A program made the translations under genes and the position numbers. Positions 1 through 42,793 of a DNA stretch of 42,793 bases are shown here, piece by piece; positions within the stretch are counted from its first letter, which is position 1; each line of letters begins with the position of its first letter. Location of the stretch: IMG/VR virus record IMGVR_UViG_2667527787_000008, one strand, 5' to 3'. The notes beneath the pieces were generated by a model that saw only the letters and a list, made by a program, of their open reading frames with translations, made no database searches and had not been told where the DNA came from. This DNA is from a virus. Lineage: Duplodnaviria > Heunggongvirae > Uroviricota > Caudoviricetes.

Positions 1-1194
1 ATGATCACCGACACAAAGCTCAGGAAGGCGCTCGGCAAGAAAAGAGATGATATCGAGATTATTTCTGATTCGCACGGGCTCAACGCCAGAATCAGCCAGG
101 CCGGAAAAATATCATTTTTCTATCGGTATCGCTGGGCCGGTAAAGCGGTAAAACTCAATGTTGGTGATTATCCTGCAATGAGTATCACCCAGGCAAGAGA
201 GCGTCGCCAACAATTCAGAAACTGGTTAACTGAGGGACTGGATCCGCGAGAGCAGGTGAAGCTGGATAAGCAGACCCGACAGGAAGCGATGTCCGTTGCC
301 GAAGCGTTCAATTACTGGATTGAAAGGCACTGTATCGCTAACGGGCTAGTTAAAGTCGATTACTATCGCCAGGTGTTTGAGAAACATATCGCCGAACCGA
401 TGAAGAATGTCAAAGTCGATAACACAGCGAAAATGCACTGGATCAACGTCTTCGATTCTATAGAAAGCAGGGTGATGGCTCATTACATGCTTTCGCTGTG
501 CAAACGGGCCTTTAGGTTCTGCGTTAACAGAAGTGTGATCGCCTCAAACCCACTCGAGGGATTACTGCCATCTGATGTCGGGCAAAAGCCTAAAAAGAGA
601 ACTCGCAGGATGGACGATGACGATCTGCGCAAAATCTATCAGTGGTTGAAAAGCCATATGTCGATAGAGTCCGTTTTCCTGGTGAAATTTATTATGCTTA
701 CCGGATGCCGTACGGCTGAGATTCGACTTAGTGAGAGATCATGGTTTCGATTGGATGATAATGAGTGGGTCGTGCCTGCGGGCAGTTATAAAACTCGGGT
801 ACATATTAGAAGGGGACTCTCAGACGCCGCCGTTAACCTGGTCAGAAATCACCTCAAGAAAATAAACACCAATCACCTGGTGACTTCACAACGTAAAATT
901 GATGGCGGGATCAAAGATTCGCCCGTTCATTCACCTGTGGCATCCAATTACGCCCGTTCTATTTGGAATGGAACAGGTATGGCAGAGTGGTCGCTTCATG
1001 ATATGAGGCGGACGATAGCCACAAATCTCTCTGAGTTAGGTTGCCCGCCGCACGTAATTGAAAAGCTGCTCGGGCATCAGATGGTGGGGGTTATGGCGCA
1101 TTACAACCTTCATGACTATATCGATGATCAGAAACACTGGCTCCGCGTTTGGCAGAGCCATCTTGAAGAGATCATCGGAGAGCCCTTCAGTTAA
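1..1194 (+). CDS. int: Tyrosine recombinase / phage integrase, P4-type with N-terminal arm-binding domain
   Basis: 397 aa ORF; N-terminus [14 protein letters not shown]...[10 protein letters not shown] typical of P4-family integrases; C-terminal catalytic region with HDMRRT, LLGH and HY motifs. Confidence 0.85.
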
Positions 1195-1433
1195 TTTATC
1201 TTCTTTTTATCCTCCCACTCTTTGATTGACTCAGAGCGCCAGCGGTTAGGGTTGCCGGGCCAGTCAGGGGGTGGGAACGGGCATACGAAGCCCCGAGGCA
1301 TTGTGTCTGCACTTTGCCATGACCAAAGGGTTTTGCGTGAAATTTTGTAGCGACTGGTCAGGTCTGACGTTACCAAAATATCATCCATAGCTCTCTCCAG
1401 TTGCCCGTTCGGGCCATTCAAAATCTTTTTCAA
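1191..1433 (-). CDS. AlpA/Xis-family excisionase-like winged-helix regulator
   Basis: 80 aa; motif SRKTLWSWQ...[21 protein letters not shown] resembles the AlpA/Xis pattern (FP.P...RW...W); adjacent to int. Confidence 0.55.
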
Positions 1434-1672
1434 CCAACCTGCCCGGGCAGGGAGCGGAGACGGCGCATGCCGGTCATCGCTGTGGCCACGTAGCTCGCCT
1501 TTCGGTTCACCACCTCCACCCAGACTTTCACGCCTTCAACCTTCACCGTATAAGTCTCTTTCATCTTGCTTCGCCCATAGTCGCCATATGTTTGCAAGTG
1601 AGCTGCCAGCGCGATGTCGCATGCTTGGCGAGCTAAAGGTGATTGCTTACTTCCTCGATTGATCAGTCGCAT
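1430..1672 (-). CDS. Hypothetical protein, leftward early operon
   Basis: 80 aa ORF co-oriented with and overlapping the xis-like gene by 4 nt. Confidence 0.35.
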   Translation of the reverse strand: MRLINRGSKQSPLARQACDIALAAHLQTYGDYGRSKMKETYTVKVEGVKVWVEVVNRKASYVATAMTGMRRLRSLPGQVG

Positions 1673-1710
1673 ATAATCTCCTTGAGGGAGGGTTACCCCT
1701 CCCGGTCTCG

Positions 1711-2829
1711 TCAGGCCACGTATTCCGGTTTCATATCCGCCAGGGTGATGCTGAATTGATCGTGCAGTTCATCGCCTAAGTGACGCTTTGAAGATGCAAG
1801 CATGCGCTCGGCTTCAGCGAACCGTTCGGATGCATGCGGCTCGTCGGGCTGGGGCAGGGATTTAATAGCCTCCTCAACCTTGTTGCGTGCATCCACTAGG
1901 TAATAACGCTTTACGGCTTTGTTTTTCAGCTCGGTGAATAGTGCGGATCCCAGCGTAGCTTTCGCCGTTTCAATGTCGGCACGCAGCGATTTGGCGCTAT
2001 CCACGTCCTGAGCAGATTCGATGCGTTCGCGGAAATCATCGGCAAGAGAGTCGACATTTACCGACGATTCCTGTGCGCTTTGCGTGGTTGTGACGGTGTC
2101 ACCTGAGATATCAGCCAGGCTAACGCGTTGCGGCGTTGGGTTGATCTCTTTTTCTGTGCGCTGTTCAATCTCATCAGGGGTGTACACACCAAGAACAACT
2201 GCAGGGCAATACAGGCGCGCCCAGTATTTGAGTGCCAGATAAGCGATCTGCTGTTTCGGGTTTGATACCCAAAGTGGAGAATTACGTGTGATTACGCTGG
2301 AGAGGAAAACAGGCTCTCCCCAGGTGATATCACTTTCACCGCGAATAACGGCACCTACCCGTACCGACAGTCCTTGTTCATCAGCACTTTCCCAACCGCG
2401 TACCATTTCTTTCTTGTCGTACGTCCCGCCACCTTTCGCAGGCTTTTTAACGGTTATCTCGCGGCTGCTGGCACATTTCGACCAGTCGCCCTCGTACTCA
2501 TAGTGAAAGCGGCCAACGATGGCGTTTGAGCTGGAGATCACCGCATTAACCAGTTGCGCTTCGTATCCCAGGACACCGTTAACCAGGTGCGTCTTTTGCG
2601 CCACGGCGTAAGGGTTCATACCCCACTGCATCGCCTGCATGATGATGGCCATGCAGTCTGCCGGATTGCCGCGGAGGTGCTCAGGCACCGTTACGGCTGC
2701 CTGTGCCATCAACCCGGCGACAGACTGAAGCTGGGTTAAAGCCTGCACGTTGAAAATGGCATTGCTGGCTGAGATCGTGTTTGGAGTCTGCTGTTCAGCG
2801 GTTACGATATTCGTGTTTTCCATCATCAT
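1711..2829 (-). CDS. RecT/Red-beta-like single-strand annealing recombinase
   Basis: 372 aa ORF immediately downstream of the RecE-like gene; motif QWGMNPYAVAQKTHLVNGVLGYEAQL resembles the conserved core of RecT/Bet annealing proteins. Confidence 0.5.
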   Translation of the reverse strand: MMMENTNIVTAEQQTPNTISASNAIFNVQALTQLQSVAGLMAQAAVTVPEHLRGNPADCMAIIMQAMQWGMNPYAVAQKTHLVNGVLGYEAQLVNAVISSSNAIVGRFHYEYEGDWSKCASSREITVKKPAKGGGTYDKKEMVRGWESADEQGLSVRVGAVIRGESDITWGEPVFLSSVITRNSPLWVSNPKQQIAYLALKYWARLYCPAVVLGVYTPDEIEQRTEKEINPTPQRVSLADISGDTVTTTQSAQESSVNVDSLADDFRERIESAQDVDSAKSLRADIETAKATLGSALFTELKNKAVKRYYLVDARNKVEEAIKSLPQPDEPHASERFAEAERMLASSKRHLGDELHDQFSITLADMKPEYVA

Positions 2830-2834
2830 TCCCC

Positions 2835-5800
2835 TTATGCCTGAGTACGCAGCGCTTCAAGGCGGCGCAGGTCGAAGTCGTTCAGTTCGTCGGTGTAGTC
2901 AGCAGTGATTGGCGCTGGCCATTCACCTGTGTCGAATCCGGTTGCGATATTGCGCATCGCTTTGCGGTACTCGAGCATACCCAGCTCCAGTAGTTCAGCG
3001 GATGCCTCGATGATGGCGATCCAGTGGTAGTTCTCGTCTTTGTTGACGAAAATCCAGAAGAACTGATCCAGCGCTGCGGTTTCGCAGTACATAGCCGCGC
3101 TCAGGTGATAATCACGTTCAATAATTTCCCGGTGTAGCCTGGCGCGCAGGCTTTCCTGCTTAACATTCCACATGCTGATGGTTTTCAGGTCAGCACCGAT
3201 ACGCACGCCGTCTAGGTCGATCTCAAGGTCAGGGCGCACACGAACTTCCAGTCCCGTCTCCTCGTCAAAGCCAAAGTAGCTCACCTCAACGGCGCGGCTC
3301 GGGTGGGTTAGCAGCATGCCTGCGGTCGGGTGCGAGAGCAGTGCTGACTGAATTGCCTGCGCGGTGGCAAGTTGCTGGTGGGTAACCAGCACTTTCCCTT
3401 CCGGGTTGTTGCGCCACGCATCGAGCAGCTCGTCGGCGAACACTGCATCTGGTTTGACTGCCTTCACGGCCTGAATCAGATCGGCCTTCGTGCCAGAGAC
3501 TTTCAGCGGTTGCAGCTTCTGAGCTTCCTGCGCGACCAGGTCAGGATTGATAATCGCAAGTTGTTCGAGTAGTGCGTCGCGGCTGCCGCTGGTTTTAATC
3601 TGCGCTGGCAGGGTGGCGTTGTACTCTTTGATGCACGCCTTCATTGCTGTTGCTGTCTTCTTCTGATCTGCATCGATACGTTGGAATTCAGCTGGCAGCG
3701 CCATATAGTTCTGCGCCGTTTCATCCAGGCTAGCGCCCAGCGGCACCAGCGCTGGCAGGGTGGCGTTGTATTCATCCAGCAAAGCTTTGATATCGTCTGC
3801 GCTCAGTTGCGCTGGCAGGCTGGCGTTGTACTCATCAATAAACGCGCGGATCGTTGCCGTGGTGGTAAATGCACCTTCCGGAATTACGGGTTCAACGCTA
3901 AATTCTTCATCGAGCTGTTCTGGCTGCAACGCCAGCGCATGTACCAGGTTTCCCATGTCCAGCACTGAGGAGCGCTCTTTGACGATGGTTTTCTCAACGT
4001 GGCGCGCATTGAAGTACATCAGCGAAACGCGCGCATCTTTTACCTGGGTGGAACTGATGCCGTTGGCAGCGTGGTAAACCTCGTTCGGCAGACCTTCATA
4101 GCGCCCAGGCTCGAAGTAATCGGGGTAAAAAACAGCTTGTTCGTCAGATTGCGCCTCTGGCTCGACGTGTGCCAAAACTGGTTCAGTCTGGTTTACAGAA
4201 TCGCTATTTTGAGCGACAGATTCCGTATTTTGGTTTACATCGGCCTGCTGGCCGGGATGTGACTCTTCACCAGTTTCCAGACTGCTTTCGCCTGACTGCA
4301 TTTCATTACCAACATTTTTTTCATCACTGACAGTTTCTTGAACCTGCACATTGCTGGTGGTTTCCGTAGCCTGTTTCGTGCCATGAGTTGCTGAGTTCTG
4401 CAGTAAAGCCGTAACATCGAATATTCCGTTGCCGACATTTTTAACCAGTTCTTGTTCGGCTTTATGTGGTTGTGCTGTCGCTTCCTCTGCGCGGCGGCGT
4501 GCTTCTTCTTCACGTACGCGTTGCAGGTTCTCTTCGTGAGTGCAGAAGGGTTTGCGTGGAGACTCCTTACTTTCAGGTTGGGGAATTTCCTGTGTTGCGG
4601 GCTCAGCTTCATGCAATGGCAATAACTCAACAGCAGCATTAAACGCAGCAGTCATGGTCCGGTTAACAAACTCCAGGTGAGCGACAGGAGTTAGATGAAT
4701 ATTTTCCGGCGCGATACGTATCAGGTTAAAAATAGCTGTGCGGTTAACGCCAAGAACGCCGGGTTGATTGCGCAGAATGCTGCTCCATGATTTCCACGGT
4801 TCTTCTTTTTTGGTCACGATTTCTTTAGCGCGACGAAGAATGCTGCCCGGGATCTCGAAGTGGTTGAAGTCCATAGGCAGAAGGGCACATGCAATCTCTA
4901 AATCGAGAGTGTCAAGGGTATGGTATGCATCAGGTCCACGGTCAGTGACGTAACCGCCGTTGGCATTGGTTCCGGAATCAGTACGCTGAACACTACTGAT
5001 GTGATTACCGGCAGCCCATTCACGCGCCAGGATGCCACGGTCAATGTAATCAGTCGCCGCCCACATTCTGGTGAAACGGAGTACCAGCGCGAGTTCGTGA
5101 CGCTTGTCCTGGCTGAACACTTTGCGAATGGCATCGGTGTAGCGCCACAGGTCTTTGGTGTCGTAACCCTTCACGTCCGGGCAGTTCTCAGCAGCTAACA
5201 GCAAGTTCTGGACGTAACTGTTATCAGTGTCCATCTCCAGCGCGCCGATAGCTTCGTACTCTTCGCGGGTTACGTGGTGGCGCAGTTCGTCGGCGGTGAA
5301 CTGGGAAAGCAGTTGCTTACGAAACGGCATCTGCACTACCGGGTAGAGGGTTGAGTCGTCGTCGTGTTCGTCCAGCGTGATGCCAGCGGTTTCTGGCAGC
5401 GTTGACTCAGTAGTTATGTGACTATCAACGGTCTGAGCCGTTTTCTCGTCAGAGTTTTCAGCTGTGACTTTTGGCATCCAGGTGCGGTCATCGTTCTGCA
5501 GTTCGTAGCGTTTGCACCAGGTGTAATCCACTGCGCCTTCTTCCGGCAGGTCGTCATATACCGGGAAATCGGTGCGGATTGGTTTGGCATAATCTTTACC
5601 GCGGCCAGTTTCTTCAATTCCGGCTTCTTCCAGTGCCACATCGAGTTGGAGATTGGCGCGCGCTACACTTTTCGCAGTGAACCAAATCACTGCATCTTTC
5701 TTGCCAGACTTCTGACTGGCTTTTATCAGATGGAAAAATTCCATGTGAGATCCTCTTTTTTGAGTGTTAGAATCCCCGGGCCAGAGATAGCGCCCATTGG

Positions 5801-5849
5801 ATGTTTTTTGGTTTGGTATAAATTCCGGTGTAACTTTGGTCGGTGGCAC
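2835..5849 (-). CDS. RecE-like exonuclease VIII (large multidomain protein, C-terminal nuclease domain)
   Basis: 1004 aa ORF, GTG start; position upstream of the RecT-like gene as in Rac recE-recT; central tandem EYNA(S/T)LPA repeats. Confidence 0.5.
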   Translation of the reverse strand: MPPTKVTPEFIPNQKTSNGRYLWPGDSNTQKRGSHMEFFHLIKASQKSGKKDAVIWFTAKSVARANLQLDVALEEAGIEETGRGKDYAKPIRTDFPVYDDLPEEGAVDYTWCKRYELQNDDRTWMPKVTAENSDEKTAQTVDSHITTESTLPETAGITLDEHDDDSTLYPVVQMPFRKQLLSQFTADELRHHVTREEYEAIGALEMDTDNSYVQNLLLAAENCPDVKGYDTKDLWRYTDAIRKVFSQDKRHELALVLRFTRMWAATDYIDRGILAREWAAGNHISSVQRTDSGTNANGGYVTDRGPDAYHTLDTLDLEIACALLPMDFNHFEIPGSILRRAKEIVTKKEEPWKSWSSILRNQPGVLGVNRTAIFNLIRIAPENIHLTPVAHLEFVNRTMTAAFNAAVELLPLHEAEPATQEIPQPESKESPRKPFCTHEENLQRVREEEARRRAEEATAQPHKAEQELVKNVGNGIFDVTALLQNSATHGTKQATETTSNVQVQETVSDEKNVGNEMQSGESSLETGEESHPGQQADVNQNTESVAQNSDSVNQTEPVLAHVEPEAQSDEQAVFYPDYFEPGRYEGLPNEVYHAANGISSTQVKDARVSLMYFNARHVEKTIVKERSSVLDMGNLVHALALQPEQLDEEFSVEPVIPEGAFTTTATIRAFIDEYNASLPAQLSADDIKALLDEYNATLPALVPLGASLDETAQNYMALPAEFQRIDADQKKTATAMKACIKEYNATLPAQIKTSGSRDALLEQLAIINPDLVAQEAQKLQPLKVSGTKADLIQAVKAVKPDAVFADELLDAWRNNPEGKVLVTHQQLATAQAIQSALLSHPTAGMLLTHPSRAVEVSYFGFDEETGLEVRVRPDLEIDLDGVRIGADLKTISMWNVKQESLRARLHREIIERDYHLSAAMYCETAALDQFFWIFVNKDENYHWIAIIEASAELLELGMLEYRKAMRNIATGFDTGEWPAPITADYTDELNDFDLRRLEALRTQA

Positions 5850-5882
5850 CGGACGTGAATCTCGCCTTGCGCGGGGTTTTCG

Positions 5883-6044
5883 TTATGCTTCGTGGGCCAT
5901 CTGGTCGAACGAAGCGCAACGTACTGAACAGTAATCACGTTGCTCGCGTTTCAACTGCGTGCCGTGGATAAAGAGCAGTTCGTTTTTAACTTCCTTCCCT
6001 TGCTTGATCGGCTTGCGGCAGTACGCGCATTTTTTCTCCTGCAT
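5883..6044 (-). CDS. Small zinc-ribbon protein (53 aa, CxxC...CxxxC), YdaE-like position upstream of recE-like gene
   Basis: Hand-translated ORF MQEKKCAYCRKPIKQGKEV...DYCSVRCASFDQMAHEA with a GGAG ribosome-binding site; too short for the ORF track. Confidence 0.4.
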   Translation of the reverse strand: MQEKKCAYCRKPIKQGKEVKNELLFIHGTQLKREQRDYCSVRCASFDQMAHEA

Positions 6045-6055
6045 AACTCACTCCG

Positions 6056-6262
6056 TTAATGGCTAAGGCCATGTCCTAAACCGTTTAGATAAACCTCAAC
6101 CAGCAAATCTTTGGTGTAGGTACGTTCGATGCCACGGTGAAGATACAGGCGACCGCGTGCGTTAGCAGATGCGGTCCAGGTTGAGTCTTTGTGTTTTACA
6201 AGCATCCCCGGCTGAACTGCGCCGCGGTTTACTGTCTGTGTACCGTAGTGCTGATGAACCAT
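6056..6262 (-). CDS. Hypothetical small protein (68 aa from internal ATG; ORF open to 6406 with TTG)
   Basis: ATG at 6262 preceded by a GGAGA ribosome-binding site; sits between the oL region and the zinc-ribbon ORF (kil/N-like position), no recognisable motif. Confidence 0.3.
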   Translation of the reverse strand: MVHQHYGTQTVNRGAVQPGMLVKHKDSTWTASANARGRLYLHRGIERTYTKDLLVEVYLNGLGHGLSH

Positions 6263-6519
6263 GATGTTCTCCACTATTGCTGAGTGAACTTCGCTGGTGG
6301 TGCCGTGACGCTGATCTTCACAGTTGAGCGTTTTAACTCTGCAATTCACCACCGCGAAGCTCACTTCTGTGTTTGCCCTTGTCGCCAGGCTGGCGGAACG
6401 TTTCAAACCTACTGCGCGTTAATATCACCACCTCATTCCGGTTTTCGTATGCCCCGGACGGCTACTTCGTGGGCTCCATGCCTGGGTGGTTCGTGGTGCG
6501 TCTTGGTGAGTTAGATTAA

Positions 6520-6580
6520 ATCACTGGTTTATATATGTGTCAACTTAAGGTTAGTGTTAATTGTAAATCTGAGGTTTATG
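6520..6580. promoter_or_regulatory. Putative leftward operator/promoter region (oL-like) with GGTTTAT repeats
   Basis: Motif TAAATCTGaGGTTTA at about 6564-6578 recurs in the repressor/cro intergenic region; second GGTTTAT at about 6526-6532. Confidence 0.3.
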
Positions 6581-6617
6581 TGGCTGGGTTTTGTGACACG
6601 TCTGCAGAATCGCAGGC

Positions 6618-6645
6618 AAAAAAAATCCCGACGCGTGGTCGGGAT
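6618..6645 (-). terminator. Rho-independent terminator closing the repressor-linked operon
   Basis: 7 bp GC-rich stem (TCCCGAC / GTCGGGA) with 5 nt loop, followed on the minus strand by a run of 8 U. Confidence 0.55.
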
Positions 6646-6717
6646 GAGAAGGTTCGGGGAAGGCGACAGAGTTAGTAGCTGAGAGCCTTATAACTCAGGC
6701 GTATTGACCAAATCTGA

Positions 6718-7239
6718 CTAAAAGAAGTGCATAAAAGCTTTGTACAGCCCTGTACCAATGGCGATAATCGCAGGGACACCTAAGAGAATCGCCAATTTAG
6801 CATCAGAGATTTTCTTGTCCACTGTGTCTGATGAGGGCTTTTTGTCTACAGACTCTTTGATACTAGACAGCCTCTCCAAAACTACAGCCATATTTTTGTC
6901 CAGTGAATTCACTGTCGTATCAACTTTTGAAACTGTGTTTTTTATCTCGGCAACATCTTTCTTGATGTGGGCAACTTCAACCTCAAGAATAGCCAATCTC
7001 TTTTCCATGTCGTCACCTCCATCTTCAGTTGACGTATGAATGATTTCAGTATCATCCATAGCAACTGATGTGACAATCCGTTTTTGTTTATCCGAAGCGG
7101 CAAAACTACAAGCACCCATAAGGAAGGTTGCTTGGCTCGAAGCTACTGATGAAAACTCTAAGCCTACTGTAGCTCCGCTATGGTCTGAATATGCAATCAA
7201 TAACTTCCCTTCACCAAGAGATGATTGAGCCGCATCCAT
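6718..7239 (-). CDS. Tail-anchored coiled-coil membrane protein (173 aa), candidate exclusion/abortive-infection effector
   Basis: ATG at 7239; central heptad-like region (EKRLAILEVEVAHIKKDVAEIKNTV...), C-terminal hydrophobic helix LAILLGVPAIIAIGTGLY; low GC; follows the 93 aa gene after a double TAA stop. Confidence 0.5.
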   Translation of the reverse strand: MDAAQSSLGEGKLLIAYSDHSGATVGLEFSSVASSQATFLMGACSFAASDKQKRIVTSVAMDDTEIIHTSTEDGGDDMEKRLAILEVEVAHIKKDVAEIKNTVSKVDTTVNSLDKNMAVVLERLSSIKESVDKKPSSDTVDKKISDAKLAILLGVPAIIAIGTGLYKAFMHFF

Positions 7240-7245
7240 CAATTA

Positions 7246-7527
7246 TTATTCCTCAAACATACTTTTTAAGGATTGATAAAAATCATAAGCCTTTTGTTTG
7301 CTTAAAGTCACAGACACAACTTTGGTTCGCTGCATGCCCTTGACGACTATATCCGCATTATCCGTACCGATGATCGGGCTGCTATTCAGGAACACAAAAT
7401 TGTAAACTTCGTAACCGGCATTTTGTGTGCCGATTGTTACGACACCGTCAGCATTGGTCTCGATGAAATTTTTCGCTTCGATTACATCATTAAGATGCAT
7501 AAGTTCGACGGTTGTTTCTTTAGACAC
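7246..7527 (-). CDS. Hypothetical 93 aa protein, first gene of the repressor-linked cassette
   Basis: GTG start with GGAGGA ribosome-binding site 64 nt downstream of the repressor stop; same strand; low GC; no recognisable motif. Confidence 0.5.
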   Translation of the reverse strand: MSKETTVELMHLNDVIEAKNFIETNADGVVTIGTQNAGYEVYNFVFLNSSPIIGTDNADIVVKGMQRTKVVSVTLSKQKAYDFYQSLKSMFEE

Positions 7528-7591
7528 CGAATCCTCCAGAAGATATTAAATCTTGAAATATTTTTATTACATGGAATTAGATACTACTGGT

Positions 7592-7981
7592 TTAGGTTTG
7601 CTCACCTTGCGATCGAATCCGACCCTTCATGTACTTCTCGTACAGCTCATCTAACTCTTTCAGGCGAAGCGCAAAAATGCGGAGCATGTTCTGCTGCTCT
7701 TCTTCCGGTAACTGGCGGTAGAGCTCGAGCAAACGCTGTTCGTCCGGTTTGAGACCGTCTTTCTCCCCAACGTCTTCACCGAGTAGCCAGGCGACAGAAA
7801 TACCAACAGCGTCGGCTATGGCCAGTGCCGATTTCTTACTAATCACGCCTTTTTTGAACCAGCCGTTTACGGCCTGAGGGGTGACTCCAGCTATTCTTGC
7901 CATGTCTGCTTTGGTAACGCCGCGATCAGTGATCTCAGTAAGGCGCTCCACCAGAACGAGGTTGGGTTCTTCTTTTCTCAT
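7592..7981 (-). CDS. Prophage repressor, DicA-like Cro/C1-type HTH protein (129 aa)
   Basis: HTH segment TKADMARIAGVTPQAVNGW; C-terminal LLELYRQLPEEEQ... resembles DicA; the ORF-track N-terminal extension to 8251 is rejected; divergent from the cro-like gene. Confidence 0.7.
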   Translation of the reverse strand: MRKEEPNLVLVERLTEITDRGVTKADMARIAGVTPQAVNGWFKKGVISKKSALAIADAVGISVAWLLGEDVGEKDGLKPDEQRLLELYRQLPEEEQQNMLRIFALRLKELDELYEKYMKGRIRSQGEQT

Positions 7982-7994
7982 ATGGTCATTGTAA

Positions 7995-8058
7995 ATATTT
8001 GGTTTATGCACGCAATAAATCCAAAGTTTGCATGAAGTATAAATCTGTGGTTTACTTC
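7995..8058. promoter_or_regulatory. Putative oR-like operator/divergent promoter region
   Basis: Intergenic region between divergent repressor and cro-like genes; GGTTTAT at about 8001-8007 and TAAATCTGtGGTTTA at about 8040-8054, shared with oL. Confidence 0.35.
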
Positions 8059-8083
8059 TGCTATCAATAAGCAGGAGAAGCAC

Positions 8084-8302
8084 ATGTCCGCACTCGATAA
8101 AGCAATTAAAGCCGCTGGCTCTGCCAGAAAGCTCAGCATCGCGCTTGGTGTGACGAGTATGTCTGTAAGTCATTGGAAGAATCGTGACCAAGGGATCGTC
8201 CCGCCAAGCTATATCTTCCCGATTTTCAAAATGACAGGCGTAACCCCCCACGAGCTGCGCCCTGATCTCTATCCAAATCCCACTGACGGATTACCAAAGT
8301 AG
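8084..8302 (+). CDS. Cro-like HTH regulator (YdaS/DicC-type)
   Basis: 72 aa; AGGAGA ribosome-binding site; motif KLSIALGVTSMSVSHWKNRD; divergent from the repressor. Confidence 0.6.
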   Translation: MSALDKAIKAAGSARKLSIALGVTSMSVSHWKNRDQGIVPPSYIFPIFKMTGVTPHELRPDLYPNPTDGLPK

Positions 8303-8313
8303 GAGCACTGACA

Positions 8314-8871
8314 ATGCAAACACTTTCTTTTCAACAGAATAACAGAGCGCCATCAGAGCACCTGAAATTCCAGTATCAACACAGTGAGGCTGAAGGCCAG
8401 CCGGTCGATCACCGGGCTATCTGTTCTGCCGTCCGCGCCTGGGCGGCGGCAGAGGGCCGCGTGGCGGTCGCTCTGGCGATTAAAGAGGCTGCCGAACAGG
8501 CCGAGCTTGACAGCATTGACATGACCGGCAGCGCCGATGTGTGGAACGTGAAGCTGTTTCGCTGGCTGGACAACCACGAGAAATCACCGGCCTACCGGGC
8601 GAACGTCGAGCAGCTGGCGCCGGTAATAATTTCGGTTCTGCCGCTGGCGTACCGGGATCGCGTGATTAAGCACGACTGCTTTGCGGTTCGTGTCGCCAGG
8701 TCGGTGAAAGAAGACGCTGAGGCGATACAGGCTGTCGTCCTCAAAGCCCCCAGACACGAACGGATGAAGGAAATCAGCGAGAGCATCGTAGCCAAGCTCT
8801 ACCTGGACGGACCTGATTCTGTGGCGCCCATTATGGCGATGGTTACAACGATGCTGGGTGGTGCGCTATGA
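8314..8871 (+). CDS. Putative CII-analog / YdaT-like early regulatory protein
   Basis: 185 aa ORF directly after the cro-like gene; assignment by position and weak resemblance only. Confidence 0.35.
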   Translation: MQTLSFQQNNRAPSEHLKFQYQHSEAEGQPVDHRAICSAVRAWAAAEGRVAVALAIKEAAEQAELDSIDMTGSADVWNVKLFRWLDNHEKSPAYRANVEQLAPVIISVLPLAYRDRVIKHDCFAVRVARSVKEDAEAIQAVVLKAPRHERMKEISESIVAKLYLDGPDSVAPIMAMVTTMLGGAL

Positions 8872-9015
8872 CGGGCTCAGAAATGGCGAAAGCCGCGGTG
8901 CTCGAACACCAACGGCTTTCAGGTGCAAAAACTGTGCGTAATTGCGGAGAACAGTATGTCAAATACCGCTGAAATATTCAAATTCCCCACACAGCAGGGG
9001 AAACAGGAGAGCAGC

Positions 9016-9867
9016 ATGGCTGAACTGGAGAAAGGCTATTTGCGCCTGGCCAACCAGATTCAGGATGCCCTGTGTATCGTCGAACTATCCGGGCGCGAGT
9101 TCCGGGTGCTGAATGCTATCGTTCGTCTGACCTATGGCTGGTCTAAGAGTTCTGACCGCATCGCCAATAGCCTCATTGCAGATAAAACGACGCTGAAGGT
9201 GAAACACGTCTCTGAAGCCGTGTTGAGCCTTGCCTATCGGAACATCATCATCCTGCGCCGCATTGGGCAAACCAGATACATAGGGATTAATACCAGCCTG
9301 GATAAATGGGCGTATACCAAGCCAAATTGCATGAAGTGTCCAGCGGTGTTTCCTGCTGCTGAAGTTGTCACATGGGTTATTACCATCCCTGAATTCAGGG
9401 ATAGCAATTTTACCCCTTCAATCATCCCTGAAAACGGGGATAACCATCCCCAAAAACAGGGAGAGGTATCCCTGAAAACAGGGAACACCAAAGACATTCT
9501 TCCAAATACAAATATAAATACAGATCTAACCCCCTCTAATCCCCCAAAGGGGAAGGGTAAGTTTGACCCGCTGACGATTCCCGTTCCTGAGTGGCTTGAT
9601 TCTGTGTCCTGGAGTGAGTGGGTGGCCTACCGCCAACAGTCTGGCAAAGCCATCAAGACCGAAATGACGGTCACCAAAGCATTCAAGTTGCTCAAGGCTT
9701 GCCTGGACGCTGGGCATGACCCCGTTGATGTGATCAACACCAGTATCGCCAACGGGTACCAGGGACTGTTTAAACCGAAGTTCGCTCTCAACGCTCGCAA
9801 AACGGGCAGGGATGTGAACCGCATTTCTGAGCCAGACAAAACAATCCCACCCGGATTCAGGGGGTAA
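9016..9867 (+). CDS. Replication initiator, lambda O-like (replisome organiser)
   Basis: N-terminal motif LANQIQDALCIVELSGREFRVLNAIVRLTYGWSK typical of the phage O N-terminal domain; iterons inside the coding region; start at 9016 chosen for the AGGAGA ribosome-binding site (track ORF opens at 8923). Confidence 0.7.
   Translation: MAELEKGYLRLANQIQDALCIVELSGREFRVLNAIVRLTYGWSKSSDRIANSLIADKTTLKVKHVSEAVLSLAYRNIIILRRIGQTRYIGINTSLDKWAYTKPNCMKCPAVFPAAEVVTWVITIPEFRDSNFTPSIIPENGDNHPQKQGEVSLKTGNTKDILPNTNINTDLTPSNPPKGKGKFDPLTIPVPEWLDSVSWSEWVAYRQQSGKAIKTEMTVTKAFKLLKACLDAGHDPVDVINTSIANGYQGLFKPKFALNARKTGRDVNRISEPDKTIPPGFRG
9385..9484. repeat. Origin of replication iterons (four 17-18 bp palindromic repeats) inside the O-like gene
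   Basis: ATCCCTGAATTCAGGGAT, ATCCCTGAAAACGGGGAT, ATCCCCAAAAACAGGGAG, ATCCCTGAAAACAGGGA spaced 39/22/22 bp, followed by an AT-rich stretch at about 9490-9530; resembles ori-lambda. Confidence 0.6.
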
Positions 9868-9869
9868 GC

Positions 9870-10208
9870 ATGCCAAGACCAAATACACCAGAAGAGCAGG
9901 CGGCACTTATCCGGGTGATCATCGAAGAGGTGAAAATCCGTGGACGCTTAACCGTTAGCGAGGCATCACAGATGTTGTCGCTGCATCGTCAGACTGCTGA
10001 GAAGTATTTCCGCGTAGCAGCCGAACGCGGCGAACTCATTCGTTACGGTCGTCTAGATTTGTTCAGGGACCCAAAGGCTGTAATTGATTTCGATCTCCAA
10101 CGATTCTCATACGGTTCGAGTAAGCCTCTGATTGAGTTACCAGCAGATTTTCGGGGAAGTGCGGTTATGCGTCGGGTTATAGATATCGTGGGGAGGATGC
10201 CAGCATGA
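9870..10208 (+). CDS. Hypothetical small HTH-like protein in the replication-partner position
   Basis: 112 aa ORF immediately after the O-like gene; possible HTH LTVSEASQMLSLHRQTAEKYF; no helicase-loader motifs. Confidence 0.4.
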   Translation: MPRPNTPEEQAALIRVIIEEVKIRGRLTVSEASQMLSLHRQTAEKYFRVAAERGELIRYGRLDLFRDPKAVIDFDLQRFSYGSSKPLIELPADFRGSAVMRRVIDIVGRMPA

Positions 10209-10399
10209 CAACCGAAAAACTGGCGTTGAATTATGACCCAGCCGATCCCGACAAGATGCGATTACCGGCTGGCATAACATGTGGTAATTGCCACCATATC
10301 CATCGTTGTAAAGCAATTTTTGGACACACGGAGTCGAACACATATTGCGATTGGTCACCGTCGCGATTTACTGCTGGCATTGGCGTGAAGGGGGTGTGA
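10205..10399 (+). CDS. Hypothetical Cys-rich small protein
   Basis: 64 aa, start overlaps the upstream stop; CGNCHHIHRC...C pattern. Confidence 0.35.
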   Translation: MTTEKLALNYDPADPDKMRLPAGITCGNCHHIHRCKAIFGHTESNTYCDWSPSRFTAGIGVKGV

Positions 10400-10403
10400 G
10401 TCA

Positions 10404-10604
10404 GTGGAAAAATGTAATCGCTGTATAGTCGGCCTGATTGGGTCGCAGCCAGTTCTTTCCAGTGACTGGGCTAATGCGGTCGTAAATTTTGAAATCGTAA
10501 TTGCTGACTGGAACGAGAAAACCAAACGCTTTGCCGTTCCGCATCCTGGATTCGCCCATAAGTTCAATTACTGCCCGCATTGCGGAAACAAGGTAGAGGA
10601 CTAA
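10404..10604 (+). CDS. Hypothetical zinc-ribbon small protein
   Basis: 66 aa, GTG start; CNRC ... CPHC pairs. Confidence 0.35.
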   Translation: MEKCNRCIVGLIGSQPVLSSDWANAVVNFEIVIADWNEKTKRFAVPHPGFAHKFNYCPHCGNKVED

Positions 10605-10607
10605 CCC

Positions 10608-11165
10608 ATGACAACTAACAACCACCCGGCGCACGGTCCTGTATCACTTGATCGCTTGCACCAGATACGCGAAATACTCAGCAAAGCAGCAGCACAAAGC
10701 GACGGCGGTAATCTCGGCTACGCAATGGCTGATGCAGTGAAGGTGATTGATGGGGTTCTGGAGTCGATAGCCCGTGAGCAGGTACGCTGTGAACATGCAG
10801 CATGGTCAGATGAAACATTCGGCGATGTCGGTCCAGTTGGTCCGCTGAAGCACCTTTCCAAAGAAGCTATCGAGGCTGCTGCGGAACCAGACGAGATGAG
10901 CGAATGGGCTGACATGCAATTCCTGTTATGGGATGCGCAACGTCGTGCCGGTATCAGTGATAAGCAGATTACCCTGGCGATGGTAGAAAAGCTGGCGGTT
11001 AACAAAAACCGCCAGTGGCCAGAGCCGAAAGACGGTGAACCGCGACTGCATATCAAAGCGCAGTCAGAATCGGTGCTTCCTGGAATTGAATGCGATATCT
11101 GCGGACATGTATCTACTGACCCAGAGGGACGGCACTACTACTGCGAGGATAACAGTAATGATTGA
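10608..11165 (+). CDS. DUF550-like protein (dATP/dGTP pyrophosphohydrolase-type domain) with C-terminal Cys cluster
   Basis: 185 aa; motif HLSKEAIEAAAEPDEMSEWADMQFLLWDAQRRAGIS...NKNRQWPEP resembles the DUF550 nucleotide pyrophosphohydrolase domain common in prophage nin regions. Confidence 0.5.
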   Translation: MTTNNHPAHGPVSLDRLHQIREILSKAAAQSDGGNLGYAMADAVKVIDGVLESIAREQVRCEHAAWSDETFGDVGPVGPLKHLSKEAIEAAAEPDEMSEWADMQFLLWDAQRRAGISDKQITLAMVEKLAVNKNRQWPEPKDGEPRLHIKAQSESVLPGIECDICGHVSTDPEGRHYYCEDNSND

Positions 11166-11337
11166 TAAATACCGTTTGGAGAATATGCGACGCGAAAGCG
11201 GCGAAAAGGGAGAACTCGGGACATGCCGTTTGAAGGTGACATGCATAATGCCCTAGTCGATGCGAAACATCAGGCTATGTATGTCTCAGCCATCTGGAAG
11301 CTGCTAATCATCACCCCAGATAACAGCGAGGCATAAC

Positions 11338-11539
11338 ATGACTGAGCAACCTGATGATCTCCTCACTCCGGGCGAGGTATGCCAGAAGCTGGGAATTACG
11401 CAAAAAACATTATGTAAATGGAATACAGAACACCGACACCGGTCTACATTGGCCCCGTGTAAAGTTCAGCGCTAAGATTGTTCGCTATGAGCGCCGTAGC
11501 ATAGAAGCTTTTATCCAGAAATGCCGGAGCCAATATTGA
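11338..11539 (+). pseudogene. AlpA-like HTH regulator split by an apparent +1 frameshift (pseudogene or sequencing error)
   Basis: Frame 1 from ATG about 11338: MTEQPDDLLTPGEVCQKLGITQKTLCKW... stops at about 11475; frame 2 (track ORF 11354..11539) carries the matching C-terminus GLHWPRVKFSAKIVRYERRSIEAFI. Confidence 0.35.
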
Positions 11540-11579
11540 TCTAATGTGGGGCTATTGTTTTTTAACAAATGCCCCTCAT

Positions 11580-11960
11580 TTAACTTTTTTGTGTGTTAAG
11601 TCCAATTCTGACTCCACACATAAAATCACCAATACCTGCGCCAACACTGTTCCCATCAGCAACATAATCACCTTTGAAAGCTAATTTCCCATCCATATAG
11701 AAGAATCTTATCTCCCCATATCCACTATCACAGTCGGCATCTTTAATACTAACTTTGTAGTACTCTACTTTTTTATTTTTTGTTTGATACATGAACAAGG
11801 CAGATGAATCACCTTTTACATTTCTAAATGTGCCTTTTTTTGCTGAAAAAATGCCATCATCAGCTGTAGTAACCTCAACCCAGTTACTTGTCGTTTCAGC
11901 AAAAGCAACACTTGCAACAAAAAGAGCAGAAAAGCCCAGTAATGCGATTTTCTTAGCCAT
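11580..11960 (-). CDS. Secreted (Sec signal peptide) small protein, low-GC moron
   Basis: ATG at 11960; signal peptide MAKKIALLGFSALFVASVAFA then mature domain of about 105 aa with 2 Cys; AT-rich codon usage. Confidence 0.55.
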   Translation of the reverse strand: MAKKIALLGFSALFVASVAFAETTSNWVEVTTADDGIFSAKKGTFRNVKGDSSALFMYQTKNKKVEYYKVSIKDADCDSGYGEIRFFYMDGKLAFKGDYVADGNSVGAGIGDFMCGVRIGLNTQKS

Positions 11961-12090
11961 AAACAATATTCCATTTATTTAGGATTTTTCTTGATTCTAT
12001 CTGTGTTTTAAATAACGTTCAACTACACACCGCATGCCTTCTTAAATGGGCATGGAGAGCCATTCAACCCCGTAGCTTTAGCAACGCAAC

Positions 12091-12273
12091 TTGCGCGAGA
12101 ATGTTCCGCTTTTAAGTCGCAGCGAGACAAGACTCATGAGTAACATAAAGTTAACCCGCTACGTCGGTTTTTCACTCTCTATTGTATATGCTATTTTTTA
12201 TGCAATAAGAGCGATTCGTAGGACTCTTCTGGGGAAGGTATGGATTCAACAATCGACGAAGAAAAACGCATAG
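12091..12273 (+). CDS. Possible small hydrophobic peptide ORF
   Basis: Internal ATG at about 12136 gives a 45 aa peptide with one predicted TM helix (YVGFSLSIVYAIFYAI); weak ribosome-binding site. Confidence 0.2.
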   Translation: MRENVPLLSRSETRLMSNIKLTRYVGFSLSIVYAIFYAIRAIRRTLLGKVWIQQSTKKNA

Positions 12274-12437
12274 AATTTGAAAAATTCATCATTGAAAGGT
12301 TTGGTGATGCAGTTAATCTCCGCAGAGCGAAAAATGGCGGTAATGGATATATATCATGGGAGGCGGCTGTCGCATGGATTGTCTGGAGGGAGCGCTCATC
12401 CCATCATGAAGCAACGCCTACCTCTGACGGGAACTGA
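12240..12437 (+). CDS. Hypothetical small protein, low-GC island
   Basis: 65 aa ORF MDSTIDEEKRIEFEKFIIERFGDAVNLRR..., protein-like composition. Confidence 0.3.
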   Translation: MDSTIDEEKRIEFEKFIIERFGDAVNLRRAKNGGNGYISWEAAVAWIVWRERSSHHEATPTSDGN

Positions 12438-12621
12438 ATTAGTATGGTGCTGCCCGGAGCATCCTGTCATTCACTATGTACTCCCGCTTAGCCACGTCAT
12501 TTTAGATTTGATTTTGGTCCACCATGAGCGAGAAGCGGACCTAGAGAGGCGTTGGTACCGCGAACATGGTCACAGCAAAGCCAGAGCTATTTGGTTGCTC
12601 CGAACAGAATATTTTAGTTAG
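12409..12621 (+). CDS. Hypothetical small protein (overlaps the previous ORF in another frame; possible frameshifted single gene)
   Basis: ATG at about 12409 within track ORF 12277..12621; MKQRLPLTGTELVWCCPEHPV... Confidence 0.2.
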   Translation, partial: KQRLPLTGTELVWCCPEHPVIHYVLPLSHVILDLILVHHEREADLERRWYREHGHSKARAIWLLRTEYFS

Positions 12622-12660
12622 GGCTCGGAACGAGACTGTCGTGAAAACCTTATGTCTCTT

Positions 12661-13224
12661 CTATCCTGCATCTTCTTCGACATTGTATTTTCGTTGCTCA
12701 ATATCCCATGGAAGCGCAGGTTGTTTGCGAACTAGTTTTCTTTTGCCGTTTGAGAAAAAATAAGTTCTGAGTTCTAAAAAATGGCGGCGTTTTTTCGTTT
12801 GAGGCTCATAGGTGATAAGAAAAAAAATCAAAGGCCTGCTTGCTTCACTCCATATTCTACTTGCTTTTTCAATAACAATATTGATGTTTTCATGCTGACA
12901 ATATGAGATGAATGTGGAGAAATAGCACTTGTCGTTTTTTTCAAGCAGTTTGTCTAACTCGTTAACGCTATCTCTGTCTGCCTGATTATACTCCCACTCA
13001 ACATAGGTTAAAATTTGATTGTCTGGATATTGTAGGACCGCATCGGTACGCCCGCCTTGTTCAAAAAATGTTCTTGCGCCCATTAACTTTGCACACTCGC
13101 GCATGACCAGGCCAACATGAATGGTCCAGTTGGAACGGTTGATATATTCACCTTTGAACACAGGGAAATCTTGATACCACACACAATTAAACAGACAGAT
13201 AAAATCGCGCTCTACTCGCTTCAA
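12661..13224 (-). CDS. Hypothetical 187 aa protein, low-GC moron (TTG start; internal ATG alternative)
   Basis: Long ORF in an AT-rich island between the replication/nin genes and dinI-like gene; no recognisable family. Confidence 0.4.
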   Translation of the reverse strand: MKRVERDFICLFNCVWYQDFPVFKGEYINRSNWTIHVGLVMRECAKLMGARTFFEQGGRTDAVLQYPDNQILTYVEWEYNQADRDSVNELDKLLEKNDKCYFSTFISYCQHENINIVIEKASRIWSEASRPLIFFLITYEPQTKKRRHFLELRTYFFSNGKRKLVRKQPALPWDIEQRKYNVEEDAG

Positions 13225-13456
13225 CGCCTCCCCCCCATTTTTTCAATAGATGATTTTTAAACTGATAAGCAATATCTCATATCGGCTATTTGTTACTAGA
13301 CTTTAGGATTTTAATATCTGTGTTCCGATTAATGTGCTTCAGGTTGTTAATTCGGATTGATTTCACCTCTTATCACTTATCCATAGCTGATTTATCTACC
13401 ATGAAGTGAACAAAGCCCACTCACAGCACTAACCACTCCTTTGCTGATTGAAAAAG

Positions 13457-13570
13457 ATGAATGCAAGTTGGATAACGCTTTGCCTCATGGTCATACAGGT
13501 GCTCATTGATGATGCGATACAGAGGGCGAATCTCTCGGGATTGTGCCGGCAGAAAGAAATTGCCGCTTAA
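13457..13570 (+). CDS. Candidate small membrane peptide (37 aa)
   Basis: Hand-translated MNASWITLCLMVIQVLIDDAIQRANLSGLCRQKEIAA with one hydrophobic helix; intrinsic terminator 17 nt downstream. Confidence 0.3.
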   Translation: MNASWITLCLMVIQVLIDDAIQRANLSGLCRQKEIAA

Positions 13571-13586
13571 TATAACACTGCTAATT

Positions 13587-13612
13587 CAACCCGCTACGGC
13601 GGGTTTTCTTTT
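13587..13612 (+). terminator. Rho-independent terminator
   Basis: Hairpin AACCCGC-TACG-GCGGGTT followed by TTTCTTTTTTT. Confidence 0.5.
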
Positions 13613-13677
13613 TTTACAACTGACAGAAAATTAACAATTTGTGCTCTTAAAACGTTGATCATTTCCGCGCATAGGTA

Positions 13678-13697
13678 TACTGTATAAAAACACAGTA
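13678..13697. promoter_or_regulatory. LexA (SOS) box upstream of the DinI-like gene
   Basis: TACTGTATAAAAACACAGTA matches the CTGT-N8-ACAG consensus, about 20 nt upstream of the start. Confidence 0.6.
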
Positions 13698-13715
13698 CAT
13701 GCAATGGGGGCCATT

Positions 13716-13949
13716 ATGAAAGTTGAATTAACCATTGATCGCATGAAAGAACTTCCTAAAGGCGCAGTACCAGCACTGGAGAAAGAACTGCTTAAGCGCC
13801 TGAATGATCACTATGACAATTGCAGGCTCACAATCCGCCGTGCCGGGGCCGATGGGTTAAGTGTTTTTGGTGGTGACAAGGACGATAAAAAGAAAATTGA
13901 ATCAATCCTCCAGGATACCTGGGAAAGCGCTGACGACTGGTTTTATTAG
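13716..13949 (+). CDS. dinI: DinI-like DNA-damage-inducible protein
   Basis: MKVELTIDRMKELPKGAVPALEKEL...LSVFGGDKDDKKKIESILQDTWESADDWFY aligns along its length with E. coli DinI; LexA box upstream. Confidence 0.75.
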   Translation: MKVELTIDRMKELPKGAVPALEKELLKRLNDHYDNCRLTIRRAGADGLSVFGGDKDDKKKIESILQDTWESADDWFY

Positions 13950-14066
13950 AATTGCGCTTAAGGCTGGCGCGCATTTTTCAGAATACCGCAATTTGCGTAA
14001 CCCTCTGATGCTGCTGCCGACAATCTTTAATCGCGTCTGTTAGTCGCTCGAAGGGAGAACATAAAT

Positions 14067-14315
14067 GTGAGTGATTCAGCTTTGCAAACGTCAGAAGACA
14101 ACTGGTATGACATTGTAAGAAGGTCTGACGGCTGCGTGGTGTTTAGCTTTCCTTCATCGGGCAGGCATCTAATTTATCGCGTCAATGGCATGGTTTCTAT
14201 GCGGCCTTTGCTGGATGATGAAGAGGTCTTTACTCCTAATGGTTTTATGCAGTTTATTAACCGTCTCGGCTACCGGGTAACCCAACCTTCTGATAATATG
14301 AAATCAACGGTCTGA
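14067..14315 (+). CDS. Hypothetical nin-region protein
   Basis: 82 aa ORF, GTG start with GGGAGA ribosome-binding site. Confidence 0.35.
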   Translation: MSDSALQTSEDNWYDIVRRSDGCVVFSFPSSGRHLIYRVNGMVSMRPLLDDEEVFTPNGFMQFINRLGYRVTQPSDNMKSTV

Positions 14316-14349
14316 ACAACCGTAACCTACTGCGCCACGGAGAGAAACC

Positions 14350-14949
14350 ATGGCGCACGAACTACAACTCATCAAGCAGTCATCAGGAATCCTGATCCCC
14401 GCGACGCCGGAGACCAGCGATATTCTGCAATCAAAAATCAAACTCGGCGCCGTGCTGGTAGCCGACTTCAAACAGGTCCGCAATCCGGCTTTCCACCGCC
14501 GCTTCTTCGCGCTTTTAAACCTCGGGTTCGAATACTGGGAGCCAACCGGCGGGGCGATCTCTTCCAACGAACGCAAGCTGGTGACCGGCTATGCCAGATT
14601 TCTGGCCTCCTACGGCGGGAACGAAGGGGCGCTGCTGGATGCCGCTGAGCAATATCTCGAGCGCATCGCTGATAAGCGCACGGGCAGCATCAGCGCCTGC
14701 AAGTCATTCGACGCCTACCGCGCCTGGGTAACCATCGAATCCGGCCACTACGACGCGATACAGCTGCCTGACGGCACCCTCCGCAAACACCCCCGCAGCA
14801 TCGCCTTCGCCAATATGGACGAAACCGAGTTCCAGCAACTCTACAGGGCCGCACTCGATGTTCTGTGGCGTTGGATCCTGTCCAGGGCATTCAAGAGCCG
14901 TAGCGACGCGGATAATGCCGCTGCGCAGCTCATGAGCTTCGTGGGGTGA
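14350..14949 (+). CDS. Hypothetical nin-region protein (199 aa)
   Basis: ORF with good coding character; position corresponds to ybcN/ninB-type genes of DLP12-like prophages; family not confirmed. Confidence 0.5.
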   Translation: MAHELQLIKQSSGILIPATPETSDILQSKIKLGAVLVADFKQVRNPAFHRRFFALLNLGFEYWEPTGGAISSNERKLVTGYARFLASYGGNEGALLDAAEQYLERIADKRTGSISACKSFDAYRAWVTIESGHYDAIQLPDGTLRKHPRSIAFANMDETEFQQLYRAALDVLWRWILSRAFKSRSDADNAAAQLMSFVG

Positions 14950-15155
14950 TGCCGATGAAAGAAACATGGTTCCAGCACACCGAGTGCACCACGCAGCAGG
15001 CCGACGAGCTCATGGCGGAATACCGGCGCCGCGGCGTGAAGGTAGAGCGAAGCCTGAATCCCGATTACGTCACCTGGACCGTCAGCGCCCGGCTGCCGGA
15101 GGCGCACCGGCAGGAACGTACGCCGCGGTCACTCCGTCAGAAGGTCTGGGGGTGA
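14946..15155 (+). CDS. Hypothetical small nin-region protein
   Basis: 69 aa ORF whose start overlaps the previous stop. Confidence 0.3.
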   Translation: MMPMKETWFQHTECTTQQADELMAEYRRRGVKVERSLNPDYVTWTVSARLPEAHRQERTPRSLRQKVWG

Positions 15156-15157
15156 GC

Positions 15158-15448
15158 ATGGCGGATTTACGCAAAGCTGCGCGCGGTCGCGAATGTCAGG
15201 TTCGGATCCCCGGCGTGTGCAACGGCAACCCAGACACAAGCGTGCTGGCGCATATTCGCCTGGCCGGGCTGTGCGGTACCGGAATTAAGCCGCCTGATCT
15301 GATTGCCACCATTGCATGCAGCAGCTGTCACGACGAAATCGACCGCCGCACTCGCCTGGTCGACGCGGATTATGCAAAGGAGTGCGCGCTGGAGGGCATG
15401 GCCCGCACGCAGGTTATCTGGCTGAAAGAGGGGAAGGTGAAAGCGTGA
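15158..15448 (+). CDS. ybcO: YbcO-like Cys-rich nin-region protein (DUF1364-type)
   Basis: 96 aa [37 protein letters not shown]...[12 protein letters not shown]...; closely resembles DLP12 YbcO, located just upstream of rusA. Confidence 0.6.
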
Positions 15449-15807
15449 GCGAGTACAAAATCACATTGCCGTGGCCACCGAGTAATAACCGCTATTACCG
15501 ACACAATCGCGGGCGTACGCACATCAGCACGGAAGGGCAGGCTTACCGCGACCGCGTGGCCCAAATCATCAAAGACCAGCTGCTGGATATCGGCATCTCC
15601 GGCCCGGTGAAGATTCGCATCGAGTGCCATATGCCTGCCCGCCGCCGCCGTGACCTGGACAACCTGCAGAAGGCCGCGTTCGACGCGCTTACTAAGGCCG
15701 GATTCTGGCAGGACGATCAGCTGGTGGACGACTACCGCGTTATACGGATGCCCGTCGTCAGGGGCGGCAGGCTGGAGCTGACCATCACCGAACTGGGGGA
15801 CTTATGA
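15445..15807 (+). CDS. rusA: Holliday-junction resolvase RusA
   Basis: 120 aa from GTG; [33 protein letters not shown]...[26 protein letters not shown]...[12 protein letters not shown] is near-identical in pattern to E. coli RusA. Confidence 0.85.
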
Positions 15808-15944
15808 CATCAGAACTGATTGAGGTAATCCGCATGCGCTGGACACGCCTCCGCATTTATCGCCGCCCGGGTTCGGTGCTGGTGGACTACCGCATTCTTC
15901 GCAATTTTATTCGCATTAACCAGTTGGCAGGAGCTGCTGCATGA
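15804..15944 (+). CDS. ylcG: YlcG-like small protein (46 aa) nested between rusA and Q
   Basis: ATGA overlaps at both ends (rusA stop/start, stop/Q start); [46 protein letters not shown]; same position and size as DLP12 ylcG. Confidence 0.4.
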
Positions 15945-16771
15945 ACCTCGAAAACACCGTGAAATACCACTTCGCCAAATCGACGCTGATTAGCGACTCT
16001 CCGCGCGCTACGGCCTCCGACTCGCTGACCGGAACGGACATCATGGCAGCCATGGGCATGACCCAGGAACGCGCCGCCATGGGCTACAGTGCCTTTCTCG
16101 GAAAGATGGGCATCAGCAACAACGATCGGGAGAGAGCGATCGAGCTGCTGGCCCAGTATGCGCTGACAAAATGCGATAGCGTGGCTGCCCTGCGCAAACT
16201 GGACGCTGGGGTTAAACCGCTGGTGATGCGCCAGCTTGCTACCTTCGCTTTTGAGGACTATTCCCGCAGCGCCGCCAGCGTCAAGAGGTGCGAATGTTGC
16301 GCAGGGCAGGGGTTCATTGAGGCTGACGTTTTTAGTATGAAAACCAGCATCTCTGGCTGCGCAAAAGACATCATTCAAAAATCAAAAAAATGGGGGCTGA
16401 AGGTTATCCCTTCGCAGCATCAGAATCGGCGTGAGGTGAAAGAGGTGGCCCGGGTGCTGTGCTCGGCCTGCAAAGGGAAGAAGGTCGTCAGCTGCGCATG
16501 TAATGACTGCCAGGGGCGCGGAAAAGCTGTCAGCAAGACGCTGACAGAAAAGCAGGGCGCGCCGGTGATGGCCGACTGCAAGCGCTGCGGCGGGCGCGGG
16601 TATGAGCGGATCCCCTCGACTGAGGCATATGCGGCTGTTTGCCTTATTACCGACGCCATTACTCTGGACACCTGGAAAAAGTCAGTGAAGCCGTTTTACG
16701 ACCGGCTGATCACCAAATTCGACATGGAAGAAGCGTGGGCCGAATCGCAACTGCGAGCAATAACTCGATAA
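15941..16771 (+). CDS. Late-gene antiterminator Q (zinc-finger type)
   Basis: 276 aa with several CxxC pairs (CECCAGQG, CSACKG, CACNDCQGRG, CKRCGGRG); immediately upstream of the lysis cassette. Confidence 0.7.
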   Translation: MNLENTVKYHFAKSTLISDSPRATASDSLTGTDIMAAMGMTQERAAMGYSAFLGKMGISNNDRERAIELLAQYALTKCDSVAALRKLDAGVKPLVMRQLATFAFEDYSRSAASVKRCECCAGQGFIEADVFSMKTSISGCAKDIIQKSKKWGLKVIPSQHQNRREVKEVARVLCSACKGKKVVSCACNDCQGRGKAVSKTLTEKQGAPVMADCKRCGGRGYERIPSTEAYAAVCLITDAITLDTWKKSVKPFYDRLITKFDMEEAWAESQLRAITR

Positions 16772-16866
16772 AGCACCAATTAATCGCTGTCGATTTTATC
16801 GTGAGCTATTTACTTTTCCCGAATCTGTGTTAATTTCTCTCCAACGATGGGTTACTGCCTTCGTTT

Positions 16867-16905
16867 AAAGCCCTGCGGTTAACCCCGCGGGGCTTTGCCG
16901 TTTCT
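16867..16905 (+). terminator. Putative intrinsic terminator downstream of Q
   Basis: Hairpin GCCCUGCGG-UUAAC-CCGCGGGGC (one G-U pair) followed by a U-rich tract. Confidence 0.4.
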
Positions 16906-17151
16906 GGAGGGTATGAAAATGTAGAGTAGAACGGACACACCGTAGCCGAAAGGCAATGCAGCAGTCATGATGCTGCCCCGAGTCGCCATTGAGCGAGCCT
17001 GTGTAGTGACGGGTCAGGGTTCATAGATTAAAAATAGCTCCGGTAAAGCAGCGCGAAAGCCAGACGCGCACCGGTGATAAGCGGCGATGATGCGACAGCA
17101 GCTCAAGGGCATGAGCGTGGCCACTCCGGGAAGTGGCAAAGAATTTATAGA

Positions 17152-17180
17152 GGCTCGCATACGCGGGCCTTTTCTTTTTC
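17152..17180 (+). terminator. Putative tR-prime-like terminator upstream of the lysis genes
   Basis: Imperfect hairpin GGCTCGC-ATAC-GCGGGCC followed by TTTTCTTTTTC; the late promoter/qut site probably lies between the two terminators. Confidence 0.4.
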
Positions 17181-17279
17181 AGGCTCCGGGAAACCTCCTC
17201 AACAAGCCTTGTTGTTAATGCAGCCCGAGAGCCTGATCCCCATTACACATAGCACCCCGAAATAATCGGAGGTGAGAGC

Positions 17280-17495
17280 ATGTTACGCATGGAAAAACTA
17301 ACCACTGGCATCGCCTATGGTGCATCAGCGACTAACGCTGGTTACTGGAGCCTGCAGTTGCTTGACCAGGTGTCACCATCGCAGTGGGCAGCCATTGGTG
17401 TGCTTGGCAGCCTGGTGTTCGGGCTGCTGACGTATCTGACAAACCTGTATTTCAAAATCAAAGAGGACCGGCGCAAAGCCGCCAGGGGGGAATAG
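17280..17495 (+). CDS. Pinholin, phage-21 S-type holin with dual-start motif
   Basis: 71 aa [71 protein letters not shown]; Met1 and Met4 starts. Confidence 0.8.
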
Positions 17496-18031
17496 TGGCT
17501 GACAGATCAAAGCTTAGCGCTGCGGTATTAGGTCTTATCCTCGCCGGTGCGTCAGCGCCCGTTATTCTCGATCAGTTCCTGAATGAGAAGGAAGGCAACA
17601 GCCTGATTGCTTATCAGGACGGTGGCGGCGTCTGGACTATTTGCCGCGGCGCCACGCTGGTAGATGGTAAACCAGTTCGCCAGGGCATGAAGCTGACGCA
17701 GGCCAAATGTGACCAGGTGAATGCCGTTGAGCGAAATAAAGCGCTGGCCTGGGTTGAACGCAATATCAGGGTGCCGCTGACCGAACCGCAAAAGGCCGGA
17801 ATAGCTTCTTTCTGCCCGTATAACATCGGGCCCGGTAAGTGCTTCCCCTCGACGTTCTATAAGCGCATCAATGCCGGTGACCGTAAAGGGGCATGCGAAG
17901 CGATCCGCTGGTGGATAAAAGATGGCGGCCGGGATTGCCGGCTAACCAAGGGGCAGAAGAACGGATGCTTCGGTCAGGTGGAACGCCGCGACCAAGAAAG
18001 CGCGTTGGCATGCTGGGGGCTCGATAAATGA
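17495..18031 (+). CDS. SAR endolysin (lysozyme with N-terminal signal-arrest-release domain)
   Basis: GTG start overlapping the holin stop; hydrophobic Gly/Ala-rich N-terminus then lysozyme-like domain; follows the pinholin as in phage 21/DLP12. Confidence 0.8.
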   Translation: MADRSKLSAAVLGLILAGASAPVILDQFLNEKEGNSLIAYQDGGGVWTICRGATLVDGKPVRQGMKLTQAKCDQVNAVERNKALAWVERNIRVPLTEPQKAGIASFCPYNIGPGKCFPSTFYKRINAGDRKGACEAIRWWIKDGGRDCRLTKGQKNGCFGQVERRDQESALACWGLDK

Positions 18032-18420
18032 AAGCTCGTCACATCATTGCGATTGCCATATTCCTCCTTTGCCTGTTCGGCGGGGCGTGCTGGTCGGCAT
18101 GGTATTACAGCGACAAAGCCAGTAGCGAAAAGGAGCGGGCCGATAGCGCAGAACAGCAGGCTGAGACCGCGAATGCTGTCACCGCGAACGTGATTCGGGC
18201 CGTGAGTATCATCAACGCCATTTCAGAGGCGAACCAGAATGCAAAGAACAAGATCGCACTGGAGTCACAGAGAGCCCAGGCAGATATCAAAGTGGCTGTT
18301 GCGGATGATGATTGCGCTCGTCGGCCTGTGCCTGCTGCAGCTGCTAACCGGCTGCGGGAATACGCGGACAGTTTACGTGCAGGCGCCGGTGGTGCCCCTG
18401 CCGGCGAACCTGACAGCTGA
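18028..18420 (+). CDS. Rz-like inner-membrane spanin
   Basis: 130 aa, N-terminal TM helix, coiled-coil periplasmic domain; start overlaps the endolysin stop. Confidence 0.7.
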   Translation: MKARHIIAIAIFLLCLFGGACWSAWYYSDKASSEKERADSAEQQAETANAVTANVIRAVSIINAISEANQNAKNKIALESQRAQADIKVAVADDDCARRPVPAAAANRLREYADSLRAGAGGAPAGEPDS

Positions 18421-18568
18421 AACACCACAGCCTGCCATTCCCGAGCCGCTGACCTACGGGGACAGTCTGGATCTGAATGTCAGTCTGCTATCGGCGCTGG
18501 GGCAATGCAATCGGGATAAGGCTGATATATGGAAGGTTGAACTTTCACGCACATCTCATTTTAAATAA
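18305..18568 (+). CDS. Rz1-like outer-membrane lipoprotein spanin (overlapped in the +1 frame of Rz)
   Basis: Lipobox LLTGC then proline-rich mature peptide; begins inside Rz and extends past its stop. Confidence 0.65.
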   Translation: MMIALVGLCLLQLLTGCGNTRTVYVQAPVVPLPANLTAETPQPAIPEPLTYGDSLDLNVSLLSALGQCNRDKADIWKVELSRTSHFK

Positions 18569-18749
18569 CAATATTTGCGAAAGTTACCCGTTTCGCTATC
18601 ATAAAAAATGTTAACCCACGGAAAGTTCAAGGAGGTCTTTTTGACCCAGTTTTTGGACTTCCCCTTAAGCAACCGTTGATCGTGACGTCAGGGTTCCTGA
18701 GCCAGGGGTAACAGAAATCGAGAGGATAGTGCGAAGGGAGAATTCCGAG

Positions 18750-18932
18750 ATGGATGACCATCTTGAGATTTTTACCACCCGCGTCTGGGACGTTGGAGTC
18801 TCCCGCCTTTCAGGTCACGCTGTTGGGTCAATTCATGAAAAGCCAAGGGGCTCAGGTGACGCTGCTTGGTTTGGCCCCGAAATGTCCGTCGCGTCATTAG
18901 GGATAACTGAACCTTGTAGTAATTCGCATTAG
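18750..18932 (+). CDS. Possible small ORF (60 aa) in the lysis-packaging intergenic region
   Basis: ATG with GGGAGA ribosome-binding site within track ORF 18729..18932; terminator 20 nt downstream; coding character weak. Confidence 0.2.
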   Translation: MDDHLEIFTTRVWDVGVSRLSGHAVGSIHEKPRGSGDAAWFGPEMSVASLGITEPCSNSH

Positions 18933-18951
18933 CTTGGCCTTCCTTTCACCT

Positions 18952-18976
18952 ACAAACCGCCTACGGGCGGTTTTTT
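18952..18976 (+). terminator. Rho-independent terminator
   Basis: AACCGCC-TACG-GGCGGTT followed by TTTTT. Confidence 0.5.
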
Positions 18977-19067
18977 AGTGTCAACGCTATGGACAAACTC
19001 ATCTTTATGGCTACATCCCCCGGAGGGGATGCGTAAAAGGCTTAAGAAAAATGATTTTGAAAAATGC

Positions 19068-19328
19068 TTATTGTGCTCTGCCTAGTAGAGCAGCGACTCT
19101 CTCGTTTAATTTTTCTAGGTATCCATCTTTAGCGGGAATGTCGAATTCGATGGGGTCGGCCTTAGAAACCCCTTCTAAATAAACATCTCCGAGGTGAGTT
19201 TCTTTCCCCACAACTCCGTTTAAAGCCGTTGATAATACAGCAATAGCAACACGAGAAGCGTGGCTGTGTAACTGTAACTCTTCAACCAAATCCTCAAGAT
19301 GGGCAATTCTTTTTTCTACATCTGACAT
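19068..19328 (-). CDS. Hypothetical antisense moron protein (86 aa)
   Basis: Minus-strand ORF between the lysis and packaging modules; N-terminal coiled-coil-like segment; lower GC than flanks. Confidence 0.45.
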   Translation of the reverse strand: MSDVEKRIAHLEDLVEELQLHSHASRVAIAVLSTALNGVVGKETHLGDVYLEGVSKADPIEFDIPAKDGYLEKLNERVAALLGRAQ

Positions 19329-19464
19329 AGTCGTTCCTTTGCATCAAAGTTCTTAGGGTTGAAACATGACACTTGTATAGAAGCAAAATAATTTTTGCCG
19401 CTAATACTTCGTCATTTTCAATGGTTACTATCGCCTCGTTTATTGGAATATTCCAGAGAGTTTT

Positions 19465-20172
19465 ATGGCAAAACCGGACTGGGGAAGCCTCCAAAGACGG
19501 TTCCTCGCCGAGCATGCCAAAACAGGTATATCGCCGAAAGAATGGTGCGAAGCGCAGGGACTGAATTATACATCTGCGCGCAGGTACATCAAAAAGCCTG
19601 CTGCGCAAAAAACTGCGCAAAAGGATGTGCGCAAAACTGCGCAAAGCCAGATGCCGCATGTAGTAGTGGTTGAAGCCTCTACGCCAGTTGAGGGCGATAC
19701 TGCGCAGGAAAACGCAGGCATCCTTAAACCACAGCATGAGCAGTTTGCGCAGAACATCGCGCGGGGCATGCCGCAGAAAGAGGCGGCGATATGCGCGGGC
19801 TATTCGCCTTCACGCGCTGATTCCCAGGCATCGATACTTTTCAAACGCCCGGATGTGCGCAGGCGCATCAGAGAGCTGCGTCAGGATGCCGCTCTGCTCG
19901 TATCATTCGACGCGAAAGACCTGGCTGAACTCTCCTACAAATCGGCGAAAGCCGCGCTGGACGCTGAGAAGTTTGGGCAGGTAGCCCCGAACATCAAAAA
20001 CGCCGCGCAGCTCACCGGCATCGACATGAGCAACAAAACGGAAGTGAATGTCGATCTGGCTGGCCTGAGTTACGGAAAGGTCTGCATCGTCACGCCGTCG
20101 AACTGCCCGCCTGAAGCGTGGGCAGCGCACATGGATAAGCTGCGCGAGGGAAAGCAGACAGCCCAACAATAA
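19465..20172 (+). CDS. Terminase small subunit
   Basis: 235 aa; N-terminal HTH-like region and motif [47 protein letters not shown] typical of small terminase subunits; directly upstream of the large subunit. Confidence 0.7.
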
Positions 20173-20207
20173 TCGATGGTGTCCTGTACTCATTCAGTAG
20201 CGACTGG

Positions 20208-21413
20208 GTGCTCGGGACGCTGTACGACGCACCGATAGGCTCTGTCCGCTGGCGCTGGACGTATGGCGGTCGTGGTGGCGGCAAATCGGTAGAGATTGCC
20301 CGCGCGCTGGTATTGTTGGGCGCTATCGAGCCAATGATCATCCTGTGCGCTCGTGAGTTCCAGAACTCTATCAACGATTCGGTACTGGCACTGCTGGACG
20401 CTGAAATCCACTCGCTTGGCCTGGCGCACTTCTACAAGGTCAAGAACAACGAGATAGAGGGCAGCAACGGCACGCGGTTTACCTTCAAAGGTCTGCGCAA
20501 CAACATCCAGAGCATTAAGTCGATGCACGGCATCAAAATATGCTGGGTAGAGGAAGCGCAAACCGTATCGCAGGATAGCTGGGACATCCTCGGTCCGACC
20601 GTTCGCGCCAATAAATCCGAAGTGTGGGTGTCGTTCAACCCGCGCGAAGCTACCGACCCGACCTACGCCATGATGGAGCGGCACCGCGCCGATCCCCCTG
20701 ATGGCGGAGCGATTATTACCTGCGTCAACTACTGCGATAACGCATTCTTCCCTGACGTGCTCAGGCACGAGATGGAATACTGCAAGCGTATCGACTTCGA
20801 GGCTTACGAGCATATCTGGCTGGGGCTGCCGAAGGCGCTCAGTGAGGCCGTTATCTTCTCCGGCAAGTACCGGGTTGAGGCATTCTCTGACGACCTGTGG
20901 AAAGAAGCCGATCGCCTGTTTTATGGGGCTGACTTCGGTTTCGCCAACGACCCATCCACTCTGGTCCGTTGCTTCATTATCGGCACCCGATTGTACATCG
21001 AGTACGAAGCCTACGGCGTCGGCGTCGAGCTGGACGAAATGGCGCAGTTCTATGACTCCATCCCGGAATCCAGAAAATGGCCCATTCACGGCGACTGCAG
21101 CCGGCCGGAGACCATCAGTTATCTTTCGCGTCAGGGCTTCATCATCGACGGCGCTACCAAATGGCCGGGGAGCGTTGAGGACGGCATTACCTACCTGAAA
21201 GGGTTCGAAGAAATCATCATCCATGAGCGCTGTAAGCACATGGTCGATGAGGCGCGCCTTTACTCCTACAAAACCGACCGCATGACCGGCGAAGTGCTGC
21301 CGGTTGTCGTGGATAAGCATAACCACCTGTGGGATGCCGTGCGCTACTCGCTGGATGGATACATCACAAGCGTTGGCGATCTCGGTGTCTGGGCCGCCCT
21401 GGGCAAACAATAA
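20208..21413 (+). CDS. Terminase large subunit
   Basis: 401 aa, GTG start; Walker A GGRGGGKS near the N-terminus; C-terminal nuclease-like region with conserved acidic residues. Confidence 0.85.
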
Positions 21414-21425
21414 TAGTGAGGGGAT

Positions 21426-22904
21426 ATGTCCCGAAAGAAACGCCAGAGCGGCGCACAAAAGCCCGTCCGGACTGGTGACGGGTACAACAACTTCGCGGCT
21501 AAGCTCGGCGGCTATACATCCAACATCCAGAGCGGTGGGAGCTATCAGCCTGGCTATATCTCGCGTAACCGCGTACAGCTGGAATTTGCGTATCGTTCAT
21601 CGTTTTTGGTGGGCGCCGGTGTAGACGCTATGGCCGATGATATGACCCGCAAGGGCATAAACATCAGTTCCAAGCTCGAGCCCGGACAGAAGGGTAAATT
21701 TGAGATGTTCTGGGATGACATTGCCATCTGGGACGGACTGAACGACACCCTGAAGTGGTCCCGGCTGTACGGCGGCGCGCTGCTGGTGGTGCTGCTGGAA
21801 GGGCAGGACATGTCCACTCCGCTGAAGCTCGACCGCATCAAAGAGGGTCAGTTCAAGGGGGTGATGTGCCTCGACCGCTGGCAGGTAACCCCGAGCTATT
21901 ACGACCTGGTGACCGATTACGGCCCGGAGTTCGGCAAGCCGAAGTACTACAAGGTGGTGACCAACCAGCAGGGGATCCCCCCGTGGAAGATTCACCACAG
22001 CCGCATTATCCGCATGGAAGGTGACACACTGCCATTCCAGCAGGCGCAGACCGAGAACGGCTGGGGAATGTCGGTAGTCGAGCGTATCTACGAGCGCATT
22101 CAGGCGTTCGATACCGCAACCGTCGGCACTACACAGCTGATTCACAAGGCGCACCTGCGTACCTACAGCATTGACGGATTGCGTAAGATTCTGGCCACTG
22201 GCGGCACGCTGGAAGATGGTCTGATGAAGCACATGGACATGATCCGTGAGTTCCAGACCATAGAAGGCATGACCATCATGGATAAGTCGGACGAGTTCCA
22301 GACCCACAGTTACTCGTTCGCCGGGATCGCTGATGTCATCCTGCGCTTTGCTGAGCAGGTATCCGGCGCAACTGGGATCCCGCTGGTGCGCCTGTTCGGG
22401 CAGTCACCATCCGGATTCAGCACCGGCGACGGGGATCTGGAGAACTACTACAGCCGCGTTAACTCGCTGCAGGAGCGCCGCCTGCGCCGACACATCCGCT
22501 GGCTGCTGGATATCTCCTGGCGCTCCCTGTTCGGACAGCCCCTGCCGGAAGACTTCACCTTCGAGTTCAACAAGCTCTGGGAGATGTCGGACACTGACCG
22601 GGCGACAATGGCCAGCAACGTGGCCACCGCCCTGGCGACTGCCGTGCGCGACATCGGTATGCCGCAGCATGCCGCGCTGAACGACCTGCGCAACCTGTCC
22701 GACATCATCGGTATCGGCGGCTCTATCACCGACAAGGATATTGAAGATGCCAAAGCAGAATGGGAGGAGGCTGAATCTGAAACCGAACCTCCGCCGCAAA
22801 TCGGAGCGCCAGTATCAGAAAAGTCTACAGGAGATAGCGCGTCAGTGCGGCGCGATAGTAACTGGCTCCTACGATGGTTCGGAAGCGAGCGCCGAGCAGG
22901 TTAG
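21426..22904 (+). CDS. Portal protein
   Basis: 492 aa ORF immediately after the terminase large subunit; acidic C-terminal tail; C-terminal 55 aa overlap the next gene and may be an artefact. Confidence 0.7.
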   Translation: MSRKKRQSGAQKPVRTGDGYNNFAAKLGGYTSNIQSGGSYQPGYISRNRVQLEFAYRSSFLVGAGVDAMADDMTRKGINISSKLEPGQKGKFEMFWDDIAIWDGLNDTLKWSRLYGGALLVVLLEGQDMSTPLKLDRIKEGQFKGVMCLDRWQVTPSYYDLVTDYGPEFGKPKYYKVVTNQQGIPPWKIHHSRIIRMEGDTLPFQQAQTENGWGMSVVERIYERIQAFDTATVGTTQLIHKAHLRTYSIDGLRKILATGGTLEDGLMKHMDMIREFQTIEGMTIMDKSDEFQTHSYSFAGIADVILRFAEQVSGATGIPLVRLFGQSPSGFSTGDGDLENYYSRVNSLQERRLRRHIRWLLDISWRSLFGQPLPEDFTFEFNKLWEMSDTDRATMASNVATALATAVRDIGMPQHAALNDLRNLSDIIGIGGSITDKDIEDAKAEWEEAESETEPPPQIGAPVSEKSTGDSASVRRDSNWLLRWFGSERRAG

Positions 22905-23498
22905 CGCCCGGCTGATAGATTACTCGCTGCTGATTGACGACTGGGCCGACCGGGTAGCCAAACGCATGTTCCTGCAGGTTGAGCAGGAGGAGTGGAACCA
23001 GTGGCGCTCTGTGTCGCAGGAAATCTCTGAGGGGCTGCGGGATGTTGTCGGCAATACGCCGGTGGGGTTCGTGGCTCAGGACATCGTATCCCGCAGGTGC
23101 AGCTGATTAAATCTCTTCCGCTGGAAGCTGCCGACCGCGTTCGTGACATCCAGGAGCGCGCAATGGAAGCCGTCATAAACGGTGAGCGCCCCGACGCGCT
23201 CTATCGGATGATTATGGAGTCCGGCGACGTGGCAGAGAGCCGCGCGAAGATGATCGCCCGCACCGAAATCGGCCGGGCCACGACAGCGCTCACCCAGGCG
23301 CGCGCTGAGTCGATTGGCTCTGAGGGCTACTGGTGGCGCATCGAAGGGGCCGGAACGCGCGATTCACATCGCTGGATGAAAGATAAGTTTGTGCGCTGGG
23401 ATAACCCGCCGACGCTGGACGGTATGACCGGGCACGCCGGGTGCCTGCCGAACTGCAAATGCTGGCCGGAAGTGCAGGTGCCAAATCCCAGGAAATAA
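22741..23498 (+). pseudogene. Mu F-like head morphogenesis protein split by a -1 frameshift (pseudogene or sequencing error)
   Basis: Track ORFs 22741..23106 and 23097..23498 lie in frames differing by -1; the second carries the Mu F-type motif RAKMIARTEIGRATT...GYWWRIEGAGTRDSHRWMKDKFVRWDNPP...HAGCLPNCKCWPE. Confidence 0.5.
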
Positions 23499-23507
23499 AA
23501 AAGCCAT

Positions 23508-23526
23508 CACAAGGATGGCTGGGAGG
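23508..23526 (-). terminator. Rho-independent terminator for the antisense moron
   Basis: Hairpin AGCCATC-ACAAG-GATGGCT followed on the minus strand by UUUUUUAUUU. Confidence 0.45.
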
Positions 23527-23535
23527 GAGGCTTTC

Positions 23536-23733
23536 TCAATCTACATAAACCCTGAATTGAGCTGAATTACCCTCTACGGCATCAATGCGAGCGTTCACCC
23601 CGAGCGCTGCAAGTTGGTCTTTGATTTTGGTGTAACGCTCGCCCTCAACATAGTCATTGTTGAGGCCAGTGGTGCGTGACCACTCATCTGCCATGCGATC
23701 CATCTTCGCTAACAATTCTGCTTTAGTGCTCAT
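23536..23733 (-). CDS. Hypothetical antisense moron protein (65 aa) inside the head module
   Basis: ATG at 23733 with strong AAGGAG ribosome-binding site; own terminator; MSTKAELLAKMDRMADEWSRTTGLNNDYVEGERYTKIKDQLAALGVNARIDAVEGNSAQFRVYVD. Confidence 0.5.
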   Translation of the reverse strand: MSTKAELLAKMDRMADEWSRTTGLNNDYVEGERYTKIKDQLAALGVNARIDAVEGNSAQFRVYVD

Positions 23734-23851
23734 TTCAAAACTCCTTTTGGTGGTGGGAATCAATGTTCATGTTTTCACTATCGAATTTAGAGTGTCAAGG
23801 CCGAAAATTAGTGGTGAAGAGCTCGTGCTAAAGCATTAGATAAACCCCAGT

Positions 23852-23876
23852 GGCCGCTACTGCGCGGCCTTTTTAC
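23852..23876 (+). terminator. Putative intrinsic terminator upstream of the scaffold gene
   Basis: Hairpin GGCCGC-TACTGC-GCGGCC followed by TTTTT. Confidence 0.4.
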
Positions 23877-23900
23877 TGCCCGCAATTCAGCAGGTAACCC

Positions 23901-25154
23901 ATGAAATACTTCTTCATTACCCGCCTTGGCGAAACGCGCTACCAGCTGGCGGACGGCTCCCTGCTGTGCAAAGACGTCCCGATCGCCCGCACCGGCACGC
24001 AAACCTATCTTCCCGAAGAAATCGGCCTTGAGCCTGGCGCAGATGGGCTGGTGGTCATCTATCGCACCGAGGACGAGGTTTTCTCTCCAGAGACTATGGC
24101 GAGCTTCGAGGGCATGGCGGTAACGCTGGATCACCCGGAAGACGGCGAAGGCAACATCGTTTTCGTTAACCCGGCGAACTTCGCGGAGCTGGCCCATGGC
24201 CATATCCAGAACGTCCGCCGCGGCACCGGCGATAAAACCGACCTGTTGATCGCTGATGTGCTGGTGAAGCGGCAGGAAGGCATCGATGCGGTCAACGCTG
24301 GTAAAAACCAGGTCAGCTGTGGCTACGACGCCCAGTACGTGCAAATCGGCCCGGGCAAGGGCAAGCAAACAGAAATCACAGGAAACCATCTGGCCATCGT
24401 TGATAAGGGCCGGGCGGGCTCCCGCTGTGCAATCGGGGATTCGGCCCCATCAAAACCAAAGGAGAAGCCTGCAATGTCATGGCTGAAAAAACTGGCTCAG
24501 GCCATTAAGACGAAAGATGAGGACGCGCTGACGAAGCTCATCGATGAAGCGCCGGACATGCCATCTGACGGCATGGGTTCCATCCCCGGCGTAACCATCA
24601 ACATGAACGTGCCTTCACAGGCTACCGCGCTGCCAGCAGACCAGAAGACCACGGTCGATGAAGATACCGATCCGGAAAAGAAAACCGGTGATGAAGAGGC
24701 GCCCGCCTGGGCGCAGGCTCTGATTGCTCGACTCGATAAGCTGGAAGGCAAAACTGGCGATGCTGATCTGGACGACGAAACCAAAACCGGTGACGAAGAC
24801 GCGAAAGAGGATGCGAAGGTAACCGGCGATGCGGCCTATAAGCGCAACATCATCGGCGACGCAGAGATCATCTGCCCGGGCTTCCAGCCTGCCGGCGACA
24901 AAGGCCTGAAGCGTCAGGTACTCAACCAGGCGCTGCGCACAGGCGACAGCCTGAAGGCGTTTGGCATTTCCGACTTCGCCAAAGCGCCGAAGGCCACTGT
25001 CGATGCGGTGTTTAAGGCTGCAGTCGAGATCAGTAAGGCAAAGAACCGCATCACCCCGCCTTCAGGCAAACCAACTGGCGACCGCGCCCGCGGCCCAATG
25101 TCCCCGGCTGAGTTGAACAAAATCAACGCCGAATTCTGGAAACGTAACAAATAA
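23901..25154 (+). CDS. Putative head scaffolding / prohead maturation protein
   Basis: 417 aa; acidic, Lys/Asp-rich low-complexity C-terminal half typical of scaffold proteins; upstream of the capsid genes. Confidence 0.5.
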   Translation: MKYFFITRLGETRYQLADGSLLCKDVPIARTGTQTYLPEEIGLEPGADGLVVIYRTEDEVFSPETMASFEGMAVTLDHPEDGEGNIVFVNPANFAELAHGHIQNVRRGTGDKTDLLIADVLVKRQEGIDAVNAGKNQVSCGYDAQYVQIGPGKGKQTEITGNHLAIVDKGRAGSRCAIGDSAPSKPKEKPAMSWLKKLAQAIKTKDEDALTKLIDEAPDMPSDGMGSIPGVTINMNVPSQATALPADQKTTVDEDTDPEKKTGDEEAPAWAQALIARLDKLEGKTGDADLDDETKTGDEDAKEDAKVTGDAAYKRNIIGDAEIICPGFQPAGDKGLKRQVLNQALRTGDSLKAFGISDFAKAPKATVDAVFKAAVEISKAKNRITPPSGKPTGDRARGPMSPAELNKINAEFWKRNK

Positions 25155-25165
25155 GGTAACCAACA

Positions 25166-25684
25166 ATGGCTGGTAAAGCTTATCTAACTCGCATGGGGCT
25201 GGGCTTCCCTGGTGCCGTAACTCGCCCGCAGGACCTCACCGCAGAGCCGGTGATTCTCGATGCCGCTAAGCCATTCCCTTCGTATGGTCTGGCTGGCAAA
25301 AACCTCAACGGTAAATTTGTGCCGCTGGAAGCTGGTGATGATATCGACGATGTTGACGGTATCTTCATTCGCCCATACCCGACCACCAACCCGACCGACG
25401 CTCGCGCGCTGGGCATCACGAGCGGTTATACCGGCGATGCCCTCAAGCGCGGTTATATCGCCGTAGCGGTGCCAGCAGCACAGGCCGGTACCGCCAAGAA
25501 GGGCGACAAGGTTTATATCCGCGTTGCTGAGCCTACTGCCTCCAGTCCTCTTGGTTCAGTGGTGCTCAAGCCAGACGCTACCGCAGAAAACACCCCGGAG
25601 CTGACCATCGCCAAAGTGATGGGGCCGGGGGACAGCAGCGCCACCACCACCCACGGCAACGTTGAAATCGCCTACAACATCTAA
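25166..25684 (+). CDS. Putative head structural/decoration protein
   Basis: 172 aa ORF between the scaffold and major capsid genes. Confidence 0.4.
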   Translation: MAGKAYLTRMGLGFPGAVTRPQDLTAEPVILDAAKPFPSYGLAGKNLNGKFVPLEAGDDIDDVDGIFIRPYPTTNPTDARALGITSGYTGDALKRGYIAVAVPAAQAGTAKKGDKVYIRVAEPTASSPLGSVVLKPDATAENTPELTIAKVMGPGDSSATTTHGNVEIAYNI

Positions 25685-25695
25685 AGGAACGATGA

Positions 25696-26640
25696 ATGAT
25701 TACCATTGATAAGGCCACCGTAGACGCTGCTGGCGTATTCCTGGTCGGCGAACTTGAACGCCTCGACCAGACGCTCAACCTGCCGCTGGTTAGCTATAAG
25801 TGGTCGCGCGATATGCCTCTGCGTAGCGATGTTTCTATCGCCGACGAGCAGTCATCTTTCACCAACACCGATCTGGCAGCCGCTGGTGGTGTAAACCCGA
25901 ACGGTAAAAACTGGATAGGCAAAAACTCCACCGCGCTTCCGCAGACCAATCTCTATATCGAGAAGACCGCACAGCCGCTTAGCCTGTGGGGTATGGAGCT
26001 GGGCTGGACCTTGCCGGAACTGGCTTCAGCGCAGCAGGTTGGACGCCCAATCGACAGCCAAAAGTATGATGCCATGCAGCTGAAATGGAACATGGACATC
26101 GATGAGCAGGTTTATATCGGCGACAGCGACATGGGTATCACCGGCCTGTTGAACCTTTCCCAGGTAACGCCGATCAGCGCAGCCAAAGCGTGGGCCACCG
26201 CCAGCCCTGACGAAATCGTACAGGACTTTAACCTCATCCTCTCCCAGGCATGGGTGACTTCAGGTTACGCAATTTGCCCGAAAAAAGTCGGCCTGGCGCC
26301 GGAGTTATTCGGCCTGCTGGCAAGCAAGAAGGTTTCTGATGCGGGCAATATCTCCGTGCTGGAGTACGTGAAAGTTAACTGTATCGCGTTCCAGGAAAAC
26401 GGCGAACCGCTGGAAATCGTGTCCATGAAATGGGCATCCAAACGCGGCGCGGCTGGTGCACACCGCGTTGTAGCGTACACCCAGGATGAGAAATTCATTC
26501 GCTTCCCGCTGGTGCCGCTGCTGAATACCCCGCTGGAATACCGCGGCCTGTATCAGCTGACAACCTACTACGGCCGCCTGGGCCAGGTGGAAACCCCGTA
26601 CGGCAACACCATTGCCTACATGGACGTGCCTGCAGCTTAA
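25696..26640 (+). CDS. Major capsid protein
   Basis: 314 aa ORF at the canonical position after the scaffold, strong coding character. Confidence 0.65.
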   Translation: MITIDKATVDAAGVFLVGELERLDQTLNLPLVSYKWSRDMPLRSDVSIADEQSSFTNTDLAAAGGVNPNGKNWIGKNSTALPQTNLYIEKTAQPLSLWGMELGWTLPELASAQQVGRPIDSQKYDAMQLKWNMDIDEQVYIGDSDMGITGLLNLSQVTPISAAKAWATASPDEIVQDFNLILSQAWVTSGYAICPKKVGLAPELFGLLASKKVSDAGNISVLEYVKVNCIAFQENGEPLEIVSMKWASKRGAAGAHRVVAYTQDEKFIRFPLVPLLNTPLEYRGLYQLTTYYGRLGQVETPYGNTIAYMDVPAA

Positions 26641-26677
26641 CCCCTATGGCGGGGCAACCCGCCGTTCTGGAGAGAAC

Positions 26678-27043
26678 ATGAAATATCTCGTTAATACCGG
26701 GACCGTGCTGCGCTTTGCCGATGGTTCGCAGGTAGAACTTACCCCTGGCGTGCACAGCTTCGATAAGCGCGTTACCGAGCACTGGGCTTTTGGTGCGCAT
26801 GCGCAGGCCATCAGTGAAGAAGATCTGAAGCAGAGCCAGGGAGGCGAAGACCTCTCGCTTAAGATCTCGGCGCTGGAATCCACCATCGCCGGCCTGCAGC
26901 AGCAGGTGACGGATAAGGATGTCACTATCGCAGAGCAGTCAGACACCATCGCCGGCCTGCAGCAGCAGCTGGATGATCTGACTGAGAAGCTTGCATCACA
27001 GGAGGCTGGCAATGCCAAAAAACAGCCTTCTGCCAACAAGTGA
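26678..27043 (+). CDS. Hypothetical coiled-coil head-associated protein with internal repeat
   Basis: ATG at 26678 with GGAGA ribosome-binding site; duplicated segment TIAGLQQQ encoded by a 25 bp exact direct repeat. Confidence 0.45.
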   Translation: MKYLVNTGTVLRFADGSQVELTPGVHSFDKRVTEHWAFGAHAQAISEEDLKQSQGGEDLSLKISALESTIAGLQQQVTDKDVTIAEQSDTIAGLQQQLDDLTEKLASQEAGNAKKQPSANK

Positions 27044-27419
27044 TCAATTCCGCACCGACTTTCCTGAGTTTGCCAACACCACCCGCTATCCAGACGCCGC
27101 GGTAAATTTTTACCTCTGCCAGGCTGACGCCATCCTCAATCAGGATGTGCACGGCGACCAGTTCGTTTACCTGGCGGAGCTGTTCACTGCGCATTACGTT
27201 GAGCTGCGTGGTCGCGCGCTGGCGGGCGCCTCTGGCGGCTTTGTCAGTAGCGGTGGCAGCGGCGTAGCGTCGTCGAAGTCTGTCGATAAGGTCAGCGTCA
27301 GCTATGACAACTCGGGCACCATCAACCCTGACGCCGGATTCTGGAATAAAACCGGATACGGCCAGGAGTTCTTCTGGTGGTGGTTGATGTTCGGTGCTGG
27401 CGGGCGGCAACTGTTATGA
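27012..27419 (+). CDS. Putative head-tail connector / head completion protein
   Basis: 135 aa from ATG with GGAGG ribosome-binding site; position between capsid and tail genes. Confidence 0.4.
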   Translation: MPKNSLLPTSDQFRTDFPEFANTTRYPDAAVNFYLCQADAILNQDVHGDQFVYLAELFTAHYVELRGRALAGASGGFVSSGGSGVASSKSVDKVSVSYDNSGTINPDAGFWNKTGYGQEFFWWWLMFGAGGRQLL

Positions 27420-27922
27420 GCGGCGTGAAGGTCAGGGCAGACAATGCCGCATCCGTGCTGGCCGGGCTGGACAGAGTGTCCCGCATGGATGTGCTGGTGG
27501 GCATCCCTGAATCCAACGCTGTGCGTGAGGATGGGGAAGATCTCAACAACGCTGAGATCGCCTATCTGCAATCCACCGGGGCGACGGTCCGGCTCGGTGG
27601 GCAGGAGGTGACCTTGCCGCCGCGCCCGTTCCTGGACATCGGTATTGAGGATTCGGCAAAGGTAACTGCTGAGCACCTCAAGGCGGCCGCAGGTCATGCG
27701 CTCGATGGCAATTTCTCTGGTGCTGAGCGCGAGCTTACCAGCGCAGGTCAGCTGGCATCGGATGCCGCGAAGCGCGTTATTACGGATGGTGATCGGCTGG
27801 CACCAATATCCGATTTCACTATCCAGAAACGCAGAGAGCGCGGGTACGCAGGCATTAAGCCGCTGTATGACCATGGCTATCTGCTTCGCTCGATCACCTT
27901 CGTTGTGAGAGGTAAAAAATAA
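27416..27922 (+). CDS. Putative head-tail joining protein
   Basis: 168 aa; ATGA overlap with the upstream stop. Confidence 0.4.
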   Translation: MSGVKVRADNAASVLAGLDRVSRMDVLVGIPESNAVREDGEDLNNAEIAYLQSTGATVRLGGQEVTLPPRPFLDIGIEDSAKVTAEHLKAAAGHALDGNFSGAERELTSAGQLASDAAKRVITDGDRLAPISDFTIQKRRERGYAGIKPLYDHGYLLRSITFVVRGKK

Positions 27923-28308
27923 TGCCTTTTCTCGATGTCACCGATGTGTTGTCGGATCCTGATTTTTGCGATTACACGCTGGTCTGCATCCGCAACCACC
28001 AGGCGAAGGATGCTGACGGCTTCGTGACCAATACGCCGGAGGATATTCCGTTTAACGGCGTGGTCACCGTCGACCGCTCGCTGGAAGCCCGGCGCATGGC
28101 GGCAGGGCAGGTTATTGGCGGCGCAATCCTGGTGGTTACCACCTTCCGCTTAACGCAGGGCCTGCCCGGTCAGGATGCTGACGTGGTGCTCTACAACGGG
28201 CGGCATTACCGCGTAACGTTTGTGGATCCGTACACCTCATATGGTGCCGGGTTCGTTCAGGCCCACTGTGAGCTGGTGGAGTTTAACGGAGGTACGCCAG
28301 TTGAATGA
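27922..28308 (+). CDS. Putative tail completion/neck protein
   Basis: 128 aa ORF, start overlaps the upstream stop. Confidence 0.4.
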   Translation: MPFLDVTDVLSDPDFCDYTLVCIRNHQAKDADGFVTNTPEDIPFNGVVTVDRSLEARRMAAGQVIGGAILVVTTFRLTQGLPGQDADVVLYNGRHYRVTFVDPYTSYGAGFVQAHCELVEFNGGTPVE

Positions 28309-28843
28309 CACCACACATCCCGGATACCTGACGCCTACCAGCCAGCCGCCGCAGTACGACCAGGCGCTTGAGCGCGAGCTCAGCCGGTGGATTCGCGGTG
28401 TTTCTGGCCTGCCGGATGGCATGGCCATACCACGCTTTACTGACCCTCAGCCAGCGATCCCGGTGCTGGGCACCAACTGGTGCGGGTTTGGTATCACAGA
28501 CTTCCAGGACACAGCCAACCCGGCATCGGTCACCAGGGACGACGACACCGACTACCAGTGGCAATTCGAATCGCTGGTGGTGCTCTGCTGTTTCTACGGC
28601 CCTGCAGGCCAGGCTTACGCCAAAACGTTTCGTAACGGTCTGTTCGTGTCCCAGAACAACGCTGAGCTAAATCGCGTCGGCCTCACGCTCGGCGAGGTGG
28701 GCCGAATCATCCCGGCGCCCGAGCTCGTTAACAACCAGTGGCAGCGTCGCTACGACCTGTCTGTGACGCTACGCCGCAAAACGGTACGCGAGTACGGCAT
28801 CAAATCCATCCTCTCTGCTCCAGTACAATTTTTCGGAGATTAA
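28220..28843 (+). CDS. Putative neck/tail terminator protein (start uncertain; TTG at 28301 with GGAGG ribosome-binding site is an alternative)
   Basis: ORF directly upstream of the sheath gene. Confidence 0.4.
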   Translation: MWIRTPHMVPGSFRPTVSWWSLTEVRQLNDTTHPGYLTPTSQPPQYDQALERELSRWIRGVSGLPDGMAIPRFTDPQPAIPVLGTNWCGFGITDFQDTANPASVTRDDDTDYQWQFESLVVLCCFYGPAGQAYAKTFRNGLFVSQNNAELNRVGLTLGEVGRIIPAPELVNNQWQRRYDLSVTLRRKTVREYGIKSILSAPVQFFGD

Positions 28844-28846
28844 ATC

Positions 28847-30337
28847 ATGCCTAACGGCTTATCTGTATCACGCGTCGTTCGCGTGCAGGTCGCGCTCGCC
28901 GTTCGCGCGGCGGCCGGGCGTAACTTCGGCGCGCTGCTGGTTCTCGGCACCGCCGACGTAATCACTGCCCCGGAAGTGATGCGCCTTTACCAGGATATCG
29001 AAAGTGTCGCCACCGACTTTGGCACTACCGCTGAAGAGTACAAGGCGGCAAACCTTTACTTCCAGCAGTCGCCGCAGCCCCGCGATCTTTATATCGGAAA
29101 ACTGGAACGCGCCTCCAGCCCGGCAACGGCCGGCAAGCTCACTGGTGCTGTACTGACCTCTGCAGAGCAGGCAATCGCAAACTTCACCGCGGTTGACGAT
29201 GGCGCGATTAAGATCTCGGTGGACGGCACTGTTAAAACCGTAACGGGTATCGACCTGTCAGCGGTGACCGATCTGGCCGGAGTAGCGACGGCCATCACTG
29301 CGAAACTTACCGGCACCGCCGTTTCCTACGTGGCCGGCTCGAATCAGTTTGTGGTGACGTCTTCCACTACCGGGGCCACCTCAGCAATTGGTATTCCTGT
29401 TGCTGCCGGCACTGGCACTGACCTGGCGCCGCTGCTGGGCATTGACTCAGCGCATAACCCAACCGTGTCAAACGGCCAGGATGCTTCATCTTCAGTGCTG
29501 CCGTCGGTGAACACAGCGCTGAACTACTCAGCCGACTGGTACGGCCTGGTTATCGCCGATACTGCAATGACGGACCAGGACCATATCGATGTTTCTGCCC
29601 TGATCGGCTCTGCGAGCGATTCCCGGGTGTACGGTGTGACGACTGCGGCGGCCGAGGTCCTGGACTCAACCAGCACCACGGATATTGCCTACAGGCTGAA
29701 AGCCGCCGGTTATGGCCGCACGTTCTGCCAGTACAGCCAGGTGCCTTATGCCGCAGCCTCTGCCTTTGGTCGCGCGTTCACAGTAAATTTCCTGGGTAAC
29801 AACACCACCATTACCCTGAAATTCAAGCAGGAACCGGGCATTACTGCCGAGACGATCACCGCGCAGCAGGCCGATACGCTCAAGGCAAAAAACTGCAACG
29901 TATTTGTGCGCTACGCCAACGATACCGCCATCATCCAGGAAGGCGTGATGTCCAACGGCGATTTCTTCGACGAGCGCCACGGCCTCGACTGGCTGCAGAA
30001 TTACGTCCAGAACAACCTCTGGAACCTGCTTTACACCTCAACCACCAAAATCCCGCAGACCGAAGCGGGCGTGACGCGCCTGGTGACCAATGTCGAACAG
30101 TCGATGGACCAGTCTGTAAACAACGGTCTGGTGGCACCGGGAATCTGGAACGGCGGTGACGTCGGACAGCTGACATCAGGCGATATGCTGACCAAAGGCT
30201 ATTACGTTTACGCGAACCCGCTCAACGCCCAGGCGCAGGCAGATCGTGAAGCGCGTAAGGCGCCGGTGATTCAGGTAGCAACCAAACTGGCGGGGGCTAT
30301 CCACTTCGCTGATGTATTAATCGACGTGGTGCGCTAA
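28847..30337 (+). CDS. Contractile tail sheath protein
   Basis: 496 aa ORF followed by a tube-sized gene, chaperone and tape measure, the canonical myovirus order. Confidence 0.7.
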
Positions 30338-30348
30338 GGGGGCACTGA

Positions 30349-30789
30349 ATGAGCACTTATTCTTTTCTGGATATCACGGGGTCAATGACTGGCCCCACCG
30401 GGGTGATTGACCTCGGCGCCGGTTCTGCCAACTCCGAAGAGGGCATTACCATCGCCATGGTCGAAAACAAAAACACCATGACGATCGGCGCTGACGGCGA
30501 GGGCATGCACTCCCTGCACGCCGGCAAGGCTGGAACGGTAACCGTTAACCTTCTGAAAACCTCGCCGGTGAACAAAAAGCTGTCTCTGGCCTACAACGCG
30601 CAAAGCCAGTCCTCAGCGCTGTGGGGTAATAACGTCTTTGTGTTCCGCAACACTGCATCTGGCGACATCATGACCGCGCGCGGCGGCGCCTTCCAGAAGC
30701 ACCCCGACTGGCAGAACGCCAAAGAGGGCGGGACGGTGGCCTGGGTGTTCGACTGCATCAAAATTGACCCGTTCCTGGGGGAGTATTAA
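30349..30789 (+). CDS. Tail tube protein
   Basis: 146 aa ORF immediately after the sheath gene. Confidence 0.65.
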   Translation: MSTYSFLDITGSMTGPTGVIDLGAGSANSEEGITIAMVENKNTMTIGADGEGMHSLHAGKAGTVTVNLLKTSPVNKKLSLAYNAQSQSSALWGNNVFVFRNTASGDIMTARGGAFQKHPDWQNAKEGGTVAWVFDCIKIDPFLGEY

Positions 30790-30792
30790 TTC

Positions 30793-31218
30793 ATGGAAAT
30801 TACTATCAAGTATCAGCAGTACCGTATCGCTAAGTTAAGCGTTTTCGAACAGCTGAAGGTATCCCGCAAGCTGCTGCCGGTTCTGGCGGGTCTGGTTTCT
30901 GACTTCCGTAACATCCAGACGAAGCTGAATGCCAAAGACACCGAAGGCGCGATGGAAAGTATTCTTCCGAAGATCGCTGGCGCCGTTTCCGGCCTCAGTG
31001 ATGATGATGTGAATGCGATCCTTTTTCCCTGCCTGCAGGTGGTGGCGCGCAAACACTTGAGCGCCTGGGTGCCGGTGTGCCAGCAGGGCACCATGGCCTT
31101 TGACGATATCGACCTGTTCGTGATGCTGCAGCTTGTGGCGCGGGTGGTCGCCGATTCGCTGGGAAATTTTTTGCAAGGACTTCCTACCAGCGAGACGAAC
31201 ACCCAGCCTGCGGAATAA
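30793..31218 (+). CDS. Tail assembly chaperone (G-like)
   Basis: 141 aa ORF between the tube and tape measure genes; slippery heptamer near its 3-prime end. Confidence 0.6.
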   Translation: MEITIKYQQYRIAKLSVFEQLKVSRKLLPVLAGLVSDFRNIQTKLNAKDTEGAMESILPKIAGAVSGLSDDDVNAILFPCLQVVARKHLSAWVPVCQQGTMAFDDIDLFVMLQLVARVVADSLGNFLQGLPTSETNTQPAE

Positions 31219-31406
31219 CCTTTAACACCCTGCCGGGCGGTGAGGATTACATCCTTCGCCCGGCGCTCGCCTTCAACCTCGATCAGAAAGACCTCGACAG
31301 CGGTGCAGTGGACCTGTGCCGCATCGCGCTGCTTAACGATTACCTCGATATGCGTGACGATAACGACGCGCGCGTAGCCAAATGGAGAGCCCAGAACAAT
31401 GGCTGA
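30793..31406 (+). CDS. Tail assembly chaperone frameshift fusion (GT-like), made by a programmed -1 frameshift at about 31161-31167
   Basis: The -1 frame is open from the slippery site G_GGA_AAT to a TGA at about 31404-31406 and encodes about 80 protein-like residues overlapping the tape measure start. Confidence 0.45.
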
Positions 31407-33378
31407 TACTATCCGTGATTACCTGGTCTCTCTGGGGTTCGATATCGACGGCGCGGGCCAGGCGAAGTTTGAAGCCACGCTCAAAGGTGTGGCCGCGAAC
31501 GTCGTAAAACTGGGGGCCATAGTTGAGTCGACGGGGCTGGCCATTGTGGGCTTCACCGCCTCGATCGCCAGCGGCCTTGATAAACTCTACTGGGCCGCGG
31601 AACGCACCGGGGCATCGGTCAACGGCATCAAGGCGCTTGGCTATGCTGCCTCACAAACCGGCTCCAGCGCCGAGGCTGCCCAGAACTCACTGGAGAGCCT
31701 GGCGCGCTTCATGCGCAGCAATCCCGGCGCCGAAGGCTTCCTGAACCGCCTGGGGGTGCAGACCCGGGACGCTTCCGGACAGATGCGCGACATGTCGGCT
31801 ATCTTCACCGGCGTCGGCCAGCGCCTCAGCAGCATGCCCTATTATCGAGCCAATCAGTTCGCGCAGATGCTGGGCATTGACGAAAACACGCTGATGGCAA
31901 TGCGGCGAGGAATGTCCGGCTTCACGGCTGAATACCAGTCGATGATGCAGAAGACAGGCTTCGATGCTGACAGGGCCGCGCAGCAGTCCAACAAGTTCAT
32001 GACCTCAATGCGCAACTTCGTTTCGCTACTGGGGATCTTGCGCGATAAGGTTGGCTCGAATCTGGCCGGCGGCCTGAGCGGCACGCTGAACAATCTCAGC
32101 AAGCAGATGCTGGAGAACTGGCCGAAGATAGAGGGCGTGGTCACGAAGATAGTGAAGGGGGTGCTCTTTGCTGCTGATGTCATTACCCAGATGGCGTGGC
32201 GCGTCTCGCAGGCGGTAGGCGGCCTGATTGAGTGGTTTAAAAAGCTGCCGCCGGATATACAGCAGCTAATCATGCTGGTGTCCGGGCTGGTTTCGGCGTG
32301 GCAGCTGCTTAACGCTGAGTTCCTCAAATCGCCGATAGGTATCGTAATCGCGCTAGGCTCGGCGCTGTTCGCGCTTTACGACGACTACAAAACCTGGAAA
32401 GAAGGCGGTCAAAGCCTGCTGCCCTGGGATAAATGGGAGCCAGAAATAGAGGCTGCCCTGAAATCGCTTGGCGAGCTGCGGGATTCTGTGAAGGCGATAG
32501 GGGTTGAAATCGCAAAGCTGCTCAATATCAACCTCAAAAACTGGACCCTTAAAGGCGACATCGACAACCTCACTAAGCAGTTCGGTGAGTTTGGCAAGAT
32601 GATTAAGATGATTGGCGACCTGATAAACGCCATCAACGAGGGGCGTTGGAAAGATGCTTATGCGATCGGCAAGAACCTGCTGGCACAAGGGCAAGGCCAG
32701 GATGCTCTACCTGCAGTATCTGACAGCGCTAACAATACTGCTGACTGGATAGAGGGCAAGACGGGGTTCGACCCGCGAAGCATCGGGAAAACAATAAACG
32801 GGTGGATTTTCGGCAAAGAAGAGGGCGGCTCAGACCAGCAGGAGAGCGGCCCGGGCAAGACGCTGGCCGACCGTAACAACAATCCTGGCAACCTGCGCCC
32901 CGTCGGCGGCACCGGTTTTACCTCTCATCAGACGCCGCTTGATGGTTGGATGGCAATGGCCAGGCAGATCCGTCTTTATTTCACCGGAAAAAGCGCGGCC
33001 GCCGGGTATGAAAAACTCCAGTCAATATGGGACATCATCCACAAATACGCACCTGCCAGCGACAACAACGACCCCGAGGCCTATTCGAACTTCGTAGCCA
33101 ATATGATGGGCGTGGGCGCTAAGGACACGCTGAACCTGAGCGACCCGCAGCAGTTCAGCAACCTTCTGCAGGCCATGTCCAGGAAGGAAGGTTACGGTCA
33201 GTGGAATTCCCCATTGGCCAGCGTTGCCGCTACGCAGGCAGCCGCGCAGATCAGCCAGGAAACGAACATCAATATTTACGGCGCGAGCGACCCGGCATCC
33301 ACTGGCCGGGAGGTTGCCGATCGTCAATCCGGCGTTAATTCCCGTCTTACTCAGCAGCTACAACCGAGGGTCTACTGA
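31399..33378 (+). CDS. Tail tape measure protein
   Basis: 659 aa, Ala/Gly/Gln-rich with long predicted helices; follows the chaperone pair. Confidence 0.75.
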   Translation: MADTIRDYLVSLGFDIDGAGQAKFEATLKGVAANVVKLGAIVESTGLAIVGFTASIASGLDKLYWAAERTGASVNGIKALGYAASQTGSSAEAAQNSLESLARFMRSNPGAEGFLNRLGVQTRDASGQMRDMSAIFTGVGQRLSSMPYYRANQFAQMLGIDENTLMAMRRGMSGFTAEYQSMMQKTGFDADRAAQQSNKFMTSMRNFVSLLGILRDKVGSNLAGGLSGTLNNLSKQMLENWPKIEGVVTKIVKGVLFAADVITQMAWRVSQAVGGLIEWFKKLPPDIQQLIMLVSGLVSAWQLLNAEFLKSPIGIVIALGSALFALYDDYKTWKEGGQSLLPWDKWEPEIEAALKSLGELRDSVKAIGVEIAKLLNINLKNWTLKGDIDNLTKQFGEFGKMIKMIGDLINAINEGRWKDAYAIGKNLLAQGQGQDALPAVSDSANNTADWIEGKTGFDPRSIGKTINGWIFGKEEGGSDQQESGPGKTLADRNNNPGNLRPVGGTGFTSHQTPLDGWMAMARQIRLYFTGKSAAAGYEKLQSIWDIIHKYAPASDNNDPEAYSNFVANMMGVGAKDTLNLSDPQQFSNLLQAMSRKEGYGQWNSPLASVAATQAAAQISQETNINIYGASDPASTGREVADRQSGVNSRLTQQLQPRVY

Positions 33379-33953
33379 TGGATATTTTATCGGTCATCTT
33401 CCGGCTGCAGTCTCGGAAAATAGGTATTTTTGTACCTGACGTGGTGGTGTCGGAGAAGCATGTTGATGCCCTGGAAATCACTGAACATCCGGTGGAGTTT
33501 GGCGCCGCCATAAACGACCACGCCTATAAGCGCGCCAGCGAGGTCACTATGGAGTGCGGGTTTGCCGGCGGCGGGTCGGTACTCGACCTGGTAAATCTGT
33601 CCAGCATAGGCTTGCGGGTTGGCGAGAGCCCAAGGGAGATTTATCAGCAGTTGCTGGATCTGCAGAAATCCCGGGTGCCGTTTGATGTTGTTACCGGCAA
33701 GCGCACCTACAGCAATATGCTGATACGCGCTATCGAGGCCACGACGGACCGAACCAGCGAAAATGTGCTGTCATGCGTTCTGACGCTGCGGGAAGTGATC
33801 ATGTCGGATACGCAGAGCATCACTGTTACGGATAAGGCCAACATGCAGGAGGGAGTCAGCACCGCGCCAGTACAGAATACAGGGATGAAATCTCTGGTGC
33901 CGACCAGCAGCTCATCTGTAATTCAAAAGATAGCCGATTTTGCGAGGGGATAA
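33378..33953 (+). CDS. Putative tail/baseplate protein
   Basis: 191 aa ORF, start overlaps the tape measure stop. Confidence 0.45.
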   Translation: MDILSVIFRLQSRKIGIFVPDVVVSEKHVDALEITEHPVEFGAAINDHAYKRASEVTMECGFAGGGSVLDLVNLSSIGLRVGESPREIYQQLLDLQKSRVPFDVVTGKRTYSNMLIRAIEATTDRTSENVLSCVLTLREVIMSDTQSITVTDKANMQEGVSTAPVQNTGMKSLVPTSSSSVIQKIADFARG

Positions 33954-34258
33954 TGAGCGTTAATGAGATTCCGATGATCCCTGATAACCAGGAGTTTCGC
34001 ATCACCCTGGGCGACATAAGCTACACGCTCCGCGTGCTATGGCGCGACGATGCTGGCTGGATAATGGACGTTATGGATAGCGGCGCGCAGCCTCTGTTAA
34101 TGGGCGTCCCCCTGGTGCCGGGGGTTAACCTTTTGGCTCAGTATCCGGATCTGGGGATATCTGGCGCACTGGTGGTCATGACAGACAACGGAGCCCCTGA
34201 ATACCCGACGAAAACAAACCTTGGTGCCTCGAGCCATCTTTATTTTGTTCAGGAATAG
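33953..34258 (+). CDS. Putative tail/baseplate protein
   Basis: 101 aa ORF, ATGA overlap with the upstream gene. Confidence 0.4.
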   Translation: MSVNEIPMIPDNQEFRITLGDISYTLRVLWRDDAGWIMDVMDSGAQPLLMGVPLVPGVNLLAQYPDLGISGALVVMTDNGAPEYPTKTNLGASSHLYFVQE

Positions 34259-34261
34259 CCC

Positions 34262-35332
34262 ATGACTATTAACTGGAATCGCCATTTTGAACTGCGGCTT
34301 CTGAACGACAAGGGGAATGGCATATCCCTGTCGGACTTTAAAGTTACCTTCGCAATCGACTGGTTTAACTCGATGTGGCCACGTGTGGCGACGCTTAAAA
34401 TTTACAACCTCAAGCGTGACACAATCACCCGGATTACGGGGGATGAGTTTTCTCGCATTACCATCATAGCCGGTTATAACGGCCTGGCGCCGACGGTTAC
34501 TGAAAGCGAGGTTGGGCAGGTTACCGAGATTTCATCTGAGCAAACCGGCCAGACGCGCGGGCAAAATTACGGAGTCATTTTTGATGGGGAGATTCGTTTT
34601 ACGATAACCGGGCGCGATAATCCTACCGATATTTTTACGCTAATTCAGTCGGTAGATGGTCATAAGGCGTTCAACGAAGCCGTATCGTCCGGCAGCCTGG
34701 CGGCAGGATATAAGCTTGCCGACGTGCATACACTTCTGATGAAGGACTTTTCGCCTTACGGCATCACCCAGGGCATCACCGGGCAGTTCCCTGACAGGGT
34801 GATGCCACGCGGTCGCGTCTTCTTCGGCGCAACGCGCGACTACATGAGCAACCTAGCGGCGCAGTGCGAGGCTAACTGGCAATTTGTCGACGGCCAGCTG
34901 CAAATGGTGCCTGAGAATAAATATCTCCATGAAGCGATCGTGCTTAACACCAAAACTGGCCTGGTCGGTATGCCTCAGCAAACCATGGGGGCAGGCGTTA
35001 ATGTGCGCTGTCTCATTAATCCAAACATTCGGGTTAACGGGCTTATTCAGTTGAACCAGGACTCGGTGTATCGCTCGCAATTACCGAACGATGAGATCCA
35101 AAGATCACAGGCAAGGATTACTGAGGCAAATGATAATGGTAATCTTAGTACAGGCAGCGCGACGCTTGCGCAGCCCGCCAGTGTGGCAACTGATGGCGTT
35201 TACATAGTTCAGTCAATCAGCTACACCGGCGATACGAGAGGGAATCCGTGGTATATGGATCTCATGTGTATGGCCAGAGGGGCGCGTGATTTACAATCGA
35301 ATACGGCCCTACAGCGAACGGCTCCACAATGA
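34262..35332 (+). CDS. Putative baseplate hub protein
   Basis: 356 aa ORF upstream of the spike and baseplate genes (Mu P-like position). Confidence 0.5.
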   Translation: MTINWNRHFELRLLNDKGNGISLSDFKVTFAIDWFNSMWPRVATLKIYNLKRDTITRITGDEFSRITIIAGYNGLAPTVTESEVGQVTEISSEQTGQTRGQNYGVIFDGEIRFTITGRDNPTDIFTLIQSVDGHKAFNEAVSSGSLAAGYKLADVHTLLMKDFSPYGITQGITGQFPDRVMPRGRVFFGATRDYMSNLAAQCEANWQFVDGQLQMVPENKYLHEAIVLNTKTGLVGMPQQTMGAGVNVRCLINPNIRVNGLIQLNQDSVYRSQLPNDEIQRSQARITEANDNGNLSTGSATLAQPASVATDGVYIVQSISYTGDTRGNPWYMDLMCMARGARDLQSNTALQRTAPQ

Positions 35333-35685
35333 AAAAAATACTTTTTTTGGTTTCTTTAGCATTCGTCAGTTTTTCTTCTACAGCGGCAAACACCGCTTAT
35401 ATGAAGTGTGGTCCCTTTACTTTCTCAACCTCATCAAGCAACGACGGATATCCGAGGATAAACGGAGCAAAGCCTGATAGTCAGAAGGTGACATTCCTCA
35501 AAAAAGAGGGAGATTATGACAATATTAAAATGCAATGGATTGTCATGAATGAGAATTCTGGGCAGCGCTATGGTCTTGATTATATAAAACGCAATGGGAG
35601 AGGGATACTCAATGCCGAGGCCATCAGAATGAACATGAATGAACCTCGAGTGTTTGGAACTTACGACTGCGTGAAGGCTAAGTAA
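35329..35685 (+). CDS. Secreted small protein (signal peptide, 2 Cys), low-GC moron coupled to the baseplate hub gene
   Basis: ATGA overlap with the hub stop; MKKILFLVSLAFVSFSSTAA signal peptide; AT-rich relative to flanks. Confidence 0.55.
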   Translation: MKKILFLVSLAFVSFSSTAANTAYMKCGPFTFSTSSSNDGYPRINGAKPDSQKVTFLKKEGDYDNIKMQWIVMNENSGQRYGLDYIKRNGRGILNAEAIRMNMNEPRVFGTYDCVKAK

Positions 35686-35692
35686 TTTAATA

Positions 35693-35712
35693 AAGGCGCC
35701 GGAACTACCGGC
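35693..35712. terminator. Hairpin between convergent moron genes (putative bidirectional terminator)
   Basis: GCGCCGG-AACTAC-CGGCGC stem-loop; U-rich on the minus-strand side. Confidence 0.35.
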
Positions 35713-35718
35713 GCTCAG

Positions 35719-36069
35719 TTACTCGTCTTTAAAACTTATAATTTTGTACTGCTCCAGTACTTCTGAAAGCTCCTTTGATGTCAGATTTTGTATTTCGATC
35801 GTACCTTTTTCAGTGGTTACCGTTATTTTTTTTGATGATCTGGTCTGTAACCATTTTCTCGCTATCGATGCAATGGCGATACAAGCTGGTGATGATGTGA
35901 TAACGGTAATAGATATTTCGAGAATTGTGCCAATAGCGCCAGGAGAATCACCCGTTCTGACTCTTTTACTTACTACATAGTCATTAGCGGGTATGTTATC
36001 CTGGATTACAGGAAGTAACTCTTTCCAAATAGCTGGAGTAAATTTTATGGTTGTTTCTGATTTTGGCAT
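35719..36069 (-). CDS. Hypothetical antisense moron protein (116 aa) inside the baseplate operon
   Basis: ATG at 36069; AT-rich; convergent with the secreted-protein gene; no recognisable family. Confidence 0.45.
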   Translation of the reverse strand: MPKSETTIKFTPAIWKELLPVIQDNIPANDYVVSKRVRTGDSPGAIGTILEISITVITSSPACIAIASIARKWLQTRSSKKITVTTEKGTIEIQNLTSKELSEVLEQYKIISFKDE

Positions 36070-36249
36070 AAAGGTTTCAGGCCCCTATCGAGAGAAGCTA
36101 AAAATTGCCTACCGGCTTTTCCTTAGCAGCCTGTATCTTGCTACAAATCACGACGTTACCGTGGTTCTAAGCAAAACCTATATTAAGAGCTGCAATGAAG
36201 ATAAATAGCACGCATTAACTCACCCTCAAATCCTGACATTTGATCAGTA

Positions 36250-36272
36250 ACCCGCCTCGGCGGGTTTTTTAT
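36250..36272 (+). terminator. Rho-independent terminator just upstream of the baseplate spike gene
   Basis: AACCCGCC-TCG-GCGGGTT followed by TTTTTATT. Confidence 0.45.
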
Positions 36273-36287
36273 TACCTGGAGAAAGCT

Positions 36288-36941
36288 ATGCCAGTATCAG
36301 CCCGCGCGCAGGACGGCAACGAATCGCAGACTCTTGAGGCGCACCGCCACGCCATTTTCGGCAGCCTGCGCGTGGCTTTGCCGGGGATCATCCAGTCCTT
36401 TGACCCTGAAACAGTGACATGCACCGTGCAGCCAGCCATCTACGGTCAGCGGCTCAGCGACGATGGCGCTCTGGTTTCTGAGGAGATACCGATTTTGCCA
36501 GACGTTCCAGTGGTGTTCCCCCGCGGCGGTGGCTGCACGTTAACCTTCCCGGTAAAGGCCGGTGACGAGTGCCTCCTGGTCTTCTCCGATCGCTGCATCG
36601 ACTTCTGGTGGCAGAGCGGCGGGGTGCAGGAACCGGTTGACCCGCGCCAGCATGACCTGAGTGATGCGTTTGCCATTGTGGGTCCGCAGTCGCAGGCGCA
36701 GAAAATCAGCAGCATCAGTACCAGTGCGGTTGAACTGCGCAGTGACGACGGTGGAACAAAACTGAGCCTTAACCCTTCATCCGGAGCGATAACGGGAACC
36801 GCGCCGGGAGGCTTCAACCTTAACGGTCTGAAAATTCTGCCTGACGGCCGCCTGCAGCTGGTGGATGGCTCCATGGTTGATAAGCATACGCATGGCGGCG
36901 TGGAAGTCGGCGGCAGCAATACGAAACCACTGGGAGGGTAA
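36288..36941 (+). CDS. Baseplate spike / assembly protein V-like
   Basis: 217 aa from ATG with GGAGA ribosome-binding site; C-terminal HTHGGVEVGGSNT-type motif; followed by W-like and J-like genes. Confidence 0.55.
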   Translation: MPVSARAQDGNESQTLEAHRHAIFGSLRVALPGIIQSFDPETVTCTVQPAIYGQRLSDDGALVSEEIPILPDVPVVFPRGGGCTLTFPVKAGDECLLVFSDRCIDFWWQSGGVQEPVDPRQHDLSDAFAIVGPQSQAQKISSISTSAVELRSDDGGTKLSLNPSSGAITGTAPGGFNLNGLKILPDGRLQLVDGSMVDKHTHGGVEVGGSNTKPLGG

Positions 36942-36943
36942 TT

Positions 36944-37297
36944 ATGCGATACCGACGCGAAGACGACGACGGGGACTACACCTTCGGCCAGGGCGATGAC
37001 ACCTTTCTGGTCAACTCACCCGAGTGCGTGGCCCAGGCCGTTAAAACGCGCTTTGAACTGTGGAAGGGGCAATGGTTTCTGGACACAACCGAGGGCACAC
37101 CCTATATCCAGTCGGTTCTGGGAAAGCAAAGGCCTGAGGTTTATAACCTTGCGATCAGGGATCGCATCAGCACCACACCTGGCGTTCTGTCCATACTGGC
37201 CTTTGATACCGTGAATGAAAGCACGACACGCCGGGTAACGTTCACAGCCACCATAAACACTATCTACGGACAAACCACCCTTACCAGCGAGGCATAA
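36944..37297 (+). CDS. Baseplate protein W/gp25-like
   Basis: 117 aa ORF in canonical position between the V-like and J-like genes. Confidence 0.55.
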   Translation: MRYRREDDDGDYTFGQGDDTFLVNSPECVAQAVKTRFELWKGQWFLDTTEGTPYIQSVLGKQRPEVYNLAIRDRISTTPGVLSILAFDTVNESTTRRVTFTATINTIYGQTTLTSEA

Positions 37298-38497
37298 ATG
37301 GCCCTCAATTTGGACACGCTCGGCTTATCGGCAACGGTAACCGCTGAGGGGATCAGCGCGCCTGATTACCAGACAATACTGGACACCCTGACCAACTACT
37401 TTAAGCAGATATATGGCAGCGATGCTTATCTGGATCCTGACAGCAAAGACGGGCAGATGGTGGCGCTGGTGGCCCTGGCTATTCACGATGCTAACAACAC
37501 GGCCATTGCTGTTTACAACAGCTTTTCGCCTGCCACCGCTTATGGCGCAGGGCTGAGCAAGAACGTGAAAATAAACGGTATTAAAAGGAGAACGGCTACC
37601 AACTCAACGGTTGATTTGCTGCTTACCGGCGCGGCCGGTACGACCATTTCGAATGGCTCCGTCAGGGATAAGAATGGCCTGGTCTGGAGCATGCCGGCTT
37701 CCGTGGTAATTGGTTTAGACGGGACGGCGACGGTCACTGCCACCTGCTCAAATAGCGGCGCAGTGGCCGCGCTGTCCGGAACGGTCACGACCATTAACAC
37801 ACCGACCCGCGGCTGGACTTCGGTAACTAACCCCGCGGCGGCCACCGTCGGATCCCCGGCGGAAACCGACGCAGAGCTGCGCATCCGGCAGGGGCAGAGT
37901 GTCGCGCTACCCTCCATCACGCCGTTTGAAGGGGTGGACGGCGCGATAGTGAACGTTGCAGGGGTTACACGTCACAAGCTCTACGAGAATGATACCGGCA
38001 CGACCGACAGTAATGGGCTGCCGCCACACTCTATCTCTGCCATCGTGGATGGCGGCGATCTGACTGAAATCGCCCAGGCCATCCGGGGCAATAAGGGGCA
38101 GGGGGTGTCAACGTATGGTGCGACAGCCGTCACGGTGCCGGATAAATACGGTAATCCCCATGTGATTCGCTTCTCCCGGTCAACGGATGTTCCTATTTAT
38201 GGACATATAACGCTGAAAGCTTTCGCGGGTTACACATCACAAATAGGTAAGGAGATTCAGCAGGCCGTTGCGGATTACATCAACGACCTGACGATCGGTG
38301 ATTCGGTGCTGCTGAGCCGCATTTATTCACCTGCCAACCTCGGGGTGGTCAGCGGCGGTAGCGCGCGTTATTACGACATCCAGGAATTACTCATCGGTAA
38401 ATCAGCAGGATCCGTAGCATCGGCAAACATAACCATAGCCTACGACGAATCAGCTTCATGTAAACCGGCAAACATCGTTATCACGGTGACGTCATGA
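37298..38497 (+). CDS. Baseplate J-like protein
   Basis: 399 aa ORF upstream of the tail-fibre genes (position of e14 jayE and Mu gp47). Confidence 0.65.
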   Translation: MALNLDTLGLSATVTAEGISAPDYQTILDTLTNYFKQIYGSDAYLDPDSKDGQMVALVALAIHDANNTAIAVYNSFSPATAYGAGLSKNVKINGIKRRTATNSTVDLLLTGAAGTTISNGSVRDKNGLVWSMPASVVIGLDGTATVTATCSNSGAVAALSGTVTTINTPTRGWTSVTNPAAATVGSPAETDAELRIRQGQSVALPSITPFEGVDGAIVNVAGVTRHKLYENDTGTTDSNGLPPHSISAIVDGGDLTEIAQAIRGNKGQGVSTYGATAVTVPDKYGNPHVIRFSRSTDVPIYGHITLKAFAGYTSQIGKEIQQAVADYINDLTIGDSVLLSRIYSPANLGVVSGGSARYYDIQELLIGKSAGSVASANITIAYDESASCKPANIVITVTS

Positions 38498-39174
38498 GTA
38501 GGTACACGGATCTAATCACTAACTACCACGCCACTAAGCCGAAATACCTCGATCACATCGATCTTAGTACCCGTCCCCTGATTGATATCACGTCAGCCAC
38601 AAGGGGCCTGGTGAGTGCGTTTGACATTGATACGGCTGTTGGCGTGCAACTCGATATTCTCGGACTCTGGATTGGACGTAGCCGTATAGTCAGCCAGCCC
38701 ATTAGTGGCGTTTATTTCAGTTGGGACACGGAGGGGCTCGGATATGACCAGGGCGTATGGCAGGGGCCATATGATCCTGACTCCGGCTATACGACGCTTA
38801 GCGATGATACCTATCGCACTATTCTGAAAGCAAAAATCGCTATTAACAACTGGGACGGGCGTAACGACTCGCTTCCGGACATTCTTGACACTGCCACAGT
38901 GGGTTCGGGCCTGAAGATGCAGATCGTCGACAATCAGGACATGACGATATCGGTCTGGGTATTTCCCGAGACTGATATTTCTGATGTGTCTCTCGAACTG
39001 ATCGCCGCTATCAAACAGGGCTATCTCACCGTTAAAGCCGCTGGCGTCTGGGCCGGTGATGTTGAAATGCCTTCGGTTGAAACACCGTCCGAAGGAACAA
39101 AATTCTTTGGATTTGACATGGATAACGAATACATCGCCGGTTTTGATGACGGCGCATGGGGGAGATTACTTTAA
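38494..39174 (+). CDS. Baseplate/tail protein (I-like, position of e14 ymfQ)
   Basis: 226 aa ORF, overlaps the upstream stop; precedes the tail fibre. Confidence 0.5.
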   Translation: MSRYTDLITNYHATKPKYLDHIDLSTRPLIDITSATRGLVSAFDIDTAVGVQLDILGLWIGRSRIVSQPISGVYFSWDTEGLGYDQGVWQGPYDPDSGYTTLSDDTYRTILKAKIAINNWDGRNDSLPDILDTATVGSGLKMQIVDNQDMTISVWVFPETDISDVSLELIAAIKQGYLTVKAAGVWAGDVEMPSVETPSEGTKFFGFDMDNEYIAGFDDGAWGRLL

Positions 39175-39953
39175 TGGCTGGAACTAATGATTTTAAAGCG
39201 TTTGCGACAGATGCTAATGCAAATGTTACCTCGCAGGAGGAATGGGAGACGCTAACCGCACTGAAGAAAGGATTCTCCTCGGGTAAAGCATCCAGCGCAC
39301 AGGTCAGTAAAGCGCTGCGCCAACCGTCGACGATGGCGGCTGTACTGGGGCAGTTTATCGCGAACGCCGAACTGGACGCGCTCGATGATGGTGACGTTGA
39401 TGGACTGGTGGCAAAGCTGGCGACAGCGATTACCACAAACCTTGGTTTGGGAGAAGGCTCAGCATTACCCGTTGGCGTACCTGTTCCGTGGCCTTCAGCC
39501 ACACCGCCGACAGGCTGGCTGAAATGCAACGGTGCCGCTTTTTCTGCTGAAGAATACCCGGAACTGGCAAAGGCTTACCCGACAAATAAATTGCCTGATT
39601 TACGTGGTGAGTTTATTCGTGGCTGGGATGACGGGCGTGGAGTGGATAGCGGTCGTACTTTATTAACGAATCAAGAGCATGCAGTAATTTCTCATAATCA
39701 TGGAATACCTACAAAAGTGGGGTCAGTTACTAATATCCCGTATGGAATAGAACAGGTTATATCTGATGAAACCATTTTTTCATCAGCAAAAACAGTTGGT
39801 GTGGATTACTGGTCTAACAGTGAAAGAGTTTTTACTTATACCTCTGGTGGAAGAAATGGTGCTGAATCAGTGAGTTCACCTGATGCCTCCTCTTTAATTA
39901 AAGAAACCAGACCACGGAACCTAGCATTTGCGTATATCGTGAGGGCTGCATAA
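39174..39953 (+). CDS. Tail fibre protein (constant N-terminus plus currently expressed variable C-terminus, Sv)
   Basis: GWLKCNGAAFSAEEYPELAKAYPTNKLPDLRGEFIRGWDDGRG tail-collar-type motif; inversion crossover site at codon about 96; AT-rich 3-prime part. Confidence 0.7.
   Translation: MAGTNDFKAFATDANANVTSQEEWETLTALKKGFSSGKASSAQVSKALRQPSTMAAVLGQFIANAELDALDDGDVDGLVAKLATAITTNLGLGEGSALPVGVPVPWPSATPPTGWLKCNGAAFSAEEYPELAKAYPTNKLPDLRGEFIRGWDDGRGVDSGRTLLTNQEHAVISHNHGIPTKVGSVTNIPYGIEQVISDETIFSSAKTVGVDYWSNSERVFTYTSGGRNGAESVSSPDASSLIKETRPRNLAFAYIVRAA
39432..39457. other. Left crossover site of the invertible tail-fibre segment (gix/hix-like)
   Basis: ACCACAAACC-TT-GGTTTGGGAGAA; inner half-site repeated in inverted orientation at the right site. 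Confidence 0.5.
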
Positions 39954-40555
39954 TGGTGAAAGCAAAATTAAACAGTGCGTTTATTGCCACCGTGGCAGGT
40001 GAAATCACTGTGTACAACTACCGGGGCGACACCCGCGAATACATATCCTCATCGGTTGAGTATCTGCCTGTGGGGGTGGGTATTCCTGCCAATTCCTGTA
40101 CCGATGCGCCCGGCACACATAAAGCTGGTTATGCAATCTGCCGTTCTGCAGATTTTAACTCATGGGAATATGTGCCAGACCATCGCGGTGAAACGGTATA
40201 TAGCACTGAAACAGGAGAATCAAAAGAAATCACAGCTCCGGGTGATTACTCTGAAAATACAACTACTATCGCCCCGTTAACGCCATTCGATAAATGGGAT
40301 GGTGAGAAATGGGTGACCGATACTGAGGCACAGCATAGCGCCGCAGTAGACGTGGCAGAAGCACAGCGCCAGTCGCTGATTGATGCTGCTATGGCTTCCA
40401 TCAGTCTGATTCAGCTGAAATTGCAGGCCGGGCGGCAACTGACGCAAGCAGAAATCACTCGCCTTAACGCTGTGCTGGATTACATTGACACGGTGACGGC
40501 AACAGATACCAGCACCGCGCCGGATGTCATCTGGCCTGAACTGCCGGAGGCGTAG
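39953..40555 (+). CDS. Tail fibre assembly protein (Tfa)
   Basis: 200 aa; C-terminal motif LNAVLDYIDTVTATDTSTAPDVIWPELP typical of the tail fibre assembly family. Confidence 0.7.
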   Translation: MVKAKLNSAFIATVAGEITVYNYRGDTREYISSSVEYLPVGVGIPANSCTDAPGTHKAGYAICRSADFNSWEYVPDHRGETVYSTETGESKEITAPGDYSENTTTIAPLTPFDKWDGEKWVTDTEAQHSAAVDVAEAQRQSLIDAAMASISLIQLKLQAGRQLTQAEITRLNAVLDYIDTVTATDTSTAPDVIWPELPEA

Positions 40556-40970
40556 GCCATTCAATATCTGGAGCACTGGAGGTATCAACCAGTTCCAGTG
40601 CGTCCAGATAATCCAGCCACAAATTATATTGCGCCAGTTCCTCACTTTTCAGACGACCAATCGCCGCTTTGCCAGGCCACTGATGAGTATTGATGTAGGT
40701 ATTGACTTCAGAAACCAAAGATATTTTTTTCATTTCAGCCGTCAACACCTCATCCTCTTTTGAAGGGGGTGGGGAATTAATCCATACTGGCCGTCCTGAA
40801 CTGTCAGCGCCAATTTCTTTCCCTTCTGGATGCAGCCCAAGAAATTGCTCATATGTTTCTCTGGTAATTTCAATAACATCATCAGGAAGCGTTCCCGCAT
40901 CCTCATATTCTGGAAACAATTCTTGCAGATAAAAACTTTTACTTCCGGGTGAAAAGAATACTGAGTTCAT
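40527..40970 (-). CDS. Alternative tail fibre assembly protein (Tfa-prime) within the invertible segment
   Basis: 147 aa; C-terminal LWLDYLDALELVDTSSAPDIEWPTPP paralogous to Tfa; convergent with and overlapping tfa. Confidence 0.65.
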   Translation of the reverse strand: MNSVFFSPGSKSFYLQELFPEYEDAGTLPDDVIEITRETYEQFLGLHPEGKEIGADSSGRPVWINSPPPSKEDEVLTAEMKKISLVSEVNTYINTHQWPGKAAIGRLKSEELAQYNLWLDYLDALELVDTSSAPDIEWPTPPAVQAR

Positions 40971-40972
40971 TC

Positions 40973-41425
40973 TTACCGTCCAATGATTAATGCTGAGACG
41001 CTGGTATCTGAAGGAAAGGCTGCATTCAGTGGTTTGTCGACTTTGAACACAATCGTATTATTCCCCCTGACAGCGGCAAAAGAACAAACCGCAGTCGCGT
41101 ATGAACCTGTAATATTACTGGATACACCACCATAAGCTGTTGTTGATACCAGAGGGATAACGCCCAGCACCTTATTAGGAAATACAAAGGGCAATGTGGC
41201 TGTGGCAATATAAGACTTATTAGAACCTGTAATGGCATAAGCATTATCAGTCATTCCATTCATCGCCACCGGGCCGCTTATACTTACAGTAACCATCTGA
41301 ATGATTAGCCCGTCAGGTTGACGAATCACAAAATTTCCATTGCCACCAGTAACCGTCCAGAAAGACATATCAGGGATTTGGTTTTCCCCGTTGCCCACAT
41401 TCCGTTTTGCCGCTTCTCCCAAACC
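40973..41425 (-). CDS. Promoterless alternative tail-fibre C-terminal segment (Sv-prime)
   Basis: Begins with GLGE encoded by GGTTTGGGAGAA, the same as the current junction in the expressed fibre; Gly/Thr/Ser-rich fibre-like composition. Confidence 0.6.
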   Translation of the reverse strand, partial: GLGEAAKRNVGNGENQIPDMSFWTVTGGNGNFVIRQPDGLIIQMVTVSISGPVAMNGMTDNAYAITGSNKSYIATATLPFVFPNKVLGVIPLVSTTAYGGVSSNITGSYATAVCSFAAVRGNNTIVFKVDKPLNAAFPSDTSVSALIIGR

Positions 41426-41439
41426 AACCTTTTTTATAA
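41414..41439. other. Right crossover site of the invertible segment (gix/hix-like)
   Basis: TTCTCCCAAACC-AA-CCTTTTTTATAA resembles Hin/Gin crossover sites; about 60 bp upstream of the invertase start. Confidence 0.5.
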
Positions 41440-41498
41440 CCATCAAAAATCTGGTGATGCTTCGCCGTTTCTCCTGTTTTCATAACAGGAGAAATCCC

Positions 41499-42047
41499 AT
41501 GATTTACGGTTATGCCCGAGTATCAACAAACCACCAGGACACTGAATTGCAACTAACGGCGCTCAAGTCAGCGGGTTGTGAGAAAATTTTTGAAGAGCAT
41601 GCCAGCGGGAGGAAATCGAATCGGCCGGTTCTAAAACGGCTGATCGCCACTATGCAGCCGGGGGATGAACTGGTGGTCTGGAAGCTGGACAGGATAGGCC
41701 GCAACGTTCTGCATGCGCTGTTGATGTTCCAGCAGTTACAGGAAAAGGGTATCAACTTCCGCAGTATTACCGATGGCGTGGATCTCAAAACAGCCAGCGG
41801 CCGCTATAACTTTCGTAACATCCTTTCCGCAGCACAATATGAATCTGATCTTAATAGCGAACGTACCTTAGCAGGGCTGGCCGTAGCCAGGGCAAAAGGG
41901 CGAGTTGGTGGTCGCAGGCCTAAGTTCACGGATGAGCAATGGCGGGAAATGGGGGAGCGGATGGCAACCGGTGAATCACGACAAAGCGTATCAAAAACGT
42001 ATGGAGTAGGGCTCTCAACTCTGTATAAAAAGTTTCCAGCTAGCTGA
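41499..42047 (+). CDS. Serine DNA invertase (Pin/Gin/Hin/Cin family)
   Basis: 182 aa MIYGYARVSTNHQDTELQLTALKSAGCEKIFEEHASG... with catalytic Ser in YARVST and C-terminal HTH; adjacent to the invertible segment. Confidence 0.85.
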   Translation: MIYGYARVSTNHQDTELQLTALKSAGCEKIFEEHASGRKSNRPVLKRLIATMQPGDELVVWKLDRIGRNVLHALLMFQQLQEKGINFRSITDGVDLKTASGRYNFRNILSAAQYESDLNSERTLAGLAVARAKGRVGGRRPKFTDEQWREMGERMATGESRQSVSKTYGVGLSTLYKKFPAS

Positions 42048-42067
42048 TAACGGGAAAGAAACAGAGA

Positions 42068-42105
42068 AGGGCACAAATATTGTGTACTTTAATGTGCCCT
42101 TTAAT
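42068..42105. terminator. Putative bidirectional terminator between invertase and yciI; probable prophage right boundary region
   Basis: Stem AGGGCACA / TGTGCCCT with long loop, T-rich on both sides. Confidence 0.3.
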
Positions 42106-42165
42106 TTATTGATTGGTGGTTGAATTGTCCGTAACTTTTTGATTTAAGTGCAAATTTCTAATAAA

Positions 42166-42462
42166 TTAGAACGCTTTCTTAAATGGTTTCACTGAAACGT
42201 GTTCATAGACTCCTGCCGCTACGTACGGGTCAGCATCGGCCCAGGCCTGAGCTGCTTCCAGCGATTCAAATTCAGCAATAACGGTTGAGCCAGTAAATCC
42301 CGCAGCCCCTGGATCGTTACTGTCTACCGCTGGCATTGGACCAGCTGTCAACAAACGACCTTCATCATGCAGTAACTGTAAACGTGCTAAATGTGCCGGA
42401 CGAACGGAAAGGCGTTTTTCGAGGCTATCAGCTTTGTCTTGAGCGTAAATAACATACAACAC
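42166..42462 (-). CDS. yciI: YciI-like protein (chromosomal)
   Basis: About 98 aa from GTG with AGGAG ribosome-binding site; adjacent to and divergent from tonB as in E. coli. Confidence 0.6.
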
Positions 42463-42604
42463 GGGCACAACTCCTTGTTCGGGAAAGTTGTAAAGTACGT
42501 TATTTGAAAGGGCGAAGATCTGCAACGGAAAGATGATGTCTTTGTTAAGGCCATGCATAAAGTAAGGGTAATTACGCCAAAAATGACATTTTCACTGATC
42601 CTGA

Positions 42605-42650
42605 TCGTCTTGCCTTATTGAATATGATTGCTATTTGCATTTAAAATCGA
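42605..42650 (+). promoter_or_regulatory. tonB promoter region with Fur-box-like sequence
   Basis: TTGAATATGATTGCTATTTGCATTTAAAATCGAGA upstream of the tonB start, AT-rich iron-box-like repeats. Confidence 0.4.
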
Positions 42651-42685
42651 GACCTGGTTTTTCTACTGAAATGATTATGACTTCA

Positions 42686-42793
42686 ATGACCCTTGATTTA
42701 CCTCGCCGCTTCCCCTGGCCGACGTTACTTTCGGTCTGCATTCATGGTGCTGTTGTGGCGGGTCTGCTCTATACCTCGGTACATCAGGTTATT
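42686..42793 (+). CDS. tonB: TonB, N-terminal fragment (truncated by the window end)
   Basis: Translation MTLDLPRRFPWPTLLSVCIHGAVVAGLLYTSVHQVI matches the TonB N-terminal anchor. Confidence 0.85.
   Translation, partial: MTLDLPRRFPWPTLLSVCIHGAVVAGLLYTSVHQVI

Follow-up and report, generated by a model that had tools for sequence, protein, structure and literature searches.

An AT-rich, putative distal-tip module nested in a predicted invertible tail-fibre cassette of a SEN34-like prophage

It is textbook knowledge that unrelated phages exchange segments of their fibre ends (P2 H/G, Mu S/U, P1, and lambda stf), and the trading of modules by recombination is a well-known route to a change of host range. 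The classical evidence that fibre segments move horizontally among unrelated phages is said to be that of Haggard-Ljungquist et al. in 1992 and Sandmeier in 1994. Chimeric fibres exploit this segmental exchange of fibre ends (PMC9942202).

Two groups of described systems are close to the locus reported here. The first comprises the invertible segments of Mu (G, inverted by Gin), P1 (C, Cin), and e14 (P, Pin), in which a serine invertase adjoins a segment of about 2 kb with 26-bp inverted sites. The left site lies within the fibre gene, and a constant N-terminus is joined to one of two C-terminal ends, each with its own chaperone. The locus that we analyzed, at the end of a 42,793-nucleotide stretch of viral DNA (IMGVR_UViG_2667527787_000008, hereafter the window), shares this plan. 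Unlike Mu, P1, and e14, its backbone is that of a SEN34-like myovirus prophage at yciI-tonB, its invertase is nearest to those of lambdoid phages (phi80 pinL and HK225), and the constant part of its fibre is very short, at about 90 aa.

The second group consists of collar-type fibre tips. In T4 gp37, the collar domain D10 is made of residues 811-881 and 1010-1026, and D11 (882-1009) is inserted within it; D11 is elongated and forms the distal end of the fibre with its tip (PMC6957217). The collar of gp12 has been described as well (PMC3004832), and tips of this type bind metal ions on the fibre axis through HxH motifs (PMC10579305). The window fibre resembles gp37 (2XGF) and gp12 (1OCY/1H6W) in having a collar that is split by a predicted distal insertion, in the alignment of its C-terminal strand (..N(I/L)AF.YIVR..), and in the HxH motif at the start of the insertion (PMC6957217). 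It differs from gp37 in that the insert has 88 aa against 128 aa for D11 and one HxH motif against several, and the insert has no sequence similarity to gp37 D11 or the gp12 head. Unlike T4, the window encodes a chaperone of the Caudo_TAP class (lambda Tfa / Mu U type) rather than gp38 or gp57A. HK97 Stf, P2 gpH, and their relatives share with the window the collar (90-94% nucleotide identity) and the chaperone (86-88%), with a non-homologous insert between them; unlike HK97, the window has an invertible segment, and its tip type was found in none of 50,697 deposited phage records at either the DNA or the protein level. Finally, the short tail fibre of Pectobacterium phage phiTE (9CUY) is the best PDB sequence match across the whole variable (Sv) part of the window fibre, collar and C-terminal strand included (query 8-168, E 2.8e-16; PMC11972413). 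The phiTE insert differs in being of the "AIRNITG" class without HxH, and similarity inside the insert is negligible.

We consider it very probable that the AT-rich stretch near the end of the window's fibre gene is the hypervariable distal-tip module of a collar-type fibre, exchangeable both alone and within the invertible segment.

Layout of the fibre locus and its collar-type tip

The features of the locus are collected in Table 1. The fibre gene matches the PHROG family tail fibre / tail collar fibre (E 6e-73). Translation probably starts at the ATG at 39174, not 39156, where this start codon and the stop codon of the DUF2612 baseplate gene overlap in TAATG; in relatives, the annotated start is likewise an ATG overlapping the DUF2612 stop codon. 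The constant part (Sc), up to about 39441, is backbone-specific, and homology to other phages begins only at 39434-39439. The chaperone gene U lies immediately 3' of the fibre gene, its ATG overlapping the fibre stop codon. The match of the alternative fibre end, Sv', to Pfam Gp53-like_C (E 4.3e-5) is slightly under the curated cut-off. The invertase is the final prophage gene ahead of yciI; its N-terminal motif YARVST holds the catalytic Ser, and the gene has 93-99.8% nucleotide identity to the invertase genes of phi80 (pinL), mEp237, and HK225. The prophage ends right after this gene, beside yciI (42166-42462, minus strand) and tonB (region 42047-42793), and in other E. coli strains this site holds related SEN34-like prophages whose fibre cassettes differ. 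No Rfam match was found in 38500-42793, promoter- and terminator-like sites were not above shuffled expectation and none fell within the AT-rich block, and no alternative ORF of at least 45 aa overlapping the block was found.

Table 1. Features of the tail-fibre locus in window coordinates
Feature	Coordinates	Strand	Details
Tail-fibre gene, expressed orientation	39174..39953	+	259 aa from ATG 39174; ORF open from 39156
Left crossover site	39430..39455	.	TTACCACAAACC TT GGTTTGGGAGAA; within fibre gene, encodes ..TNLGLGE..; inverted repeat, 12+2+12 layout
Collar domain, conserved N-terminal half	39456..39635	+	GSALPVGVPVPWP...GEFIRGWDDG; GC about 0.54; Pfam PF07484 Collar, E 1.6e-15
AT-rich hypervariable insert	39636..39899	+	Delimited by composition and mosaic breakpoints; opens with HxH motif (SHNH)
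Conserved C-terminal strand and stop codon	39900..39953	+	ETRPRNLAFAYIVRAA; second half of collar domain; kept in all relatives
Tail-fibre assembly chaperone (U-like) of expressed fibre	39953..40555	+	Pfam Caudo_TAP (PF02413), E 5.5e-32
Alternative tail-fibre assembly chaperone (U')	40527..40970	-	Pfam Caudo_TAP, E 2.7e-28
Alternative fibre C-terminal part (Sv')	40973..about 41427-41446	-	gp53-like C-terminal domain; GC 0.44; phrog_12714
Right crossover site	41414..41439	.	TTCTCCCAAACC AA CCTTTTTTATAA; inverted repeat; breakpoints of whole-segment exchange
Serine DNA invertase (Pin/Gin/Cin/Hin type)	41490..42047	+	185 aa; Pfam Resolvase E 3.8e-39, HTH_7 E 1.5e-9

The two 26-bp crossover sites share the 12-nt half-site TTCTCCCAAACC in inverted orientation, their central dinucleotides (TT and AA) are complementary, and together they bound a segment of 1984 bp that carries Sv-U on the plus strand and Sv'-U' on the minus strand. 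The half-site probably matches the pix sites. When inversion was simulated, Sc was fused in frame to Sv' to give an intact 240-aa fibre; both orientations are therefore in frame. With an invertase, inverted crossover sites, and two in-frame Sv-chaperone ends, the locus has at the sequence level what defines a Gin/Cin/Pin-type switch, and we predict that it is an invertible tail-fibre switch of that type. The simulated flipped junction of this backbone and cassette was found in none of the 5426 complete E. coli genomes, but neither was the combination itself, which is unique to the window; in other backbones, the same cassette is found in both orientations relative to the constant part. About 195 nt separate the left crossover site from the AT-rich block downstream of it. 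The preliminary description had regarded tip variation as adding to the variability of the invertible segment. This does not hold: the block lies inside the segment (39430-39455 to 41414-41439) and belongs to one of its switchable ends. The insert would thus be nested in a Pin/Gin-type segment that provides a second, unrelated fibre end (Sv') with a chaperone of its own.

What would the AT-rich block be in the folded fibre? The collar profile PF07484 scores 57.2 bits on the variable part against a cut-off of 24, and the fibre matches T4 gp37 (PDB 2XGF) at E 1.3e-14, through the N-terminal half of the collar, and gp12 (1OCY) at E 3.7e-4. The gp37 match comes in two pieces: chain residues 27-103 pair with the conserved block that precedes the GC drop, and residues 226-241 with the last 16 residues of the fibre. 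This second piece, KETRPRNLAFAYIVRA, aligns to the C-termini of both gp37 (chain 226-241) and gp12, which read TENTVKNIAFNYIVRL and ETRPWNISLNYIIK, respectively; the match of the strand to gp37 is weak alone (independent E-value 2.4e3), and the motif is invariant in the family alignment. If gp37 residue 1026 is the last of the 242 residues of the 2XGF chain, as we assume, the aligned pieces fall on the two halves of D10. Because the conserved flanks align to these two halves, the block at 39636-39899 is probably the positional equivalent of the distal excursion formed by gp37 D11. The SHNH at the start of the insert, its single HxH motif, aligns with AHSH of gp37; HxH occurs at this position in 12 of 22 insert types that we compared (described below), the others having AIRNI(T/I)G or similar. 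Neither a PDB comparison nor a phage tblastn search nor an exhaustive HMMER search related the insert itself to any characterised domain.

By homology, the chain would build the first half of the collar (39456-39635), exit the collar to form a distal, receptor-contacting excursion (39636-39899) that opens with the HxH motif, and return through the short conserved C-terminal strand (39900-39950) to complete the collar. The preliminary description had called the C-terminal region receptor-binding. For the AT-rich block, the D11-like position and the homology of its flanks to gp37 and gp12 make this a reasonable reading.

Compared with the copy in an IME392-like phage (L012), dN/dS is 0.17 over the aligned block and 0.32 in its core. 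Since the ORF is intact and the differences from the L012 copy are mainly synonymous, the block is a functional coding module. A reading of the block as a pseudogene or a product of decay was rejected on the same two grounds, the intact ORF and the dN/dS of 0.17-0.32.

Composition of the fibre-gene end

The preliminary description stated that roughly the last 100 codons of the fibre gene are AT-rich relative to the tail module, and quantitative analysis of GC content and codon usage bears this out. The GC content of 39640-39953 is 0.395 (39.5%), compared with 0.533 upstream in the same ORF (39156-39639), 0.560 (56.0%) across the structural region (19465-39155), and 0.559 in the tail and baseplate genes. 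By codon position, GC falls from 0.60/0.51/0.48 upstream to 0.47/0.49/0.24 within 39640-39953, so the drop is mainly one of third positions; the GC3 of 0.24 compares with 0.63-0.67 in the baseplate genes. Equally AT-rich 314-nt windows make up just 0.6% of those across 19465-39155. A two-segment maximum-likelihood scan placed the change-point in the fibre gene at 39656 (LLR 8.87), a value reached by 0.14% of 5000 codon-order shuffles (p 0.0014). The deviant block could be narrowed to about 39636-39899, a stretch of 264 nt or 88 codons with a GC of 0.386 and a GC3 of about 0.20. The last 54 nt (39900-39953) are the conserved C-terminal motif (GC 0.46). The entire invertible segment (39443-41426), at a GC of 0.467, is already under the backbone.

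Could the drop be a chance fluctuation, or a by-product of an odd amino-acid composition, and so carry no evolutionary meaning? The block is short (about 300 nt) and rich in Ser, Thr, Ile, and Asn, as such an explanation would have it. However, back-translation of 39642-39899 with the codon usage of the tail module gave a GC of 0.548 +/- 0.017, against 0.380 observed (z = -9.9), and 0 of 5000 simulations were as low. Since the same residues recoded in this way give 0.548, amino-acid composition is not the cause of the drop; the signal lies in nucleotide and codon usage. Against chance there is also the rarity of the change-point among codon shuffles, and the break matches homology breakpoints in six independent comparisons. 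We regard this explanation as having next to no chance of being correct, and it was ruled out on the recoding test, the change-point shuffles, and the comparison with the L010 prophage described in the next section.

The window contains other low-GC islands. In a whole-window list, equally AT-rich 314-nt windows fell, besides the fibre end, in only two islands, at 19.1-19.5 kb and 35.5-36.2 kb. Islands with a GC of 0.40-0.44 lie at 6500-7600 and 11000-13600, in the early/regulatory part, and at 19100-19500, the first of these two, just upstream of the structural module. The island at 35300-36200 is sharp (about 0.40 against 0.56) and interrupts the tail module between a baseplate-hub-like gene (34262-35332) and the spike gene (36240-36941). 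It contains two small ORFs, one at 35329-35685 (plus strand, 118 aa) with a hydrophobic, signal-like N-terminus and a match to phrog_3443, and one at 35719-36069 (minus strand, 116 aa) with a match to Pfam EACC1 (Effector Associated Constant Component 1; E 1.1e-6). Judged from these matches, the island looks like a moron, possibly one related to conflict or defence.

Exchange of the cassette and of the insert within it

The clearest trace of transfer concerns the segment as a whole. From 39436 to about 41430, the window is ~100% identical to two P2-like prophages (L001 and L015), and identity with them drops to 47-67% just outside the segment, invertase gene included. Conversely, a prophage with the same backbone (L009), whose flanks are 99.9% identical to those of the window, is wholly different in its invertible segment, the breakpoints at 39454 and 41405 falling on the crossover sites. 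The full fibre gene of the window, Sc joined to this Sv, was found in 0 of 5426 E. coli genomes, all matches beginning at 39434-39439. Because the segment is shared at ~100% identity and the identity collapses at the crossover sites, the latest visible event is one in which the 2-kb cassette passed whole from one backbone to another, unrelated one. The segment has moved as a unit, with breakpoints at the 26-bp crossover sites.

The invertase and the segment that it adjoins are evolutionarily uncoupled. The window invertase is lambdoid-like (phi80 pinL, mEp237, and HK225), and the invertase region of the P2-like prophage L001 (7866-8432) is only 47-67% identical to it despite the ~100% identity of the segments.

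Within the cassette, a second and smaller unit of exchange can be recognized. The prophage L010 has the SEN34-like backbone of the window and lies at the same yciI-tonB site; the two are 96.8% identical up to 39648 and 95.6% identical from 39900, and L010 differs only in the AT-rich block, which is replaced. HK97 stf, pro483, p13P477T-2, and a P2 relative (P2-T22) are 79-94% identical to the window from 39434-39436 to 39640-39676, and unrelated to it over the block, with homology resuming at 39899-39900 (at 40004 in HK97); in the N-terminal half of the collar, HK97 stf, pro483, and p13P477T-2 reach 90-94% nucleotide identity. In a pair of virulent 116-kb IME392-like myophages (L012 and L013), the breaks fall at the equivalents of 39659 and 39902. 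L012, a metagenomic contig, bears a copy of the block with 89.5% nucleotide and 87% amino-acid identity. Nucleotide alignments across the junctions show that conservation stops at about 39635 and resumes at about 39900. The GC break thus coincides with what these alignments mark as a recombination breakpoint, and the AT-rich block marks an older boundary, nested in the 2-kb cassette that was transferred.

On both sides of the insert, the nucleotide sequence is conserved in many phages, and homologous recombination can therefore swap the insert alone; the L010 comparison shows that such a swap has occurred. The tip has also recombined independently of its right-hand neighbour, because in two e14-like copies (L002 and L007) the tip is 98-100% identical to that of the window, against only ~70% identity over the first ~200 nt of the chaperone gene. 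On the chaperone side, the N-terminus of U (39934-40134, ~60 codons) does not strictly co-vary with the tip insert, L010 having a different tip.

The preliminary description had proposed a recent horizontal exchange of the ~100-codon host-specificity domain. Exchange is upheld by the breakpoints in L010, HK97, pro483, p13P477T-2, P2-T22, and L012/L013. Recency is not, as the latest visible transfer is that of the whole 2-kb segment and low GC is no marker of recency.

Sharing of tips was also seen elsewhere in the IME392-like phages. L012 (notably at 8829-9464) and L013 have several collar-type fibre genes, and another of their tip types (SLQDDSFEAHRHESFF...) is common to many temperate prophage fibres (L018, L021, and others). 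The presence of this tip in virulent and temperate phages is therefore a second case of tip sharing across lifestyles.

Distribution of the tip and origin of its composition

The tip type is rare. Of 5426 complete E. coli genomes, 48 carry the block at >=95% identity, and the same tip occurs in SEN34-like (the window), P2-like, and e14-like contexts, on one IncY P1-like plasmid, and in an IME392-like virulent phage. A word-indexed protein search with the 86-aa insert returned two partial E. coli proteins only. Of the four close clusters found by exhaustive HMMER (87-99% identity), three have E. coli names and the fourth is the IME392-like coliphage fibre. Two other HMMER hits, P0007 (IPT/TIG-like repeats) and P0008 (Calx-beta-like), were set aside as repeat or compositional artefacts, with 5 and 10 matched stretches. 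Against phages, tblastn gave no true match, a Pseudomonas phage hit being dismissed at E 0.3, and distant blastn matched only the conserved last 58 nt. In the searches made, the block thus appears to be known only from phages of E. coli and Shigella.

Why is the tip AT-rich? One explanation is that the block was imported recently and directly from a low-GC donor, either another genus or a T-even-like phage, and that its composition has yet to ameliorate. The deficit does lie at the codon level (GC3 0.20-0.24), and the only diverged homologue is the one in the virulent IME392-like myophage, whose fibre region has 43.5% GC. Even in this phage, the lone lower-GC context, the block (0.37) is still below its own gene (0.43). 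Moreover, the search of 1.84 billion representative proteins with HMMER yielded only the four close clusters apart from the two spurious hits, and a scan of 185,579 species representatives found the block only in Shigella flexneri, with none in the phage records. A check of the C-terminal domain alone, for which the preliminary description had anticipated a donor lineage, likewise found no low-GC donor but only phages of E. coli and Shigella.

A comparison of tips argues further against such a donor. We collected 95 collar-type fibre ends from the loci compared, including the 80 best IMG/VR matches; clustering of their inserts at an amino-acid identity of 60% gave 22 types. In this sample, which consists mostly of enterobacterial prophages with near-identical collar blocks and in which the collar side of the comparison is not independent, the GC of the insert was below that of its own collar block in 22 of 22 types (mean 0.441 against 0.524; Wilcoxon p 2.4e-7). 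The GC3 of the insert was below that of the collar in 17 types and above it in five. The window type is the most extreme of the 22 (GC 0.374, GC3 0.20). Within the enterobacterial-biased sample, low GC is a class property of exchangeable tips. Because AT-richness is common to all 22 exchangeable insert types, low GC cannot date the acquisition of any one of them, and for 22 unrelated types to share one bias through import would need many separate low-GC donors. We consider recent direct import from such a donor quite improbable. On the reading that we prefer, that of a hypervariable tip module that is exchanged, low GC is a synonymous-codon signature travelling with the module among coliphages, both temperate (50-56% GC) and virulent (~43% GC). 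Candidate causes of the bias are a low-GC pool of cassettes held in common, AT-biased mutation in segments that evolve fast, and selection on codons.

A further possibility concerns the cause of the bias and is compatible with modular exchange: AT-richness may be made or kept in place in hypervariable tips, through AT-biased mutation combined with weak codon selection or through selection for AT-rich or slow codons, for example slow codons that pace a chaperone-assisted trimer folding that starts at the C-terminus. The recurrence of the bias in every insert type, with a third-position deficit in 17, fits this idea, as does the fact that the block is under purifying selection and not decaying. 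The collar block and other genes of the cassette are below backbone GC as well. On the other hand, copies of the tip in different backbones are 98-100% identical, with no rapid evolution in place to be seen at that time scale, and the five types whose insert GC3 exceeds that of the collar run counter to it. We hold an origin in place to be possible, if somewhat doubtful. A stronger form of the idea seems unlikely to us, namely that AT-richness is a general selected or mutation-driven property of D11-like inserts, or of a shared pool, and not a passive donor signature. In its favour, the bias runs through all 22 types, in temperate as in virulent coliphages, and the two breakpoints are the same every time. 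In its versions, slow codons could pace folding, or a low-GC pool of cassettes could be kept in virulent phages and sampled by prophages. If either were true, the window tip, which has only four clusters among the 1.84 billion representatives, would count as an orphan domain for receptor binding, and its specificity would be new.

What does the exchangeable tip module mean for phage host recognition? The case is one of ordinary tail-fibre modularity with an uncharacterised tip type, and the current view of tail-fibre evolution is unchanged by it. What is new is the rare, uncharacterised tip type itself (about 1% of complete E. coli genomes), its nucleotide-precise junctions, which virulent phages have in common with temperate ones, and the bias in composition across the family. 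The junctions are fixed, with GEFIRGWDDG on the left and ETRPRN..YIVRAA on the right, and are natural splice points for the engineering of fibre chimeras. The cassette is portable among SEN34-like, P2-like, e14-like, and P1-like elements and a virulent myophage. Altogether, an 88-codon tip within a 2-kb invertible cassette offers a clean example of nested modularity in phage host recognition.

Follow-up and report, generated by a model that had tools for sequence, protein, structure and literature searches.

Phage and host DNA at the att80 site of yciI: the right end of a mosaic contractile-tail prophage of Escherichia coli

Genes of the prophage and of the flanking host locus

The window, that is the whole stretch of 42,793 nucleotides analysed here, opens at the ATG of a phage integrase gene, runs through a prophage and closes inside tonB. 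Its features are listed in Table 1. Position 1 is the int ATG according to RefSeq, and the phi80 start in GenBank is annotated 15 nt further upstream. The integrase contains an arm-binding domain (Pfam Arm-DNA-bind_3) and a tyrosine-recombinase catalytic domain (Phage_integrase), and its gene is 99.9% identical in DNA to those of phi80 and mEp237. Over window positions 1-1300, compared with int and xis of phi80, HK225, mEp237 and mEpX1, the DNA identity is 99.6-99.9%. The product of xis, the phi80 excisionase, is the directionality factor.

Table 1. Positions and basis of the features described in the text
Feature	Position	Strand	Basis or remark
int, phi80-type tyrosine integrase	1-1194	plus	397 aa, 0 differences from phi80 Int; window opens at its ATG
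xis, phi80 excisionase	1191-1388	minus	65 aa, 0 differences from phi80 Xis; annotated xis in phi80
Rac-like recT (372 aa) and recE (1004 aa)	1711-5849		straight after int-xis
Invertible tail-fibre segment, predicted Pin substrate, outside att	39430-41439		ends in 27-nt inverted crossover sites (39430-39456, 41413-41439); in the same right-end module
pin, Din-family serine DNA invertase	41499-42047	plus	Pfam Resolvase and HTH_7; the phage gene nearest to attR
P arm of phi80-type attP, phage DNA	42048-42167		120/120 bases equal to phi80 attP
P-arm hairpin, 9-bp stem, AAGGGCACA...TGTGCCCTT	42068-42102		centroid fold of both strands; inverted repeat in phi80
TTGTGTAC, candidate arm-type Int site in the hairpin loop	42080-42087		one copy in the window
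IHF-binding site of the P arm, TAACTTTTTGATT	42132-42144		IHF protein_bind annotated in phi80 JX871397 24584-24596; window identical
yciI	42166-42462	minus	GTG start, 98 aa, Pfam YCII E=4e-33; last 5 codons and stop in core and P arm
att80 common core in attR, AGAACGCTTTCTTAAAT	42168-42184		annotated core in phi80 and HK225; 16/17 bases canonical
yciI-tonB divergent control region	42463-42685		K-12-identical; promoter scan
tonB promoter-like site, TTGAAT-18-TAAAAT	42618-42647		promoter scan
tonB 5' end, first 36 codons	42686-42793	plus	residues 1-36 equal to K-12 TonB; gene continues past the window

The prophage of E. coli strain ES7 is 99.95% identical to window positions 1-39456 and lies between kch and yciI, with an intact kch beside int. 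Its annotation shows a Rac-like early region with recE, recT and ydaT, lambdoid Q, rusA and lysis genes, and a late region for a contractile tail, including a DUF3383 sheath-like protein, baseplate J and a spike. A gene of the ydaT-type toxin family is present in the immunity region of the window. When the late region (17000-41500) was compared with a phage collection, at most 19% of it was covered, at about 75% identity, by the best matches listed, and phi80 was not among these. The phi80 matches in the collection are confined to positions 41361-42187 and 1-1300. Phage phi80 is a lambdoid siphovirus, and the early region of the window is of a lineage other than that of phi80. The prophage itself is distinct from phi80, being a mosaic with a contractile tail that carries the pin-attP-int-xis module of phi80.

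Pin differs from the HK225 invertase by one amino acid, and the PinL of phi80 is the same protein without its last 10 residues. A small serine recombinase accompanied by inverted sites around a tail-fibre segment places Pin in the Din family. Like Gin of Mu, Cin of P1, Pin of e14 and Hin, Pin combines the Resolvase and HTH_7 domains and is found with a segment of about 2 kb that is bounded by 27-nt sites with a AAACCnnGGTTT centre. The inverted site TTACCACAAACCTTGGTTTGGGAGAAG and its partner lie inside the tail-fibre gene and upstream of pin, and they enclose two opposed sets of fibre C-terminus and assembly genes. The match to the ES7 prophage is lost exactly at 39456 and returns at 41366, and therefore the content of the segment was swapped as a cassette. 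The best-matching complete genomes likewise depart from the window within this segment. A role of Pin as the integrating recombinase was considered and rejected, since the protein is a small invertase and its inverted sites flank the fibre segment. It takes no part in forming the chromosomal junction, where its gene is simply the last of the prophage.

While the window has a full-length Pin and an intact segment, phi80 keeps only about 85 nt of the segment next to the shortened PinL. Besides the right inversion site and these 85 nt or so of the alternate fibre gene, the alignment of 41361-42187 with phi80 (2314-3140 of the compared record) includes pin, the core and the P arm, with identities of 94-96% for phi80 and mEp237. 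The pinL region of phi80 looks like a decayed relic of the invertible system that is intact in the window.

The host side begins with the 3' end of yciI. The first-pass annotation had named yciI and tonB as the flanking genes, and both hold: the Pfam family and the TonB residues agree (Table 1), host DNA from 42185 to 42793 has 0 mismatches to K-12 in 609 nt, and tonB is annotated as such in all matching genomes. For the tonB promoter that it had found recognisable, the promoter scan gave a promoter-like site (Table 1). In the empty K-12 locus the order is kch, a 299-bp spacer, yciI and tonB, which together with the ES7 prophage supports the earlier placement of the element between the kch side and yciI on an E. 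coli chromosome.

The att80 core and its one-base variant

A megablast search with positions 41900-42793 matched 5423 of the 5426 complete E. coli genomes. These matches at yciI-tonB show that the junction is real and that the host locus is the one first named. In 132 of the 5426 genomes, those with a query coverage of 80% or more, the invertase gene also ends beside yciI, as expected of the right junction of a prophage that had been proposed. The comparison with an unoccupied yciI-tonB locus, which had been suggested as a check, gave an alignment to K-12 with its start at 42168 and full identity from 42185 up to the window end. On the phage side, positions 42048-42184 differ from phi80 attP by a single mismatch, at 42173. 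These two boundaries place the junction at a core of 17 bp (42168-42184), which is inside the 3' end of yciI and covers its last codons and stop. The canonical core, AGAACACTTTCTTAAAT, is present in the attP of phi80, HK225, mEp237 and mEpX1, in K-12 attB and in ES7 attL. The window core departs from it only by G for A at 42173, core position 6.

The att core had been regarded as undefinable without the left junction, but three comparisons define it: with the empty K-12 site, with the four annotated attP and with the attL of the ES7 prophage. The window itself opens at the int ATG, and its own left junction lies beyond it, where attL is expected about 187 bp left of position 1 from phi80 and ES7. 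In the three-way comparison, empty K-12 attB reads ...tattcAGAACACTTTCTTAAATggtttcac (longer form ...tctattcAGAACACTTTCTTAAATggtttcactg), the window attR reads ...aaattAGAACGCTTTCTTAAATggtttcac (longer form ...ataaattAGAACGCTTTCTTAAATggtttcactg), and ES7 attL reads ...tattcAGAACACTTTCTTAAATtgtcatttgg (longer form ...tctattcAGAACACTTTCTTAAATtgtcatttgg), followed by the phi80 P' arm. The prophage layout is attL(BOP')-int-xis ... late genes ... pin-attR(POB'). The right end of the window is almost certainly an attR composed of P arm, core and B' arm, produced by a lambda-type Int-mediated insertion at att80 in the 3' end of yciI. The phi80 prophage has been located in the yciI gene (PMC5727415), the attB site has been described within the yciI 3' end (PMC13449921), and insertion at this end, between kch and tonB, is documented (PMC11148124, PMC13449921, PMC5727415). 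The att80 junction is a long-known and ordinary feature, to which our analysis adds the core variant, an occupancy of about 2% and a note on the ancestry of the module.

The variant base changes the protein. The C-terminus of YciI is ...KKVF-TGA in K-12, ...KKVF-TAA at a canonical phi80-type attR and ...KKAF-TAA in the window, so that the window protein differs from that of K-12 by V97A and its gene has TAA in place of TGA as stop. The distribution of the variant was determined in the 5426 complete genomes with 46-mer queries that could seed only via an exact word across the variant base. An attR with G at core position 6 was found in 12 genomes (ES7 and NCTC11023 are examples of such lysogens) and an attR with A in 105, while the same genomes gave 0 empty attB and 0 attL with G. 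All four sequenced attP (phi80, HK225, mEp237 and mEpX1) have A at this position, and G was thus absent from the attP of these free phages. The G-type attR occurs on at least four host haplotypes, which show 10-30 SNPs per 2.9 kb and at least five TonB protein accessions, and which differ by 4-6 SNPs already within the first 609 nt after the core. Of eight sequences compared over 700 nt on the phage side, one of them the window, five show 0-2 base differences, and three have insertions or a divergent pin and are out of register.

From this distribution, G at 42173 is probably a phage-borne variant of attP on the P side of the core. A base on that side requires a crossover to the right of 42173, and the crossover region would then be the 11 bp CTTTCTTAAAT (42174-42184). 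The G may instead have arisen by mutation after integration in one lysogen and spread by homologous recombination, in which case it would be uninformative on strand exchange. The A in the attP of all four sequenced free phages and the small number of genomes with G are in keeping with such an origin, and so is the near invariance of the adjacent pin-P arm module, as recent common descent predicts. However, the host haplotypes diverge right after the core, and therefore the spreading recombination would need to end at the junction every time. The cargo left of pin also varies widely among the G-type genomes. We consider a mutation after integration unlikely. We lean, by a modest degree, towards G as an attP heterology of a phage lineage that maps the exchange to CTTTCTTAAAT, with the pinL gene and the tail-collar fragment of phi80 as fossils of an invertible fibre system that this contractile-tail prophage family keeps intact, and pin-attP-int-xis moved whole between unrelated phage types.

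The P arm and the proposed insertion

The P arm is the same, base for base, in the attP of phi80, mEp237 and mEpX1. This bears on the first-pass annotation, which had ended the phage within about 120 bp of the yciI stop and proposed a search of the left flank for a direct repeat of 42050-42165. An insertion in the kch-yciI spacer, with 42050-42165 as host or junction DNA repeated at the left, would be suggested by the non-coding gap of 118 bp that separates the stop codons of pin (42047) and yciI (42166). However, every base of this gap is that of the P arm in these three phages, the K-12 spacer (about 299-301 nt) has zero 14-mers in common with the whole window, K-12 identity begins only at 42168, and the repeat in common with ES7 attL is the 17-bp core. 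Phage DNA extends into yciI, and insertion in the spacer is highly improbable.

Several elements were found in the P arm. The reverse complement of the IHF site, AATCAAAAAGTTA, agrees with the IHF consensus WATCAANNNNTTR, and HK225 as well as phi80 has an IHF site in its annotation along with the attP core. In the lysogen the hairpin takes the place of the native one downstream of yciI, and transcription of pin (plus strand) and of the rebuilt yciI (minus strand) might both terminate at it. The terminator scan gave no call for 42068-42102 and the folding z-scores are weak (-1.3 and -1.9), so the terminator role is put forward tentatively. An Rfam scan of 41400-42793 returned zero RNA families at E<=1. 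The TTGTGTAC motif in the hairpin loop has relatives in the phi80 P' arm, which holds three copies of (T/A)TGTGTAC. Since the single copy in the window is insignificant by itself (at least one copy in 48 of 100 shuffles), the argument for an arm site comes from the three phi80 copies, and we propose that all of them may be arm-type Int sites.

By analogy with lambda Int, the insertion may be pictured as follows. In the circular phage genome, attP would have the order pin, 120-bp P arm, 17-bp core, P' arm of about 185 bp and int. The heterobivalent phi80-type Int would bind the arm sites and the core while host IHF bends the arms, would pair the attP core with the identical core in yciI, and would exchange strands within the core. 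In the lysogen the P arm abuts yciI, rebuilding its last codons and supplying the TAA stop and a new downstream sequence, and the P' arm and int come to lie beside kch. Xis, together with Int and IHF, would reverse the reaction. For phi80 itself, Int/IHF-dependent integration and Xis-dependent excision are known. The lambda system (Int/Xis/IHF at attB, gal-bio) appears comparable in its prophage layout and in its heterobivalent Int with an arm-binding domain, but its core, arms and chromosomal site are different. While lambda attB is intergenic, att80 is inside the end of a coding gene, which gets rebuilt. A Mu-like transposable prophage, in which the junction would be a transposition end at a random site with a 5-bp target duplication, would have the same layout of a serine invertase and an invertible fibre segment last before host DNA. 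This reading has a negligible probability: the integrase of the window is of the tyrosine type and, like the excisionase, equal to its phi80 counterpart, zero transposases are annotated in the near-identical ES7 prophage, and at least 117 genomes have the same junction at the same fixed site, with the sequence of a known attP.

Module relatives and occupancy of att80

The window contains these parts of a phi80-type module: Int, Xis on the opposite strand, the core with 16 of 17 bases, a P arm with an IHF site and the yciI site. With phi80 (Lula; JX871397, X04051) it shares the Int and Xis proteins, the complete P arm, the IHF site and the location in the kch-tonB interval, where both occupy the yciI 3' end, but phi80 has A at core position 6 and the rest of the window prophage is unrelated to it. 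HK225, mEp237 and mEpX1 have the same pin-attP-int-xis module, with identities of 97-99.6% for pin and P arm and 99.6-99.9% for int, and their attP is annotated as phi80-like or as similar to yciI. They differ from the window in their structural genes (lambda/N15/HK022-like tails by annotation) and in the A of the core. Searched as one query, positions 41400-42200 matched HK225 (99.6%), mEp237 (97.1%), phi80 (94.6%) and mEpX1 (98.9% over 66% of the query), and in all four the matching region is annotated as a DNA invertase followed by attP.

This attR at yciI is present in about 117-132 of the 5426 complete E. coli genomes. In EcPF16 (39195-46948 of the examined locus) and KFu022 (1-2900), the G-type attR is the sole prophage remnant. 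There, an IS3 splits pin, kch is truncated at its N-terminus, and the gap is occupied by an acyltransferase gene and by several copies of IS1, two of which have a corA/ysgD block annotated between them. An acyltransferase-family gene also lies directly upstream of pin in some att80 occupants (88COLEC 1226-2209; EcPF16 44386-44946), and it may be O-antigen or surface-modifying cargo of the prophage right end. The strains XL10-Gold (NZ_CP081008.1) and JCL301 (NZ_CP107281.1) have the canonical A-type phi80 attR at yciI, consistent with phi80dlacZ-type constructs or with the spread of phi80 among laboratories, which is known (PMC5727415).

These results have consequences for annotation and for strain work. 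The right boundary of this prophage belongs within yciI, at 42168-42184, and not where pin ends, and the element should be labelled as a user of att80. The site is taken in about 2% of complete E. coli genomes, mostly by prophages other than phi80 or by IS-riddled remnants. The phi80-attP integration vectors use the att80 site (PMC2532685), and its occupancy is relevant where such vectors or phi80 junction PCR are used in wild strains. If the G is indeed a heterology of attP, the phage would be able to rewrite the C-terminus of a host protein at its insertion site, here through V97A and the change of TGA to TAA in YciI. The core variant and the common pin-attP-int-xis block add a little to the existing knowledge of mosaic exchange of integration modules.
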